From NCBI GenBank assembly GCA_002633005.1, contig NMRA01000534.1, positions 234,251-298,250 of the forward strand: 64,000 nt of DNA, read 5' to 3'. Numbering within the stretch: the first letter of the stretch is position 1; each line of letters opens with the position of its first letter. A model generated the notes under the pieces. It was not told the DNA's origin and did not search any database. It saw only the letters and a program-made list of their open reading frames with translations. The translations under genes and the position numbers were made by a program. Below, in pieces: positions 1 through 64,000 of the stretch. This DNA comes from Phoronis australis. Its lineage: Eukaryota; Animalia; Phoronida.

Positions 1-616
1 AGATGCAACTATACCGAAAACAACCCCCGGGTACTAAATCATGTTGTTTGGGTTCCATACGCATGCGAAATTGCCCGCATGTCTTTCGAATACGTATAAG
101 TGAGTACGTACTTGCACTTCTAAAAGAATATGAAGTAGGTCTATTAATGAATTATCAACCACGATGCATTCATCAAATCCGTGTCAACTAAGATCGCATC
201 ATCTCACAGTTCGACTGGAAAGGTTAGGGCCGCTGCACCTCATTCTCACCCACCGGAACTACTCCCACGGCCGGGTCGAAACTAAATGTAGTCACTGCCA
301 GTCTTCACGAAAGTCTCATCCAGTATTCTTAAATTTAAAACCGCAGTTGGTCGCCGCAGCCCGGACCCTTGCCTCAGACGTTGTCTCTAATTGAGAATGA
401 GTCTTTAGTAAGCTTCAAGAATCACGATTGGCAGAGATTGCAAGTGAGTTCGATGGTAAACAGTGTAATTCATGTTTTAGGAACTATTCAACTCTTGCAC
501 ACTCTTTAAATGGTTACTAAATGGACACAAATATGATACGTTATTCATGTCAGTTCCGACTCATTAGTAGACAATCGGAGTAATGAACTGTTCTGGTTTC
601 GGAATTGTGGACATTC

Positions 617-700
617 GAAGTAGTGAACTTTTGAAGTTGGCGAACCTTCGGAGTAGTGAACCTTGGGAATAGTGAACCTTCGGAGTAGTGAACCTTCGGA
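617..700 (+). repeat. 16-bp tandem repeat (GGAGTAGTGAACCTTC)n, subterminal array of a repeat family
   Basis: About 5 units here. Same unit recurs at 2271-2340 and inverted at ~1767-1797 and ~1877-1897. Confidence 0.8.
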
Positions 701-798
701 TGGTTTCCGGCGCACCCGAAGACCTGGGGTTGTTTGCAAACTAGTACTTCGTTCGCATATTTACAATTTAATGACACATAGCATCATTAACTTGCTTA

Positions 799-973
799 AT
801 AGTACTAGTAGCTGCAGCAATTTTGTTGGTGTTGTTGTCCATCTATACCCTATCTTATCCTATCGGATAGGTTAGGGCTGAACCTTTTCCGCGGAGAAGG
901 TCCAGCCCCAGCACATCCGTTAAAGATATGATATAGACAGACAACAACAAGATTGTTGCAGCAACTAGTACTA
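799..973. repeat. Imperfect inverted repeat (~55-bp arms), small foldback/MITE
   Basis: TAGTACTAGTAGCTGCAGCAATTTTGTTG...TATCTT (799-856) matches the reverse complement of 921-973. Confidence 0.65.
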
Positions 974-1797
974 CTAACTACAGTGATAACTAGGTTAGTG
1001 ATAATTTTGAGTTCGCTTCCTGATTCAAAACGCTTCACGTACGTGGCACCGGGCCGTACCCGGCCAACTTCGCCCGAGTTGTGTTTGCGTAGATGACAGA
1101 ATCGTGCAGACAATAAGAGAAGACTTTATGTTCTTCATCAGTATTGAACGCGGGTGGTGGCTACAACAAAGGGTAACAAGGGGGTATAGAAGTGAATTTT
1201 TATACCTAGGCAAAGAACTCTAGTCCTATGACCTAGGTAAACTATTTAGCAACGAGAGAGCTCCCAAAAAGTAGTGCGGTGTGAATGCCTTAAAATCGGC
1301 TAAGAAACAAAATAGCCGAAAATTTATATTTTTTTATTCTGGTATTTCAGTATAATTGCTAGCATAGTACGGTAAAATGCAGGCATTTTCAATTTTCGAA
1401 TTGAAAGTGATCGTCAAATACGTAAATATGTAGTTCATCCACTGTCCACTTTTATTGTGATGGATTAACCTGCATGAAAGTACACGTGTATGCGTTACCG
1501 TCCTTTTAAATTCAGTACACCCTGACAGTAAGTTTACTATAGGCAGGCGTCCTAAAAAACAGACATTTAACTACCGTTTTCTTGGACTTCAAAAAACCCT
1601 GACGAGCATGTTCACTTTATTTGGGAAAAGTAGGCCTAGACCTCAAATTTGGTCAATGAAGAAAGTCTTCTCTTGTCAATCAGTGTCAATGGTGCACAGC
1701 CCTGCAGACTTCATACGAGCAACAAACTTGATGCAAAGGATTTCCAAGGTTACATGTCACTATGCCGAAGGTCACTCCGGAAGGTCCGCTACTCCGA

Positions 1798-1867
1798 CAT
1801 GGCGGTGCGCCACGGGGCTGGAAGAGGGGCTATAGCCCCCACTTTTTTCAGTGCTGCGCAGCCCATG
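1798..1867. mobile_element. Very short CATGG...CCATG MITE (family of 6214-6289 and 51118-51255)
   Basis: Same termini and GGGGCTATAGCCCC core as the related copies. Interrupts the inverted 16-bp array. Confidence 0.6.
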
Positions 1868-2741
1868 TTTGAAGGTAGGTTCACTACTCCGAAGGTTGAA
1901 GACTGGCAGGGACAGGGTGGGCTACTGACTACATATTGTTTCGACCCTGCCGAGCGCGTAGTCCCTTGGGTGAGGTTGAGGAGCAACGGCCCTTAATTTT
2001 TCAGTCGTGTTGAGATGCAATCATGGCATAGATTTGAGGAATGTATGGTGGTTGATAATTCATCAATATTCCTACTTCATATTCTTTTAAAAATGCAAGT
2101 ATGTAGTCATTTTTTCAGTTTTCTTAAGATATGCGGACAATTTCGCATGCGCATGAAAGCCAATCAAAGTGTTTTTACACCCGGGTGTGCATCTAATAAC
2201 CGAAGTATCGTTTATTTTTGCATGTAAAAGTACAAAAATTACACCTGAGTCCGAAATTCTAGAAAGTTATGGAGCAGTGAACCTTCACAGTAGTGAACCG
2301 TCGAAGTAGCGAACCTTCGGAGTAGTGAACCTTCAAAATAGTGGGGTGTTCCTGTTTCCAGCGATGTAAGCAACTTAAGTAACACGCAAACATACATCCA
2401 GATAAACCATAGAGAATCCTACATGAGTCTCAGGTCTATGGCATGGGTAAAACCTCTTGGAAATTTTGTCAAAATCCCGAGGCTTGCCGAGGGATTTTGA
2501 CAAAATTCCCAAGAGGTTCTGCACACGCCATGAACCTGAAACGGCGTGTCACCTTCACGGAATTCCGGCGCTGTTTGGTTGGCACGCGTTTGGTTTTGGT
2601 ATTAGTGGTTTCCAGACTATAAAATGTAAGGCGTATGCATTTCTCCTTTGCACCACAGGCGGATTTAGGGGGAAACAGCCCCCCCCCCTTGGCTGCCGCA
2701 AAAAAGTAAAACAGCAAGAGCGTAGGGAAATGTTGAGATTA

Positions 2742-3184
2742 NNNNNNNNNNNNNNNNNNNNNNNNNNNNNNNNNNNNNNNNNNNNNNNNNNNNNNNNNNN
2801 NNNNNNNNNNNNNNNNNNNNNNNNNNNNNNNNNNNNNNNNNNNNNNNNNNNNNNNNNNNNNNNNNNNNNNNNNNNNNNNNNNNNNNNNNNNNNNNNNNNN
2901 NNNNNNNNNNNNNNNNNNNNNNNNNNNNNNNNNNNNNNNNNNNNNNNNNNNNNNNNNNNNNNNNNNNNNNNNNNNNNNNNNNNNNNNNNNNNNNNNNNNN
3001 NNNNNNNNNNNNNNNNNNNNNNNNNNNNNNNNNNNNNNNNNNNNNNNNNNNNNNNNNNNNNNNNNNNNNNNNNNNNNNNNNNNNNNNNNNNNNNNNNNNN
3101 NNNNNNNNNNNNNNNNNNNNNNNNNNNNNNNNNNNNNNNNNNNNNNNNNNNNNNNNNNNNNNNNNNNNNNNNNNNNNNNNNNNN
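2742..3184. other. Assembly gap (N run)
   Basis: Run of N. Confidence 1.
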
Positions 3185-3671
3185 CAGATCCAACTTCAAG
3201 TGTCAAGTTCGGAACACGGCTCAATCGTAACGGAACTATGGCTATGTATAGGCTCTCCCGCGATATCCCAGGCGACCGGCAGTGGCGCTGCGCACGACGA
3301 CTCCGTTTCCGTCGTCTGCTTCACTGTGCAATGAAGAAAATTACTTCATTTTTTCAAGAAAATGGAATCTGAGAGACAATGGAAAAACAGAAGCTGCTGG
3401 TAAGATGTGAATTTTAATCGAAGCCTTAGCGAATCACTCAGAAACTCACAATTCTCTCTCTTTGTCTTGAGACGATTTCCAAAGCAATCGCGTCATTAAT
3501 GCCAACACAAAATAACGGATTTGGTCTTTTGGGCAATACAACAAATTTGTTAAGAACTGATTGCACAAAATATGAAAAGTGTAATAAACATTACAAAACG
3601 AAGTAGGTTTCGCGCGCAAACGCTGTGGACCATAAACAAGTAGGTCTTTTAGTATCAAATTAGGAGTGAAA

Positions 3672-3745
3672 TTCGTGGTGATGTAGTGGTAAAGCACGCG
3701 AGCTCTAAACGCCAGCTCGTGAGTTCGAGTCTGTAATAATTGCAG
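3672..3745 (+). other. Degenerate tRNA-like (Pol III A-box/B-box) segment inside a DNA transposon
   Basis: TGATGTAGTGGTAAAGCAC ... GAGTTCGAGTC with tRNA-like spacing. No acceptor stem. Second copy at ~58245-58314 (-). Confidence 0.5.
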
Positions 3746-4060
3746 TTTTTCAAGTTTGACACGTTCTCCTTGTATTTTATTTCTTTGGCTTATTTTCTTG
3801 GATAATACTTCAGGAATCTAGGAAAATACTTGATTTTTAGAGGAAAAACAGAAAATTTTTCCTGGGCTGGAGGGAGCAAACCCACCTCCCGACCTCCCCC
3901 CATTCGGTGCTATGCGCATCTACAATCGTGCTTTGCGCAAATGTTTACAGACAAAATGTTGGCCCCCCTTGTGATATTCTAGATTCGCCACTGTGCACTA
4001 CTTTGTGATCCGCCTATGTAATATCAAAAAATTACTTACAGTCATATAGATTATTACAAA

Positions 4061-4500
4061 ATATAGATTGTTACATGGCGAAGTCTTTATCGCCGTAATC
4101 TAGAGCCCCTCGAGCAACAATTCTACAAAATCCATGAGGGCTCTAGATAAAAAGGATAACGACTGTGAACATGTAATAATCTATTTATACCACATACTGA
4201 ACGAGAAATATTTTAATGAATCGATCTACCTTTCTCGACTATCCTCGGCTTTGTAACTACTTTCTATGTCAGAGGCCCGCGGTTGGAGGTCGAGACTTTT
4301 TAAGAAAAGCCGAGCTATTTTTGTCAAATAATGCTTTTATTCAAAACCAATTGAAAATTTAAACAAAATAGAAAGAAAATGAACCTATAAATTAAGGTTT
4401 AGCAACTATTATAGCTTACTACACATTTTATCACGCTAAGCTTTAGTCGGCCGGGAAATACTGGATCGTCTGCTAAAGTAGGTTACCACTGGTATCTGAG
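4061..4500 (+). mobile_element. Interspersed repeat with terminal internal inverted repeat (Crypton-like non-autonomous element, tentative)
   Basis: ATAGATTGTTACATGG...CATGTAATAATCTAT hairpin end. An inverted homologous copy lies at ~34195-34635. Confidence 0.6.
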
Positions 4501-6213
4501 TATAATGCTCAAGTCAAAGGATCCCGACGACACGATACCCGCATTCAAATTGGAGATCGATGACTTACAAGTGACAGAAAATGAGAGATGAATTAATTTC
4601 ACTGAATTAAAATATCGTTTTTATGGAAATTATGCGTCTTATTTTTCGAATAAATTCGAGTGCAATGCACTTTGGTGAACATGCGACTGTTGCACGTGCT
4701 CATTTAAGTATCCTATTTTCACGTTCGATGGCGTCAGCCGCTGAGTGGTGCAGTGGAAAAGTCCAGGTCATGTGAGAAATTTCGTCAAGTCATTCTCCGA
4801 CTCAACTTCATTATTTCCGTCCGAGTATGTGATGAGATGAAGTCACTCATTTAAGAATGCCTGATTTGAAATTTTGACAGGAGGTAATGTTCTCAACCAC
4901 ATTATAACCGAATTTGAGTCCCGTTCTTTGTGAGCAATTAAACACTCACAGCATCCTCATTTCTGGAATTACAAATTCTGTCTCATCTCAGGAACATAGA
5001 GCTGAGAGACATAGTTGTGTANCCCCCCCCCCTCCGCTCAATGCTGGCTAGTGGCCTGCTGTCTACACGCAATGGAGTATGGTGTATTAACGTTGTTATG
5101 GGCTTTTCGTAACAACTTCTTCCTATCTTCCGACGTAATGATGCATGTCGACCTTTCCATGTTCACTATCGCTTGTGAACCTGAATAACGGGATTTCACA
5201 CTTCGTAGCGTGCTGCTCGCTATTGAGCAATTAATCAAGCCACCGGACATTTTCATAGTACCATAAATATTACATATATACCATTATTATAATCTCCTAA
5301 ATAAGAAATCACCGTCAATGTTTTCTGTTTAAAAACTGTTTTCGGTCATCAATTCAGTGATAATAAAATACTAGTATGGTTTAATACCTACTTACTTTTC
5401 ACTAACCCTGTATCTATACTGTCCATTCGGCGGCAACATTATCAATATTCTACGAAATAAATTAAGGCTACTCGGCTAGACAATTAATTAGATAAACTAA
5501 TGATAATCTAACATGATGATTTCGAAGTATGTAGGCAGATTTTGGCGCAACTTGCGGACGTGCCGCATCATTGCTAGCCAAAAGCGACTAAGCCACGAGA
5601 TGACTACATAGAATTGGTAACTGATCATGATGATAAAACACGGCTGAACTTTCTCAATGGTTATGCATTTAAAATGATAGTATTACAAATGAGATTATAG
5701 ATTTTTAAGGACAATTTTTTGACACGGCACATTTTATATCAGGAAATACGAACAGGGTTCTAATTTAAGAAACGCTTCTTTACTGAGTGACGAGGTTTTT
5801 AGTTTTTGTTCTAATCTGGTGAAAAAAGATGCTGTGTGTGTGTGTGTGTGTTATTATGCATGGGTGACTGGATTTTTTATTTTTTTGATCTGTTCGTGGG
5901 AGAGGAACCACAATTCGTGAACAGTCTCAGGTCCCGAGGTCCATCCGGTGTTCGCTACATCGGTATCGTGACATAACGTTGATATATCATGTCTGCGTGA
6001 AGGTAAAATTATTGAGTGTACAGAATTTGGGCCGAGTCAAAACAATTGACATTTTAATCATACCACACCATAATGCAGGTCATAAACAGGTAAAATTTAT
6101 TAAAGAGGGGACAGACACCTCCTGTCTCCGATCCTTGCCCAATGATTTTCTTTGAATTAGTGATTAGAAAGAAATTCCAGCTGATGCAATGGTTAGATCT
6201 GAAATTGTCAATT

Positions 6214-6289
6214 CATGTGCGGCGCACTATAGGGAGCTGGGGGAGGGGGGCTGTAGCCCCACACTTATTTCAGTGCTGCGCCGCCCATG
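6214..6289. mobile_element. Short MITE with 5-bp TSD
   Basis: CATGTGCGGCGCA...TGCGCCGCCCATG, flanked by CAATT/TAATT. Confidence 0.7.
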
Positions 6290-6765
6290 TAATTAAATAC
6301 CAAATAAAGTCTATATGTCGAAACTTCAGGTGCAAATTTTGATAACCAATAACTTCTGGGAAAACTAAGTATGATGTTGAAATTACAGAACCCGAAATTA
6401 ATTTGAGTGTAAGTTGTCTTGCGCAGTTACAGTATATTTTGATATTGAGGAATAAATCTATCAGTCGAGCGATCGGCTTCTATATTGTATGTTGAAGGCT
6501 GGCAGACCGTGGTGGATGGTTAGCCGAAGGTGTTGAGAACCTCGAGAGAGTGGAGCAAATGGGCTTCTTTTATTGCTAAAATCCTGATCCACAGCAATGA
6601 CCAAAATACTGTCAAACTTGAAAGCCACAGTGCAGTAACCTAAGAACCATGATTTTAGACAATATTGCAAACGTTTCAACAAAGACGGACTCTGAAAACT
6701 AGCTCAGGTGTATCTTGTTTACACGATTAGTGACAAACCCAGAACGAACTTTTATACCGTCGAAT

Positions 6766-7667
6766 ACTCTATCGATGGAGTTAATAAGTCTATCGATTGA
6801 GTTAGTAAGTCTATCGATAGAGATAGTAAGTCTATCGATATAGTTAGTAAGTCTATCGATATAGTTAGTAAGTCTATCGATATAGTTAGTAAGTCTATCG
6901 ATAGTGTTAGTAAGTCTATCGATATAGTTAGTAAGTCTATCGATAGAGTTAGTAAGTCTATCGACAGAGTTAGTAAGTCTATCGATATAGTTAGTAAGTC
7001 TATCGATTGAGTTAGTAAGTCTTTCGATAGAGATAGTAAGTCTATCGATAGAGTTAGTAAGTCTAGCGATAGAGTTAGTAAGTCTATCGATATAGTTAGT
7101 AAGTCTATCGATAGAGTTAGTAAGTCTATCGACAGAGTTAGTAAGTCTATCGATATAGTTAGTAAGTCTATCGATTGAGTTAGTAAGTCTTTCGATAGAG
7201 ATAGTAAGTCTATCGATAGAGTTAGTAAGTCTAGCGATAGAGTTAGTAAGTCTATCGATATAGTTAGTAAGTCTATCGATAGAGTTAGTAAGTCTATCGA
7301 CAGAGTTAGTAAGTCTATCGATATAGTTAGTAAGTCTATCGATTGAGTTAGTAAGTCTTTCGATAGAGATAGTAAGTCTATCGATAGAGTTAGTAAGTCT
7401 AGCGATAGAGTTAGTAAGTCTATCGATATAGTTAGTAAGTCTATCGATAGAGTTAGTAAGTCTATCGACAGAGTTAGTAAGTCTATCGATATAGTTAGTA
7501 AGTCTATCGATTGAGTTAGTAAGTCTTTCGATAGAGATAGTAAGTCTATCGATAGAGTTAGTAAGTCTATCGACAGAGTTAGTAAGTCTATCGATATTGT
7601 TAGTAAGTCTATTGATTGAGTTAGTAAGTCTTTCGATAGAGATAGTAAGTCTATCGATAGAGTTAAC
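6766..7667. repeat. 21-bp minisatellite (GTTAGTAAGTCTATCGATAGA)n with 168-bp higher-order repeat
   Basis: About 43 units. Variant units recur every 8 monomers. Confidence 0.95.
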
Positions 7668-9768
7668 AACGGAGAAAAAAAGTTGTCCTGTCGTCCTTTT
7701 ACAGCCATCGTAAAAATCAGTAGACTGCATGCAATCTCTACTGTAGCAATTTGTTTTGATAACTTGGTTACCTCGTATGATTTGAGGAGGCTGTTGTTGG
7801 TGCGCTCAAATATGGCAGCCCAGCAAAGGATTGCAATACACGGTTGGTTTCCAGTATGTTTCAATTTTCATGGCGTCATTAATTTTTGAGCTGACGTTAA
7901 TGTTATGCGGCAACAGTTTACACTAAAACGCGATCAGTAGCCGTCGAAATAATTGTTAACATTAAACTGTGCAATGATGAAATATGTCTACTCTGATTGA
8001 TTGGTCACATTCACTAGCAGATGTCTTGTTAAAATATACAGCACCAATGGAGAACAAATAGTCGGCGATTTTCACATATTGATTGAAACTAGATTTACAT
8101 TAATATTTACAGTTCAAACGTTTTATTTGGACTAAAAAACATCAATACATGCTCAGTTTCAAATTACGTGATCAATGCGGACAACATGTACATAAAACTC
8201 GTGAAACGATCAGAAAGCGTTGGATGTCGAAGTGCTTGTGACAGTAGGTCATGTAAGCCGCACTTGGAGGAAACTGGGGTTGTGCCCCCACAATGATTTG
8301 CTATCGTCAAAGGCAAAACGTTTACAGCGACTAGGCGCTGGCGAAAGTGGTGGCGATCGGGGAGGCGTGCGAAAAGGGTTGTGATCGGGAGGCAAGAATC
8401 GGTCCAAACGGAAGTTGCATGCGCACCGTGCCTTGTAATTTCCACCTTCTTACTGGACTGACATATCCCACATGTTACAGAACGTTACGTATTCTTCGTC
8501 TCAAACCTTAGTATGTAGTTAACGAAGAGTCCCAAATCCCTTGTTTTGGTTACTTTTACATTGTTGCAATGGTGAAATCTCAATCTCTTCATTGTCTGAT
8601 CCCTCCTTGACTAAATCCTGGAAGCTACAATTTGTCTGGGCCTGACTCCCACAGAAATTTTGTCCTTGCCATTTGCGGCACTCTGTTTCGCGCTATGACG
8701 ACCAGATAGGTCCAATTTGACTAAGGATATTTAAAGTTTAAAGAAACTATTCCTGAATTTTTCAGAAAAAAACATAAAAGGAATTTGACTGTAAAGCAAA
8801 CTAGATTAAGCTTATTGTCAAATGATGCTCTTTCGTCACGTACAAATCAAATGTATTGAAAATTACCAGAATTAAGTGTGATATTTTGAAAATAATTTTG
8901 AATACCTGGCTGATCTCCAACACAATGGCCGCCACTGTCGAACGACATTGAACTTCACTTTTTACGGATTGCCAGTAAAATGTCAAATGCACATATGACT
9001 ATTCGGTAAATGCTTTTATTTTAGTAATATTTCTCGATTGACACACTTTTTGTGTTCCAAACTTGTGAAAATTCAGAAAACATTACCTTGAAAGAGACAC
9101 AGCGCACACTTTCAGAGACCCGAGTATGAGAACTTAAATTCACCAGCTTCAAACTACAAGTTTCAGTTTTTTAACACAGTAACGCTACAGCCTATGAGCT
9201 CCTCCCCTGATAAGAAGTGTTAATTGGTCTCATTTCAGAATATGGATTATTTCTTCAGAAAAAAACACAGTCAAAGCAATTAAACCAAAATTCTCCGTTA
9301 AAAAGACACTCAATCCTATGTTGTGGCGATCTCTGCCCGTCCTCGTTCTGTCTACTGCTAATGTACCATTGGTTTTCCAATGATCAAAGCAGTATTCTCT
9401 GTCAAATGATGGGTCTAGTGGGTTTTGGTGTCTGGTCTTTTCCTACACTTGTCGTGTAACTCGCCTGAAGCGTTAGTCACGGTCGAAGAAGTAGCAGTCT
9501 GTTGTAAGGATTTTCCAACCTTCCGGTAATTTTTTGAAGGCTGGCTACGGATACAGGGCATTGTCTTATGTTAGCGAGCAAGATGGATAAAAACATGTTT
9601 ATAGACCAAAACCCTGATTTAGCATCCTTTTACAAACACAGTTGTGTCCCAAAATAATCGTCACATTAGCTGTGTGCCCAGGATATCCACGCGCAGTGCT
9701 AAATATCAATCAATACAAAGTCACAGAGTATTTATAAGCGTGTTACAATACAAAGTCACTAGGTATTT

Positions 9769-10465
9769 CAAGGTACCTAAACTACACGGTCAACGGACTC
9801 AAAAACACGGGAACGGACGCATGAACACGACTCACGGACCGGCAAACACCGTCCACTGACTCACAAACACGGGAACGGACTCACAAAACACGATCCACGC
9901 ACCCAAATACACGGGACACGGACTCATATTCACGAGGAAACACGGTTAACGGACCGCCAAACACGATCCACGCCGATAAAGCATGCCATAAACACGGGAC
10001 ACGGACTCATCGCCTTCCTAGGTCAGCCTCAAGATGGCGTTAATCTGCTTAGCGATCAGCGCTCTCTTGAGGCTTGCGGACGAGGATGTTACAAACAGGT
10101 TTGGAAAGTCAATAAATTTCAGAACGAATAATTAGTTTCAATAATGTTTATTGTTTCTAAATCACAACAATTACATCACAGTACAGACAAAAATAACATC
10201 AAAAATATATTTAATCTCGCACCCATTACACAGCTGTCAACGCTGAAGTTGACATTTTGTCCGTTGACCGTGTTTGGCGGTCCGTTAACCGTGTTTCCTC
10301 GTGAATATGAGTCCGTGTCCCGTGTATTTGGGTGCGTGGATCGTGTTTTGTGAGTCCGTTCCCGTGTTTGTGAGTCAGTGGACGGTGTTTGCCGGTCCGT
10401 GAGTCGTGTTCATGCGTCCGTTCCCGTGTTTTTGAGTCCGTTGACCGTGTAGTTTAGGTACCTTG
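9769..10465. mobile_element. Young MITE with ~195-bp TIRs (CAAGGTACC...GGTACCTTG) and 5-bp TSD TATTT
   Basis: Long, apparently perfect TIRs built of AAACACG subrepeats. TSD at 9764-9768 and 10466-10470. Near-identical inverted copy at 39991-40730. Confidence 0.95.
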
Positions 10466-10953
10466 TATTTATTAGCATGTTAATCATGACGTATTGGTGT
10501 AACCTTCTGCAGGGATCGTATCTCTAGACTTTCATAGAGAGACGCCATAAAATTCAGTTTTATCGCAACTGAACATTTAGCAATCATGCGTAAGTTAAAG
10601 TCGCAATAAATCAGGCTCTGGTGCAGAAACACATTTTTCTTCAATTCGTGTTTCGTCGTCTCAATTAAGCAACGACATCGCGTCCTTATTCTTTGTTTTG
10701 ATTGAAATTGCTGGTAACAAAACACCTGTAATTCCCGTGACGGTCACAGTGAGGTTGGCGGCTGAAACTAAGCGGCCGTGACAGACAATCGTAATGAAGT
10801 AATATCGATCTTCCAGATATTCTCAAGCCTATAAAAGGTTTCTAAGACGTATTTGGGGATAAAATGAGGGCGACTTCATATCATTAAGGGACCAAACGGA
10901 CCGCGCGGGTTTATTGCACCTTTAAAGAGCTGAAATACAACGGGAGAACTTTC

Positions 10954-11138
10954 CACGATTGGCGACTAGCCTGTCCTGGTACATCGTATACACGATTGGC
11001 GACTAGCCTGTCCTGGTACATCGTATACACGATTGGCAAGTAGCCTGTCCTGGTACATCGTATACACGATTGGCGACTAGCCTGTCCTGGTACATAGTAT
11101 ACACGATTGGCGACTAGCTTGTCCTGGTACATCGTATA
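10954..11138. repeat. 37-bp tandem repeat x5
   Basis: CACGATTGGCGACTAGCCTGTCCTGGTACATCGTATA repeated head-to-tail with no spacers. Confidence 0.95.
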
Positions 11139-11155
11139 CAAAACTGAATGTTTAA

Positions 11156-11491
11156 AGCTGCATTTTGCGCTGTTTCGCTGTCTATTGCTAACCGAAGTTC
11201 TTTGAGGTTTAAAAACATTAACATGTCCGCGCGCATCCCGGCGATCTTGAATTGATACCGAATTTGCGGGGAACTCAAGTCATAGGCAATGCGCACATGC
11301 GCCGTTTTCTATGTTTGGCTGAACCCAATAAACTCTGAAGTTTTCTTGAGTCGCCGACGGTTACGATGTTCTTCTTGATAACGGAAAAATAATCATATCC
11401 GGGTAAGTAATGTAATGAGACCAATTTTGTGGGAGCAAAAATACTAATTCGATTTTCGTTTTTAACCACCTAAACAGGGCACAAAGCAGCT
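11156..11491. mobile_element. TTAA-flanked MITE, Kolobok-like
   Basis: TTAA|AGCTGCATTTTGCGC ... GCACAAAGCAGCT|TTAA. Confidence 0.65.
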
Positions 11492-12884
11492 TTAAAGAAT
11501 GGCTGGTGAGGACGAACAGGCGAGCTGATTGCGTACGCTCCGTAAAGTACGAGTATTTCCATAACATCTGTAATTTTTACAGAAGTTTTAAAACCCCTAG
11601 GCTACTGAGCGAGTTCAGCGTAGCCTGATCAGTTTTGAATTACACATCCACCAATTAATTAAAAACTGAAATAACATAATTAGATAATGTTTGCATGAAC
11701 AATATAATTATCACTTCAAGGCACTAAAACATGTACTGACTCATCAGTTCTAATGCCTCATTAAATTCTTCAAGAGGCCTAAAGGGTACAAGTTTATTCT
11801 TGCAATGACATCCAGGGGTTAGTTGTCAGGAAAATAGTAATTGAAATGTTGGACTTGCACGGAGACTAAACAACCGCCACTGTCAATAATAAAGAATCAA
11901 CTAAACGATACAAAAGTCGACTTACCGTCAATTCATGAAGCAGGCGGCCTATGTTAATGGTGCTTTTGTTTGGTTTGGCATCCAGTACATTTGTGACGAT
12001 TCCAACGGGTTTGAAAGCTTTAATGCTCTGCACAAACGGAATTTACGTGCTAAAAACGCAAGTTCGGGACGAGGCCAATAGGATATAGGGGTGTTAGGTT
12101 GCCGTGATAAATCAGCCAGCACTTGATTGTCACATTAATGTTTATGATGATGACGTCGTCTGTTGTGCATAGCCAAGAAAATATTCGTTTGAGACCATTT
12201 CATTTGGGAGGAGTCTTGCTTGCAGAGTTCTGAAGGAGACAATGTAAGGAGCTCACGAAATCGACGATTTGTGGTGGTGCCTTCACGTTATCGGTTACAT
12301 TACTTACTAAGTGATGTGTGTCATAAAAATCCAGACAGAACAACATTTTTGAGCTACAGCTGAAAACATATCTGCAAATTAATGGAAAAATTGCCAGCCA
12401 GCCTGTAAGCGGACAAAAACGGGCCTCTCATTGTTCAATGGGGGTACCAAGACGTCTAAAATAACCTGTCTGAAAAAGACAACGGTTTATCTGTTGGGTG
12501 CGATAAGTTTACCTACTTATTGCTGAGTGAATATAAAAACACACGTTACTGAAACGACATTAAACGCTTTCAGGACTGTCTTTTATTTCTTTAATCGGGC
12601 TTGGGTCAGATTTGACCCCTATTAAGTTTTTCAGCGCAACTGAAGGAATTCGTTAATTAATGAGGTCGTGGCACTCAAGTAAAGTGAAACACAACAAGTA
12701 AGCTCATTGAAGACGTTTTAGTGGGGAAATGAGGTTAAATGCCAGTACGGATCTCTAGATGGCCTCTCTCATTCCCATGAAGAGCCATGTTAAAACAGAG
12801 AAAGTGTCTGCATTTTTCTAGATTGTATAAACGGTAATTTGGTGTGGGCAAATAAACAAACTGACCCGTCATTCGTGTAAGTCT

Positions 12885-13160
12885 CATGCGCGCACACAGC
12901 TTAAAATATAGGAGGGATCGAATTTCTCGGTATGGGGACCTTTTACTGAACAAAATAAACGAGGAATAAAAAAAAAAAAAACGGGGCCACTAGGTTCAGG
13001 CCTACGAATTGTGCATCTGCGCCCGATTTCCTTTGTCCTTTGTGGACTTTTGTGTCGTTTACTCGCACTTTTGTTCACTGAGGCGGACCTTCTTGCCAAA
13101 TTGGGGGGGCTCATTAGAGCCCCCCGAGCTCCCCCAGCCCTCCCCCTGGGTGCGCCCATG
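12885..13160. mobile_element. MITE CATG(C/G)GCGCAC...GTGCGCCCATG with 5-bp TSD
   Basis: TIRs, flanked by AGTCT/AGTCA. Relatives at ~40860-41038 and 62808-63041. Confidence 0.75.
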
Positions 13161-13238
13161 AGTCAACCCGATGTCAATTTCTCTTAGATGACCAAACGAG
13201 AACCGATATTTTCACGAGTTACAGAACGTGCGCTTTAA

Positions 13239-13623
13239 ACATACTTTTTCCTGTAAATTCACCAATTCAGAGCACAAGATGAGTTTCATCATCGAAAGAT
13301 ATCACTAAAATCTAAACATTTCGTAAAGTTCAGTCTTGTTTGCGCTTGCCTTATTTTACTACTATTATTTTTTAAAGTGGGCGGAGTTTTCCGCAGAAAC
13401 GTCATTGCGTATGACAGCAGTTGACTGAGCTTCCGTAATGCATGAGGTAGCTGCCACTCACTACGTATGTGGTGGTGCACCACCAATAGCAAAAATTAAA
13501 TTGAAAAATCATATTAAATTCAGTTAAGTTCGAGAATATTTAGGCTATTGTTGAATGAGGATTATTTGGCGTTAAAATCCGTTTTATGAAGTTTCTAACT
13601 AAAATGAAGAGGGAAGAGTATGT
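13239..13623. mobile_element. TTAA-flanked MITE, with a second diverged copy at ~13825-14250
   Basis: TTAA|ACATACT...AGTATGT|TTAA. Internal homology to 13970-14250. Confidence 0.6.
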
Positions 13624-14406
13624 TTAAAGGACGGATTGAGGCTTGCTGCTTGCACATGCTTTTGACATCATCAAAATGCTTAAAGTGACATTATCGGCAA
13701 GAAAAGTGCTTTTCCGTAATCAGCCTTTACGCGAAATCACACTAACAACCTCAGCGGTAGCGGTCTAACCCAGAGTTGGCGGTCGATGCTAAACCTTACT
13801 CGTTAAGTGATACAGTATGATAAAAATACTCTTAACTTTACATTCACTAATTTAGAAGACAGGATGAGTTTGGGCAGTAGAAACATGTCACCACAATATT
13901 AACATTTCGTTACTTTTAGCCCTGTTTATATTTGGCTTATTTTACTATTTTAAAAGTTCTTAAAGTTTTTTTAAAAAGTGCTCGGGTTTCCGAGGAAACC
14001 TCATTACACATGGCGGCAAGTGAGTGAGTACCCATAATGCATAAGTCAGCTGTCACTCACTACGGTCACGATTTTAGGTAGTGGTGCATCAAAAAAATAT
14101 AAAGTAAACAAAAAATTTCATATTAAATCCACCTAAGATTGAAAATATTTGAAGTTGTGATGAATGAGCATTTAAATTTTGACTGAACTAACTTGCAGTG
14201 AAATCCGTCTCATGAAGTTTTTAACTAAAATGAAGTAGAAAGAGTACCTTAAAACGTATTTATCTGGTAAAGTCACCGTCCTTGATTTCAACAAATGGCT
14301 GGTACACAGCGGAGAGAATTGGGGGATTTATAATAAAAAAAAACAAAAGACGACATATTTTAACTTCCAAAAAGTGGAAGAAAAACGGATGTACGGTTTG
14401 TTTGAC

Positions 14407-14830
14407 CACAGGCACCTTTAAGCAGCCCTCAACTATACACTAAATAAAGAGAAATGTACTCGACTGCTATTCAATATGGCCGTCTGCCGGGCACTTCCGG
14501 AATAACTAAAAGAATGTAAAATCTCAGAGTAATTTAACTAAACATTTTATCTGCGACAGCAACACCGTTCATTGCTTCCATTTGTTGACATATAAACCAA
14601 TAAAAACAATACATACCTCCAGATTTTCCTAGTTCAGTCGCCAACATTCACGGCAAAGCGAAGAGCGCAAAATCGCTTCATTCGGTATCATCGAATGCGC
14701 ATGCTCATAAGGCTCCTCGCGACATCTTCAGAACGCTTACATCAACTAAAATCAGCAACATTACTCAAGGTGCACGTTGATTGGGTATAAGAAAAGTAGG
14801 TCAAAATTTCAAGGGGGCCTTCCAATTTTC
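14407..14830 (-). mobile_element. Internally deleted copy of the CACAGG-TIR element at 23451-24845
   Basis: Starts CACAGGCACCTTTAAGCAGCCC. Body matches 24755-24845 and 23630-23930 inverted. Confidence 0.75.
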
Positions 14831-15199
14831 TTTCATTTGTCCAAATCATTAGCCTTGTATGTGAATTAATTATTGTAGGCCTATTTGGTTATTGTATTGT
14901 ATTGGATTTGAGGGTAAACGGTAACATTGTAGTGTGACCTGCTCCACTAGTTTACTCTGCCTCTACTATTGTTGTTGTTCTCTTTTGATGTGCAACTTGG
15001 GAGGTGTGCACCTCTTATTATAAGTTCCCACTGCTGGAGTACGCGATACATTGGCTGCAACAGGTGAGTGACAGATGACTCATACATATGTCGCGCGTGC
15101 TGTCCCAGAAATGAGGGCTTGAGAATTTCTTGCCGACTTATGATTACTGCGATGCAAGACAAGTTGTGACCGTCGTTTGGCAAGTAACAGCCAAGGGTT

Positions 15200-16400
15200 G
15201 TCATCTTCACGTATGTTTTTGCGAACACACCAACGAACCGTTTATCAATGTCTTGGATGATGAGACATCGCCGGTTAAAGTGTTCACACAAATCGAACAG
15301 TTGAATTCCAACAAAGCTGCCGGCGTGGATGGTTTGTCACCTGGTATTCTCAAACGTTTTGATAAAGATTGGATAGTGTTTCGTAATGACTTTCTCAATA
15401 GCGTTTTCAGAGGCAATTAACCTGAATCATGGAAACACGTTTAAGTTTTTAATATCTACAAGAAACGAGATTGCCTCGATCCACGCAACTATGGAGGTAT
15501 AATTATCATGAACCATTTAGCCGAAGTGTATGTCTCTATTCTCGCGGAGCGTATACTGCTATGGCAGCGCTCTCATTAAGAGCAGGCAGGGGCACAAAAG
15601 GGACGTGGTTGCGAAGAGTACATCCTACATGTACAGTAGCTACTAGACTTCTTATCGACATTGCTAAAAAAACGAAAAAGCAATTGTACATTGCCGTCAT
15701 CGACTACGAGAAAGCATATGATAAAGTTGATAGGAACTCTGTTAAACATACTAGAACACAATGGATGCTGCTTTCGCTTTCTCAAAGCCCTGAAAAATCT
15801 CTCAGCCCATCCCTTTGCGAACTCGACACTTTACTACCAATATGGGCGTTAAACAAGGAGCCACTGTTCACATTCTTCATTGACACAACCGTTGAGGCTA
15901 TAGCCGCTACAGGAAATGATTCTTGGATAGAAAACTTACATTGCTTGACACAACTATTTTCGCCTCATCGAGAGAAAAACTACTACGTAAGCCGGAAGCT
16001 CAAAAAACCCATGCAGACGGAGTCTGTATGATTAAACACCTACAAAATCAACTGACAACACAACCGACACAACAACTTTTGGATTAAGCAAAGGTGTAGA
16101 AATCCAGCACAGCCACCAATATTGTTACCTGGGATCACTAATAGCTGTCAAATCAGTGCCAAGAATCCAAGTCCTCTTGCACGCCACATATAAAGAGAGT
16201 CAATTGCTCAAGTTCTCAGTCTTTTCGTTCAAAAATAGCGACGCCCCTGTCAGAGTCACGAAAACAGTTTGGAGCGCTTGAGTATCGTCAGCTCTTTTGT
16301 ACAGTTGCGAAACTTGGCTTTAGGAATCCAACCCTGAAATCGAAACGTTGTATAATGTCAGTTTGAAAAGGTTAGTCGGTGTCTAGAACTCTAGCCCTGG
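15200..16400 (+). pseudogene. Decayed non-LTR retrotransposon (LINE) reverse transcriptase
   Basis: Frameshifted motifs KAAGVDG, PESWK, DPRNY, EQAG.QKGRGC, IDYEKAYDKVDR, GVKQG and YLG in order. Confidence 0.85.
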
Positions 16401-16489
16401 ATTTACAACTCCTGTACGTGACCTGCGTGTTCTAATACATAGACATCTTTGTGATGTCTATGGTTCTATTATTAAAGCTTGTGCCCCTG

Positions 16490-19340
16490 AGATAAGCCGC
16501 GAGAGTTTGCACTGAGAATTTCCGGCAGTCTACTCGACTGGGTTTTGATCAAGTGTTGTAGTTACCAAATCAAGCCTAATTTAATTGCTTTATTTTCACC
16601 AAGCGAGACTCTTGGGGTACGATTCCACACAATCAGCGATTTCTCGGTAAAGTTACTCAACAAACCCGACAATGACACTGGCCATTCTTTATAAGCATCG
16701 ACCTGTGGCCCTGGGTAGTTGTCGGGAGTAGTTTGGCCTGCGATATCCTTTCTGCTCCAGTCGTAGGCAATAGTCCATTCGACTCTAGGAAGCCTAGAAA
16801 ATCACTTCCGTGGCCACTTCTTTGGGGCAAGATAATTTTGGTGTTTATAAGGTCATTAAGTACTATACTTTAAGAATTTAAAAAGTTCCCAACTTTTAAC
16901 ATGTATATTTTCGAGAAATTTGACCTAAAAAATCTGACTTTTTTCAAAATTTGGCACAGAAAACCAATCTTCAAAAACCAACAACACTAGACAAAAACTG
17001 AATGATAACTTGATTGGGTTTTATTCATTTGAAGTTATCGGACAAGAAAAGTGATAAATATTATGACACTAGGTGAAAAATTGTTCAAAAAGAGAAAAAG
17101 AAAAAAATAGTAGAAAACATACTACTATATTCTGCACTACCAACCAAACAATACTGTTAACCATTTGGAACTTAATAAAAATTTGATATCACAACCTACA
17201 TATGAACAACATACAATTCCAACGCTTCTGCAAGGAATTCACTCTCATCACTTTTATTGATTGTCACAATTAATTATCATTATTGTTTTTTGACTGAGAC
17301 ATCATGTTCACACTGTCTGGACAGTCACACAACTCAGAACATGACATGCCCGACTTCAAACAAGAGCATATTTTTTACTATAATCACTTCTTTTACACTT
17401 GTCATTAACATTTTTCATGGCATTTTCTGGTGCTAAAGGCAGAGTCATCCAGTTGAGCTTCAGACTACCCTGCTCCAAAAGCCACCCATACCAACTGGAG
17501 ATGGTGCACTGACATGCTGTTGCAAGGCTCGTTTGTGAATGGCACACTGGTAGTTTGCTCTTTTGGCATGTAACAGCAAACAATCATGATTAGGAGGCAG
17601 AGATGATTCCATCACAGATTACAACCTGAATATGTGGTAGCGTGCGTTGTTAACTGTTGATGAGTCGCCGTACAGCTTTCATACGGTTCAATGTCTTCCA
17701 TGAGTTAACTATGAAACACAAGTTTTGAGCCCAACTTTAAGGACAAAGACAAAGTTAAAAAATATCTCTGCAAGACTGCACCCTACCCGAAATAAAAAAG
17801 TTTTGACATCCTGAATACCGTTTCACCTAAACAACTTGTTACAGTAATCCTATTTAACTGAAATTGATAACCAAAATGCTCTTCACAGTATAGCCAACAA
17901 CTGAAATTTCATTTTGTCTAAGTGCTCAGCAAAAATAAGCATTAAGAGAAATAAGCATTGATTGCACTGTGCAGTTGCCTTCAAACAATTTAAAACAGAA
18001 ACATTTTTATCATCCTTAATACTGTAGTTCAGCCTTTGAAAATAGAGGAATGGTCACGTTGACAATAGTTTTTGTTTGAAATTGAAAAGCGCCTTTTTTA
18101 CCGTAGAGCTAAAATTTATTTTGACGCTTCCTGTTTAAATAGCACATAACTGGAAGAGTAAAAATTTTCCTACGCTAAAAACTCCAATTCAAGAATCTTC
18201 AAAATGTGAGATACTAAAATCTGCGCACAATTTGAATTTGCAAGATCAATGAATTAAAGAACACAGGCAGTATGTCCATTTTTTATATTTCTCAAGTTCC
18301 AAACACTGCTAATGATTTTACATAAAAGAGTCTTAAAATAGGCTTAAAAGTTCATAAAAAGCAGTGCTGATCACTCACAAGTATGTAAAAACTACTGCCA
18401 GTACCTTTGAGATTAAGACGGCTATTACTACAAATTTATCAAGCAAAATATTTTTTTTCTGTGACCTAAACTTAAGATTATTTACCTGACACTTTTTCGA
18501 ATTAAGAATAGGTAGGCCTATTAACAATTGAATGTTTGGAACTTTTCTTTTGTTTGTGAAGTTCCCGTGATTGAATTTGATTGACTACCCCTGGGTGCGC
18601 GCATGAATATCGGAAACTTCCAGCTCATAAATTTGAGCAGAACCTGAGACATGAATGCAACAAGGGGCAAACATCTTGCCAGTCTATTGTGAAGTCGCAC
18701 ATTCGTTCAATAATTCATGGTTTCAGCAGAGTCCTAGCTGTCCCAAAACTGTTCTTTGAGAAACACAAAATGGTTCAGGAATATGCCAAGAATTGTTTCA
18801 GTACTATGCCACTCGTGGCCACTTGACTTGGCTTTCCTCAATTCCTACATGTAACTGCTGCCTGCTGGTTTTTGAGCCTTCGCCCTTGGTATCCAGTGTA
18901 GTCAGTGGTAGTAAACAAGCTAGCTAAGCCAGCAGGATAACATCAGCTGACTGTCCTCTGATGAATGTTTTCATGCTAAGCAGACGACTTTTGAAGGGGA
19001 AAGGTATGGACCCCGATAATTTCCTGGCATTTGATTGGCTGTTCTGACCATTTTGCACTAACACCTGGTGACTAACACTATTAGTTGAGGCTATATTTTT
19101 CCAACTTTTAAATTGAAATTCTTACTTAACGTGCAAGTGTATTCTTGGGAACTTTTCTAAAATTGGCTCTGAACATAAGTAGATGTGCTTAATGCAAAGT
19201 TCCCGTTGCCCCCAGAAAATAGCCACGGAGGTGAAAGATAGGAGAGCTGGGACTATGGCCTATCGTAATAATACTACATGCCAGGAGTTTCTCAACACGA
19301 CATGTTTGGGTGTTAAAATCGCGTTGCAATATTTTAGGGA
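16490..19340 (+). mobile_element. Interspersed repeat split by the Academ insertion; intact copy at ~30330-30690 (-)
   Basis: 16490-16765 and 19270-19340 match adjoining parts of 30330-30690 inverted. Confidence 0.6.
16771..19255 (-). mobile_element. Academ-type DNA transposon with decayed transposase
   Basis: TAGTCC.../...GGACTA ends. Imperfect TIR TCACTTCCGTGGC...GGGGCAA (16802-16830 vs 19206-19235). Minus-strand remnants LPP, HAKRANYQ, YGW...WMTLPLAP, CKR and CSCLKSGMSCSELCDC match the Academ C-terminus. Confidence 0.7.
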
Positions 19341-19640
19341 CCATAATTGCTTAACTAAGTGTGTGTGAGGGGGGTGTATTATTACTGTTTTTAATTGTTT
19401 CTACAATAATTCATTTACGCAATGTTTACCTGTGCCCGGTTACATTAAACAGTGCCAAATAGGGATTCAACTAAGGTCCTAAAAGTTTTTGCAGACCTAA
19501 CATTTTTCTGACATTTTATCATTTCCATGAACTCCTCTTTGACTAAGGACATTTTTAATAATATAACTAAAATCTGAACCCTTAATTCATTGAAAATAAT
19601 GTTGACTTAGTCCTTAAATTAGGAGCGTTGCATAAAAAGA

Positions 19641-20140
19641 CATTACGGCGTTTTCCCGTTGCTCCCAACTTGTTCGATTCTATAGCCCAACAACTTGGGA
19701 AGATCACCTCTGAATCCAATATCTTACACGACTGATTAACTCCATTCCAGCATTTATGGTTGGAGCGCCGGCTCTCTTTTGTTCGATAATTGCTATAATC
19801 TCCGATAAGATCGTATCTAGCCTAACTGGGCTGTGTTGCTAAGAATGAAAGTTAAGTTATAACATATTTGAACATGAACCAATAGCTCTTCTGAATTCTT
19901 TGTCAAATGATGATCATGTTTAGTTTTTAAATCACTAAAATCGCCCAACTACAACAGAAGTTAAGGCAATCCATTCTGCCAGATTTCAGTAACCCTTTGA
20001 AACCTAGGAGAAAATTGGCCTACTTGTTGTCATACGGGACAAACGACTGTGCTAGGAAGTTAACAAAGGAAACAGATGTTATCGCACGTTCAGAACCCCT
20101 CACGTCTGGAAAAGTTGCTGAACGACAAAACGCCGTCATG
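19641..20140. mobile_element. MITE with CATTACGGCGTTTT TIR (CACTA/EnSpm-like ends)
   Basis: TIR at both ends. Homologous inverted copy at 39284-39818. Confidence 0.75.
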
Positions 20141-21146
20141 TCTCTACTTATTTTCAATTATATTGAGAATTCAGGGTAGAAATCACTATCGCTTTGTATC
20201 AAAGTAAAATATTGACTTAGTAATGAAACTAAAACAACATAAGAAAGGAAATTCGGTGTTTTCACAAGTCCAGAAGCAAGCATTAGTTTTAGGGAGGTTA
20301 GTTGAGTTCTATTTGGGACTGTTTCATGCAACCAGTCACTGTTGCCCAGATGCCATTTTTTGTCAATTCAACGTTTGAAAAGTAGATTCACTGTCATCTG
20401 TAGTATTTGCCTGTACCCGTGAAATAAATTTTCAAAAAAATGAAAAATTTACCTTGTAAAAGAATCCAACTGCCAAATGCCCCGCTCTCGGCGGACTCTC
20501 TCACTGTCTTGAAATTTTCCGCCATCCCGCTATACCATCTAAATAACCCGCTTTTTGAGACACAGCTAACTTGACAAATTATCATATACAATTGTACTTT
20601 CCCACGCGACAAACCCATATTTTCGTGCTCGACTAAAAAGAAAAACACGTGATGTTTCATGGGTTTTTGTGGCACCCGCAATTTCCCGTTCAACTACAAA
20701 AAAACGCTGTCGGTAGGTCTTTGTGTGTTGCAGCGAACATTTCAACCTGGCTTTTGTTTTGGCTTAGACCCAGATGCACAATGCAAAGTAAACCCAGTTA
20801 CTTTTTGTTTATAGTATTTAGCTTTCGTAACAAACATTGAAGTTAGAGTCTAATAATTAGTATTTGAAGTTGTAACATTAAAACTGAATAAATGTTTATA
20901 AATAATAGTCAGTAGGGCTTCCTAGCGCGTGAGCACTGAACTGACCTTGAGACAGCACAGCCCAATACAACGACTGCGGTGATTGTTTCGATGTCTATGT
21001 TTGGATGTCTAGTTCTTCCAAATAGCCCGCCAACTTAATAGAGACCTGAAAACAATGAGGATATATTAGCAAACATAACAGTATGTTACAGTTTCTTAAG
21101 AATCCAGACATAACCCATTTACAGGGAATTTTATCCATGTAAAGAT

Positions 21147-21301
21147 CAGGGGCGGATCAAGGATTTTGAGTTAGGGGTTCCAGGGCAGACTATTAGCCAT
21201 GATTTCGCCCGTCAGACATTCGCACCCCCAGTGCCAAATGGAATCTGGGAGAATTTTAGAGGGAGGCATGGCCCCCTTTGCCCCCTCTGAATCCGCCACG
21301 G
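21147..21301. mobile_element. Short CAGGGGCGGAT MITE with 5-bp TSD
   Basis: TIR-like ends, flanked by AAGAT/AAAAT. Same body as 22463-22595. Confidence 0.7.
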
Positions 21302-22052
21302 AAAATAACGGAATGGTCTTCACGAGGTGTCTTACGTAAACATAATAGATTACAGTAAATATAAAATTATTATTTCCTGTACAGTAAAAATGAAAATGAC
21401 TATCTCCTGCACTCCTACCAATCACTTTACTGGTTGACATTTACAAAGATATTAGATTGCGGTTCCAAGCAAGTGTTCTGAGGAAAAACGAGTGTGCCTC
21501 TCGTGATATAGACCCTATTCACGCCGACAGGAGGCGCGTTCCAAAACGAGGCTCGCTACGGTAGCTCTGGTGGCTTATCCGCGTAGTTGTACTCCGCGTT
21601 GCTCGAACAGCTAGAGAAAATACGGACACTCAACTGTCTGTTTTAGGCAATCCATAAGGACGTTGGTATTCGGAAGCGTTGGGTCCTTGCCATACGCCGC
21701 GACGAAGGAAAATATGTCCGTGTAAAATTTATAACTCTTTTGGAATCATAATTTGTCGCATCTCGGATGCCGCCATAGCAACGAGGACCGGAGAATCGTC
21801 GGCCAGCCAGGCTGTGTTTTCATGACTATGGGTTGAAGCGCGATGCATTTTTCTTTTCAAAAAGGACAGGGCCCTCAATCCGTCAATTTTGGGGCCAAAT
21901 ATTGGCCCCATTCCCCTCTCAAAAATATTGAAAAATCACGCGAAATTCCCGGCCCCGCGAGGCCTAAAAGTTCCCTTAGTGATTGAAAATTTCTCTCCAA
22001 CGGTTCAAATCACCTGTGACCACAGAGGTGACAATTTGAAAAAGTACAAAAT

Positions 22053-22271
22053 CATAGGCGGATTTAGGGGGGGGGCACCCCCCTTGACTGCCGCAAGCAC
22101 AATAAACCAGCAAAACATGAAGCGGGAGGAAACTTGTANCGACAGATTTCCTGAGCAGGAGGTACACATCCTCGGCACCCGCAACTTCCGGGCCGCCTGC
22201 GTGCATACAATCGCGCTTTGCCCGCGTCTCCGAGGATGTCGCCCCCCCATGGTATCCTAGATCAGCCACTG
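22053..22271. mobile_element. MITE with perfect 5-bp TSD AAAAT
   Basis: CATAGGCGGAT...ATCAGCCACTG. The empty site is visible in the paralog (~42277 CAAAATGCTAC). Confidence 0.9.
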
Positions 22272-22462
22272 AAAATGCTACTTGAGACAGAGCTATGAGA
22301 GCTTGCAACAGGGCGGGTGCTATTGATGGTGATCGGGAGGTCAGTAGATTTTTCTCTGACCCGTCACTCGGCGAAACGCTTCCCTCTCAGAAGGCCGCAC
22401 ACGCACCTTTCCCCTCGGATATGAGCGAGACCTCTGAAGAAACATGATAACTATGCTTGTTC

Positions 22463-22595
22463 CAGGAGGGGGGCAAGGCAGAGTATTAGCCAGGATTTTG
22501 CCCGTCAGAAATTCGCACTCCTGAACTGCCAAATGGAATCTGGGAGAATTTTAGGGGGACATGGCTCCCTTGGCTCCCCTCTAATTCCGCCACTG
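22463..22595. mobile_element. MITE with perfect 5-bp TSD TGTTC
   Basis: CAGG...CCGCCACTG. The empty site is in the paralog (~42430 TGCTCTGTCC). Confidence 0.85.
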
Positions 22596-23450
22596 TGTTC
22601 TGTCCAGTTAACTGAAATTGAGCTCTAAAACGAGGTTATGCTTTGGACGAAAGAATTAGGTGTTTTAATTTTAAAGTTCAACTTGGTCGAGATTGATATT
22701 TGAAAAATATAACACATGAAATAGACGTAATTATTAAAACCAAGAAAGCAGAATTGATGGTCATATAATTTTTATTTTCAATTGCGAGCCTAGTTTTTTA
22801 TTGTTACAATAATCAAAATATATATTCAATAACATCAAGTATTATTTCAGATCAATGACAAATCAATTGTTAGTCCCTAGTGCCTACCTCACCAGGACAT
22901 AGGCTATGCTTGAAGCTAATAGGCCTACTCTTGATCAGCAAATTAAACCAGATGTGACCAATTGCACATGACAGCAAAATACTATGAGCCACCACTGTCG
23001 AATATATATTCAACTCGTCAACAATACGACCAGATGACCTAGTTCGTGTAGAAAGCATTTTTATCAAGAATTTATTAGATGAGAAATGTATAACCCTGCA
23101 TTCCTAATCCGTAACACTACGATCGTCGCAATTTGGTCATGTTTACTTTTCATGTTTCGAGCCTAGTTTTCCGGAAAAAGAATTATATCCTTTCGTCAGA
23201 CAACTCCTTGGTGTATTGACTTGTTCTTTAACTGTATTTTTCTTCGTTTCTGTGGTTAATTATTGACACATTTTTTAAGATTTAATATTCAGGTTGTATT
23301 AACATTCAAGTCTCTGAAACTGTCGAATTTATTTAACCCTAAGGACAAAATTCCTATAGGTCTACGATCCAGGGTAGTCTACAAATTTATCTGTGCTGGA
23401 TGTGGCTCCAGTTATGTAGGCGAAACTATTCGCCATTTGAAAACCAGGAC

Positions 23451-24845
23451 CACAGGCACCTTTAAGTAGCCCTCTACAATATAATATAATAAACATTATT
23501 TATAATAAGCGCAGAGGCTCTTGACAGTAATTTACGAATATGTCGTCCTACCTCGCGTGAGCATGTCAAAAAGCAGGGTTGTCTGTGGCCCTGTAAGTCG
23601 ACTCTTTTTGACACAACCTTTATGACCTTTGGAAGGCCCCTTGGAAATTTGACCTATTTTTGCTGCACCCAGTCAGCGTGCTCATAGAGTAACATATAAA
23701 TAATGTTGCTGTTTTTAGTTGATTTAAGCGCTCTGAAGATGCCTTATGAGCATGCGCATTAGACGAAACTGATACGAAGCCTTCGTGCTTTTCGCTTTGT
23801 CGTGAATGTTGACGATTGAACTAGGAAGATCTGGAGGTATTTATGATATTTATTGGTTTCGATGTCAACAAATGGAAGCAATGAACGTGTTGCTGTCGCA
23901 GATAAAATGTTTGAGTTAAATTACTCTCAGATTTGACGCCAGGTCCAGGTACCGAGCCCGACGTAGTCGATCGGCTCAGCCTCTCACGAATCACGGCTCG
24001 ACGAGCTGGTCAAACTCAGACGGCCATCCAGGAAAACCGACGTGAATTCCCAGCGCTGTCATTTACTCCCCGCTCAATTGCTTCCTTCCAATGGCCGTTT
24101 TCGTCAACTGCCTGCATTTTCTGTCCATCTTCCATTTTGAAACGGCTACTTTTGAATTGAGAGCAAAAACAACAACACAGCCATCCTCACGTGTTGGCCG
24201 GACTCACTACTCACCACCATGCGCGAGTTAGGTCCTTATAGACATGTTCACCAAAATGAAACTGCTGTTTTCTTGTTAAAATATAGAGTACGATTTTACT
24301 TACATTTTGATAATTTACCATGCAAATAGTTTAAAAATGACAATTATAAGTCGATTTTGACGTCTTCCTTTGTTGACAGTGAAACCGCATTACCGCGTAG
24401 TAATCTTGTGTGACGATTCTCTGAGTGTGCAGGGCTAGCCTGGACTGAAAGTGAAATATCTCGGCCAAAACTTCATCGATTTTCGTGGGAGAAAAACGCT
24501 TGTTTTCAGAATTTTACGAGGAATTTGTTGATGAATCTTTTACATGTTATTGAAAAAGGCGAAAATACAAACGCGCGAGTCATATTTCTTCAGGCAGCCC
24601 TTAGCGGCTTCACGGGCAATAAAATGTAATCGACCGAATAGATTCGTCGACCACAGATTTACCCTGTGGTTTTTCCGCTTGATCCCAGACCGCCCCGAGT
24701 TGCTCCAGCATCCATCTCGGGGCGGTCTCTCACGAGGGTTTAGCGTTATGGTGCTTGGGGTTATTCCGGAAGTGGCCGGCAGACGGCCATATTGAATATC
24801 AGTTGTGTACCTTTCTTTTTATTGGGCTACTTAAAGGTGCCTGTG
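23451..24845. mobile_element. Non-autonomous DNA transposon, P-element-like (22-bp TIR, 7-bp TSD)
   Basis: Perfect TIR CACAGGCACCTTTAAGTAGCCC. TSD CCAGGAC at 23444-23450 and 24846-24852. Removing it restores LKTRTKEH in frame. Confidence 0.9.
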
Positions 24846-25127
24846 CCAGGACCAAGGAACATCTAAATTCTGACAGAGGTCACATGTAAATATTCACCTA
24901 CAGAGCTCCAATCATTGTTATCAGCAATGCTCTTTCAATGACTTTGCAACAATACACCAGACAGTAACAACAAAGGAGCTTAAAATTCGTGAGGCTCTAC
25001 ACATCAGTTGGTGCAAGCCCAATCTCAATAAGCAACTGGCACACCACAGCTTGTCATTGTTGGTCTGTTGACTGTATCTGTGCTTCATTACTTGTTGCTG
25101 GGCCTAGCTAGGTGACCACTGCATTAT

Positions 25128-25176
25128 CTCTTTTGATGATGGTGCTTGAATAAATGACACCGAAACATGTCAAGTC
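25128..25176 (+). ncRNA. Minimal hammerhead ribozyme-like motif in the Penelope pLTR
   Basis: TTGATGA-T-GGTG(loop)CACC-GAAAC-AT-GTC. The core is C3-to-U relative to CUGAUGA. Position downstream of GIY-YIG is typical of PLE hammerheads. Confidence 0.55.
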
Positions 25177-28100
25177 GACTTAAAACCATTGTTGTTTTCT
25201 TTAATATATGCTGCTACTTACTATCATGGAGACATTATCTATTACAATTGAAACGCATATGTGTCATAATTGAACACTGGAATTTGGAAAGTGTAAAACG
25301 TTTTACGACAAAGTGTACTAGTCAGATATAAAATTTAGAGTTTTTGCAGAAACTATTGTTCATTAAAATGACTCTGACATGTGGAAAGACTCCAAGAAAA
25401 TCAAGATAACAGAACGTGTTGCACATAAAGTCTCTGTGAAAGTAACCACCAACGTCATGAACTTTTTGGCTTCCATTCTAGTTTTACCCGCAACTATTTT
25501 ACGATATATGAGAGTCTGAACGGAGTGAAAGCATTTTATGGCCTCGGCAAGTCATTCATTATTATTGGGGACAAATAAAACAACAACAATAACATATATT
25601 TTAGGTTGTATTGGGAATTTCAGGGTCACAGCTCTACAAATGCATATTTCACATAAGGAACCAGATGTGTTCCTTAATTACAAGAGATAACACACCTATT
25701 TACGATACCCAATGTGTAATTGAGTATCAGATACTAAGTGGCACAGGTTAGCATAGTACCAAATGGGTACATAATACCAAATGGGTATTGACCGATTGCC
25801 TACAAACTGGGTCGAGCAAAACGGCAAATTCAATAACAAGTACCAAATGTCTACAACTGTCAAATGGATAAATATCATATAATAATAAAGTACCAAGTGG
25901 GTACATCAAACAGCCAACTGGGCTATAACAACCTGCAAAGAAGGTTCCGGACAAGCTGAGTGAGCAGACCAGCCGGCGTGATAAAAAGATATTGTAAGGA
26001 ACGTGGTTTTGTGGCTCAGTATGTGCCACATGGGCAGGGTTGTTCATGGATGAACAATCCTGTCCACCGCCACAACATTATTTCACAAGTTGGGCTCTCA
26101 GTTTCCCTTCAGCATGCAGGTTAGCAGCAAGCCCTCATGGAATTCTAAACGGGTTATACATGGTTGGAAATAAAATGCCAAGTTCCTATTCATGGTCTAC
26201 CTTACATTAACTAGTATCATCAAATTAATATGATGTGGTGTTTAACAATGGTGCTGCTGATGTCAAATGAAAAAATGATTACGTTTTGTACTGGACTTTG
26301 GAGAAAGCAAAAGTAGCTTTGTACAGAACTGACAATGACAATAACGTAGCTGTACCATACATTGAATAAGTTATTTTGAGCAAACTGTTGCACAATTGCA
26401 TACATTTTACTTTTATAAATTTGTTGAACGCCTGGTAGATGAAGTTGAGGCTAAGAGGATTGACTTTTGTTTACTGTTTTCACCGCTTGACGAATGCTTT
26501 TCCAAGCTTATAACATTTGAACCATGCGTTGCTTCCTATACTCCTGTGCTATGAACTGCAATTTCTCAAAGTGTATATCAACTTTCCCTACAGAAAGCAG
26601 TACATGTTGCCACTTGGTATTGACAATTTACAAAGACACTGTTAGTCCATGACTTTCAAATGCTGATCTCTGATCAGATCAGCACCTAGGTTCACAAGCC
26701 CACCAAAGGCAATCAAGTAGTTATTAACTGATTTTGTGCTTGACACTGGAATAATGGTACTCAATTTTTTAAAGCTTTAAGTCTTCCTATTGTCAAATAA
26801 ACAGCACAAACAGGCACACCATCTGAGATGGCTAGTTTATCTGTACTGACTCCTGTTTTTCTGACGTGTGTGATGGCGCGTCCTCAATATGGCGCTCACC
26901 AAAAATTCTGCTGTTTCAGTAATGGAATCTGTTACTGGTGAGAGTTCACTTGCGTACATTGTGACCTATTCCGGGGGTATTCCAGTTAGAGTACTGGACA
27001 GTAGGGGATGTCCTTTCGTATTCAATAATTTAGATTCTCCCAACAAACCTGAGCAATCGGTCATAATAGGCACTCAAAACTAAATGACGAAAAAATTTAT
27101 CCAGATCCCTACTATAGTTACATTGTCATTGATGGTTCCTAATTTTGAGAATCAGGCCATTGAAACTTGCAAATTGTTGACCTTTAACGGGATGAGATTT
27201 CAAAATCAGGAGCTAGCAAAAATTACTACGAACACAGAGACATAGGCACACGTAACGAATGCCAATATATCCAACTTACGAAATGACTACATTTTGCGAG
27301 CTCCCCCCCCCCCCTTGCACTGATGCTCACGGACACAACCTCAAAGACCACAGAAATATATATAATAGAATACTAGCCTTATCGGGCAAATCACAATCAA
27401 GGTCCATATTCGGTGGCCACTTTTGGTGAAAAATGAAGGTTTGTCATATAAGTGTAAAACCTGGGTTATTTTAAAGTGCCATCATTCCAGGTTTGTAATC
27501 TAAAATAATTTTTGCACAAGAACCACCGAATAAAATACTACGGCCTAATGAACCACAGTTGTATAAAAGGGTCCGTACACAACAACTTGTGATCACAGCC
27601 CACTTCTACCATGCAAAAATTCATATAGTAGCTGTTAATTTGATAAGTTTTTGATCAAATTGAAGAAGTGTCACATACTAAAGTAAGAAAAGTTATTACC
27701 GTGTTGATCAAGTTGTTCTAGATGATGATACATTGCATATCTTATCACAGTATAATGAGAACTTCTTCTCTTGCAGTATGATCCTTACAAAAAGAAAACG
27801 ACAAGTAACTACGTTTTTCAAAATCTTTATTGGTGCTATTTGCCTAGTTTTCAAGACATTCACCAGTTTTTATTGCCCACAAATTTTATAGTGTCCATTG
27901 CTTTTTTTGCCAGACTGGATTCATTTTGGAAATATCAGTATTGTTCATTCTACCGGTAAGTGATTTTGAAAGTGACTCAAGTTATTCCCAGTCATATCAA
28001 AGCAATTGCTTACTCAACAAAATAGATTTCTTTTCTACTGTTGACATTTGAAAATTGTAATTTTAAAATGCATGAAATTCATAGAAAAAAACATGCATAA

Positions 28101-28239
28101 ATTTCTCATAAATTGATTTTGATGATTTTTTTTAATTTGCACAACTAAATAGCTCTTTGCACATGTTGGCATTTAGTAAGTGACCAAAAAACTTATTTTA
28201 GACAGTAGCACAGTCAACTCTCGAATATGGACCTTGATT

Positions 28240-28560
28240 GTGATTTAGCCGTTTTATAATACACACATGTAACTTGCCCAGAGTCACCATGAGTTACCAA
28301 ACTATCCAACAAATGAAGAAAATTATCAATTTCAACCTCCATAGTGAACTTAACTTTAATGCAGAAAGAGTTCAACCAATCCAGGAAATGTGTCACATTG
28401 TGGTCATTAAAGATCAAGAAAATGTCACTTACATGACTGAAGTAAATAAACAACACAGTTGGGCAATCAGATCAACTTTATTAAAACAAAAAACTGCACT
28501 GCATGGGTTGTAAAACTTTGACGGAATATTGTGCATTGAATAATAAAGTTGCCTGTTGAT
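28240..28560 (-). pseudogene. Penelope-like reverse transcriptase fragment
   Basis: YFSHVSDIF (decayed YxRYVDDIF)...FLDWLNS...KFTMEVE.DN.L.LLD.LV...T.VYYK. Confidence 0.75.
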
Positions 28561-30329
28561 AAAAGTTACAATCAATCATTAAAGTTTAAGGCACTGAATG
28601 TGATTTTCACCTGTACTAAATTGAAGAATTTCTACCATAGGTGTAAACGATTACTTCTGGAATGAAACGCTCATGTAGTTCAGCGGGAAAGAAGGGTACA
28701 TTAGGGGCCCGTTTCATGAAAACTGACTTAAGCTTTTTTCACTGAAAAACCGGTAATTTATCTAAGAAAGGTTTATCACTGAAGACCGGCAATTTATTAA
28801 GTTAAGAGAAAAGGTCCAGTACACTGCATAACAGGTAAACTTTAGTTTCAAGCTTGGCTTAGATCAATCTTAGTCTTAATCTTGGTCTTCAAATTCCTGT
28901 AAGAGGGGCATACAACAAGTTTCCACTTTAAATATATAGACAATTACATGGTACCCAGACTTAACTGCCGGCGCATGACCAAAGATGCTAGCTCCCTGGG
29001 CCGAGCAAACTCGCCAATGTAGGCACTGCCATAGCATGCACATGGCAGCCAACATGTGCAATAGCTACCAAAAACAACTAGATTTGAAACTCAGAATTTG
29101 TGGATTTCCTACCCCCCCCCCCCCNCCTCTACAGTTTTCCGTGCCCTCTCCCTTATCACCCGTTTTTCCACATACCCACTTACACCACTTCTCCCCATGC
29201 CTACCTCCCACTAAGCTCCTGGATATATTAATTAACACACTAATTTATATACCTTCCTTCAACAAGCACCTGGCTCTTCTCAAGTACTTTGACATCTTTG
29301 TTTTCACCATTGAGTACCTAGCGATACAACAAATACACCTCCACAACAGATCTATGCAGATCAGGAAGATCTTGCTGGTGTGCGACAGTCACTCCGCCGT
29401 TTTTCAAATAATTTAATTCATAAGTAATTATCATTTCGCATACATGACTGGTTTAAAAATATTTTGTAATTCTAAAATCCAAGAGTGTTACTAAAATCCG
29501 AAAAATAACAGAGTGCAATTGTAACATAAAAAAGAAATGAACCCGAGAGGTTATAAAAATTACTAGTTATGTCATTAGCGATATAATTCCACTGATTCAA
29601 AAGATTTCTATCCAATAAAGAAAATGGTTTGAGAATATGGATCATTCACGCTTGCTGTGGATAATGTAGTCAGGCATTCATCCAAAATTATACATCTTTA
29701 TATATTATAATTAATTGGACCTTTACATTCTTCATTGAAAATTCAGAATACAGTGACATTTACAAAAAAAAATCGATAAATTACTCCACGTATCTACACG
29801 AAATTTGCAGAAAAGGGTTTTCTGATAGATAAAAAATGAGCAAGCATCTGTCACGTGACTTTGACATTGGTTGCAGTGTTGGACTTTCCATAAAAGTTTA
29901 GAAATACACTCTTTTCTTCAGAAAGTAAAAGCTAGTGATCCCGAGACATATAGTGCGTGTTACAGTAAATACATTTTTACCATCGTTATGTTACTAAAGA
30001 ATGCGGACTATGGAATATTTATAAAAAGACACACTTTTATTTTGAACACCTGTTGCATCGTTATCACGGTCAACATTCAAGAACGACAAAACGAAGCGCC
30101 AACTGGATAAAAAGCGTGACATCTTATAGTTGAGTGGGAAATTGCAAATTAACAAAAACGGAATCTGGGCTACAGGTAAATATTGTACAATTGAAAACTG
30201 TAATAACACACAGAGACACACACGCACACGCACACGCACGCTCTTAGCTAAGTTTTTCGAAAGATACATGAACATGCCTGTTTTTTAGGGCCTAAACTTT
30301 TCCTTTAGGCCAAATGTAACTTCTTTCCG

Positions 30330-30690
30330 TAAAATATTGTAACATGATTTGAACACCCAAAAATGTCTTGTTCAAAATCTCTTGGCATGTAGTATGATAG
30401 GTTGTCGAAAGTTGTTCTACGACTAGAGCTCAACATATATCAGAGGCCAAACTACTCCCGGTATCCACCCAGGGCCGCTGGGTTTTTTGACTAATTTTGT
30501 CGAGAAATCGCTAATTGTACTGGAAACGTACCTCAAGAATCTCGCTTGATGAAAAATAACAACAAAATGAAAATAAAGCAATGAAATTAGTTTCGATTTT
30601 ATGACTATAACTCTCGATCAAAAGTCAGTCGAGCAGGCAGCCGGAAATTTTCAGTGCAAACTCTCGCGGCTAGTCTGCGGGTACACTTTT
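30330..30690 (-). mobile_element. Uninterrupted copy of the repeat that hosts the Academ element at 16.8-19.3 kb
   Basis: Inverted homology to 16490-16765 and 19270-19340. Confidence 0.6.
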
Positions 30691-30785
30691 TTACGGTGCT
30701 AGGAAAGGTAGCGCTCTCAAATGTTGTTTATCATGGCTTCTCATTGGTTAAAGTAATGAAACCGACGCCAAAACATTCAGTCACA

Positions 30786-30998
30786 TACCCTCTGACACAG
30801 CGCCACCTATACTGAAAAGAACCCCTGTGGAAACATGATGAACGACACACGGAATTCCGTGTGTGGGCATCAATGCGCATGCTTGATCGGAAATTAATCG
30901 ATCAAATCGCCACTTCTGGCACACGCCTTCAATGCAGAAAAACTGTAGTTTCCACAAGGTCACTTTTCAGTATAGGTAGCGCTGTGTCAAAGGGTAGT
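30786..30998. mobile_element. Palindromic MITE with ~45-bp TIRs, TA-flanked
   Basis: TACCCTCTGACACAGCGCCACCTATACTGAAAAG...CTTTTCAGTATAGGTAGCGCTGTGTCAAAGGGTA. Confidence 0.8.
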
Positions 30999-32434
30999 CT
31001 CTGGGTCGTAAGCTCTAATAATAAAATACATAGGTCACGTGCAGGAGTTGGCATTCTAGGGCTAGAGTTCTATGTCTACATTGCCTAGTTTTCCACAACG
31101 CCAGTGCGCACGCGCTGGGCATACTCAATTGGACACCGTGGACTCGTGTATTTGCAGTTCGCACACGCGCAGATATGAAACGTACCAAATAATGCCATTT
31201 CGAAGTGAAGAAATATACGTTATCCCACTACATAGGAATACTATTGCGATATCCTATCGAGAATTCATTTCATCTGGGAATGTCCTAACGAGACCGACTG
31301 ACTTGCATCATCGTGGCAATACCGTCTTGCTGTGTGCTCCGGCTTGTTGTTACATGACGTCATATGTATGCCAAGTACGGTACCCAAACCCTTTAAGCGA
31401 CAAGACAATCTGAGAAAGTGTTGAATAACCAGTAAAGTTTTTTCATGATAAATTGATCAGAATTTTTAGTTTGTGAAATATGCAAATTAAAGCACTGAAC
31501 CATTCAATAATATCAAAAGTTTGTCGGAAATTTAGAAACAATCCATCCAGCAATATAAAAAAATGAAACATTCTCTGAACCGAGTTGTCTGCAGCGGTTT
31601 GTGGTTTTAGCTTTAATCGGTGAATTTCTTAGCCAGTTTTCTTGGTCTATTTTCGGGTCTTAGCTTCTGAACTGTACATAGTAATAAAAAAATTAAATCC
31701 TCGTTTGATCACAACATTGGAAAATACCGGTGGAAATTGTGTTGAATTGCAAAACTTGAGGTAAGGATTGTATCGCAAAAAGCAGATTTTACGCTTCGAC
31801 CGGCAGACGACTGGCTAATTTAAAAACGCATTTCGTAATTAGGCCTTAATTTCCTGTAAAGCGAGTTAGCTCTCAGTGTAAATATAATGTATGCATGCAT
31901 AACAAAACGTTTTCGATGGATTTGAATTAGATTTTGGCTGATTTTGCTGGGCGGTGACGCTACTTGCTTGACCTACATACATGTATGATGACCCAGACTG
32001 AATCTTCAGCGAGGCTCAAAAATAGCCGCCTGATCACCGTGCGTCGGAATTTTCATGGTTACATCTTTTCTGTTTTTAGAGCAGTAAAACTATTTTTTCA
32101 CGAACGATGCCTTGGATTGATAATTTAGATAAGCCAAATGATTGAACCCAAGAAAATTTGGTGTACACGCGAATTTACACCACTGCAGCAGACTGCACAC
32201 CAGCAACCGTGAAATACGGCTTCTACCGTTGAATACGGCCTCTATCGTGATATACGGATTGGCTCTACTTTCCCGTATATCACAGTTGATTACGTGACGT
32301 ATACAATGACCATATTTTCATATATATGGGATAAAATGTTTTATACCACATTATCAGCCTGACATGGCCAATACAAACGTTAAATAACCCATCTAGTTAT
32401 TCAACGCCCGTTGAATAACATTTTGGCGGGAAAC

Positions 32435-32505
32435 CGAGGCCGCCTGGTTTCGAACCCGCTTCGCAAGAGTTTCGAATCGTCGACTTAACCGCTGCGCGAG
32501 GTCAT
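32435..32505 (-). other. Degenerate tRNA-derived (SINE-head-like) segment
   Basis: Minus strand GCGCAGCGGTTAAG (A box) ... GGGTTCGAAACC (B box). Cloverleaf not intact. Confidence 0.4.
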
Positions 32506-32742
32506 CGAACTTGAAAGTCCTTCTCTCACGCGTTGTTAACCCTTATTACATGGTTAGAAGATGTTATAAGGATCCAAGAAGTACCTACCCCATAACTAAT
32601 ACACGATCCGTACTCGAAAACAGTTTAAATGAACGCGCCACTCACGATTCGCACCCGAAGAAACACCGCCATTTTGAACTTGCCGCGAACCCGGAAGTAC
32701 AATTCATTCAGGAACCCAGGCCGAGAAAACGCCGTCAGTGCG

Positions 32743-33660
32743 NNNNNNNNNNNNNNNNNNNNNNNNNNNNNNNNNNNNNNNNNNNNNNNNNNNNNNNNNN
32801 NNNNNNNNNNNNNNNNNNNNNNNNNNNNNNNNNNNNNNNNNNNNNNNNNNNNNNNNNNNNNNNNNNNNNNNNNNNNNNNNNNNNNNNNNNNNNNNNNNNN
32901 NNNNNNNNNNNNNNNNNNNNNNNNNNNNNNNNNNNNNNNNNNNNNNNNNNNNNNNNNNNNNNNNNNNNNNNNNNNNNNNNNNNNNNNNNNNNNNNNNNNN
33001 NNNNNNNNNNNNNNNNNNNNNNNNNNNNNNNNNNNNNNNNNNNNNNNNNNNNNNNNNNNNNNNNNNNNNNNNNNNNNNNNNNNNNNNNNNNNNNNNNNNN
33101 NNNNNNNNNNNNNNNNNNNNNNNNNNNNNNNNNNNNNNNNNNNNNNNNNNNNNNNNNNNNNNNNNNNNNNNNNNNNNNNNNNNNNNNNNNNNNNNNNNNN
33201 NNNNNNNNNNNNNNNNNNNNNNNNNNNNNNNNNNNNNNNNNNNNNNNNNNNNNNNNNNNNNNNNNNNNNNNNNNNNNNNNNNNNNNNNNNNNNNNNNNNN
33301 NNNNNNNNNNNNNNNNNNNNNNNNNNNNNNNNNNNNNNNNNNNNNNNNNNNNNNNNNNNNNNNNNNNNNNNNNNNNNNNNNNNNNNNNNNNNNNNNNNNN
33401 NNNNNNNNNNNNNNNNNNNNNNNNNNNNNNNNNNNNNNNNNNNNNNNNNNNNNNNNNNNNNNNNNNNNNNNNNNNNNNNNNNNNNNNNNNNNNNNNNNNN
33501 NNNNNNNNNNNNNNNNNNNNNNNNNNNNNNNNNNNNNNNNNNNNNNNNNNNNNNNNNNNNNNNNNNNNNNNNNNNNNNNNNNNNNNNNNNNNNNNNNNNN
33601 NNNNNNNNNNNNNNNNNNNNNNNNNNNNNNNNNNNNNNNNNNNNNNNNNNNNNNNNNNNN
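32743..33660. other. Assembly gap (N run)
   Basis: Run of N. Confidence 1.
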
Positions 33661-34194
33661 AATACACTACATATGCAAACGAATCACGATATATTACTAA
33701 TAAAACAAAATAATGAAGACTTTTCGAGCAAGCCATAGCACATTCAGTTACAAGGAAAAAATGGCGGCGTTCAGGACAAGTTCCTGAACTGATGAGCCGG
33801 AAATGTGGGTACGCAAATAACCGATGACAACCGGTAATCATACGCTCAGAGAGAAGGGTCAAATACTGCTAAAAATCGCTTTTGGCAAGAAAGGCGAAAA
33901 GAATATAAAGAAAGGGTGTCGAAAATAAGAATTTATGTAGTAAGTATTTTCGGATACTGGAACCACATGGGCAGTTTGCAATAAGGACTTTAAAATAGAA
34001 TTCTTAAATGAGGACGCGTAATAATCACATGTTCAACAAAAAAACCGTGTACCGACGCAAAATTTCAATAAAAACGACATTTTTAATTCAGTAAAATTTA
34101 TTTGTCATTTTCTCTCACTTGTAAATCATCGATCTCTAGTTTGAATGCGGCTAACGTGTCGTCGGGATTCTTTGACTTGGACATTATACTCATT

Positions 34195-34635
34195 AACTAG
34201 TGGTAACCTACTTTAGCAGACGAATGTTCACGGTGGAAGCTTAGCATGACAGCATGTGTAGTAAGCCGGACTGGTTGCTTTAAACTTATATTATACATTT
34301 ACTTTATTTCTATTTTGTTTAAATTTTCAATTGGTTTTGAGTAAAAACATTATTGTAACAAAATTAACTCAACTTTTCTTAAAAAGATCACGACCTACGA
34401 CCCTGGGGATCTGACATAGAAAGTAGGCCTAGTTACAAATAAAAGCCGAGGCGAGTCGAGAAAGATAGATCCATTCATTGCAATGTTTATCGTTCAGTAT
34501 GTGGTATAAATAGATAATTACATGTGCTCGGTCGTTATCCTCTTTATCTAGAACTCTCGTGGATTTTGTAGAATCGTCACCCGAGGGGCTCTAGATTACG
34601 GGGGATAACGACTTCGCCATGTAATAATCTATATT
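34195..34635 (-). mobile_element. Second copy of the 4061-4500 repeat (Crypton-like, tentative)
   Basis: Inverted homology over ~440 bp. Confidence 0.65.
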
Positions 34636-35422
34636 TATTATCTGGCGGCTGTTCTTGGAATTCGTTAAGTAACGCATAACGCCAGCACGCATTCTCCCCT
34701 TTTCCCGTTCATTAGCTGATACCCGTGATTTGCAACGAGTCATCATAGTTCTTAGAGGGCTTCACGACCACTTAGCTGGAAAGAGAGTCTGAGAAAGCCG
34801 GTTCAGCCACTGCGAAAATGTCTCTAAATGATGATCTGTTTTAATATGCTTTCTGAGGAAGACAATAATTGACCTGAGTCACATTTAACAAACTACAAGC
34901 AATTCCGTCACAACAATATCTATGGACAAGACAACTGATGAACAAGCCAGGACAGGATTGTCACGAAACATGAAAATAGAACAGATTTGGCGTGAGAAAA
35001 GTCACACAAGTTAACATGTGTAGGAGAAAATACAATATGCTGAAGCGGAACAATATTATATGCATTTCGCCCTGTTTAGATGGCTAAAAAAATGAAAATC
35101 AAGTTTGGCCTTTTGCTCTCATAAAATCGATAAGGTTCTATTTCCGTTACCAACAAGAACAATCAGCGACTCACAAAAACGAGTTTTTTTGGGATTGGTC
35201 AGGTCTAAAATTGCAAATTCGAAAATGGCGCATGTGCGCATTGCGGCCGGTGACTTTAATTGGTAACGGAAACTGACTCCTGTCTTTGTATCACTTCACG
35301 GTGGTCGTGGAGGCAAAATCCTTTCGCTCTACCATGCGACAGCGAAAATCTTTAGCAAGTTGACAAAATAATCTCCTTTCTGCTTCTCAGCTTATTCAAG
35401 CGTTACCACAACTAATTTGTAG

Positions 35423-35486
35423 GTGCTGCCTCTGCTCTGTTTCTCGCTATTTTTTGTTGCTGCTGTTGCAGTTACTGCTTCTTTCG
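35423..35486 (+). CDS. Candidate signal-peptide exon (VLPLLCFSLFFVAAVAVTASF-G, phase-1 end)
   Basis: Follows TTTGTAG (a second pyrimidine-rich CAG acceptor lies at 35389). Hydrophobic core ends in an AVTA small-residue motif. Weak donor G|GTCATT. No ATG found. Confidence 0.3.
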
Positions 35487-36719
35487 GTCATTGTATAATA
35501 TTTCATTGGCCTACAAATAGGGAAGACGTGGAACTGATTAGTGTCATCTAATTGTTTTTCCTAACTTACGACCTAAACGTGAAAATCAATAAAATAGAAT
35601 GTTCACATCCACAAACCTGTCCCGCAACCACAACACTTTGTTCAAGATAAGTCGAAAATTGACCTATCGCGTGGCACGCACCAAGTAAACAATATGACTG
35701 GCCAATTTTGAGTCTCCAGTAAAATTTGTTGGTCACGTGCCCAAGTCTCATAACAGTCGTTGCCACGATACCAGTTGATGTCTACCACCAGACAACACCA
35801 TTTGAGAGACCCCCTTAGCAGATAAAGCACACCAACTTTGGGACTGTCGGCATTCCGAGCTCTTGGAAGCCTCCTTCCTTGCTCGTGGGACGTAGCGACA
35901 TTTTCTATAACAAAAAACGTGAAGTTTTGAGACATGTATTGCGTGGTTGAGAAGCCCAGTTTAATTTGCATATTGGTTACAAAGTGTCCCTTTAATGTCA
36001 CAAATAAAAAATGAGAGCCCGTCATGTTTTTATTACGAGCAAATTGAAAATTCAAGAATACATAAATCTCAAAAGATAATTGTCCTTGCCAAAATACTGC
36101 TTCGTCCTTGGTTTTCTTTCGCGACACACCTCGGACAATCTCAGTGACGAATTCAAAGTGTGACTTTGACGCGTGCATGGATAAGTTCAATTACATGAGA
36201 AACATTGCGGACTGAGCACAGTCCATCAGCTCATGAAAACAATTACAAAGTGGAAATGGAACCCTTACGCACATCGGGTTGCAGATCACTTACACGTAGA
36301 CCTACCACGGAACGGAAGTTACGGTATGGGAGAATCCTTGCCACTCACCTGTGTGTAGTTGCGGTTCTGCTTTCCTGGTGAGAGTTTTTCATGTGTGCAT
36401 AGCGTTGTCTTAGTGCGTGCTAAGTATTTTGTGGTGGCCTTGGTGAGGATTCCATCCCGGCCGTGGCAAGGGTTCCCCTCCCGTGGCAAGGGTTCTGCTG
36501 CCACCGGTAAGGGTTCAATTGACACCTCTGAAATACCAACTGACTAAATCCAATTTATAAATGAAACGTCGGCCAATTTATCCAGCTCGTACACCTTAGT
36601 GTTATTGATAAAAATGACGTGATAATCCGGGCCGTTGCATATCATGAATCCGCTGCGGCAACCTGCGCAGGGAGTCGTAGGGGACTGTTAGTCGTTTTCA
36701 TGAATATATTTATAGATGT

Positions 36720-37770
36720 AAGCAAATTATGCCGTCAACCCCGTCCACCCGTTCGTCTGTCCGTTCGCCCGTCCGCCTGTTGTATCAATGTTCACGAAAA
36801 ATTGTTCCTATCGTGGGTGGAACAGAATGAGCGAACACTCTAAGGGATTCCTCTACCGCTGTGCTCACTAGCGTCAATTTTGTATTTTTGCTTGAGCCCC
36901 TATATATGCCAAGTTTGTGGACGGGTGGATTACCATGAAGTTTGATAAACAAATTTCTATTATAATCTGCGACTCCTAGTAGCCATTTTAATTCTTTAGT
37001 GACTGTTTCTGGTGTTCTCTTCCTTGACCGCGATACCGCTTGAAGGATTATGATGAAATTACACACCGTGTATTCTTTATAACAGGAGCATGACTGGCGT
37101 TGATTTTTAGGATTAGTCGAACTCATTATTAAGCGAATGGGACTTAGCCGATCAACGTAGCCGCGCCGGTTTCTTTGATCTCGCGCTCATCTCAACTCCA
37201 CCCAGTAATCTGTTGTCATGCATGGAAAGTTAAGACATCATCATGGTGAACGTGGACTTCCTCTTTGTATTTGGTTGGCCCATGTTACAAATCAACCATA
37301 CTGAAACATTGTTGCTTCCTATTTTTGTGTTTCTGTTGGATGTATCTATCTTTATTGCAAAAACATTCCAAATTCGTTTTGGAAGCATCAAAATTGACCC
37401 AAAAATAACAAAGTTACATGTTATGCTATCTTTAAACCTCATTTTTCTAGCACACTGTCCAAAACACATGTCTCACAAACGATATTTTAATAACATGAAT
37501 CCAACACTAACGTAATTGATACTACTTAAGTGAGACCATTATAGGATAACCTTACGTAAACTGTCTGGTGTCTTAGTGCCAGTGTGTACCAAGTTGCTTT
37601 ATGGATGTACACGAAACTTGTATGTAGTCCAATTCACGAGAGTACGGCTGACGTTGATTTTGGAATGATCCCGACTAATGTGGCGTCCTCTAGTAACAAT
37701 TAGTGTAATCTTTGGCTCTATGTCTACCAAGTGCCTCGGCGGATGTTCATAAAATTTGTTTCAAGGAGAC
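36720..37770 (+). mobile_element. Degenerate Helentron/HINE-like fragment
   Basis: Degenerate (GTCC)n tract at 36740-36780, followed by diverged ...CCAAGTT...ATGAA repeats. Confidence 0.35.
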
Positions 37771-37808
37771 GACAGCTCTTGCCTTGTCTGAGCCAGAGTT
37801 GACTTGAA

Positions 37809-37861
37809 AGAATGAATGGATTGAATGAATGAAAGAATGATTGAATGAATGAATGAATGAA
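37809..37861. repeat. (GAAT)n microsatellite, possibly the 3' tail of a minus-strand L2-like LINE
   Basis: Imperfect GAAT repeats. Confidence 0.8.
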
Positions 37862-38314
37862 AAGTACAGTTGCCCATAACAATACTGAACTACACTAATC
37901 CTAACATCTAAGAAAATCGAACTCTAGAAAACCAAACAGCTGAGAAAAGAAATAAACTCAAAAAATTGCATGAATAAAGCATACAACGACCACAACCAGC
38001 CATGCAGATAAATTTAGGTTTTGAAATAGATATCAGAGCCTGTTCTGAATATCAACAATAAAAGGATTTTCAGAGTCGTAAAGACAGCACAAGAAGCGGA
38101 AAACGGGCTTGCGTAACATGGCTTTGTATGACTAAAAATCAAAAACAGCATACTGAAGAGATACCATGAAATTTTGAGAGACCGAAGAAGCTATAATTTT
38201 GAACTCCCACCACAAGTTAACAGAGTGCATAGCTGAACAAAAATAGGGGGCAGTTTTAAAAGTTATACGAGACACCTGAAATTTGAAGTGTGATTGTAAT
38301 TCTAACGCACTGCT

Positions 38315-38554
38315 AACGAATGGAGAGATTACGTGCCCAGCCACTACTGTACCCTCCCTGGGTATATTCTTTTTTAACGTTAATCTCTCCTATGTGGTCT
38401 TACAAACCTTCGCTTTCTTTGAAATATGACTCATCAGATGTGCGAGCACATCTCACGTAGGTCTGCAAGACTATATATGAGAGATTAACGTTACAAAAAG
38501 AACATACCCAGGGAGGGAACAATAATAGTTGGGCACGTAATCTCTCCATTCGTT
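38315..38554. mobile_element. Foldback MITE with ~80-bp inverted arms
   Basis: AACGAATGGAGAGATTACGTGCCCA...TGGGCACGTAATCTCTCCATTCGTT. Confidence 0.8.
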
Positions 38555-39283
38555 ATCAGTTCTTGTAATACCAGTTCTATATACTTTTGATATTTTTAGT
38601 TGTTTGTTAGGTATGTTATGTTATTTGTTACGTCATTTGGTGTCTTCATGGATTACACATCCCTTATACTCCGCGGTGATGGTGTCCGTGTTTGCTTAGA
38701 ATAGGTTAAGTTAGGTTCATTTCATGTAACAGGCCTCCGGCCCACATTACAAATATATAATAGTTAGAGAGTACACGATTTTTCAAATCTAAATTAATTC
38801 CTATCAAGGAACTCATTTTGACGTTTCTCCGCATTAATTAAATGTCTACCAACTTTTCTCAGGACAGTTAAATCATGAGTCTGTAAAAAATCTCTGAACA
38901 CTATCTCGTCCACCTTATCGTATCTTGGTAAGAACAGCACACGTAGACCAGAATATAAATTACATTCGACAAGAAAGTGTAATTCTGTTTCTACTTTCCC
39001 ACTGTCACAGCAGGGACATATTCTCTCCTCTCTAACAAGTCCACTTTACCTTCAATGAACAATCATTAAAGAATGCACCGAGCATCTGAATCTTGCGAGG
39101 GTTACTTTGTGAAAACTATTTTCTAGACATGTTATGTATTTTTCTTCTACAAAATTACATTTAACTGATTTACAAACATCTAAAGATCGAAAAAATATAT
39201 TGTCTCTCCACTCCTGGATGTCAGTGTCCAAGCATCGTTGTTGAAGTTCACTTATAAATGAGGCAGCATCGCCCACACCTTGT

Positions 39284-39818
39284 GATGACAGCGTTTTCCC
39301 GTTCAGTGACTCTACCAGACGTAGGGGGTTCTGAGCGTGTGATAACAGCTAATTTCTTTGTTAGCTGCCAAGCACACTCTTTTATCTGTTACGACAACAA
39401 GCAGGCCAATTATCTGCCAGGCTTATTACAAACCACGTGTGAACACAGTCAACTCGGAGTGAATTTGAGTATTTGGAAAGAATAGATTGTCGTACCTTCG
39501 GTTGCAGTTGGGCGATTTTGGCGTTTCAAAAACTAAACATGATCACCAATTGACGAAGATTTCAGAAAGGCTATTGGTTTATGTTCAAATATGTTATAAC
39601 TTAACTTTTATTTTTAACAGCGCAACCCAGTTAGGGTAGATACGATCTTATTGGAGATTAGAGCAATTATCGAACGAAAGAGAGCTGGCCCTCCAACCAT
39701 CAATGCCAGAATGGAGTTAATCAGTCGTGTAAGATATTGGCTACAGGAGTTAACTTCCCAACTTGTTGTTGGGCTATAGAATCGAACAAGTTGGGAACAA
39801 CGGGAAAACGCCGTAATG
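39284..39818. mobile_element. CATTA-ended MITE with 3-bp TSD (TGT), nested in the LINE
   Basis: Removing it and one TGT restores W-I-Q-G-V-G in the LINE frame. Homolog of 19641-20140. Confidence 0.8.
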
Positions 39819-39990
39819 TGTATCCAAACAACTCCAAAACCATAAGCAAATAACAATCGTTTTTAATATTTCGAGCTAAGCAACACATATGTTGCTCAGC
39901 CATGTCATGTGACACATTATAGCACACACTAACATAACGATGGCTTGGCAATTTGATAATCTTTAACCAATATTTAACAATTCTCAATAA

Positions 39991-40730
39991 CAAGGTACCT
40001 AAACTACACGGTCAACGGACTCAAAAACACGGGAACGGACGCATGAACACGACTCACGGACCGGCAAACACCGTCCACTGACTCACAAACACGGGAACGG
40101 ACTCACAAAACACGATCCACGCACCCAAATACACGGGACACGGACTCATATTCACGAGGAAACACGGTTAACGGACCGCCAAACACGGTCAACGGACAAA
40201 ATGTCAACTTCAGCGTTGACAGCTGTGTAATGGGTGCGAGATTAAATATATTTTTGATGTTATTTTTGTCTGTACTGTGATGTAATTGTTGTGATTTAGA
40301 AACAATAAACATTATTGAAACTAATTATTCGTTCTGAAATTTATTGACTTTCCAAACCTGTTTGTAACATCAAATCTTAATTTTGACAGTGAGACTAGCG
40401 ACTTGGGAAGCATCCTCGTCCGCAAGCCTCAAGAGAGCGCTGATCGCTAAGCAGATTAACGCCATCTTGAGGCTGACCTAGGAAGGCGATGAGTCCGTGT
40501 CCCGTGTTTATGGCATGCTTTATCGGCGTGGATCGTGTTTGGCGGTCCGTTAACCGTGTTTCCTCGTGAATATGAGTCCGTGTCCCGTGTATTTGGGTGC
40601 GTGGATCGTGTTTTGTGAGTCCGTTCCCGTGTTTGTGAGTCAGTGGACGGTGTTTGCCGGTCCGTGAGTCGTGTTCATGCGTCCGTTCCCGTGTTTTTGA
40701 GTCCGTTGACCGTGTAGTTTAGGTACCTTG
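39991..40730. mobile_element. Young MITE (twin of 9769-10465) with 5-bp TSD AATAA
   Basis: Same TIRs. TSD at 39986-39990 and 40731-40735. 43 bp longer internally. Confidence 0.95.
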
Positions 40731-40859
40731 AATAACAGATTACCTTCATTGTCACTCTACCAAGCTCTCCCCTCACTGCAGCGTTTGAGACATGCTGTTC
40801 AAGTCCCAACAAAAATTTACAAGATTTATTTTGCACGATTTCAATGTCTTGTGCGGATT

Positions 40860-41038
40860 GAAATCCCCAAATCTCAGAACCACAAACATGTGTGTCTGCG
40901 CCATTTCAGTGGACTTTCGTCTCGTTTTCTCGGACTTTTTGTTTCTCTGAGGCGGACCTTTTTGCCCACTTTGCCAATTGGGGGGCTCGTTCGAGCCCCC
41001 CCCCCAAGCCCCCTCCCCTCACCCTGGGTGCGCGCATG
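40860..41038. mobile_element. Partial copy of the GTGCGCGCATG-ended MITE
   Basis: Homology to 13020-13160. Confidence 0.65.
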
Positions 41039-41044
41039 ATGGTG

Positions 41045-41300
41045 ACGCTTACATACGAATGACTTGCATAAAAAGCATGGAGATACATTCAGCTTCTTCA
41101 TGGTCAGAGACCAGTTCGTCAACATTACTACATGGTGTAACACCATTCTGGAATCCAACCAAGTAGTACTTTTCCCCATAAGTGAAGCAAATGTCGAGGT
41201 CTCGTCCAACGTTTGAAAGGCCAGCCTGTTGCCACATTTTGCAGAAAAATGTAGTAAGATTTTCCTTGTTGGTATTTGAAGAAAAAAAAGTTCTTCCATT
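41045..41300 (-). pseudogene. Possible Academ transposase fragment
   Basis: DELVSDHEEAE resembles the L.S.HEEAD motif. Confidence 0.35.
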
Positions 41301-41731
41301 GTGAGTGTGACCTTTGCTGTGAGTTTAGATTTTGATTTCTTGGACATCACTGTTTGACGTTCAGTGCTTTCTCTCTATACTCTTAATGCTGACTAGAAAA
41401 TTTCTATCAAAAACAAAATCGACGCACATTTATTCAAAGTAAACACTGAATCATCAGGCTGTCATGGTCACTTCATGGTCCCAGTATCCATGCAGGAGGG
41501 TGGAATATTGTGTCAGCTCAAATCACAGTCCAGTATTCGAACCTGGATTCATCGGACCAGACACCTGCATAGTCCAGCGAACACTGTTCGAAACAACTGA
41601 GAGCTACAATAAAAGTAAACACTCAGTCTAAGAAAGAGAGTGCTGGCTTAGCGCGTCCAGCTCGGTAAATCAATCGTCATTTTTAGCAGAAAACTACTTT
41701 ACTTACCTGATTCATCATCACCAATCATCGA

Positions 41732-42460
41732 CATAGACCTAATTCACGCCGACAGGAGGCGCGTTCCAAAACGAGGCTTGATACGATAGCTCTGTTGGCT
41801 TATCGTCATAGTTGTATTCCGCGTTGCTTGACTGAACGGCTGAAAAAATACGGACTCTCAACTGTCTGTTTTACAATCCCTAAGGACGTTGAGATTCGGA
41901 AGCGTTGGGTCGTTGCCATACGCCGCGACGAAGGAAACTATGTCCGTGTAAATTTTTGTAAATATTTTTGAAAAGTTCAGACATATTTTAATTGTCGCAT
42001 TTCGGTTGGCGAGCATCATAGCAACGTACCAGAGAATCTTCGGCCAGCCAGGCTATGCTTTCATGACTACGGGTTGAAACATGATGCATTTTGCTTTCCA
42101 AAAAGATTAGGGCCCTCAATTCCTTGATTTTGGGGCCGGATATCGGCCTTATTCCTCTCTCGAAAAATTACGCGAAATTCCCCCCCACGAGGCCTAAAAA
42201 TTCCCCTAGTGATTGAAAATTTCTCTCAGGAGTTCAAATCACTTGTAACCACACAGGTGACAATTTGAAAGAGCACAAAATGCTACCTGAGACAGAGCCT
42301 ATGAGAGCTTGCAACAGGGCGGGGGTGATATTGATGGTGATTGGAAGGTAGATTTCCCCTCCCTCTCAGAAGACACAGACACCTTTCCCTCGGATGAGCG
42401 AGGCCTATGAAGAAATATGATAACTATGCTTGCTCTGTCCTGTTAACNTGAGCTATAGAC
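41732..42460 (+). mobile_element. THAP-remnant-bearing DNA transposon, copy 2 (no nested MITEs)
   Basis: Colinear with 21506-22630. Remnant PKDVEIRKRWVVAIRRDEG. Confidence 0.7.
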
Positions 42461-42614
42461 TAAAGTAAGTTTTACTCGACTACGTGTGGTTTGTCGGGTA
42501 AAATGGCGGCTTGGAAACGCAGACGAAGGTGTGCCAAGAATGCTGCGTTCTGATTGGTCAATTAAGCCGTCCGTCATAATCCTGGCGATAGGTCAAATTG
42601 AGGAATGAGCACAC

Positions 42615-44108
42615 AATGCGTAAACGCACAATTTTCGAATTCGCATTTTTAGGTTGGCCAACCCTAATAAACCCTTAAGAGTTTTTTTAAGTCGCTGATC
42701 AACTCGATTTTCTTGTTGGGTACGGACATGAATATTATCACTGTAATCGGTATTATGGGACCGATTTCAAAAAGCCCGATTTTATTTTTGTTTTTTAGCC
42801 TGCTTCAAGCATTTTACACTTACGTGTCGTCCACATCCTTTGACTGTTCTCTTCGAAAGTAACTTTGTTATTCACAGGCAGAAATTATGTGGGGTCCTAC
42901 GAGGTCCACACAAACCGTAATTGTGAATGGGAACGTGATCGAGGGTACTATTGGCTATGCATGTACTGGCCTACTCCTGGTAAATGGAAACGTCACTGTT
43001 ATTGTGAAAGAAAGTTGGTTGCCAGTGAGCTCAATCACACCAACACAAGCTGCAAATGGCTGCGATACGCGCACACAGAGACGGAGTATTTCTGGTTTTT
43101 TCGGTGTCGTTGCGGTCGTCAATGAGAAGAAACGCGTGTATAAATGGGACTGAGCAAAATGGCACTGTCCACGATTTATATTGCAACGTTTTGATGTGTA
43201 TGCAAAAATTGAAGTGATGTGTGTACTTTTGTGGTAGGCCCCGCTGCATCATCGTACGTGCTAGTGATTCACGTAAAAACTATGAAAGAATTCTATTTCT
43301 TATTAACTTTCTTCGGTCTTTCAAATGCCATGACGAAAATTATTGTTTCTACGATTGTACACTGTACTATAATGTAATTAACGTAGACAAATTTTGCTGT
43401 TACTTAGTAAAAGCAGTAGGTTGTTCTCTATAACTGAATATAGCCACAGACTTGGCAAAACACCTAACGCATTTCAAAACTTAGACCAACCACGTCATGA
43501 CTGAAAATTTATCCTGCCTCCTGTTCATTACCTCTAGGACCTCACTAAAAAGCAAGACTTGGCGAGATAACACGAGATATTACTTTGCATTTTAAACCAG
43601 ACTAGATTTTAGCGTAGGTCGTAGAGTTACTGAACGCACTCCTACTACAACTGTTATGGTTTCATTGAGTGGTATGTAATTAAACGTAGCTGAAATGTCT
43701 CATAAATAATTGCTGTTATTACCGTAGTATAATGCTGTTCATTTTGAAATTTATTTGATATTCTTACGCTGAGGCAGACATGTTTTATAACGTAACTGAC
43801 GGTAAAAGGACAGCTGCTTCTATGCATAGAGGTGGTACGGATTACTTTGCTTTTCACTAAACAGTTCTACTTTTTGGAGTTTTGTGTGACACTGTACTAG
43901 ATCTTATACACCAATAAAACAGCTTTTAGAATTTTAACATATAAATACGCATTGTTTTAGTACACAATGTACACGTCAACGTACTGTAGTACGAAAGAGC
44001 GAATTTCCTCCCTTCATGCGACCTAAGAACGAAAATCATTAAGTAATCTGATTACCTCTTGCAAACTGGTCTCGACAAGTTCTTTGTCCAGCACATACCA
44101 CTGTTGAA
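42615..44108 (+). repeat. Segmental duplication unit A (intron end, coding exon and 3'UTR)
   Basis: Colinear with 51436-52782. AATAAA at 43913 is conserved in both copies. Confidence 0.9.
42878..43125 (+). CDS. Terminal exon encoding an unrecognised ~82-aa Cys/Trp/Tyr-rich peptide (copy A), probably secreted
   Basis: Acceptor TTTGTTATTCACAG| (phase 1). Open to TGA. 7 Cys. Only frame-preserving indels versus copy B. Confidence 0.75.
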
Positions 44109-44399
44109 ATGTCGGCGAGGCTCGTGCTAGCTGCTCACCAACTCGCCATTGGCAGGCTTTCAAGCGTTCCTACTTTTCTTACTTTTTGGCCTGTTCCTAC
44201 CTTTCCTACTTTTTCTGAAATTCCTAATATTTCCTACTTTTTCCTACTTTTTTCTCACTGCTTTAAAAATTTCATTCAAGTTATGTTTTTGGAGTAGTCA
44301 GTAGTTGTTTTAGGTAATCAGGAACACCATACGAAAGGACTTCCTCCAGCACAAGCGATGCTAACCTAAAGCACTGGTGGCCATGTGTACAAAAAACAA

Positions 44400-45375
44400 C
44401 AAACTGTATATTTAATTTCATTTAATAAAGTCTATGCCAATTGTACGACAATTCAATTCTATTTTGAGTATTCAATGCTATTACACCAATTCAATCCACA
44501 CTCCTGGATTCCATATCGTGAACTCAAAGCTGGTTTGTATATTCTATCCTGTTTTGTAAATTCAATGTTGTTTAATCGATTCTGTTTGTTCTATCCTATA
44601 GTGTTGTGAATTCAACCCCATTTCATAAATTCACTCCAGTTTCATTGATTCTGTTTCGTCAATCCTGGTGGCCTAATGACACGCCTAATATATGCATGTA
44701 TTCTTCAAGCTGTTGATGTCGACAACAAGACTATTTACTCCAGCAATAGAAACTTTAAGAACATGCCTTCAAGGAACGCAACAGTTCGATGAATAGGTTG
44801 GAGTATTTCCTTCGTACAATATTGGATACTCTAGGGCTAGAACATGTGGCTTTGCCCATATCGCGTGCAGCCAATCTTTTGAGAGATGAAAATGACATTA
44901 GTTATCATGTTCACAGTGATAATGGTGGCCTGAACGCCCAACCTCACGCAACGCACAGACAACCGGGAAACTCAAACGCGTGCGCACATATGACATATTT
45001 GTTTCGTCCATAGGCCGCTAGGATTGACGAAACAGAATCGACAGAACAGGATTGATATGTTACACAAAGGTATTGGTTTCGCCTGTAGGCCGCTAGGATT
45101 GACGAAACGCAGTAGATGGAATTGGATTGAAATCAGGAAACGGGATTAAATTCATTATAAAGAAATAGGATCGACTGACAAAACAAAAAATCATTAAACA
45201 GCACTGAATTCACAAAACAGGTTAGTATGTACAAAACAGCATTGACTTTGTAATAAGGAATCCATAAGTTTGAATTGAATTGATGTAATTGCATTGAATG
45301 CACAAGATAGGATTGAATTGTCTTACTATTGGTATTGGATTTATCAAATGGAATTGAATATACAATTTGATGGTT
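44400..45375. mobile_element. Foldback element with ~280-bp diverged inverted arms
   Basis: 44400-44680 matches the reverse complement of ~45085-45370. Confidence 0.75.
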
Positions 45376-47259
45376 TTTGCATAAATGACCAATCATACTA
45401 AAGACTATGTAGTTGGAGAAATAGTAGGACTTCACAATTTTGAGTGGAAGTGGTTTGAGATCGTAATTCTATTGTATTTCACCTAACATTGAAGGAAAGG
45501 GGCGTCTTAAAGTGTAATTTGCAAGGTCCAAGTATGTTAAATTGCAATAATATCTTCAAGGTATTGCTATTTGGATGTATTTTATTCCAATCATCGTATT
45601 ATTGTATCTTTAGTTATTTAAAAAAAGCGAAAATAAGAAAATGCGCGAAAAGTTGACCTTTGACACCGTGACATGGTGTTGGGGAACACAAACCAGATCA
45701 TATCCCACAATGCAGTTCACTGCTATTATATCACAGTACACGAAGAAGAAAGACCGTTCAATCCTATCGGCACCCACATACCATTAATCAAACTAGAAAA
45801 TGACAATGGGGCAAACCAACTTGAAAAGCAGTGTTGCCACTCAAAGGGTCGCCCATATTTTAAATATTACAGTATACATTAAAACTTCTTGATATGCTAT
45901 ATGGGCGATCACCAATCCAATGGTATGCTCTCTTTACTCTATAGAAACTTTACCAGGCGGTTCCTACCCAAGTCGACTCGTAATCAAGCCATGTACCATA
46001 TTTCATTTATAAATAATGGCAACATTGGGTTATTGTACATCGACATGAAATGGTTGTTTCCATTTCAAGCATCGCCTTACAACATAAAACTGTTTTGGAA
46101 CACATGTGTATATTGATATAGGTCCGAGTTGACTTGAGTACGAAAATGAAATGACTTGTTCTATAACCTATAAAACTATGCCCTCCCCCAGCACCAAGGT
46201 GAGAAAGTCTAAACTATAAAATTGCAATTCTTTCATCCTCTTCTTTACAATTCACAGTCGATTATTCCAAAGTGGTTCTCATTCATAATGCTCAATTGCA
46301 TGCCAGTGAACCCGAGTCTCACGAGCTCAAACCACTGAGCCACACTGTCTACAAACAATCAGAGACCTAACACTTTTCGAGTGATTTGCTATAATGCAAA
46401 AAAATCCCAGTTTTATCACTGAAACTGGTATTTATCCACGGCTGAAACACGATTCATCAATGGGGATATGGGCGCCTGGTACTGACTGGTAATAAGCACC
46501 TACTTTTGAATTAAAAAAGACCAAGTTATAATTCGCGGTTGTAGGATACATATTGATAATATTCTTACCAATCACTAACATCTAATCGCAACTCCTGCGC
46601 ACCTTCAGCCTGTTGACGTTCACAGGACGAACCCGCTGGGAGTGAGTCTTCGGCGACCAGAGAAAGGGCCGTGAAAGGTATCGAGGGAGAACGGCTCCAC
46701 TACAGAAAAGCTGTGAACACATATTGTTCCTCTGGGATCTGTCACCTCCACCTCCACGTCCGAAAGGTCGGAATCATCTGAAAAGTCCACCTGTCCGTCC
46801 CTGTATCGTTCAAAGTATTCCTTATCTACGTTGCTGTACTCACTTGGACACACATTGCTTCCTTTGTGTTCCCCAACACCACGTCACAGATGTGTAACGA
46901 ACGAAAATGGCGCCGTTTCTATTCTCCGTTACAACGATGGCGTTACAACGACACGGCACTAAATATGTAAATAACTTTGTATAGCGGCGTACAATTCAGT
47001 TAATGTTAAGAATATAGGAATGATAATTATAAACTAGAATTTAGACCATATTGTTGTTCAGATTGGTTTGGACCTTGCCATTTCCTCTTTAAGTTCGACA
47101 GTCCTGGGGTTTGGTCCATGGGTGGTCCAAAAGAGCACCCAAAATCCAAGATTAAGACCCAATTTTCCTGGAGTTTGTAGATAAGATGGTGGTGTTTGGA
47201 CCCCGAGAGACAATAAAACCCTGTTGAAGGAGGGGAACTTGTTATAGAAGGATCTGAAC

Positions 47260-48310
47260 AGAAAAGAGACTCAAGCTTCAAGAACCAACTCGAGAGGGAG
47301 TCGTTGAAAAGAGAGCTACCTGCCTTTCTCAATAAGGATTGGTCGACCAACTTCTACACTCCACTTCTGTATGGAAGGGAAGTATATTGGGGGTGATGGG
47401 AGAGTGCACTCGGTTCTTCGTTGACGATGGAGAAGAATGCACAGAATCCTTTCCATCCCTAAGTTGTAATCACTCGGAAGCCGACATCAGTGTAGTCATT
47501 CATATGATTGAGGCGGCAAGTCCACACCTGGCGACATCATCACAAGAGTTTCTGACACCGACATTTTAGTGTTGGTCCTACACTATCTCCATTGAGTTAC
47601 ATCCATTTTGTGGATGAAGCTTGGGACTAGAGGACAAGGCGATCTGCGTTATTTAAACATAACTAAGATTGCTACTGCGATAGGCCAAGCTATGTGTGTT
47701 GCACTCCTCCGTCTACACGTGTTCACTTGATGTGACTATCCTGTGTATTTGTAAGGAAAAGAAAAAACAGACCAAATGTAGTCGTGGCAAAACGTGATCA
47801 GTTTCAGAGAACATTTCCTTCACTGAGTCGCACTATACCAACAGAAGAAGTCATCAAAATCTTGCAGGACTCAACAAGCACCGGTTCAATGTGGTGGACA
47901 GAATCTACAAACGGAAGTCACCGCTAAGCACCCGTTTGAGAAGCTTAAAAGCATCCAGTGCAGCAGTATTCCACCGTGCGAAGCTGAACTAGGGCTTCAC
48001 ATGGATAGAAAAGCACTTACTGATAGACTATGGGGTTGTGCTCATCTCCAAATCTTGGACAAAACACCCACCAATGTATGGGAATATGTTGACAGCGAAT
48101 TTCACATCATTTGGTTCAGTGAACAGATGCTCCTCTGCCCTCATTCCAGAGGTTCAAGCCGAAACAAAGCCAGATGACAATAGTGGCGATGCTGGGAGAG
48201 ATGATGGTATGGACAGTGATGTAGACAAAGATCATGATCCTCTGCCAACAGAAATAAAATCACCTGGCGAAGAGAGTGACGACGATCACGACTTAGATGT
48301 TTGCAGTTAA
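47260..48310 (+). pseudogene. Decayed Academ transposase
   Basis: CNHSEAD, SDTDILVL, LWMKLGT...RYLNI, ALL.LHVFT.CDY and IPPCEAEL.LH motifs with frameshifts and stops. Confidence 0.8.
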
Positions 48311-48847
48311 GTTACAGCAGATTAAATAATTGTTATTGCGTTTTGAATGTGGGTTTTATCTTATGAAACAATAGACTGTGCCTTGCATCACAATCTCATG
48401 TCCTTTCATTTGTTGCCACTAGATATGGTTCAAGCAGTTTAGCTTTAATTTGTAGCCAGCTTATTTAGTTACCCCCAGATGTATCTTCATTTAGTTTTTG
48501 TTTCATTTTTGTTGTATTTGAGAGTAAATTGGTCATATCTTCAGATGTTTTTGTTTATTTGAAATAATATGTTTTATCCGTAGTAATCAAAATTGTCGTA
48601 TTTCCTGTTTGATACAAGTTCATTTTGGGAGTCTTGTGATCCCTTGTGGTCCAAACACCCCCATCTTATCTGCTAACCCCAGGAAAATCCAGTCTTAAGC
48701 TGCGGATGTGGTGTCCAGAGTTAGTAAACTATCTTTTAGAAAAAAATTGTTGCACTTAACTTTAAAGAAATCCTTTAATCAATAAGTGTCTTAATCAATA
48801 AGTGTCTTAATCAATAACACAATAATTTTTCATGTCATAAGTTGTAT

Positions 48848-50348
48848 TATTATGCGCCCACATATTTATATGTGGACTTATTATGTCGTCATCTCTGTCC
48901 TTTCGTCCGTCCGGGCGGCGTCCGGGCGGCGTCCGTCCGGCGTCCGCTGCTCTATCTCCAAAATCCTTTGACATATGTTTATGAAATTTGGCAAATTTGT
49001 TCCAATCATAAAAGGGACGGCATGAGCGAACTTTCAGACGGATTCAACTACCGGTGTGCCCCCTACTGGCAATTTTAATTTTTTACGCTTTCGACTACTG
49101 TGGCGCCTCCTAGTGGCAGTTTTGTTTTTTTTAGCGCCTATGACGGTATCTCCTAAACCGTTCGCAGGATCTTTACGAAATTTAGTAAGTATACTTATAT
49201 GATGTTAACAATGGACGACGACGACTTTTGGACGGATCTGACCACCGGTGTGCCCCCTAGTGGAAATTTTATTTTTTACGTTTACCTTTGTATCTTCAAA
49301 AGTCCTTAACGGATTTTCATGAAATTTAATATGTAGGCACCTATTAGTGAGATGACGCTATCCTCCCGTTTTCGGATGGATTCGACGTAGTTTGCGCCAC
49401 CTAGTGACCATTTTTACTGTTTTCGAGTCTGTTTTTTGCGTCCACCCCTCTATCAACCAAACCGCTCAAAGGATGATTGTGTAAATTAGCATGTATGTGC
49501 TTACTATAAAGAGGACGGTTGACGATGGTTTTCCGACGATTTCGACTACTGTGGCGCCTCCTAGTGGCAGTTTTGTTTTTGTTGCGCCTATGGCTGTATC
49601 TCTTAAACCGTTCGCAGGATCTTTACTTATTTTAGGAAGTGTATGTATATGATGTTGACTATGAATTACGAAGAATTATTGGACAGATCTGACTACTGCT
49701 CTGCCCCATAGTGGCAATTTTAGTTTATTACGTTTAACTCAGTATCTTCGAAGGTCCTCAACAGATTTTCATAAAATTTTAAATATAGGCATCTATTGGT
49801 GTGATGACGCTATCTTTCTGTTTTTGGATGGAATCGAGGTATTTTGCACCACCTAGTGGCCATTTTTGCTATTTTCAAATCTTGTTTTTGGTGTCCACCC
49901 CTGTATCAACCAAATCATTTGAAATTTGGCATATATGTCTCAGTGTGAAGACGACCTTTGATGATGGTGACTGACTACTGTGGCGCCTCCTAGTGGTAGT
50001 TTGTTTTGTGCCCATAGTTGTATCTCCTAAACCCACTGCAAGATATTTACTAAATTTAGTAAGTGTATTTATATGAAGATAACAACAGACGACCGTGACG
50101 ACGACTTTCAGGCGGATCCAACGGACACTGTGCCCACTGGTGGCAGTTTCATTTTATTCTGTTTTCCTTTGTTTCTCAGAAGTTCCTTGACACATTTTTA
50201 TGAAATTTGGCATGTTCCTGATTTTGGATGGATTGTATGTTTTTGCGCCATCTAGTGGCCATTTTTATGATACAAAGAAATAACCCTAGAAGCACACCAT
50301 TTGCAATGCATTCGTGGGCGCATTTCAACGCTCCGCGTTGCTCTTGTT
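48848..50348 (+). mobile_element. Helentron-associated non-autonomous element (HINE/DINE-1-like) with internal satellite
   Basis: SubTIR ATGCGCCCAC (48852) / GTGGGCGCAT (50314). (GTCC)n-like tract, ~147-bp tandem units, 3' hairpin CAACGC-TCC-GCGTTG and CTTGTT end. Confidence 0.85.
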
Positions 50349-51117
50349 ACATCATTTGAAACAATTTTTATCCATAGTAATAATAAAAAATGTCGTATTT
50401 CCTCTTTTATTAGTACAGGTTTGAGGACCTATCCTCTGGGGTCCAAACACCGCCATCTTGTCTACAAACCCCGGGAAAAATTACATCTTAAATTTTGGAT
50501 ATGGTGTCTAGAGTTACTAACCTGTTTTGGAAAAAAATGTGCACTTAGAAGTTTAAATATCTTTAATAGATCTTTATGATTAGTAAGCATCTTAATTAAT
50601 AACCCCAAGCATTTTCATGTGTTAAGTTGTACCATTTTAATTTAAGTGTTGATTTGAATGAAATAAACTTGAAACAGATGTTGCACTTGAAATTTTATTT
50701 AAATGGATTTTTGGGTCCTATTGTGAACCCCCCTAAGGGACCTAAGCCCATTATTGTGCAACTTAAAACGCTCCTTTCATTCAATGGTAGGTGATGTACA
50801 ATAGAATTACGCAGTCAAATCTTTTGCACTCAAAAGTGAAAGTGTGAATAAAATCCTGCTAGTTCTCCAACTGATGGTAATTGCAGCCTTTCACATGAGG
50901 TGAACGTCATTATTAAATATCGATGAAAACTACTGGATGCCTCCCTTTGTTCACACTTTTCAATTCACAGTTCCTACCTTTTCCTACTTTTTTGCCTAAA
51001 ACTGCTTGAAAGCCTGCTAGTTGAGACAACTCCTGGCATCTGTTCCAGCCACGGGCACTCGTACCTCCCCCTCCGGTTTGGCATCCGGAGTTAGGGTTAG
51101 GTATCCGTCTGATAGCA

Positions 51118-51255
51118 CATGGGCGGCGCTGAAAAAAGTTGGGGCTAAAGTCCCCTCAGCCCCCCTGTGGTGCACTGCCTATAGACCATGTGCGGTGTAG
51201 CACTGTAAAAAATGGGGGCTATAGCCCCCCAGCCCCCTATGGTGCTCCGCCCATG
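51118..51255. mobile_element. CATGGGCGG MITE with 5-bp TSD
   Basis: TIR CATGGGCGG.GC, flanked by TAGCA/CAGCA. Confidence 0.7.
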
Positions 51256-51435
51256 CAGCACTTGTAAGTAGTCCTGCACATTTTTCAATTCCTTCCCCTC
51301 ATTCGTGTGTCCCCAATTTAAAGGTTCATTTCACCGTTGTGAAAGCAGTGAATGCTGAATTCTTAACGAAATAGCTTTTGCCGGGGTTTAAAAACATTAT
51401 CACACTCATCCCTTGCCGCTCTTGAATTATTGCCG

Positions 51436-52782
51436 AATGTGTAAACGCATAATTTTCAAATTTGCATTTTTGGGTTGGCCAACCCAGATAAACCTGAAGA
51501 GTTTTTTTGAGTCGCTGATCATTTCAGTTTTCTTGTTGATTACGGACATGAATACCATCACTGTAATCAGTAATATGAGACCGATTTCAAAAAGCCCGAT
51601 TTAATTTTTGTTTTTAGCTAGCTTTAAGCATTTTACACTTACGTGTCCACATACTTTGATCATTCTCTTCGAAAATAACTTTGTTATTCACAGGCAGCGA
51701 TTACGTGGGGTCCTACGACGTCCACACAAACAGTAATTGTGGATGGAAATGCGTGTATGAACCCGGATACTATTGGCTAATATGCTACTGGTCTGGTAAA
51801 TGGGAACACCGTTGTTATTGTGAAAGACGCACTCCTTTGAGAGTGAGCTTTCACACCGACGCACGCTGCAAATGCCTGCGATACAAGCACGGAGAGACGG
51901 AGTATTTCTCGTTTTTACGATGCCATTGTAATTGAGAAGAAACGCACAGATTGTGTATACGTGGGATTGAGCAAAAGTGTGGTGTGCACGGTTTTTATTG
52001 CACCGTCTAGTTGTGTATGCAAATTATAATGAAGTGATGTAGGTACTTTTGTGGTAGGCCCCGCTGCATCAACGTACGTGCTAGTGATTCAAGACTACAA
52101 AAACTATGAATGAATTCTATTTCTTGAAGTGTTAACTTTCTTCCGGCTTTCAAATGCTATCGCGAAAATTGTTGTTTCCACGATTGTGCAGTGTACTACG
52201 ATGTAATTAACGTAGACAAATTTTGCTGTTATTTAGTAAAAGCAGTTGGTTGCTGTCCAGTTTTACTAATGTGGCCATAGACTTTGCAAAACACCTAACG
52301 CATTTCAAAACTTAGACCAACCACGTCACGATTGAAAATTTATCCTGGTGTAAAGACTGTCCTACAATTGTTATTTTAGTAGGGCGAGACATCATGGCTT
52401 CAATTTATACGCTATCGCTCAACGAGACAAGATAGTTTCATTGAGTGGTTTCGCAGCTGAATTGTTTCATAAACGATTGATGTTATTACCGTAGTATAAT
52501 GCTGTTCATTTTGAAATTTATTTGTTATTCTTACGCTGTCGCAGACATGTTTAATAATATAACTGATGGTAAAAGGACAGCTACTGCAGAATGGCAAGTG
52601 TTCCTTTGCTTTTCACCTAACCATTCTACGTTTCGGAGTTTTGTTTGACAGTGTACTAGATCTTATGCACCAATAAAACAGTAAACACCAATGGGAAATT
52701 GCACGAATATCCTTAAATAATCAGATTACCTCTCACAAACTAGTCTCGACAAGTTCTTTGTCCAGCTCATGCCACTGTTGAA
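51436..52782 (+). repeat. Segmental duplication unit B
   Basis: Colinear with 42615-44108. AATAAA at 52672. Confidence 0.9.
51694..51935 (+). CDS. Terminal exon encoding an unrecognised ~80-aa Cys/Trp/Tyr-rich peptide (copy B)
   Basis: Identical acceptor TTTGTTATTCACAG| (phase 1). Open to TGA. 9 Cys. Paralog of 42878-43125. Confidence 0.75.
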
Positions 52783-53191
52783 TAGCTGCTTAGTTCTGGA
52801 AGGGTTGACCAAATTTGTCGAAATTGGTGAAATTTTAACACAACTACAACTATTTTGACGACATCTCAGACATCGCTTGTGATTTGTTTGGAGAGTAGAA
52901 CTCATTTCCCATATAGAGAAACGGAAAGGCTACAGGGCTACAAGATTGTGAATGAGCTAAGATGCGTTTTTAGATCGGTGAAAAAATTCTTCTTCAATAT
53001 ATCAATGTTCTGGGAATTCAATCTGTTTAGCCTTCTAGTGCCCCTGATACGAGCCCGAGCTGAAAAAGTGGACCTATCAAGGAAAAATGTGCCAGAGACA
53101 TGGACATAAAATGAGAACTGATATGTGCGGTTGCGTAGTTTACGGTATCAGTGGTTTTGTTGAAATTCCTTTCCCTAGATACAAATCAACT

Positions 53192-53500
53192 TGGTGGCAA
53201 CGGTGGGATCTTAAAATGGCTAAAATAAAGCCACCGAAACTCGATCTAACAATCAGTGACTACAAAGCAGAGGCCGTTGAGCTGTGGCTAGGACTTTTCA
53301 ATGACTTTTGTACTTTGCAAGACTGGCGAGATCTCTCAAAAGAGGGTTATGAACAGTGGAAACCGGCAAACTATGCGGCCGAAATTAGTGCCTTCCGCCT
53401 AGCCCTCCCTATCGAGGTCCTCAAAACTATGAAAAGTACCATTGCCCCAACGATGACAACCTCTGCGCCCACGACGGGCAAAAATGACACCTACATTGGG
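53192..53500 (+). mobile_element. LTR retrotransposon (Gypsy-like) primer-binding site and truncated gag N-terminus
   Basis: TGGTGGCAACGGTGGGAT (53192-53209) is complementary to a tRNA-Leu 3' end with 1 mismatch. ATG at 53216 gives MAKIKPPKLDL...WLGLFNDFCTL, which is gag-like. Confidence 0.75.
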
Positions 53501-54399
53501 CACAGGCGTCCTCAGCTTCTGATCGTCCCCAATACACTACATATAATACTACAAGGTATGACACTCCCGACTAGAAATTCCACGGGTGCTTCACTTCAGC
53601 CGTCCATAGCAAATATAAAACTCATTAATTTTACACAAAACAGAGGTTCAACAAACCATGAAGAATTGTTCTTTCTCCCAATATCATTCACGGTGTCCTG
53701 TTTCGGCGACTTCGTAAGAAATTCGCAGTCAAAGAACAAAAATGTTCACAAAAAGCCCCCACACACCTTCATCGTGGGCCGCTCGAGGTCAAGGACGGTA
53801 CGGAAATTGCCGGTGTGTCGCGTAAAGTCACGGGGGCCGCGAAGTCGGGTTCCTCTTCCCGTCAGGGCAAAGGTTGTACAGTAACTATGATTTGAATAAT
53901 GTATTTGTATTTCTAAATAAAAATCCTCCTAACTTATGTGACAATAGCATATAAAATCGAGTAATTGTTTCACAACAGCTTTCTGTCAGCAAACACTGAA
54001 TTAGCATGCGCTCACACGGCCTCGGTGCCCGGTCAATTACCTTTGTTGTCGACATCAAAAGCTGGCAACGCAGTGCTTTATTCATTGCTGGTTTCTCAAT
54101 ACATTTGCACTCACGAGCACTTTAAGGCATCACGAATTGTATCTAATGAGACAGACTTTGTTTCAGTTTCATATAATCTGGTTAGGATCATTTTAGGATG
54201 AGAATAATTCATTTTGAAACAGAACGCAGAATAATAAACGTTTACATTGCAACTCGCCCGGCGACAATCCCGAATTAGTCAAGAACCCATCCGACGAAGG
54301 CTTCACAGATAGATCGTTAGGTTTCACAGGCTATCAGTTCGAACCGGAATACACTGATCAAGCAATACTAGAGAGGCGCCGTGAACATGCACAGGCAAC

Positions 54400-54663
54400 G
54401 GAAGGCGGGAACGTATGGATAGTTCTTTGGTAGGCCGGAATTCGTCAGAGAAATCACTGTCGACGAAATGCCGGCCACAGACACGGAGATGTTTCACGTC
54501 CTCATACTTACTATTAACAGCATACCTTTCATTCTTAACTACCGCGAGCCACTTCCTTAACATTTCGGTTTCTCGAAGAAGTCAAAAAAAACGATATACC
54601 CGCTTTCTTCGGAGCTTTATAGTTCGGACAAGCGGGAACCGATGCACTGCAATACAGCGGCAT
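54400..54663 (-). pseudogene. THAP zinc-finger remnant of a DNA transposon (Kolobok- or P-type)
   Basis: MPLYCSASVPAC...GISFF(frameshift in T8 run)...LRKWL...LRVCGRHFVDSDF fits the C2CH THAP signature. A possible CCT|TTAA end lies near 54830. Confidence 0.8.
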
Positions 54664-56489
54664 TCACACTGCAGACGAACCACTGACGTCGCTGCGTCGC
54701 TTCTCACCTTCCTCCCAGGTTAACGCGACACCTCTAGGCAAGGTGAGGTCGACCGTATAAGAGGCGATGTGAATATAGACCGATTAAGACAGTAAAAAAG
54801 ACTAATTAAATCGGGTGGCATTCTCCTTTAACTACGCAAAGCCTTGCCATTGTTTCACACTACGACTCTGTTGAATTTGAGGGAACCCCAGCTAGCGTTG
54901 ATTTTTCTGTGTTTCCGAAAGTATTGTAGGACGATGGGACTGCATGCTCATTGGGTGGGCGGGGAGGGATGGCAGGGGGAGTTCCTAACTATGTATCAAG
55001 TACGATCATGATCATAATAAGGACGACTCGACTGACTGCTGACGCGACAAAGGGGAGAGGGCGACCACAATGATCTCAACATCTTCGTTGTCATCCATAA
55101 TCTAATTTTACAGGTGGGATTTACGAAGCTCACACGAACCAGTCCTGTGAGTGGAAGCGAGAAGGGGGCTCTACTTGGAAACGATACTGTTATTGCGGCA
55201 AACATCCTGACGGATTTAGCGAAACACACGAGTCCAACACCTGCCAGTGGATCAGAGGAAGCGATATCCAAGGCAACGTGGATCCAACCTTGAATTATTA
55301 CTTTTGCAGATGTGTCTGCTGTCTCCACTAAACCACCAAAAGTTCCAGGGACGGACCACAGCTGTATTCTTTCAAGGCGAATTTCTGGCGTTTTAGTTTT
55401 TTCCTTTCATTTGTCTTTGGACTAGTCTCTGTGGTAAATGTCGGTTATTAGGAAAACTGCAAATTACGCCTGCGGTCCTAACAAACAAAAAACAACAAAC
55501 GTAGTAGCGATTCTTGAAAAAACGCAATTCACAAATTTGTTGTTATGGTTAAATAATTGCGAGATTTGTCAATTCGCTTTATTAATCATTTTAGGGAGCG
55601 TTCAAACATTACGTCATCACTGAAGGGGGAAGAGTTTGGGAATGATGACAACTGTTTCTTTTATTAAAGAAAACTTGTAACCTAACGCGCAAGTACATAC
55701 ATATAGGATGTGATCCGCCACGTGAACAGTCTGGGTGAATGACTTTCTAAAACCGCTCTGAGGAGGTGGCGTGTTACAACTATTATTAAAATCTTTTGGC
55801 CTATTTGTACCGACCTCTTGTAAATAGACAAGAGGTCGGTGTAAATAAACCAAGAGGTTTTAACAATAGTTGTAGTGTGGGTGAAGTATTTAAAACAACC
55901 GCAGAAAAAATGAAAGAAACTTAGGAATTCGAAGCGTAAGGGATATTCGGTCTCGGTCGGTACGCTAAATGTCTCGTGGGATATTACTTCAACTACGCCA
56001 CTCTTGGTATGTTTTGTTTTTTTATTGCATTGCTGAATACAACAGTGGCAAATGCAATTTACGATGAGAGAAAGACATTAGTCAGACATAAGAATCATAT
56101 AGACGGAATTTGCAACGAACTGTCGGTTCTTCCAAAAATAGGGAGTTGGCTATGGTGACGTAATTAGAGGCTAGACGGGAATGTTTATATCTTGTTGACG
56201 GGTGATGACAAAAGGGGGGAGGGGGTAAAAAGTGGCAAATTTTGGATGACGAAATATGTGAACGCTCCCTCACTGGCTGACATTCTCAAGTCACTTTTTA
56301 TAATCTTAACCACTCTAATGATAACTGTGTAGCTCCATTTTAGGAATCGGTTGTATTTGCTTGGTTTTGGCACTGAATGAATTGGTTTTATTTCCTGATC
56401 ACACGTGATTAAACTATGGATCGAATGAAGTTCATTGATTGACCCTGAGGGACAATTCACCGCCGCTAACTTAATCTATATCACTATTA

Positions 56490-57663
56490 AGTCCAGGGCT
56501 TCATGAGGAGCATGCGTAGCGCACCAGTGTGGTAGAGAACTAAGTGGAGTCGAGAGTTTTTAACCTAATTTACAGTACATTTTGAGTAAACACGCCGAAG
56601 TTTGCATTGCGCTCTATTGAAGCAACCGAGAGTAAATCGCGAAAACTAAATAATAAAGTTTTGCGAGAATATTGTGATTTCTGCTAGATATAATTCATGG
56701 TATAGACACGATCCCATAGGTGCATCTTTTAATTTCACGCACGGTTCCCAAACACCCATCCGCAGTAGAAATTGGGTACCCACGTTACTTGCCACATGTA
56801 TCGAAAATAGTCCATACCTGGTGACTGCGAACTCCATAACTGGGGACATGTGCCCTGTCGCACGAAACAGTTTCAAATAGGGACTCGACAATGTTTCTGA
56901 ACTTTTTACCGTGGACTGTGAATAAACTTGTTGCAATAGTTATATTTTTATGCAATGCCCTTTATCTAAGGACTGTTTATTTTCCTTAAAAAGCGCTCAG
57001 ATTTTAGTTACAATATTTAAAAATGGCTCTGAGTCAAAGAGGAGCTCGTAATAAAGATAAACTGATAAAAAAACATAAGACTGGTGAGTAAACAAAGACA
57101 CAAACACGCCGAAGGCGATATAGGGAACTTAATTGAGTCCCTATTTAGGATTTGTTAATGCACTGCAACTGGGAACAGATTCTTGATCCGAGCACTGGTC
57201 TAAAGTTTGGTCCGGTGTGGAGTTTGGTCAACGCGTATGGTGAATTTTATTTTTGGCGCACATGTTGAGATTAGAGGTGCGAATATGGAAGTGGTTTCGT
57301 GGATTCGACGTTTGGTGGTCCGGATTTGGGGCTTAGCATACCGGAGCACAAATAAAGGCGCGGCCATGGAATCTTTTCCCTCCCTGTATTTAGCACTACG
57401 ACTGGGTCTTCGTTTTCTGTGTACAAAATGGTATCTGTGTCCAAATAACAACGCAATATTCCATAACAATTGCACAGTATATTATGTCAAGTCCTGTATT
57501 CGCCATTTACTTGCGGCTGCTTCCGTTTTATTGCCGGGTCCAGCAGAGCGCTAAGTAAAAATCGGCGTGTTCACTCAACATGTAACTTAGGTTAAAAACT
57601 CGACTCCATCTAGTTCTCTACCACACTAGTGCGCTACGCATGCTCAACTCGAAACCGTGGACT
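56490..57663. mobile_element. Non-autonomous DNA transposon with ~110-bp imperfect TIRs
   Basis: AGTCCAGGG...GCATGCGTAGCGCAC...AACACGCCG matches the reverse complement of 57563-57663. Confidence 0.75.
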
Positions 57664-57997
57664 CGTCTATAAAAACGCATTTGCAACATGGCACTGCTAC
57701 TTTTCTTTCTTCATTTTCTGAAGCCTCAACTCTAAACTTGATCAATGACACTGTGCGAAATTTGAAATAACTTGAAGAGCGTCACGCGAAGTTATTTGCT
57801 GAGTTTGACGTAGATGTTAGAGCCTTTTCAAGCGAAATTAGCATGCCTCGAGCCCAGTGCAGTCATCAATACATGTACATCGCTTCTCTTCTGTCGAGGA
57901 AGATCAATCGAACAGCCAGTCAGCAGAAGTTGCAATGACAGACTTTAGCTTGCCAACGACTGTTTTTACTCAGCACGCGGCGAAATTTCACGTAAAG

Positions 57998-58430
57998 CAG
58001 TGGCGGATCTAAGATATCACAAGGGGGCAACATTTTGTCTGTAAACATTTGCTCAAAGCACGATTGTAGATGCGCATATCACCGAATGGGGAGAGGTCGG
58101 GAGGGGGGTTTGCCCCTCCCGCCCAGGAAATTTTTCTGTTTTCTTCCTCTAAAAATCAAGCATTTTCCTTGATTCCCGAAGTATTATCCAAGAAAAAAAG
58201 GCAAAAAAAAAAAATCGGAGAAAGTGTCAAACAGGAAAAACTGCAAGCGCCACAGACTCGAACTCACAACCTGGCGGATAGAGCGCGCGTGCTTTACCAC
58301 TGTACCACCACGATTTAACTCATACTTTGATACTAAGAGACCTATTTGTTTATGGTCCACAGCGTTTGCGCGCGAAACCTTCTTTTTGTAATGCTTATTA
58401 CATGTTTTATATTTTGTGCAATCACTTCGT
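57998..58430 (-). mobile_element. Partial copy of the 2654-3993 element, including the tRNA-like segment
   Basis: CAGTGGCGGATCTAAG end. Inverted homology to 3555-3993. Confidence 0.8.
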
Positions 58431-59109
58431 AACAACCGCCGTGGGTGCGCGCATGGTACTGACCAGACTTGAAACGTTTGGCATAAAGCCGAAGTTGTGT
58501 TCATATGCATATATTCCATAACATAGTGATGATTCAAAATACATTACATATCGGAAAGGTGAAAAAAAATACAACGAATGTGCTGTTTAGTCAAAATTAT
58601 TTTTCCCAAAAATCTTAACAATTCCTCTTTGGTGGCCTCGGGCCCACTACAACCTAATGTATTCAAGGAACGCATGTAGATGACTAAAATTATTTTTGGC
58701 AATCATCAAGATATCGCGTCTCCTTTGTTGTAAACGCCGCCAAAAGTTGACAGACGTGACAGGTAACAAGTATTTTGTCTGATTAGGTTTGTCTTGTGTT
58801 GTACTCAGCATAAGGCGATAGGACTGATTCCACAAAATACACTAAAACAAAGTTAAGCATCTTGGTAAAATCGACGCAAATTAAAATTTCCGTTTGAACT
58901 AACTTCACAAGACAAGTTCATAGAAACCAGAGTCCGCACTCCTCTTTCACAAAATGAGCGTAGTAATTCATATTCAAAGAATAAAAATAAAAATAAAAAA
59001 TGGCAAATCTTTTAATACATCAAGTAGTAGCAGTAGCAGTTCACTAGTGACCTGTGCTAAATTTAAATAATAAAGTAAGAATGTAAAAACATCCAGCCCA
59101 TTCGGCTTG

Positions 59110-59560
59110 AAAATCACTGATTACACAACAGTATATAAACTCCTCTTGCAGTTAAAAATGCTTCCTTTTCAACATATGAATCACTAAACAAACTAAGCTT
59201 ATCTGTATGTTTTCTACGTAAACCGCGATATAGAGTACAGTGACGCACAAAAGGAAGTTCATCTTCTACAGCTGTGAGACACCATACGCGACATAACTTT
59301 TTCTGGTTTAAAATTAGTGTACCTTCCAACCTTTATCTCAAGTACAAGAGTACCAAATCTTAAGGGACAAAATAAAAAATCTTACTCAAGGAAAACAAAT
59401 ATACACGTATGCCTCAATTTTAAAATTTTCCTCATACGTCATTAAGTTCTCAACTTTGGTTTTGTCCTAATATCTTTCTTCCAATGTTCCTCGCCAATAC
59501 TGAACATGATAAAGTTTATGCTTTCAATATCCTAGAAAGACTTGAATACAAAAATATTAT
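59110..59560 (-). pseudogene. Decayed LINE ORF2 3' end
   Basis: LCRV.C..AVEDE.PF..HC.LY..LR resembles the CCHC end of L2/CR1-group ORF2. Confidence 0.55.
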
Positions 59561-60589
59561 TCATATTGCACGAACTGAAAATGCATTTTAGTTCAGCTGT
59601 TTTGTACACAATGGCAAAAGTCTAAAAAGTTTTACTATAAAGATCAAACAAAGTGGAATGGCGCGTAGTGATTCAGGGCTCGCAGCATGTGTGAGACCTG
59701 TGTGTGTTTCAGTGGTAAGTTTTGATTTGTTTTGACAACCAGTCCGTTGGGAGAAATAATTAATATTCTATGCCAGAATAAGTTCATTAGTTAAGATTTC
59801 CACCACTGTACTATACGTGAAGTGGAGCACAGAGTAAAAGCCCTTGCAGTCTGACTCCTGTTAAAACAATGGGGTTGCATGAGGTAATCTCCACCAATCA
59901 TCTGCATGGGGTGGAAACCAACTCTTACCACCCCCGCACCCCCTTACAACACATCGCAAAACTCTTACCACGCACAAAATCCCTTACCACGGAATCTAAT
60001 CTCAGGCACTCTAACCACAGACAACTACACTGCAAAAGTGACCGAAAAAAATCAACACATAGAAACAGGGCTGCGTGCCTGAGTGAAGGTGTAATTTCTG
60101 TCACATAGAAAGTTTTCTATGCTGTATACCTTCAGAACGAACCCTTTATGATTCTTGTGACATTATTAAATAGAGATTTGACGCCACTTTGAAAGTCTAC
60201 CCTTGGCTAAACCTTTGGTAGAATCTAGGACCATGTATTGGTCTTATTAGGGTAGAGTGGAAACTGCAACTCGCATCAAACTTGCAGGCAAACAGTCTAA
60301 AAGCCTTCTAACGAGTTAGTGGCTGGTGACAACAAACCGAGAGAGGAGATAATCTCAAAGCAGTGATTCGCTAGAGAAAAAATCGTATGCCATAATTAAA
60401 TACCCAACTTTCACAAAAGAACAAATCCGTAACAAAATATACAACATGGCGCTTAAAATTAATGTACAATAAGCAATGAAAATGTCAAAGTCCAAATAAT
60501 ACCACTGTCAATCTTGCCCGCGAAGCATATTTCAACATTTACGAGATATGTCACACCACTTTAACGAATGAAAAACACGAGCAATTTTG

Positions 60590-60775
60590 AAAGCTACAGT
60601 GTATATAGGAATAAACGTATGTCATCAATCCTCACACAAAGTACGGTTTTGAAAACTACAGTGTATATATAGGAATAAACGTATGTCATCAATCCTCACA
60701 CAAAGTACGGTTTTGAAAGCTACAGTGTATATAGGAATAAACGTATGTTATCAATCCTCACACAAAGTACGGTTC
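60590..60775. repeat. ~62-bp tandem repeat x3, adjoining a LINE 3' remnant (60775-60960, -)
   Basis: AAAGCTACAGTGTATATAGGAATAAACGTATG...GTACGGTT repeated. The adjacent minus frame reads ICRKC...IEDE. Confidence 0.85.
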
Positions 60776-61108
60776 GTAATAACAGAAACTCGTCCTCAAT
60801 TACAGAGATCTCACATTTTCGACAAATCATAAATTTTTTCAATTCTCTATGTAAATTTAACTTCTCCTTCAGTTTCCAAGCACTACTGTCTGTTCCACGA
60901 AAGAGACTTTGGCGCAAATTCAGTATTACGCTTCCACTTGACAATTGATGCATTAAAGGTTTTAACATGACAACCTGAAAACAACTGTTAGAAACGATCT
61001 CAGTAACTAAGCAATGATGTGTGTATACTCAGCGACTTAGTGAGGCTTGTTTAGTTTTATGAAATGCTTGTGTGGAGCATAAGACCAAAATTTTCAGTGA
61101 CTTTTAAG

Positions 61109-61249
61109 TCTTACGTCACTTTTCATGATACATATCCCTGGTTAGACCACATAATTTTAGGTAAATCTGTATATAATCTTACGTCACTTTTCACGATACA
61201 TATCCCTGGTTAGACCACGTAATTTTAGGTAAATCGGTATATAATCTTA
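61109..61249. repeat. ~68-bp tandem duplication
   Basis: TCTTACGTCACTTTTCA...GTATATAA occurs twice. Confidence 0.85.
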
Positions 61250-61493
61250 AGATTTGCGTATTCTATGTCTAGTATCTCTAGTTTTCAAAACAAAGTTGTT
61301 AAGACAAAGCACAAGTGCGATTCTGAGAAAGTTTAAGGATAGATACGTTTAACCAAGAGCCCAGAACGCCAGAGCGAAACAGAGTCATTATTGCTCTAGT
61401 TTTCAATTGTTTGATTTTGTTGCGTCTTTGTCAGTCTGGTGTCCTTTGAAACAAAAAATACTTAAAACCGGTTACCTTCACTTGGCTAAGAAT

Positions 61494-61714
61494 TTAAGGC
61501 GAAACCGTCGTCACTGTAACCTCACACAATGCTAAAGTTTCATCTACCCTAGGGGAGTGAATCTGTATCGTTAGGTATCTTCCGTATACGAGTGCATCAC
61601 AGGGAACCGCTTTGGTAAGTTCTGAAAAGGTACCCTCGTGAAAGGCACATTGCTCACCGCTGGCAATAGACGAAGAGTTGGAAACCCTCATAGAAAAGTC
61701 ATGTAACCTATCAG
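61494..61714 (-). CDS. Exon encoding the C-terminal half of an F-type lectin (fucolectin-like) domain
   Basis: Acceptor TTTATCCATTTCAG| (phase 1). DRL.DF..RV...CA...C...GRYLTI...L.LCEV.V signature, then a TAA stop. Confidence 0.8.
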
Positions 61715-61984
61715 CTGAAATGGATAAACAAATCAACAATCAATAATCAATAAGGGCACGAATTGTAAACTCTCGACAGACCGAGTGCATACCAAGAATC
61801 GACAACAACCGCATTTGTTAAAAATTACAAATTAAAAAAGAAATTGCTGATGTTCATTTGTTGGTAGCAAGCACCTACCATACTGGCTCGATTAAGCCCC
61901 GGGAGTTGTATAAGCGCCGGTCTGGATTTAGCGCCGGGAGCTAACTATTCAATGTACAATTAGCGCCGGGCCTAGTATATTAAG

Positions 61985-62541
61985 TATGATGGGCCGTTGG
62001 GGGGAAAGTGTCGCCGGAAAAATACGAGCGTAATCGTGTACATTACGCCGTTATTTACGCCGTTAATTACGCCGTAAAATTACGAGCGTAATTTAATTCT
62101 TTACGGCGTAAAATTACGCTTGTAATTTAGTTTAAACTCTTAGCCAATGACGTTGGNATATATATATATATATATTATTGAGTGACGTCATTTGCGATAA
62201 ACCCAAGCGCCTGTGGTCAGCGATTGTGCAAGAACGAGCTGCCCAGCAACAGTCGTGTATGTTAGGTCATCACTGATTGGTTTAAATTTGGAACGTTCTT
62301 AAGGTATTTTACGAGCGTAATTTACGGCGACATTTCCCCCGTTTAATTTACGGGCGTAATTTTACTGCAACACTTTTGCAATTTAACTTTCGCTCGTAGT
62401 TACGAGCGTAATTTTACGGCGAAACTTTTCCCCATTTAATTTACGAGCGTAATTGTACGGCGACAGTCCTGCAATTTAATTTACGCTCGTAATTACGAGC
62501 GTAATTTTACGGCGACACTTTCCCCTCAACGGCCCACCATA
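61985..62541. mobile_element. MITE with ~30-bp TIRs and TTACGAGCGTAA subrepeats
   Basis: TATGATGGGCCGTTG...AAAGTGTCGCCG / CGGCGACACTTT...CAACGGCCCACCATA. Confidence 0.8.
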
Positions 62542-62807
62542 GTTTACTTCTTGTAGCATTTAGCGTACCTGCTCGGACCGACTTCCTGGTGACGTGGAAC
62601 TTTTAAAAGGTTGTCAAACGAAACCTGAGGTCGCATTGGAGACCTGAAACTCACCAAGTCGAGCCCTGTAAACTTGTCCATTAATTAAAATTTGAAGTCA
62701 ATTTAGCGGCTAAGTGGCGCTTACTTACTCTCGAGGAAACGTCGCTGTTGGTGGCCGGCCTGCAAAAAGGAAGCAGAGATGCGCGCTATTGTAATTCCGG
62801 TGAGAAG

Positions 62808-63041
62808 CATGGGCGCACGCACGGGGGCTCTAACGAGGCCCCCAATTTGGCGAATTGGACAAAAAGGTCAACCTCAGCGAAACAAAAAGTCCGAGTAAAC
62901 TAGACAAAAGTCCACAGGAATTCTGCGCTGACGCACAATTCGTAGGCCTGAACCTAGTGTCGTTGATTTTTGTCAATAAAAGGTCCGCATACTGAAAAAT
63001 TCGAGTCCCCACTGTATTTTACTAAGCTGGGTGCGCCCATG
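62808..63041. mobile_element. CATGGGCGCAC MITE with perfect 5-bp TSD AGAAG
   Basis: TIRs. AGAAG at 62803-62807 and 63042-63046. Confidence 0.9.
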
Positions 63042-64000
63042 AGAAGTGCACTGTTTTGAGAAAACTTTTTTCGTTTGGTTACAAAACACAATGCGTGGAT
63101 GTTTTCTTATTTTGTTTCACCGCTTTGCATTCCTAACGGCTAACGAGGCCGGTGACGATTGCTGCCAAGTTACGAACTTTGCTGCTGCTAGCCGTAGTCA
63201 GTGATTGTCGGATACTTTGCATCAGTTTCACGATATGCCGATATAAAAAGTTTTCTTCTAATTTCTTACCAGATTGTGACATATTTCTGAAGCTTGGCGT
63301 ACTTTCGCTGTCAATCAGTGCACTTTGTGCTGGCTACGGAAGATGCGAGATATTCGCAATTTCAAGTTTCAATTGCATTAAATGCTACACTCCATATGCA
63401 AAGAAACAGTTGAAAACCTGCGTAATAGACAATCAAATGTGTAGCAAAAGAACCAAAATGGAATTTAAAAACATTCAAACAAAATAACAATAATTTTACA
63501 CTCACGGTGATATCAATACGTTTTCAAGGACAACATGGCCGCCATTCAGGGATCGTTCTTGCACGTACTGATATACAGGAAATTCTAGTCACGGGAATAG
63601 TCGATGATTTTCGGATTTTGGCACAGCTGACGTACAAATTTGTGTATCAGTCAAAAGGCGTGTAGTTTGATAACAGAAAATAGGAGAACATTATTCCACG
63701 TTACATATTACTTTCGTTATATACTTTCAAGTGTTCGAATTAGATTAAGTGTTTGAAATAAGCTCTTTAAGATGGACGACTTTACGATTTATACTGCCAC
63801 GAGCTAAAATGAATTAAAAAAGACTGACAGTGCGGAAGCTGCTGCGTTTGTTTTCTAACCTTAATATTCTACTAAATATTCTGGCTTTTTAAACGCATGC
63901 ATTGCATGGGGGATTCGACGGAGGACCGGGGAACCCAAAGCCAGGGATTATAGAGCCGCGGACATAGAGCTGGGGGACGTAGGGCGGCAGCTTTTTATCA

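Follow-up and report, generated by a model that had tools for sequence, protein, structure and literature searches.

Three homologous terminal exons, here called A, B, and C, lie in tandem on the + strand of the window, the 64,000-nucleotide stretch of Phoronis australis DNA that was analyzed, and each ends in its own stop codon. The locus is real and expressed, and it is an orphan. Our tentative reading, possible without being probable, is that the three are alternative last exons of one gene, that they supply an exchangeable C-terminal binding domain, and that their shared 5′ exons fall beyond the assembled window. A gene layout of this type is already known in kind. The domain that the exons are predicted to encode is unrecognized in every library searched.

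The window is rich in repeats, has a GC content of ~40%, carries signals of the spliceosomal type, and contains N gaps at 2742-3184 and 32743-33660. A Pfam scan covered 41 of its 85 stop-to-stop open reading frames (ORFs) of at least 85 aa, with ORFs in N gaps, in satellites, and in some repeats omitted. Because none of the 41 reached a family cut-off, the surroundings of the three exons are read as intron or intergenic DNA, and they look to be full of mobile-element remnants.

Exons A and B belong to two colinear duplicated blocks (42615-44108 and 51436-52782), which an earlier sequence-only reading had described and which BLASTN and MAFFT confirm. The blocks are 81.7% identical by BLASTN with gaps over 933 columns. 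In the flanks, 833 of 956 ungapped columns (87%, close to the ~85% first estimated) are identical, a figure that omits 163 nt of 3′ UTR sequence that align badly (55/106 columns). An intron end common to both copies (42615-42877 in A, + strand, defined by BLASTN) closes with the same acceptor, ttattcacag/GC, ahead of each exon, and the first ~125 nt of this shared sequence are a dispersed repeat also present near 11320 and at 35130-35240. The coding part of A (42878-43125, + strand) has 81 codons and that of B (51694-51935, + strand) has 79. Both frames are open, both are probably entered through a phase-1 acceptor, and both are predicted to encode two H-x4-C...C-x-C modules before a TGA that stands in register. 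The two encoded proteins are 55.7% identical over 79 aa. An AATAAA follows the stop by 788 nt in A (at 43913) and by 737 nt in B (at 52672). The predicted 3′ UTR of A (43126-43930, + strand) is drawn by homology to the transcribed UTR of B (51936-52686, + strand). Beyond the poly(A) signal the A block ends with 44029-44108 (no strand assigned), which matches 52703-52782 at 88.8% over 80 nt. The duplicated unit consists only of intron end, exon, UTR, and poly(A) site. The sequence-only reading had proposed a common acceptor, frames of ~80 codons, stops at matching places, a poly(A) signal ~750-800 nt downstream, and ~55% protein identity, all of which agree with these measurements.

The same reading had held that all coding indels are 6 nt long. 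MAFFT does place three 6-nt gaps in the exons, but the most divergent stretch between A and B is better aligned with a hidden, compensated pair of +2/-2 indels. Neither exon has an in-frame ATG near its start, and neither offers a start codon that could be used. Exon A contains another open frame (42863-43153), which was considered and set aside, since it has three stops in B and third-position divergence favors the frame that carries the cysteines.

Only two copies had been claimed. Both stand, but tblastn revealed a third and older one, exon C (55114-55331, + strand), which was also recovered by an HMM scan and by a sequencing contig. Exon C has 71 codons, encodes two putative modules, ends in TAA, and is 32.9% identical to A (tblastn E 5e-10), with an AATAAA at 55844. 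No similarity to the flanks of A and B remains in its own flanks. The phase-1 acceptor of C is backed by an RNA-type contig, and that of A and B is read from the DNA. About 45-65% of residues differ among the copies. The proposed HMM and TBLASTN check for further paralogs found only A, B, and C above noise among 2803 six-frame segments of the window. The possibility of a high-copy transposon is ruled against by the presence of only three copies in the window and the lack of a Pfam hit; moreover, the three exons draw almost no reads, and true repeats nearby draw hundreds to thousands.

Evidence for transcription comes from four sequencing runs (X1-X4) chosen by species label, with about one-fifth of each raw-read run read. 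A contig from X4, presumed to be an RNA run, spans 55113-55347 at a depth of 22 with one mismatch and begins at the acceptor of C. It carries 24 extra bases that are stop-free in the frame of C and translate as PLSANFNY, a junction seen in a single contig of a single run that is only guessed to be RNA. X4 depth is zero over the unique DNA around C, as RNA would give. Reads at C number up to four in X1, up to two in X3, and none in X2, and those of X1 and X3 all have one orientation, which by the convention usual for such libraries corresponds to RNA of the + strand. Four coding sites distinguish the reads at C from the window; two of these differences are silent and two replace loop residues. 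A second X4 contig (52088-52686, depth 41.8) represents the 3′ UTR of B and ends 9 nt past the AATAAA. C and the UTR of B are thus transcribed. Exon B itself has partial X4 depth (6.75 in the bin 51555-52089). Exon A has no X4 coverage in the bin 42995-43529 and a depth of 0-0.5 in X1-X3. Among the joints listed (15 of 250), none leads into A or B.

The reading frame and the His/Cys core of the exons are under constraint. Between A and C, differences at codon positions 1, 2, and 3 number 25, 28, and 40, and 10 of the 26 identical residues use different codons. In neutral simulations of the A/B pair with 30-68 substitutions, the frame stays open with a probability of 0.05-0.17, and it stays open with all eight core residues kept with a probability of 0.0003-0.018. 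These results bear on the quite improbable alternative that only C works, with A and B being fragments of duplicated exons that evolve neutrally inside the intron of C. Such fragments would suit the near absence of RNA from A in the four runs and the equality of dN, dS, and the flank rate outside one segment. However, the frames of A and B are open and their indels keep frame, whereas the 11 indels of the flanks are mostly not multiples of 3. Retention of eight of eight core residues has a simulated chance of at most 0.018, and the transcribed UTR of B ends at its poly(A) signal.

The 24 bases at the junction of C are absent from the assembled window, even with up to three mismatches allowed, and no matching donor was found there. 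Because of this absence, the upstream intron of C likely extends across both A and B. Provided that the assembly is correct, it passes B and then A and runs to the N gap near 33 kb or beyond the start of the window. The A-B interval, the B-C interval, and the 42.6 kb that precede A have no + strand sequence in common beyond known repeats, even though the flanks of A and B are 87% identical. A hydrophobicity scan for a signal exon returned 33 indistinguishable matches and singled out none. A signal-like stretch at 35423, one of these 33 similar matches, was rejected and lacks the junction sequence of C. 5′ exons could be concealed in the N gaps or by a misassembly of the B-C stretch.

A duplicated-gene family had originally been claimed. 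As separate paralogous genes, A, B, and C would encode small secreted Cys-rich peptides, and their 5′ exons would sit in gaps or outside the window, or would have been lost from this haplotype. This is possible, if rather doubtful. A stop and a poly(A) signal are present in every copy, and the window does contain N gaps, both of which agree with separate genes. However, the upstream exon of C is absent from the 2.3-kb B-C interval and from the assembled 55 kb upstream, and A and B were duplicated without an accompanying upstream exon. Because the window lacks the upstream exon of C, and because no upstream sequence there is common to A and B, a gene family is less likely than a set of alternative last exons of one gene.

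The 24 loose bases suggest another arrangement, in which they are a trans-spliced leader and each exon forms its own transcript. Flatworm trans-spliced leaders end in ATG, and the 24 bases, which are missing from the window, do the same when the next base is added. We judge this arrangement very improbable. The ATG sets a different frame, which has three stops in B. It is the Cys frame, in which no Met occurs early, that conservation by codon position points to. Furthermore, the 24-base sequence was not found in the literature, and the window has no Rfam match.

If the exons are indeed alternative last exons of one gene, choice of acceptor A, B, or C would give proteins with a common N-terminus and different C-terminal domains. 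We infer both the splicing into A and B and the upstream exon common to the copies. Because the loops are variable on an unchanging His/Cys frame, the domain would most likely serve as an exchangeable binding tip.

Variability of the loops had been attributed to diversifying selection, on the view that the exons diverge faster than their flanks. In raw counts they do, with differences in 57 of 236 exon columns and 123 of 956 flank columns (ratio 1.9, Fisher p 4e-5). The contrast is lost after correction, because the excess divergence of the exon is traced to CpG sites and one complex event. CpG sites occupy 19% of exon columns versus 9% of flank columns, and 17 of the 57 exon differences fall within 24 nt (43012-43035). 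With the CpG sites and this segment removed, the exon differs in 20 of 168 columns and the flanks in 99 of 872 (0.119 vs 0.114, p 0.79), a comparison in which the segment that diverges most was chosen for removal post hoc and only one close pair, A and B, is represented. When the 24-nt segment is kept in, non-CpG exon sites still stand above the well-aligned flanks (p 0.011). When the badly aligned part of the UTR is included, the contrast is weaker (p 0.006 overall and 0.22 for non-CpG sites). The claim of diversifying selection likewise falls short of significance, with a dN of 0.33 and a dS of 0.23 (dN/dS 1.41, p 0.36), and dN/dS is 1.01 without the gap-adjacent and hypervariable codons. 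Some positive selection could nevertheless lie behind loops that evolve as fast as neutral sequence next to a core that does not change.

At this 24-nt segment, the hypervariable linker of B coincides with a quasi-palindromic hairpin (51819-51855, + strand; -10.7 kcal/mol, z -5.9) that is the strongest among 827 windows of both blocks. The linker likely arose by a template switch that left a compensated +2/-2 shift. Such switching at inverted repeats is described as producing clusters of changes of this type and mimicking positive selection (PMC8604942). For conotoxin mature exons, an average exon/noncoding divergence ratio of 2.9 is given (10.1101/107672). Exons A and B are like them in that the exon diverges more than adjacent noncoding DNA while the cysteines hold, and the raw ratio points in the direction that separate genes for secreted peptides would predict. 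In contrast to the conotoxin average, the ratio of 1.9 falls to about 1 after the CpG and complex-event correction, which weighs against separate genes. The exons also differ from those of conotoxins in having a two-module repeat with an invariant His, in lacking sequence similarity to them, and in showing no signal or pro region. The signature of an exon evolving faster than its intron, which is used to nominate toxins, thus appears here to owe most of its strength to CpG mutation and a single multi-nucleotide event.

Within each exon, a module of ~35 aa is repeated so that it is present twice. The module begins with H-[TE]-x3-C-x-W, continues through a variable loop, and ends with R-x0-1-C-x-C. 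Its His and three Cys are invariant in all six modules, and the spacing C-x-C-x10-H-x4-C is fixed in all three exons. In A, the score of module 1 against module 2 beats all 1000 shuffles, and in C it beats 999 of 1000; in the cross-module comparison three of nine pairs are not significant, two of them involving the second module of B. Core positions are identical in A and B (H10, C15, C40, C42, H53, C58, C76, and C78) because an insertion of two codons is offset by a deletion of the same length. AlphaFold2 predicts, at low confidence (pLDDT 48 for an exon and 63 for a single module), that the modules are beta-hairpins.

Two kinds of domain could be built on this framework. An extracellular domain with three disulfides, acting in defense or recognition, appears somewhat more likely than a zinc-binding one. 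It is favored because of the phase-1 intron, the richness in aromatic residues, the six core cysteines, and the gain of extra cysteines mostly two at a time. Phase-1 introns are described as enriched at signal-peptide cleavage sites (PMC1626468). Outside the core, cysteines were gained in pairs in B and C, save for one extra Cys common to A and B. Zinc binding through H, C, C, and C is nearly as good a fit because the His is invariant, giving each module exactly four possible metal ligands, and because A and B have odd numbers of cysteines (7 and 9).

The earlier description of an unrecognized family of Cys/Trp-rich coding exons on the + strand agrees with our searches, which found no matching family, homolog, or fold. 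A word-index protein search with A and with C returned no homolog, and an alignment of the three exons compared with longer proteins gave 59 candidates, none at E ≤0.1. An HMM search of 1.84 billion representative proteins produced one match, P0001, a tandem-repeat protein of 772 aa. It was rejected as a homolog, because only profile positions 2-19 matched and the score was a sum over its repeats. None of the three exons or six modules reached the cut-off of any Pfam family; matches below the cut-off include Tox-HNH-HHH (E 0.15 and 0.063). The best match among PDB sequences had an E of 0.76, and the module profile had none. No known toxin or antimicrobial peptide family was matched in Pfam or among PDB sequences. 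The ESM Atlas gave no usable match for A or C, a result that says nothing on absence or novelty. Of the pattern matches, 0 of 224 in metagenome contigs and 0 of 3 in viral contigs were confirmed. Foldseek and VIA-align, run with two weak models, produced matches at noise level only (best Z 2.1 and 2.5). Among the literature entries listed for alternative last exons of Cys-rich or toxin type, and for duplicated terminal exons, none matched this motif.

Some known systems nonetheless resemble the locus in part. Cystine-knot growth factors share the six-Cys order C...CxC...C...CxC, with a longer first motif, CxGxC. The exons resemble them in this order, in their two predicted hairpins, and in the variable linker between. 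However, a ring formed by CxC and CxC is probably too small to thread, and neither a sequence match nor a fold match was listed for the exons.

The Drosophila gene lola, with its variable zinc-finger exons, is grouped with mod(mdg4). For mod(mdg4), a POZ exon paired with exchangeable FLYWCH exons has been described (PMC1702500). As far as these accounts go, both genes share with our locus a constant N-terminus (which is conjectural here), exchangeable terminal exons, and conserved Cys, His, and Trp. They give a precedent for an unlikely variant of the alternative last exon arrangement, in which the modules would be intracellular zinc sites (H, C, C, C) forming tails that bind nucleic acids or proteins. 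The invariance of H-x4-C and C-x-C in six of six modules and of C-x-C-x10-H-x4-C in three of three exons suits this variant, as do the odd Cys counts of A and B. Against it, the extra cysteines of B and C come two at a time, and Pfam returned no zinc-finger family for exons or modules, even with E thresholds as loose as 1 or 5. WRKY-GCM1 fingers are described with the ligand order C..C..HxH/HxC (PMC1702500), whereas the order here is H-x4-C followed by C-x-C, so the modules fall outside the FLYWCH and WRKY-GCM1 fingers. The locus also differs from mod(mdg4) and lola in placing His first, in having two modules per exon, in having three copies rather than dozens, and in showing no sign of trans-splicing from the opposite strand.

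Closest in layout are the 3′ tandem cassette clusters described for Drosophila PGRP-LC, CG42235, and pipe (PMC6191721). As presented there, these genes have duplicated terminal coding cassettes with their own 3′ ends, one of which is joined to common 5′ exons, and the cassettes of PGRP-LC confer distinct immune recognition specificities. Alternative use of A, B, and C would follow the same plan. The differences are that the cassette here is a single exon, that its domain is unrecognized, and that the proposed common exon is represented only by the 24 bases joined to C.

A fuller reading would combine a constant N-terminus and duplicated last exons with an undescribed paired-hairpin module, yielding a secreted or surface-bound recognition repertoire whose loops arise partly through template switching at hairpins. 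In such a repertoire, template switching would rewrite several codons at once while preserving the frame and the spacing of the cysteines. We regard this as possible but rather doubtful. The interest of the locus lies in its probably exchangeable tails and its new module, more than in toxin-like evolution. Gene predictors miss loci of this type, which fits the absence of the domain from the protein collections searched. If alternative last exons are the right reading, the locus would provide both an undescribed small protein module and a case of isoform diversity generated by duplicated last exons that carry an orphan domain.

Exon A, the first of three homologous plus-strand coding exons (42878-43125), carries a second reading frame on the same strand. 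This frame overlaps the main, cysteine-bearing one, comprises 96 codons (window 42863-43153), and is open through the whole exon. It is interrupted in the homologous exon B.

An element present in two copies (21505-22462 and 41730-42435; 74-82% identity), one of which stops shortly upstream of block A, the duplicated block that contains exon A, gave a weak THAP-domain match that stayed under the cut-off (E 0.004). Between exons B and C, a 278-codon open frame (53048-53884) lies within repeat-covered DNA. A Pfam scan of this frame returned no match, and it is probably a fragment of a mobile element. A Pfam scan was likewise without a match for a decayed frame at 15115-16031, which includes a stretch that we take to resemble a LINE reverse-transcriptase motif. 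A MITE-like element with terminal inverted repeats of 204 nt occurs as two almost identical copies in opposite orientation (9767-10466 and 39990-40732), with a difference of about 43 nt between their interiors.

At 35423-35545, an acceptor-like site is followed by a hydrophobic frame resembling a signal peptide, which cannot be told from 32 similar chance hits. A satellite at 6768-7665 consists of a 21-nt unit, in part self-complementary, that is repeated 42.8 times and leaves two frames of about 370 codons each open on the minus strand.

In each of the three raw-read runs, the repeat at 48900-50350, built of internal units about 450 nt long, had an RNA depth of roughly 1000-fold, with a strong bias toward one strand. 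Because most of the reads placed there are 90-95% alike, they come from other copies of the repeat.
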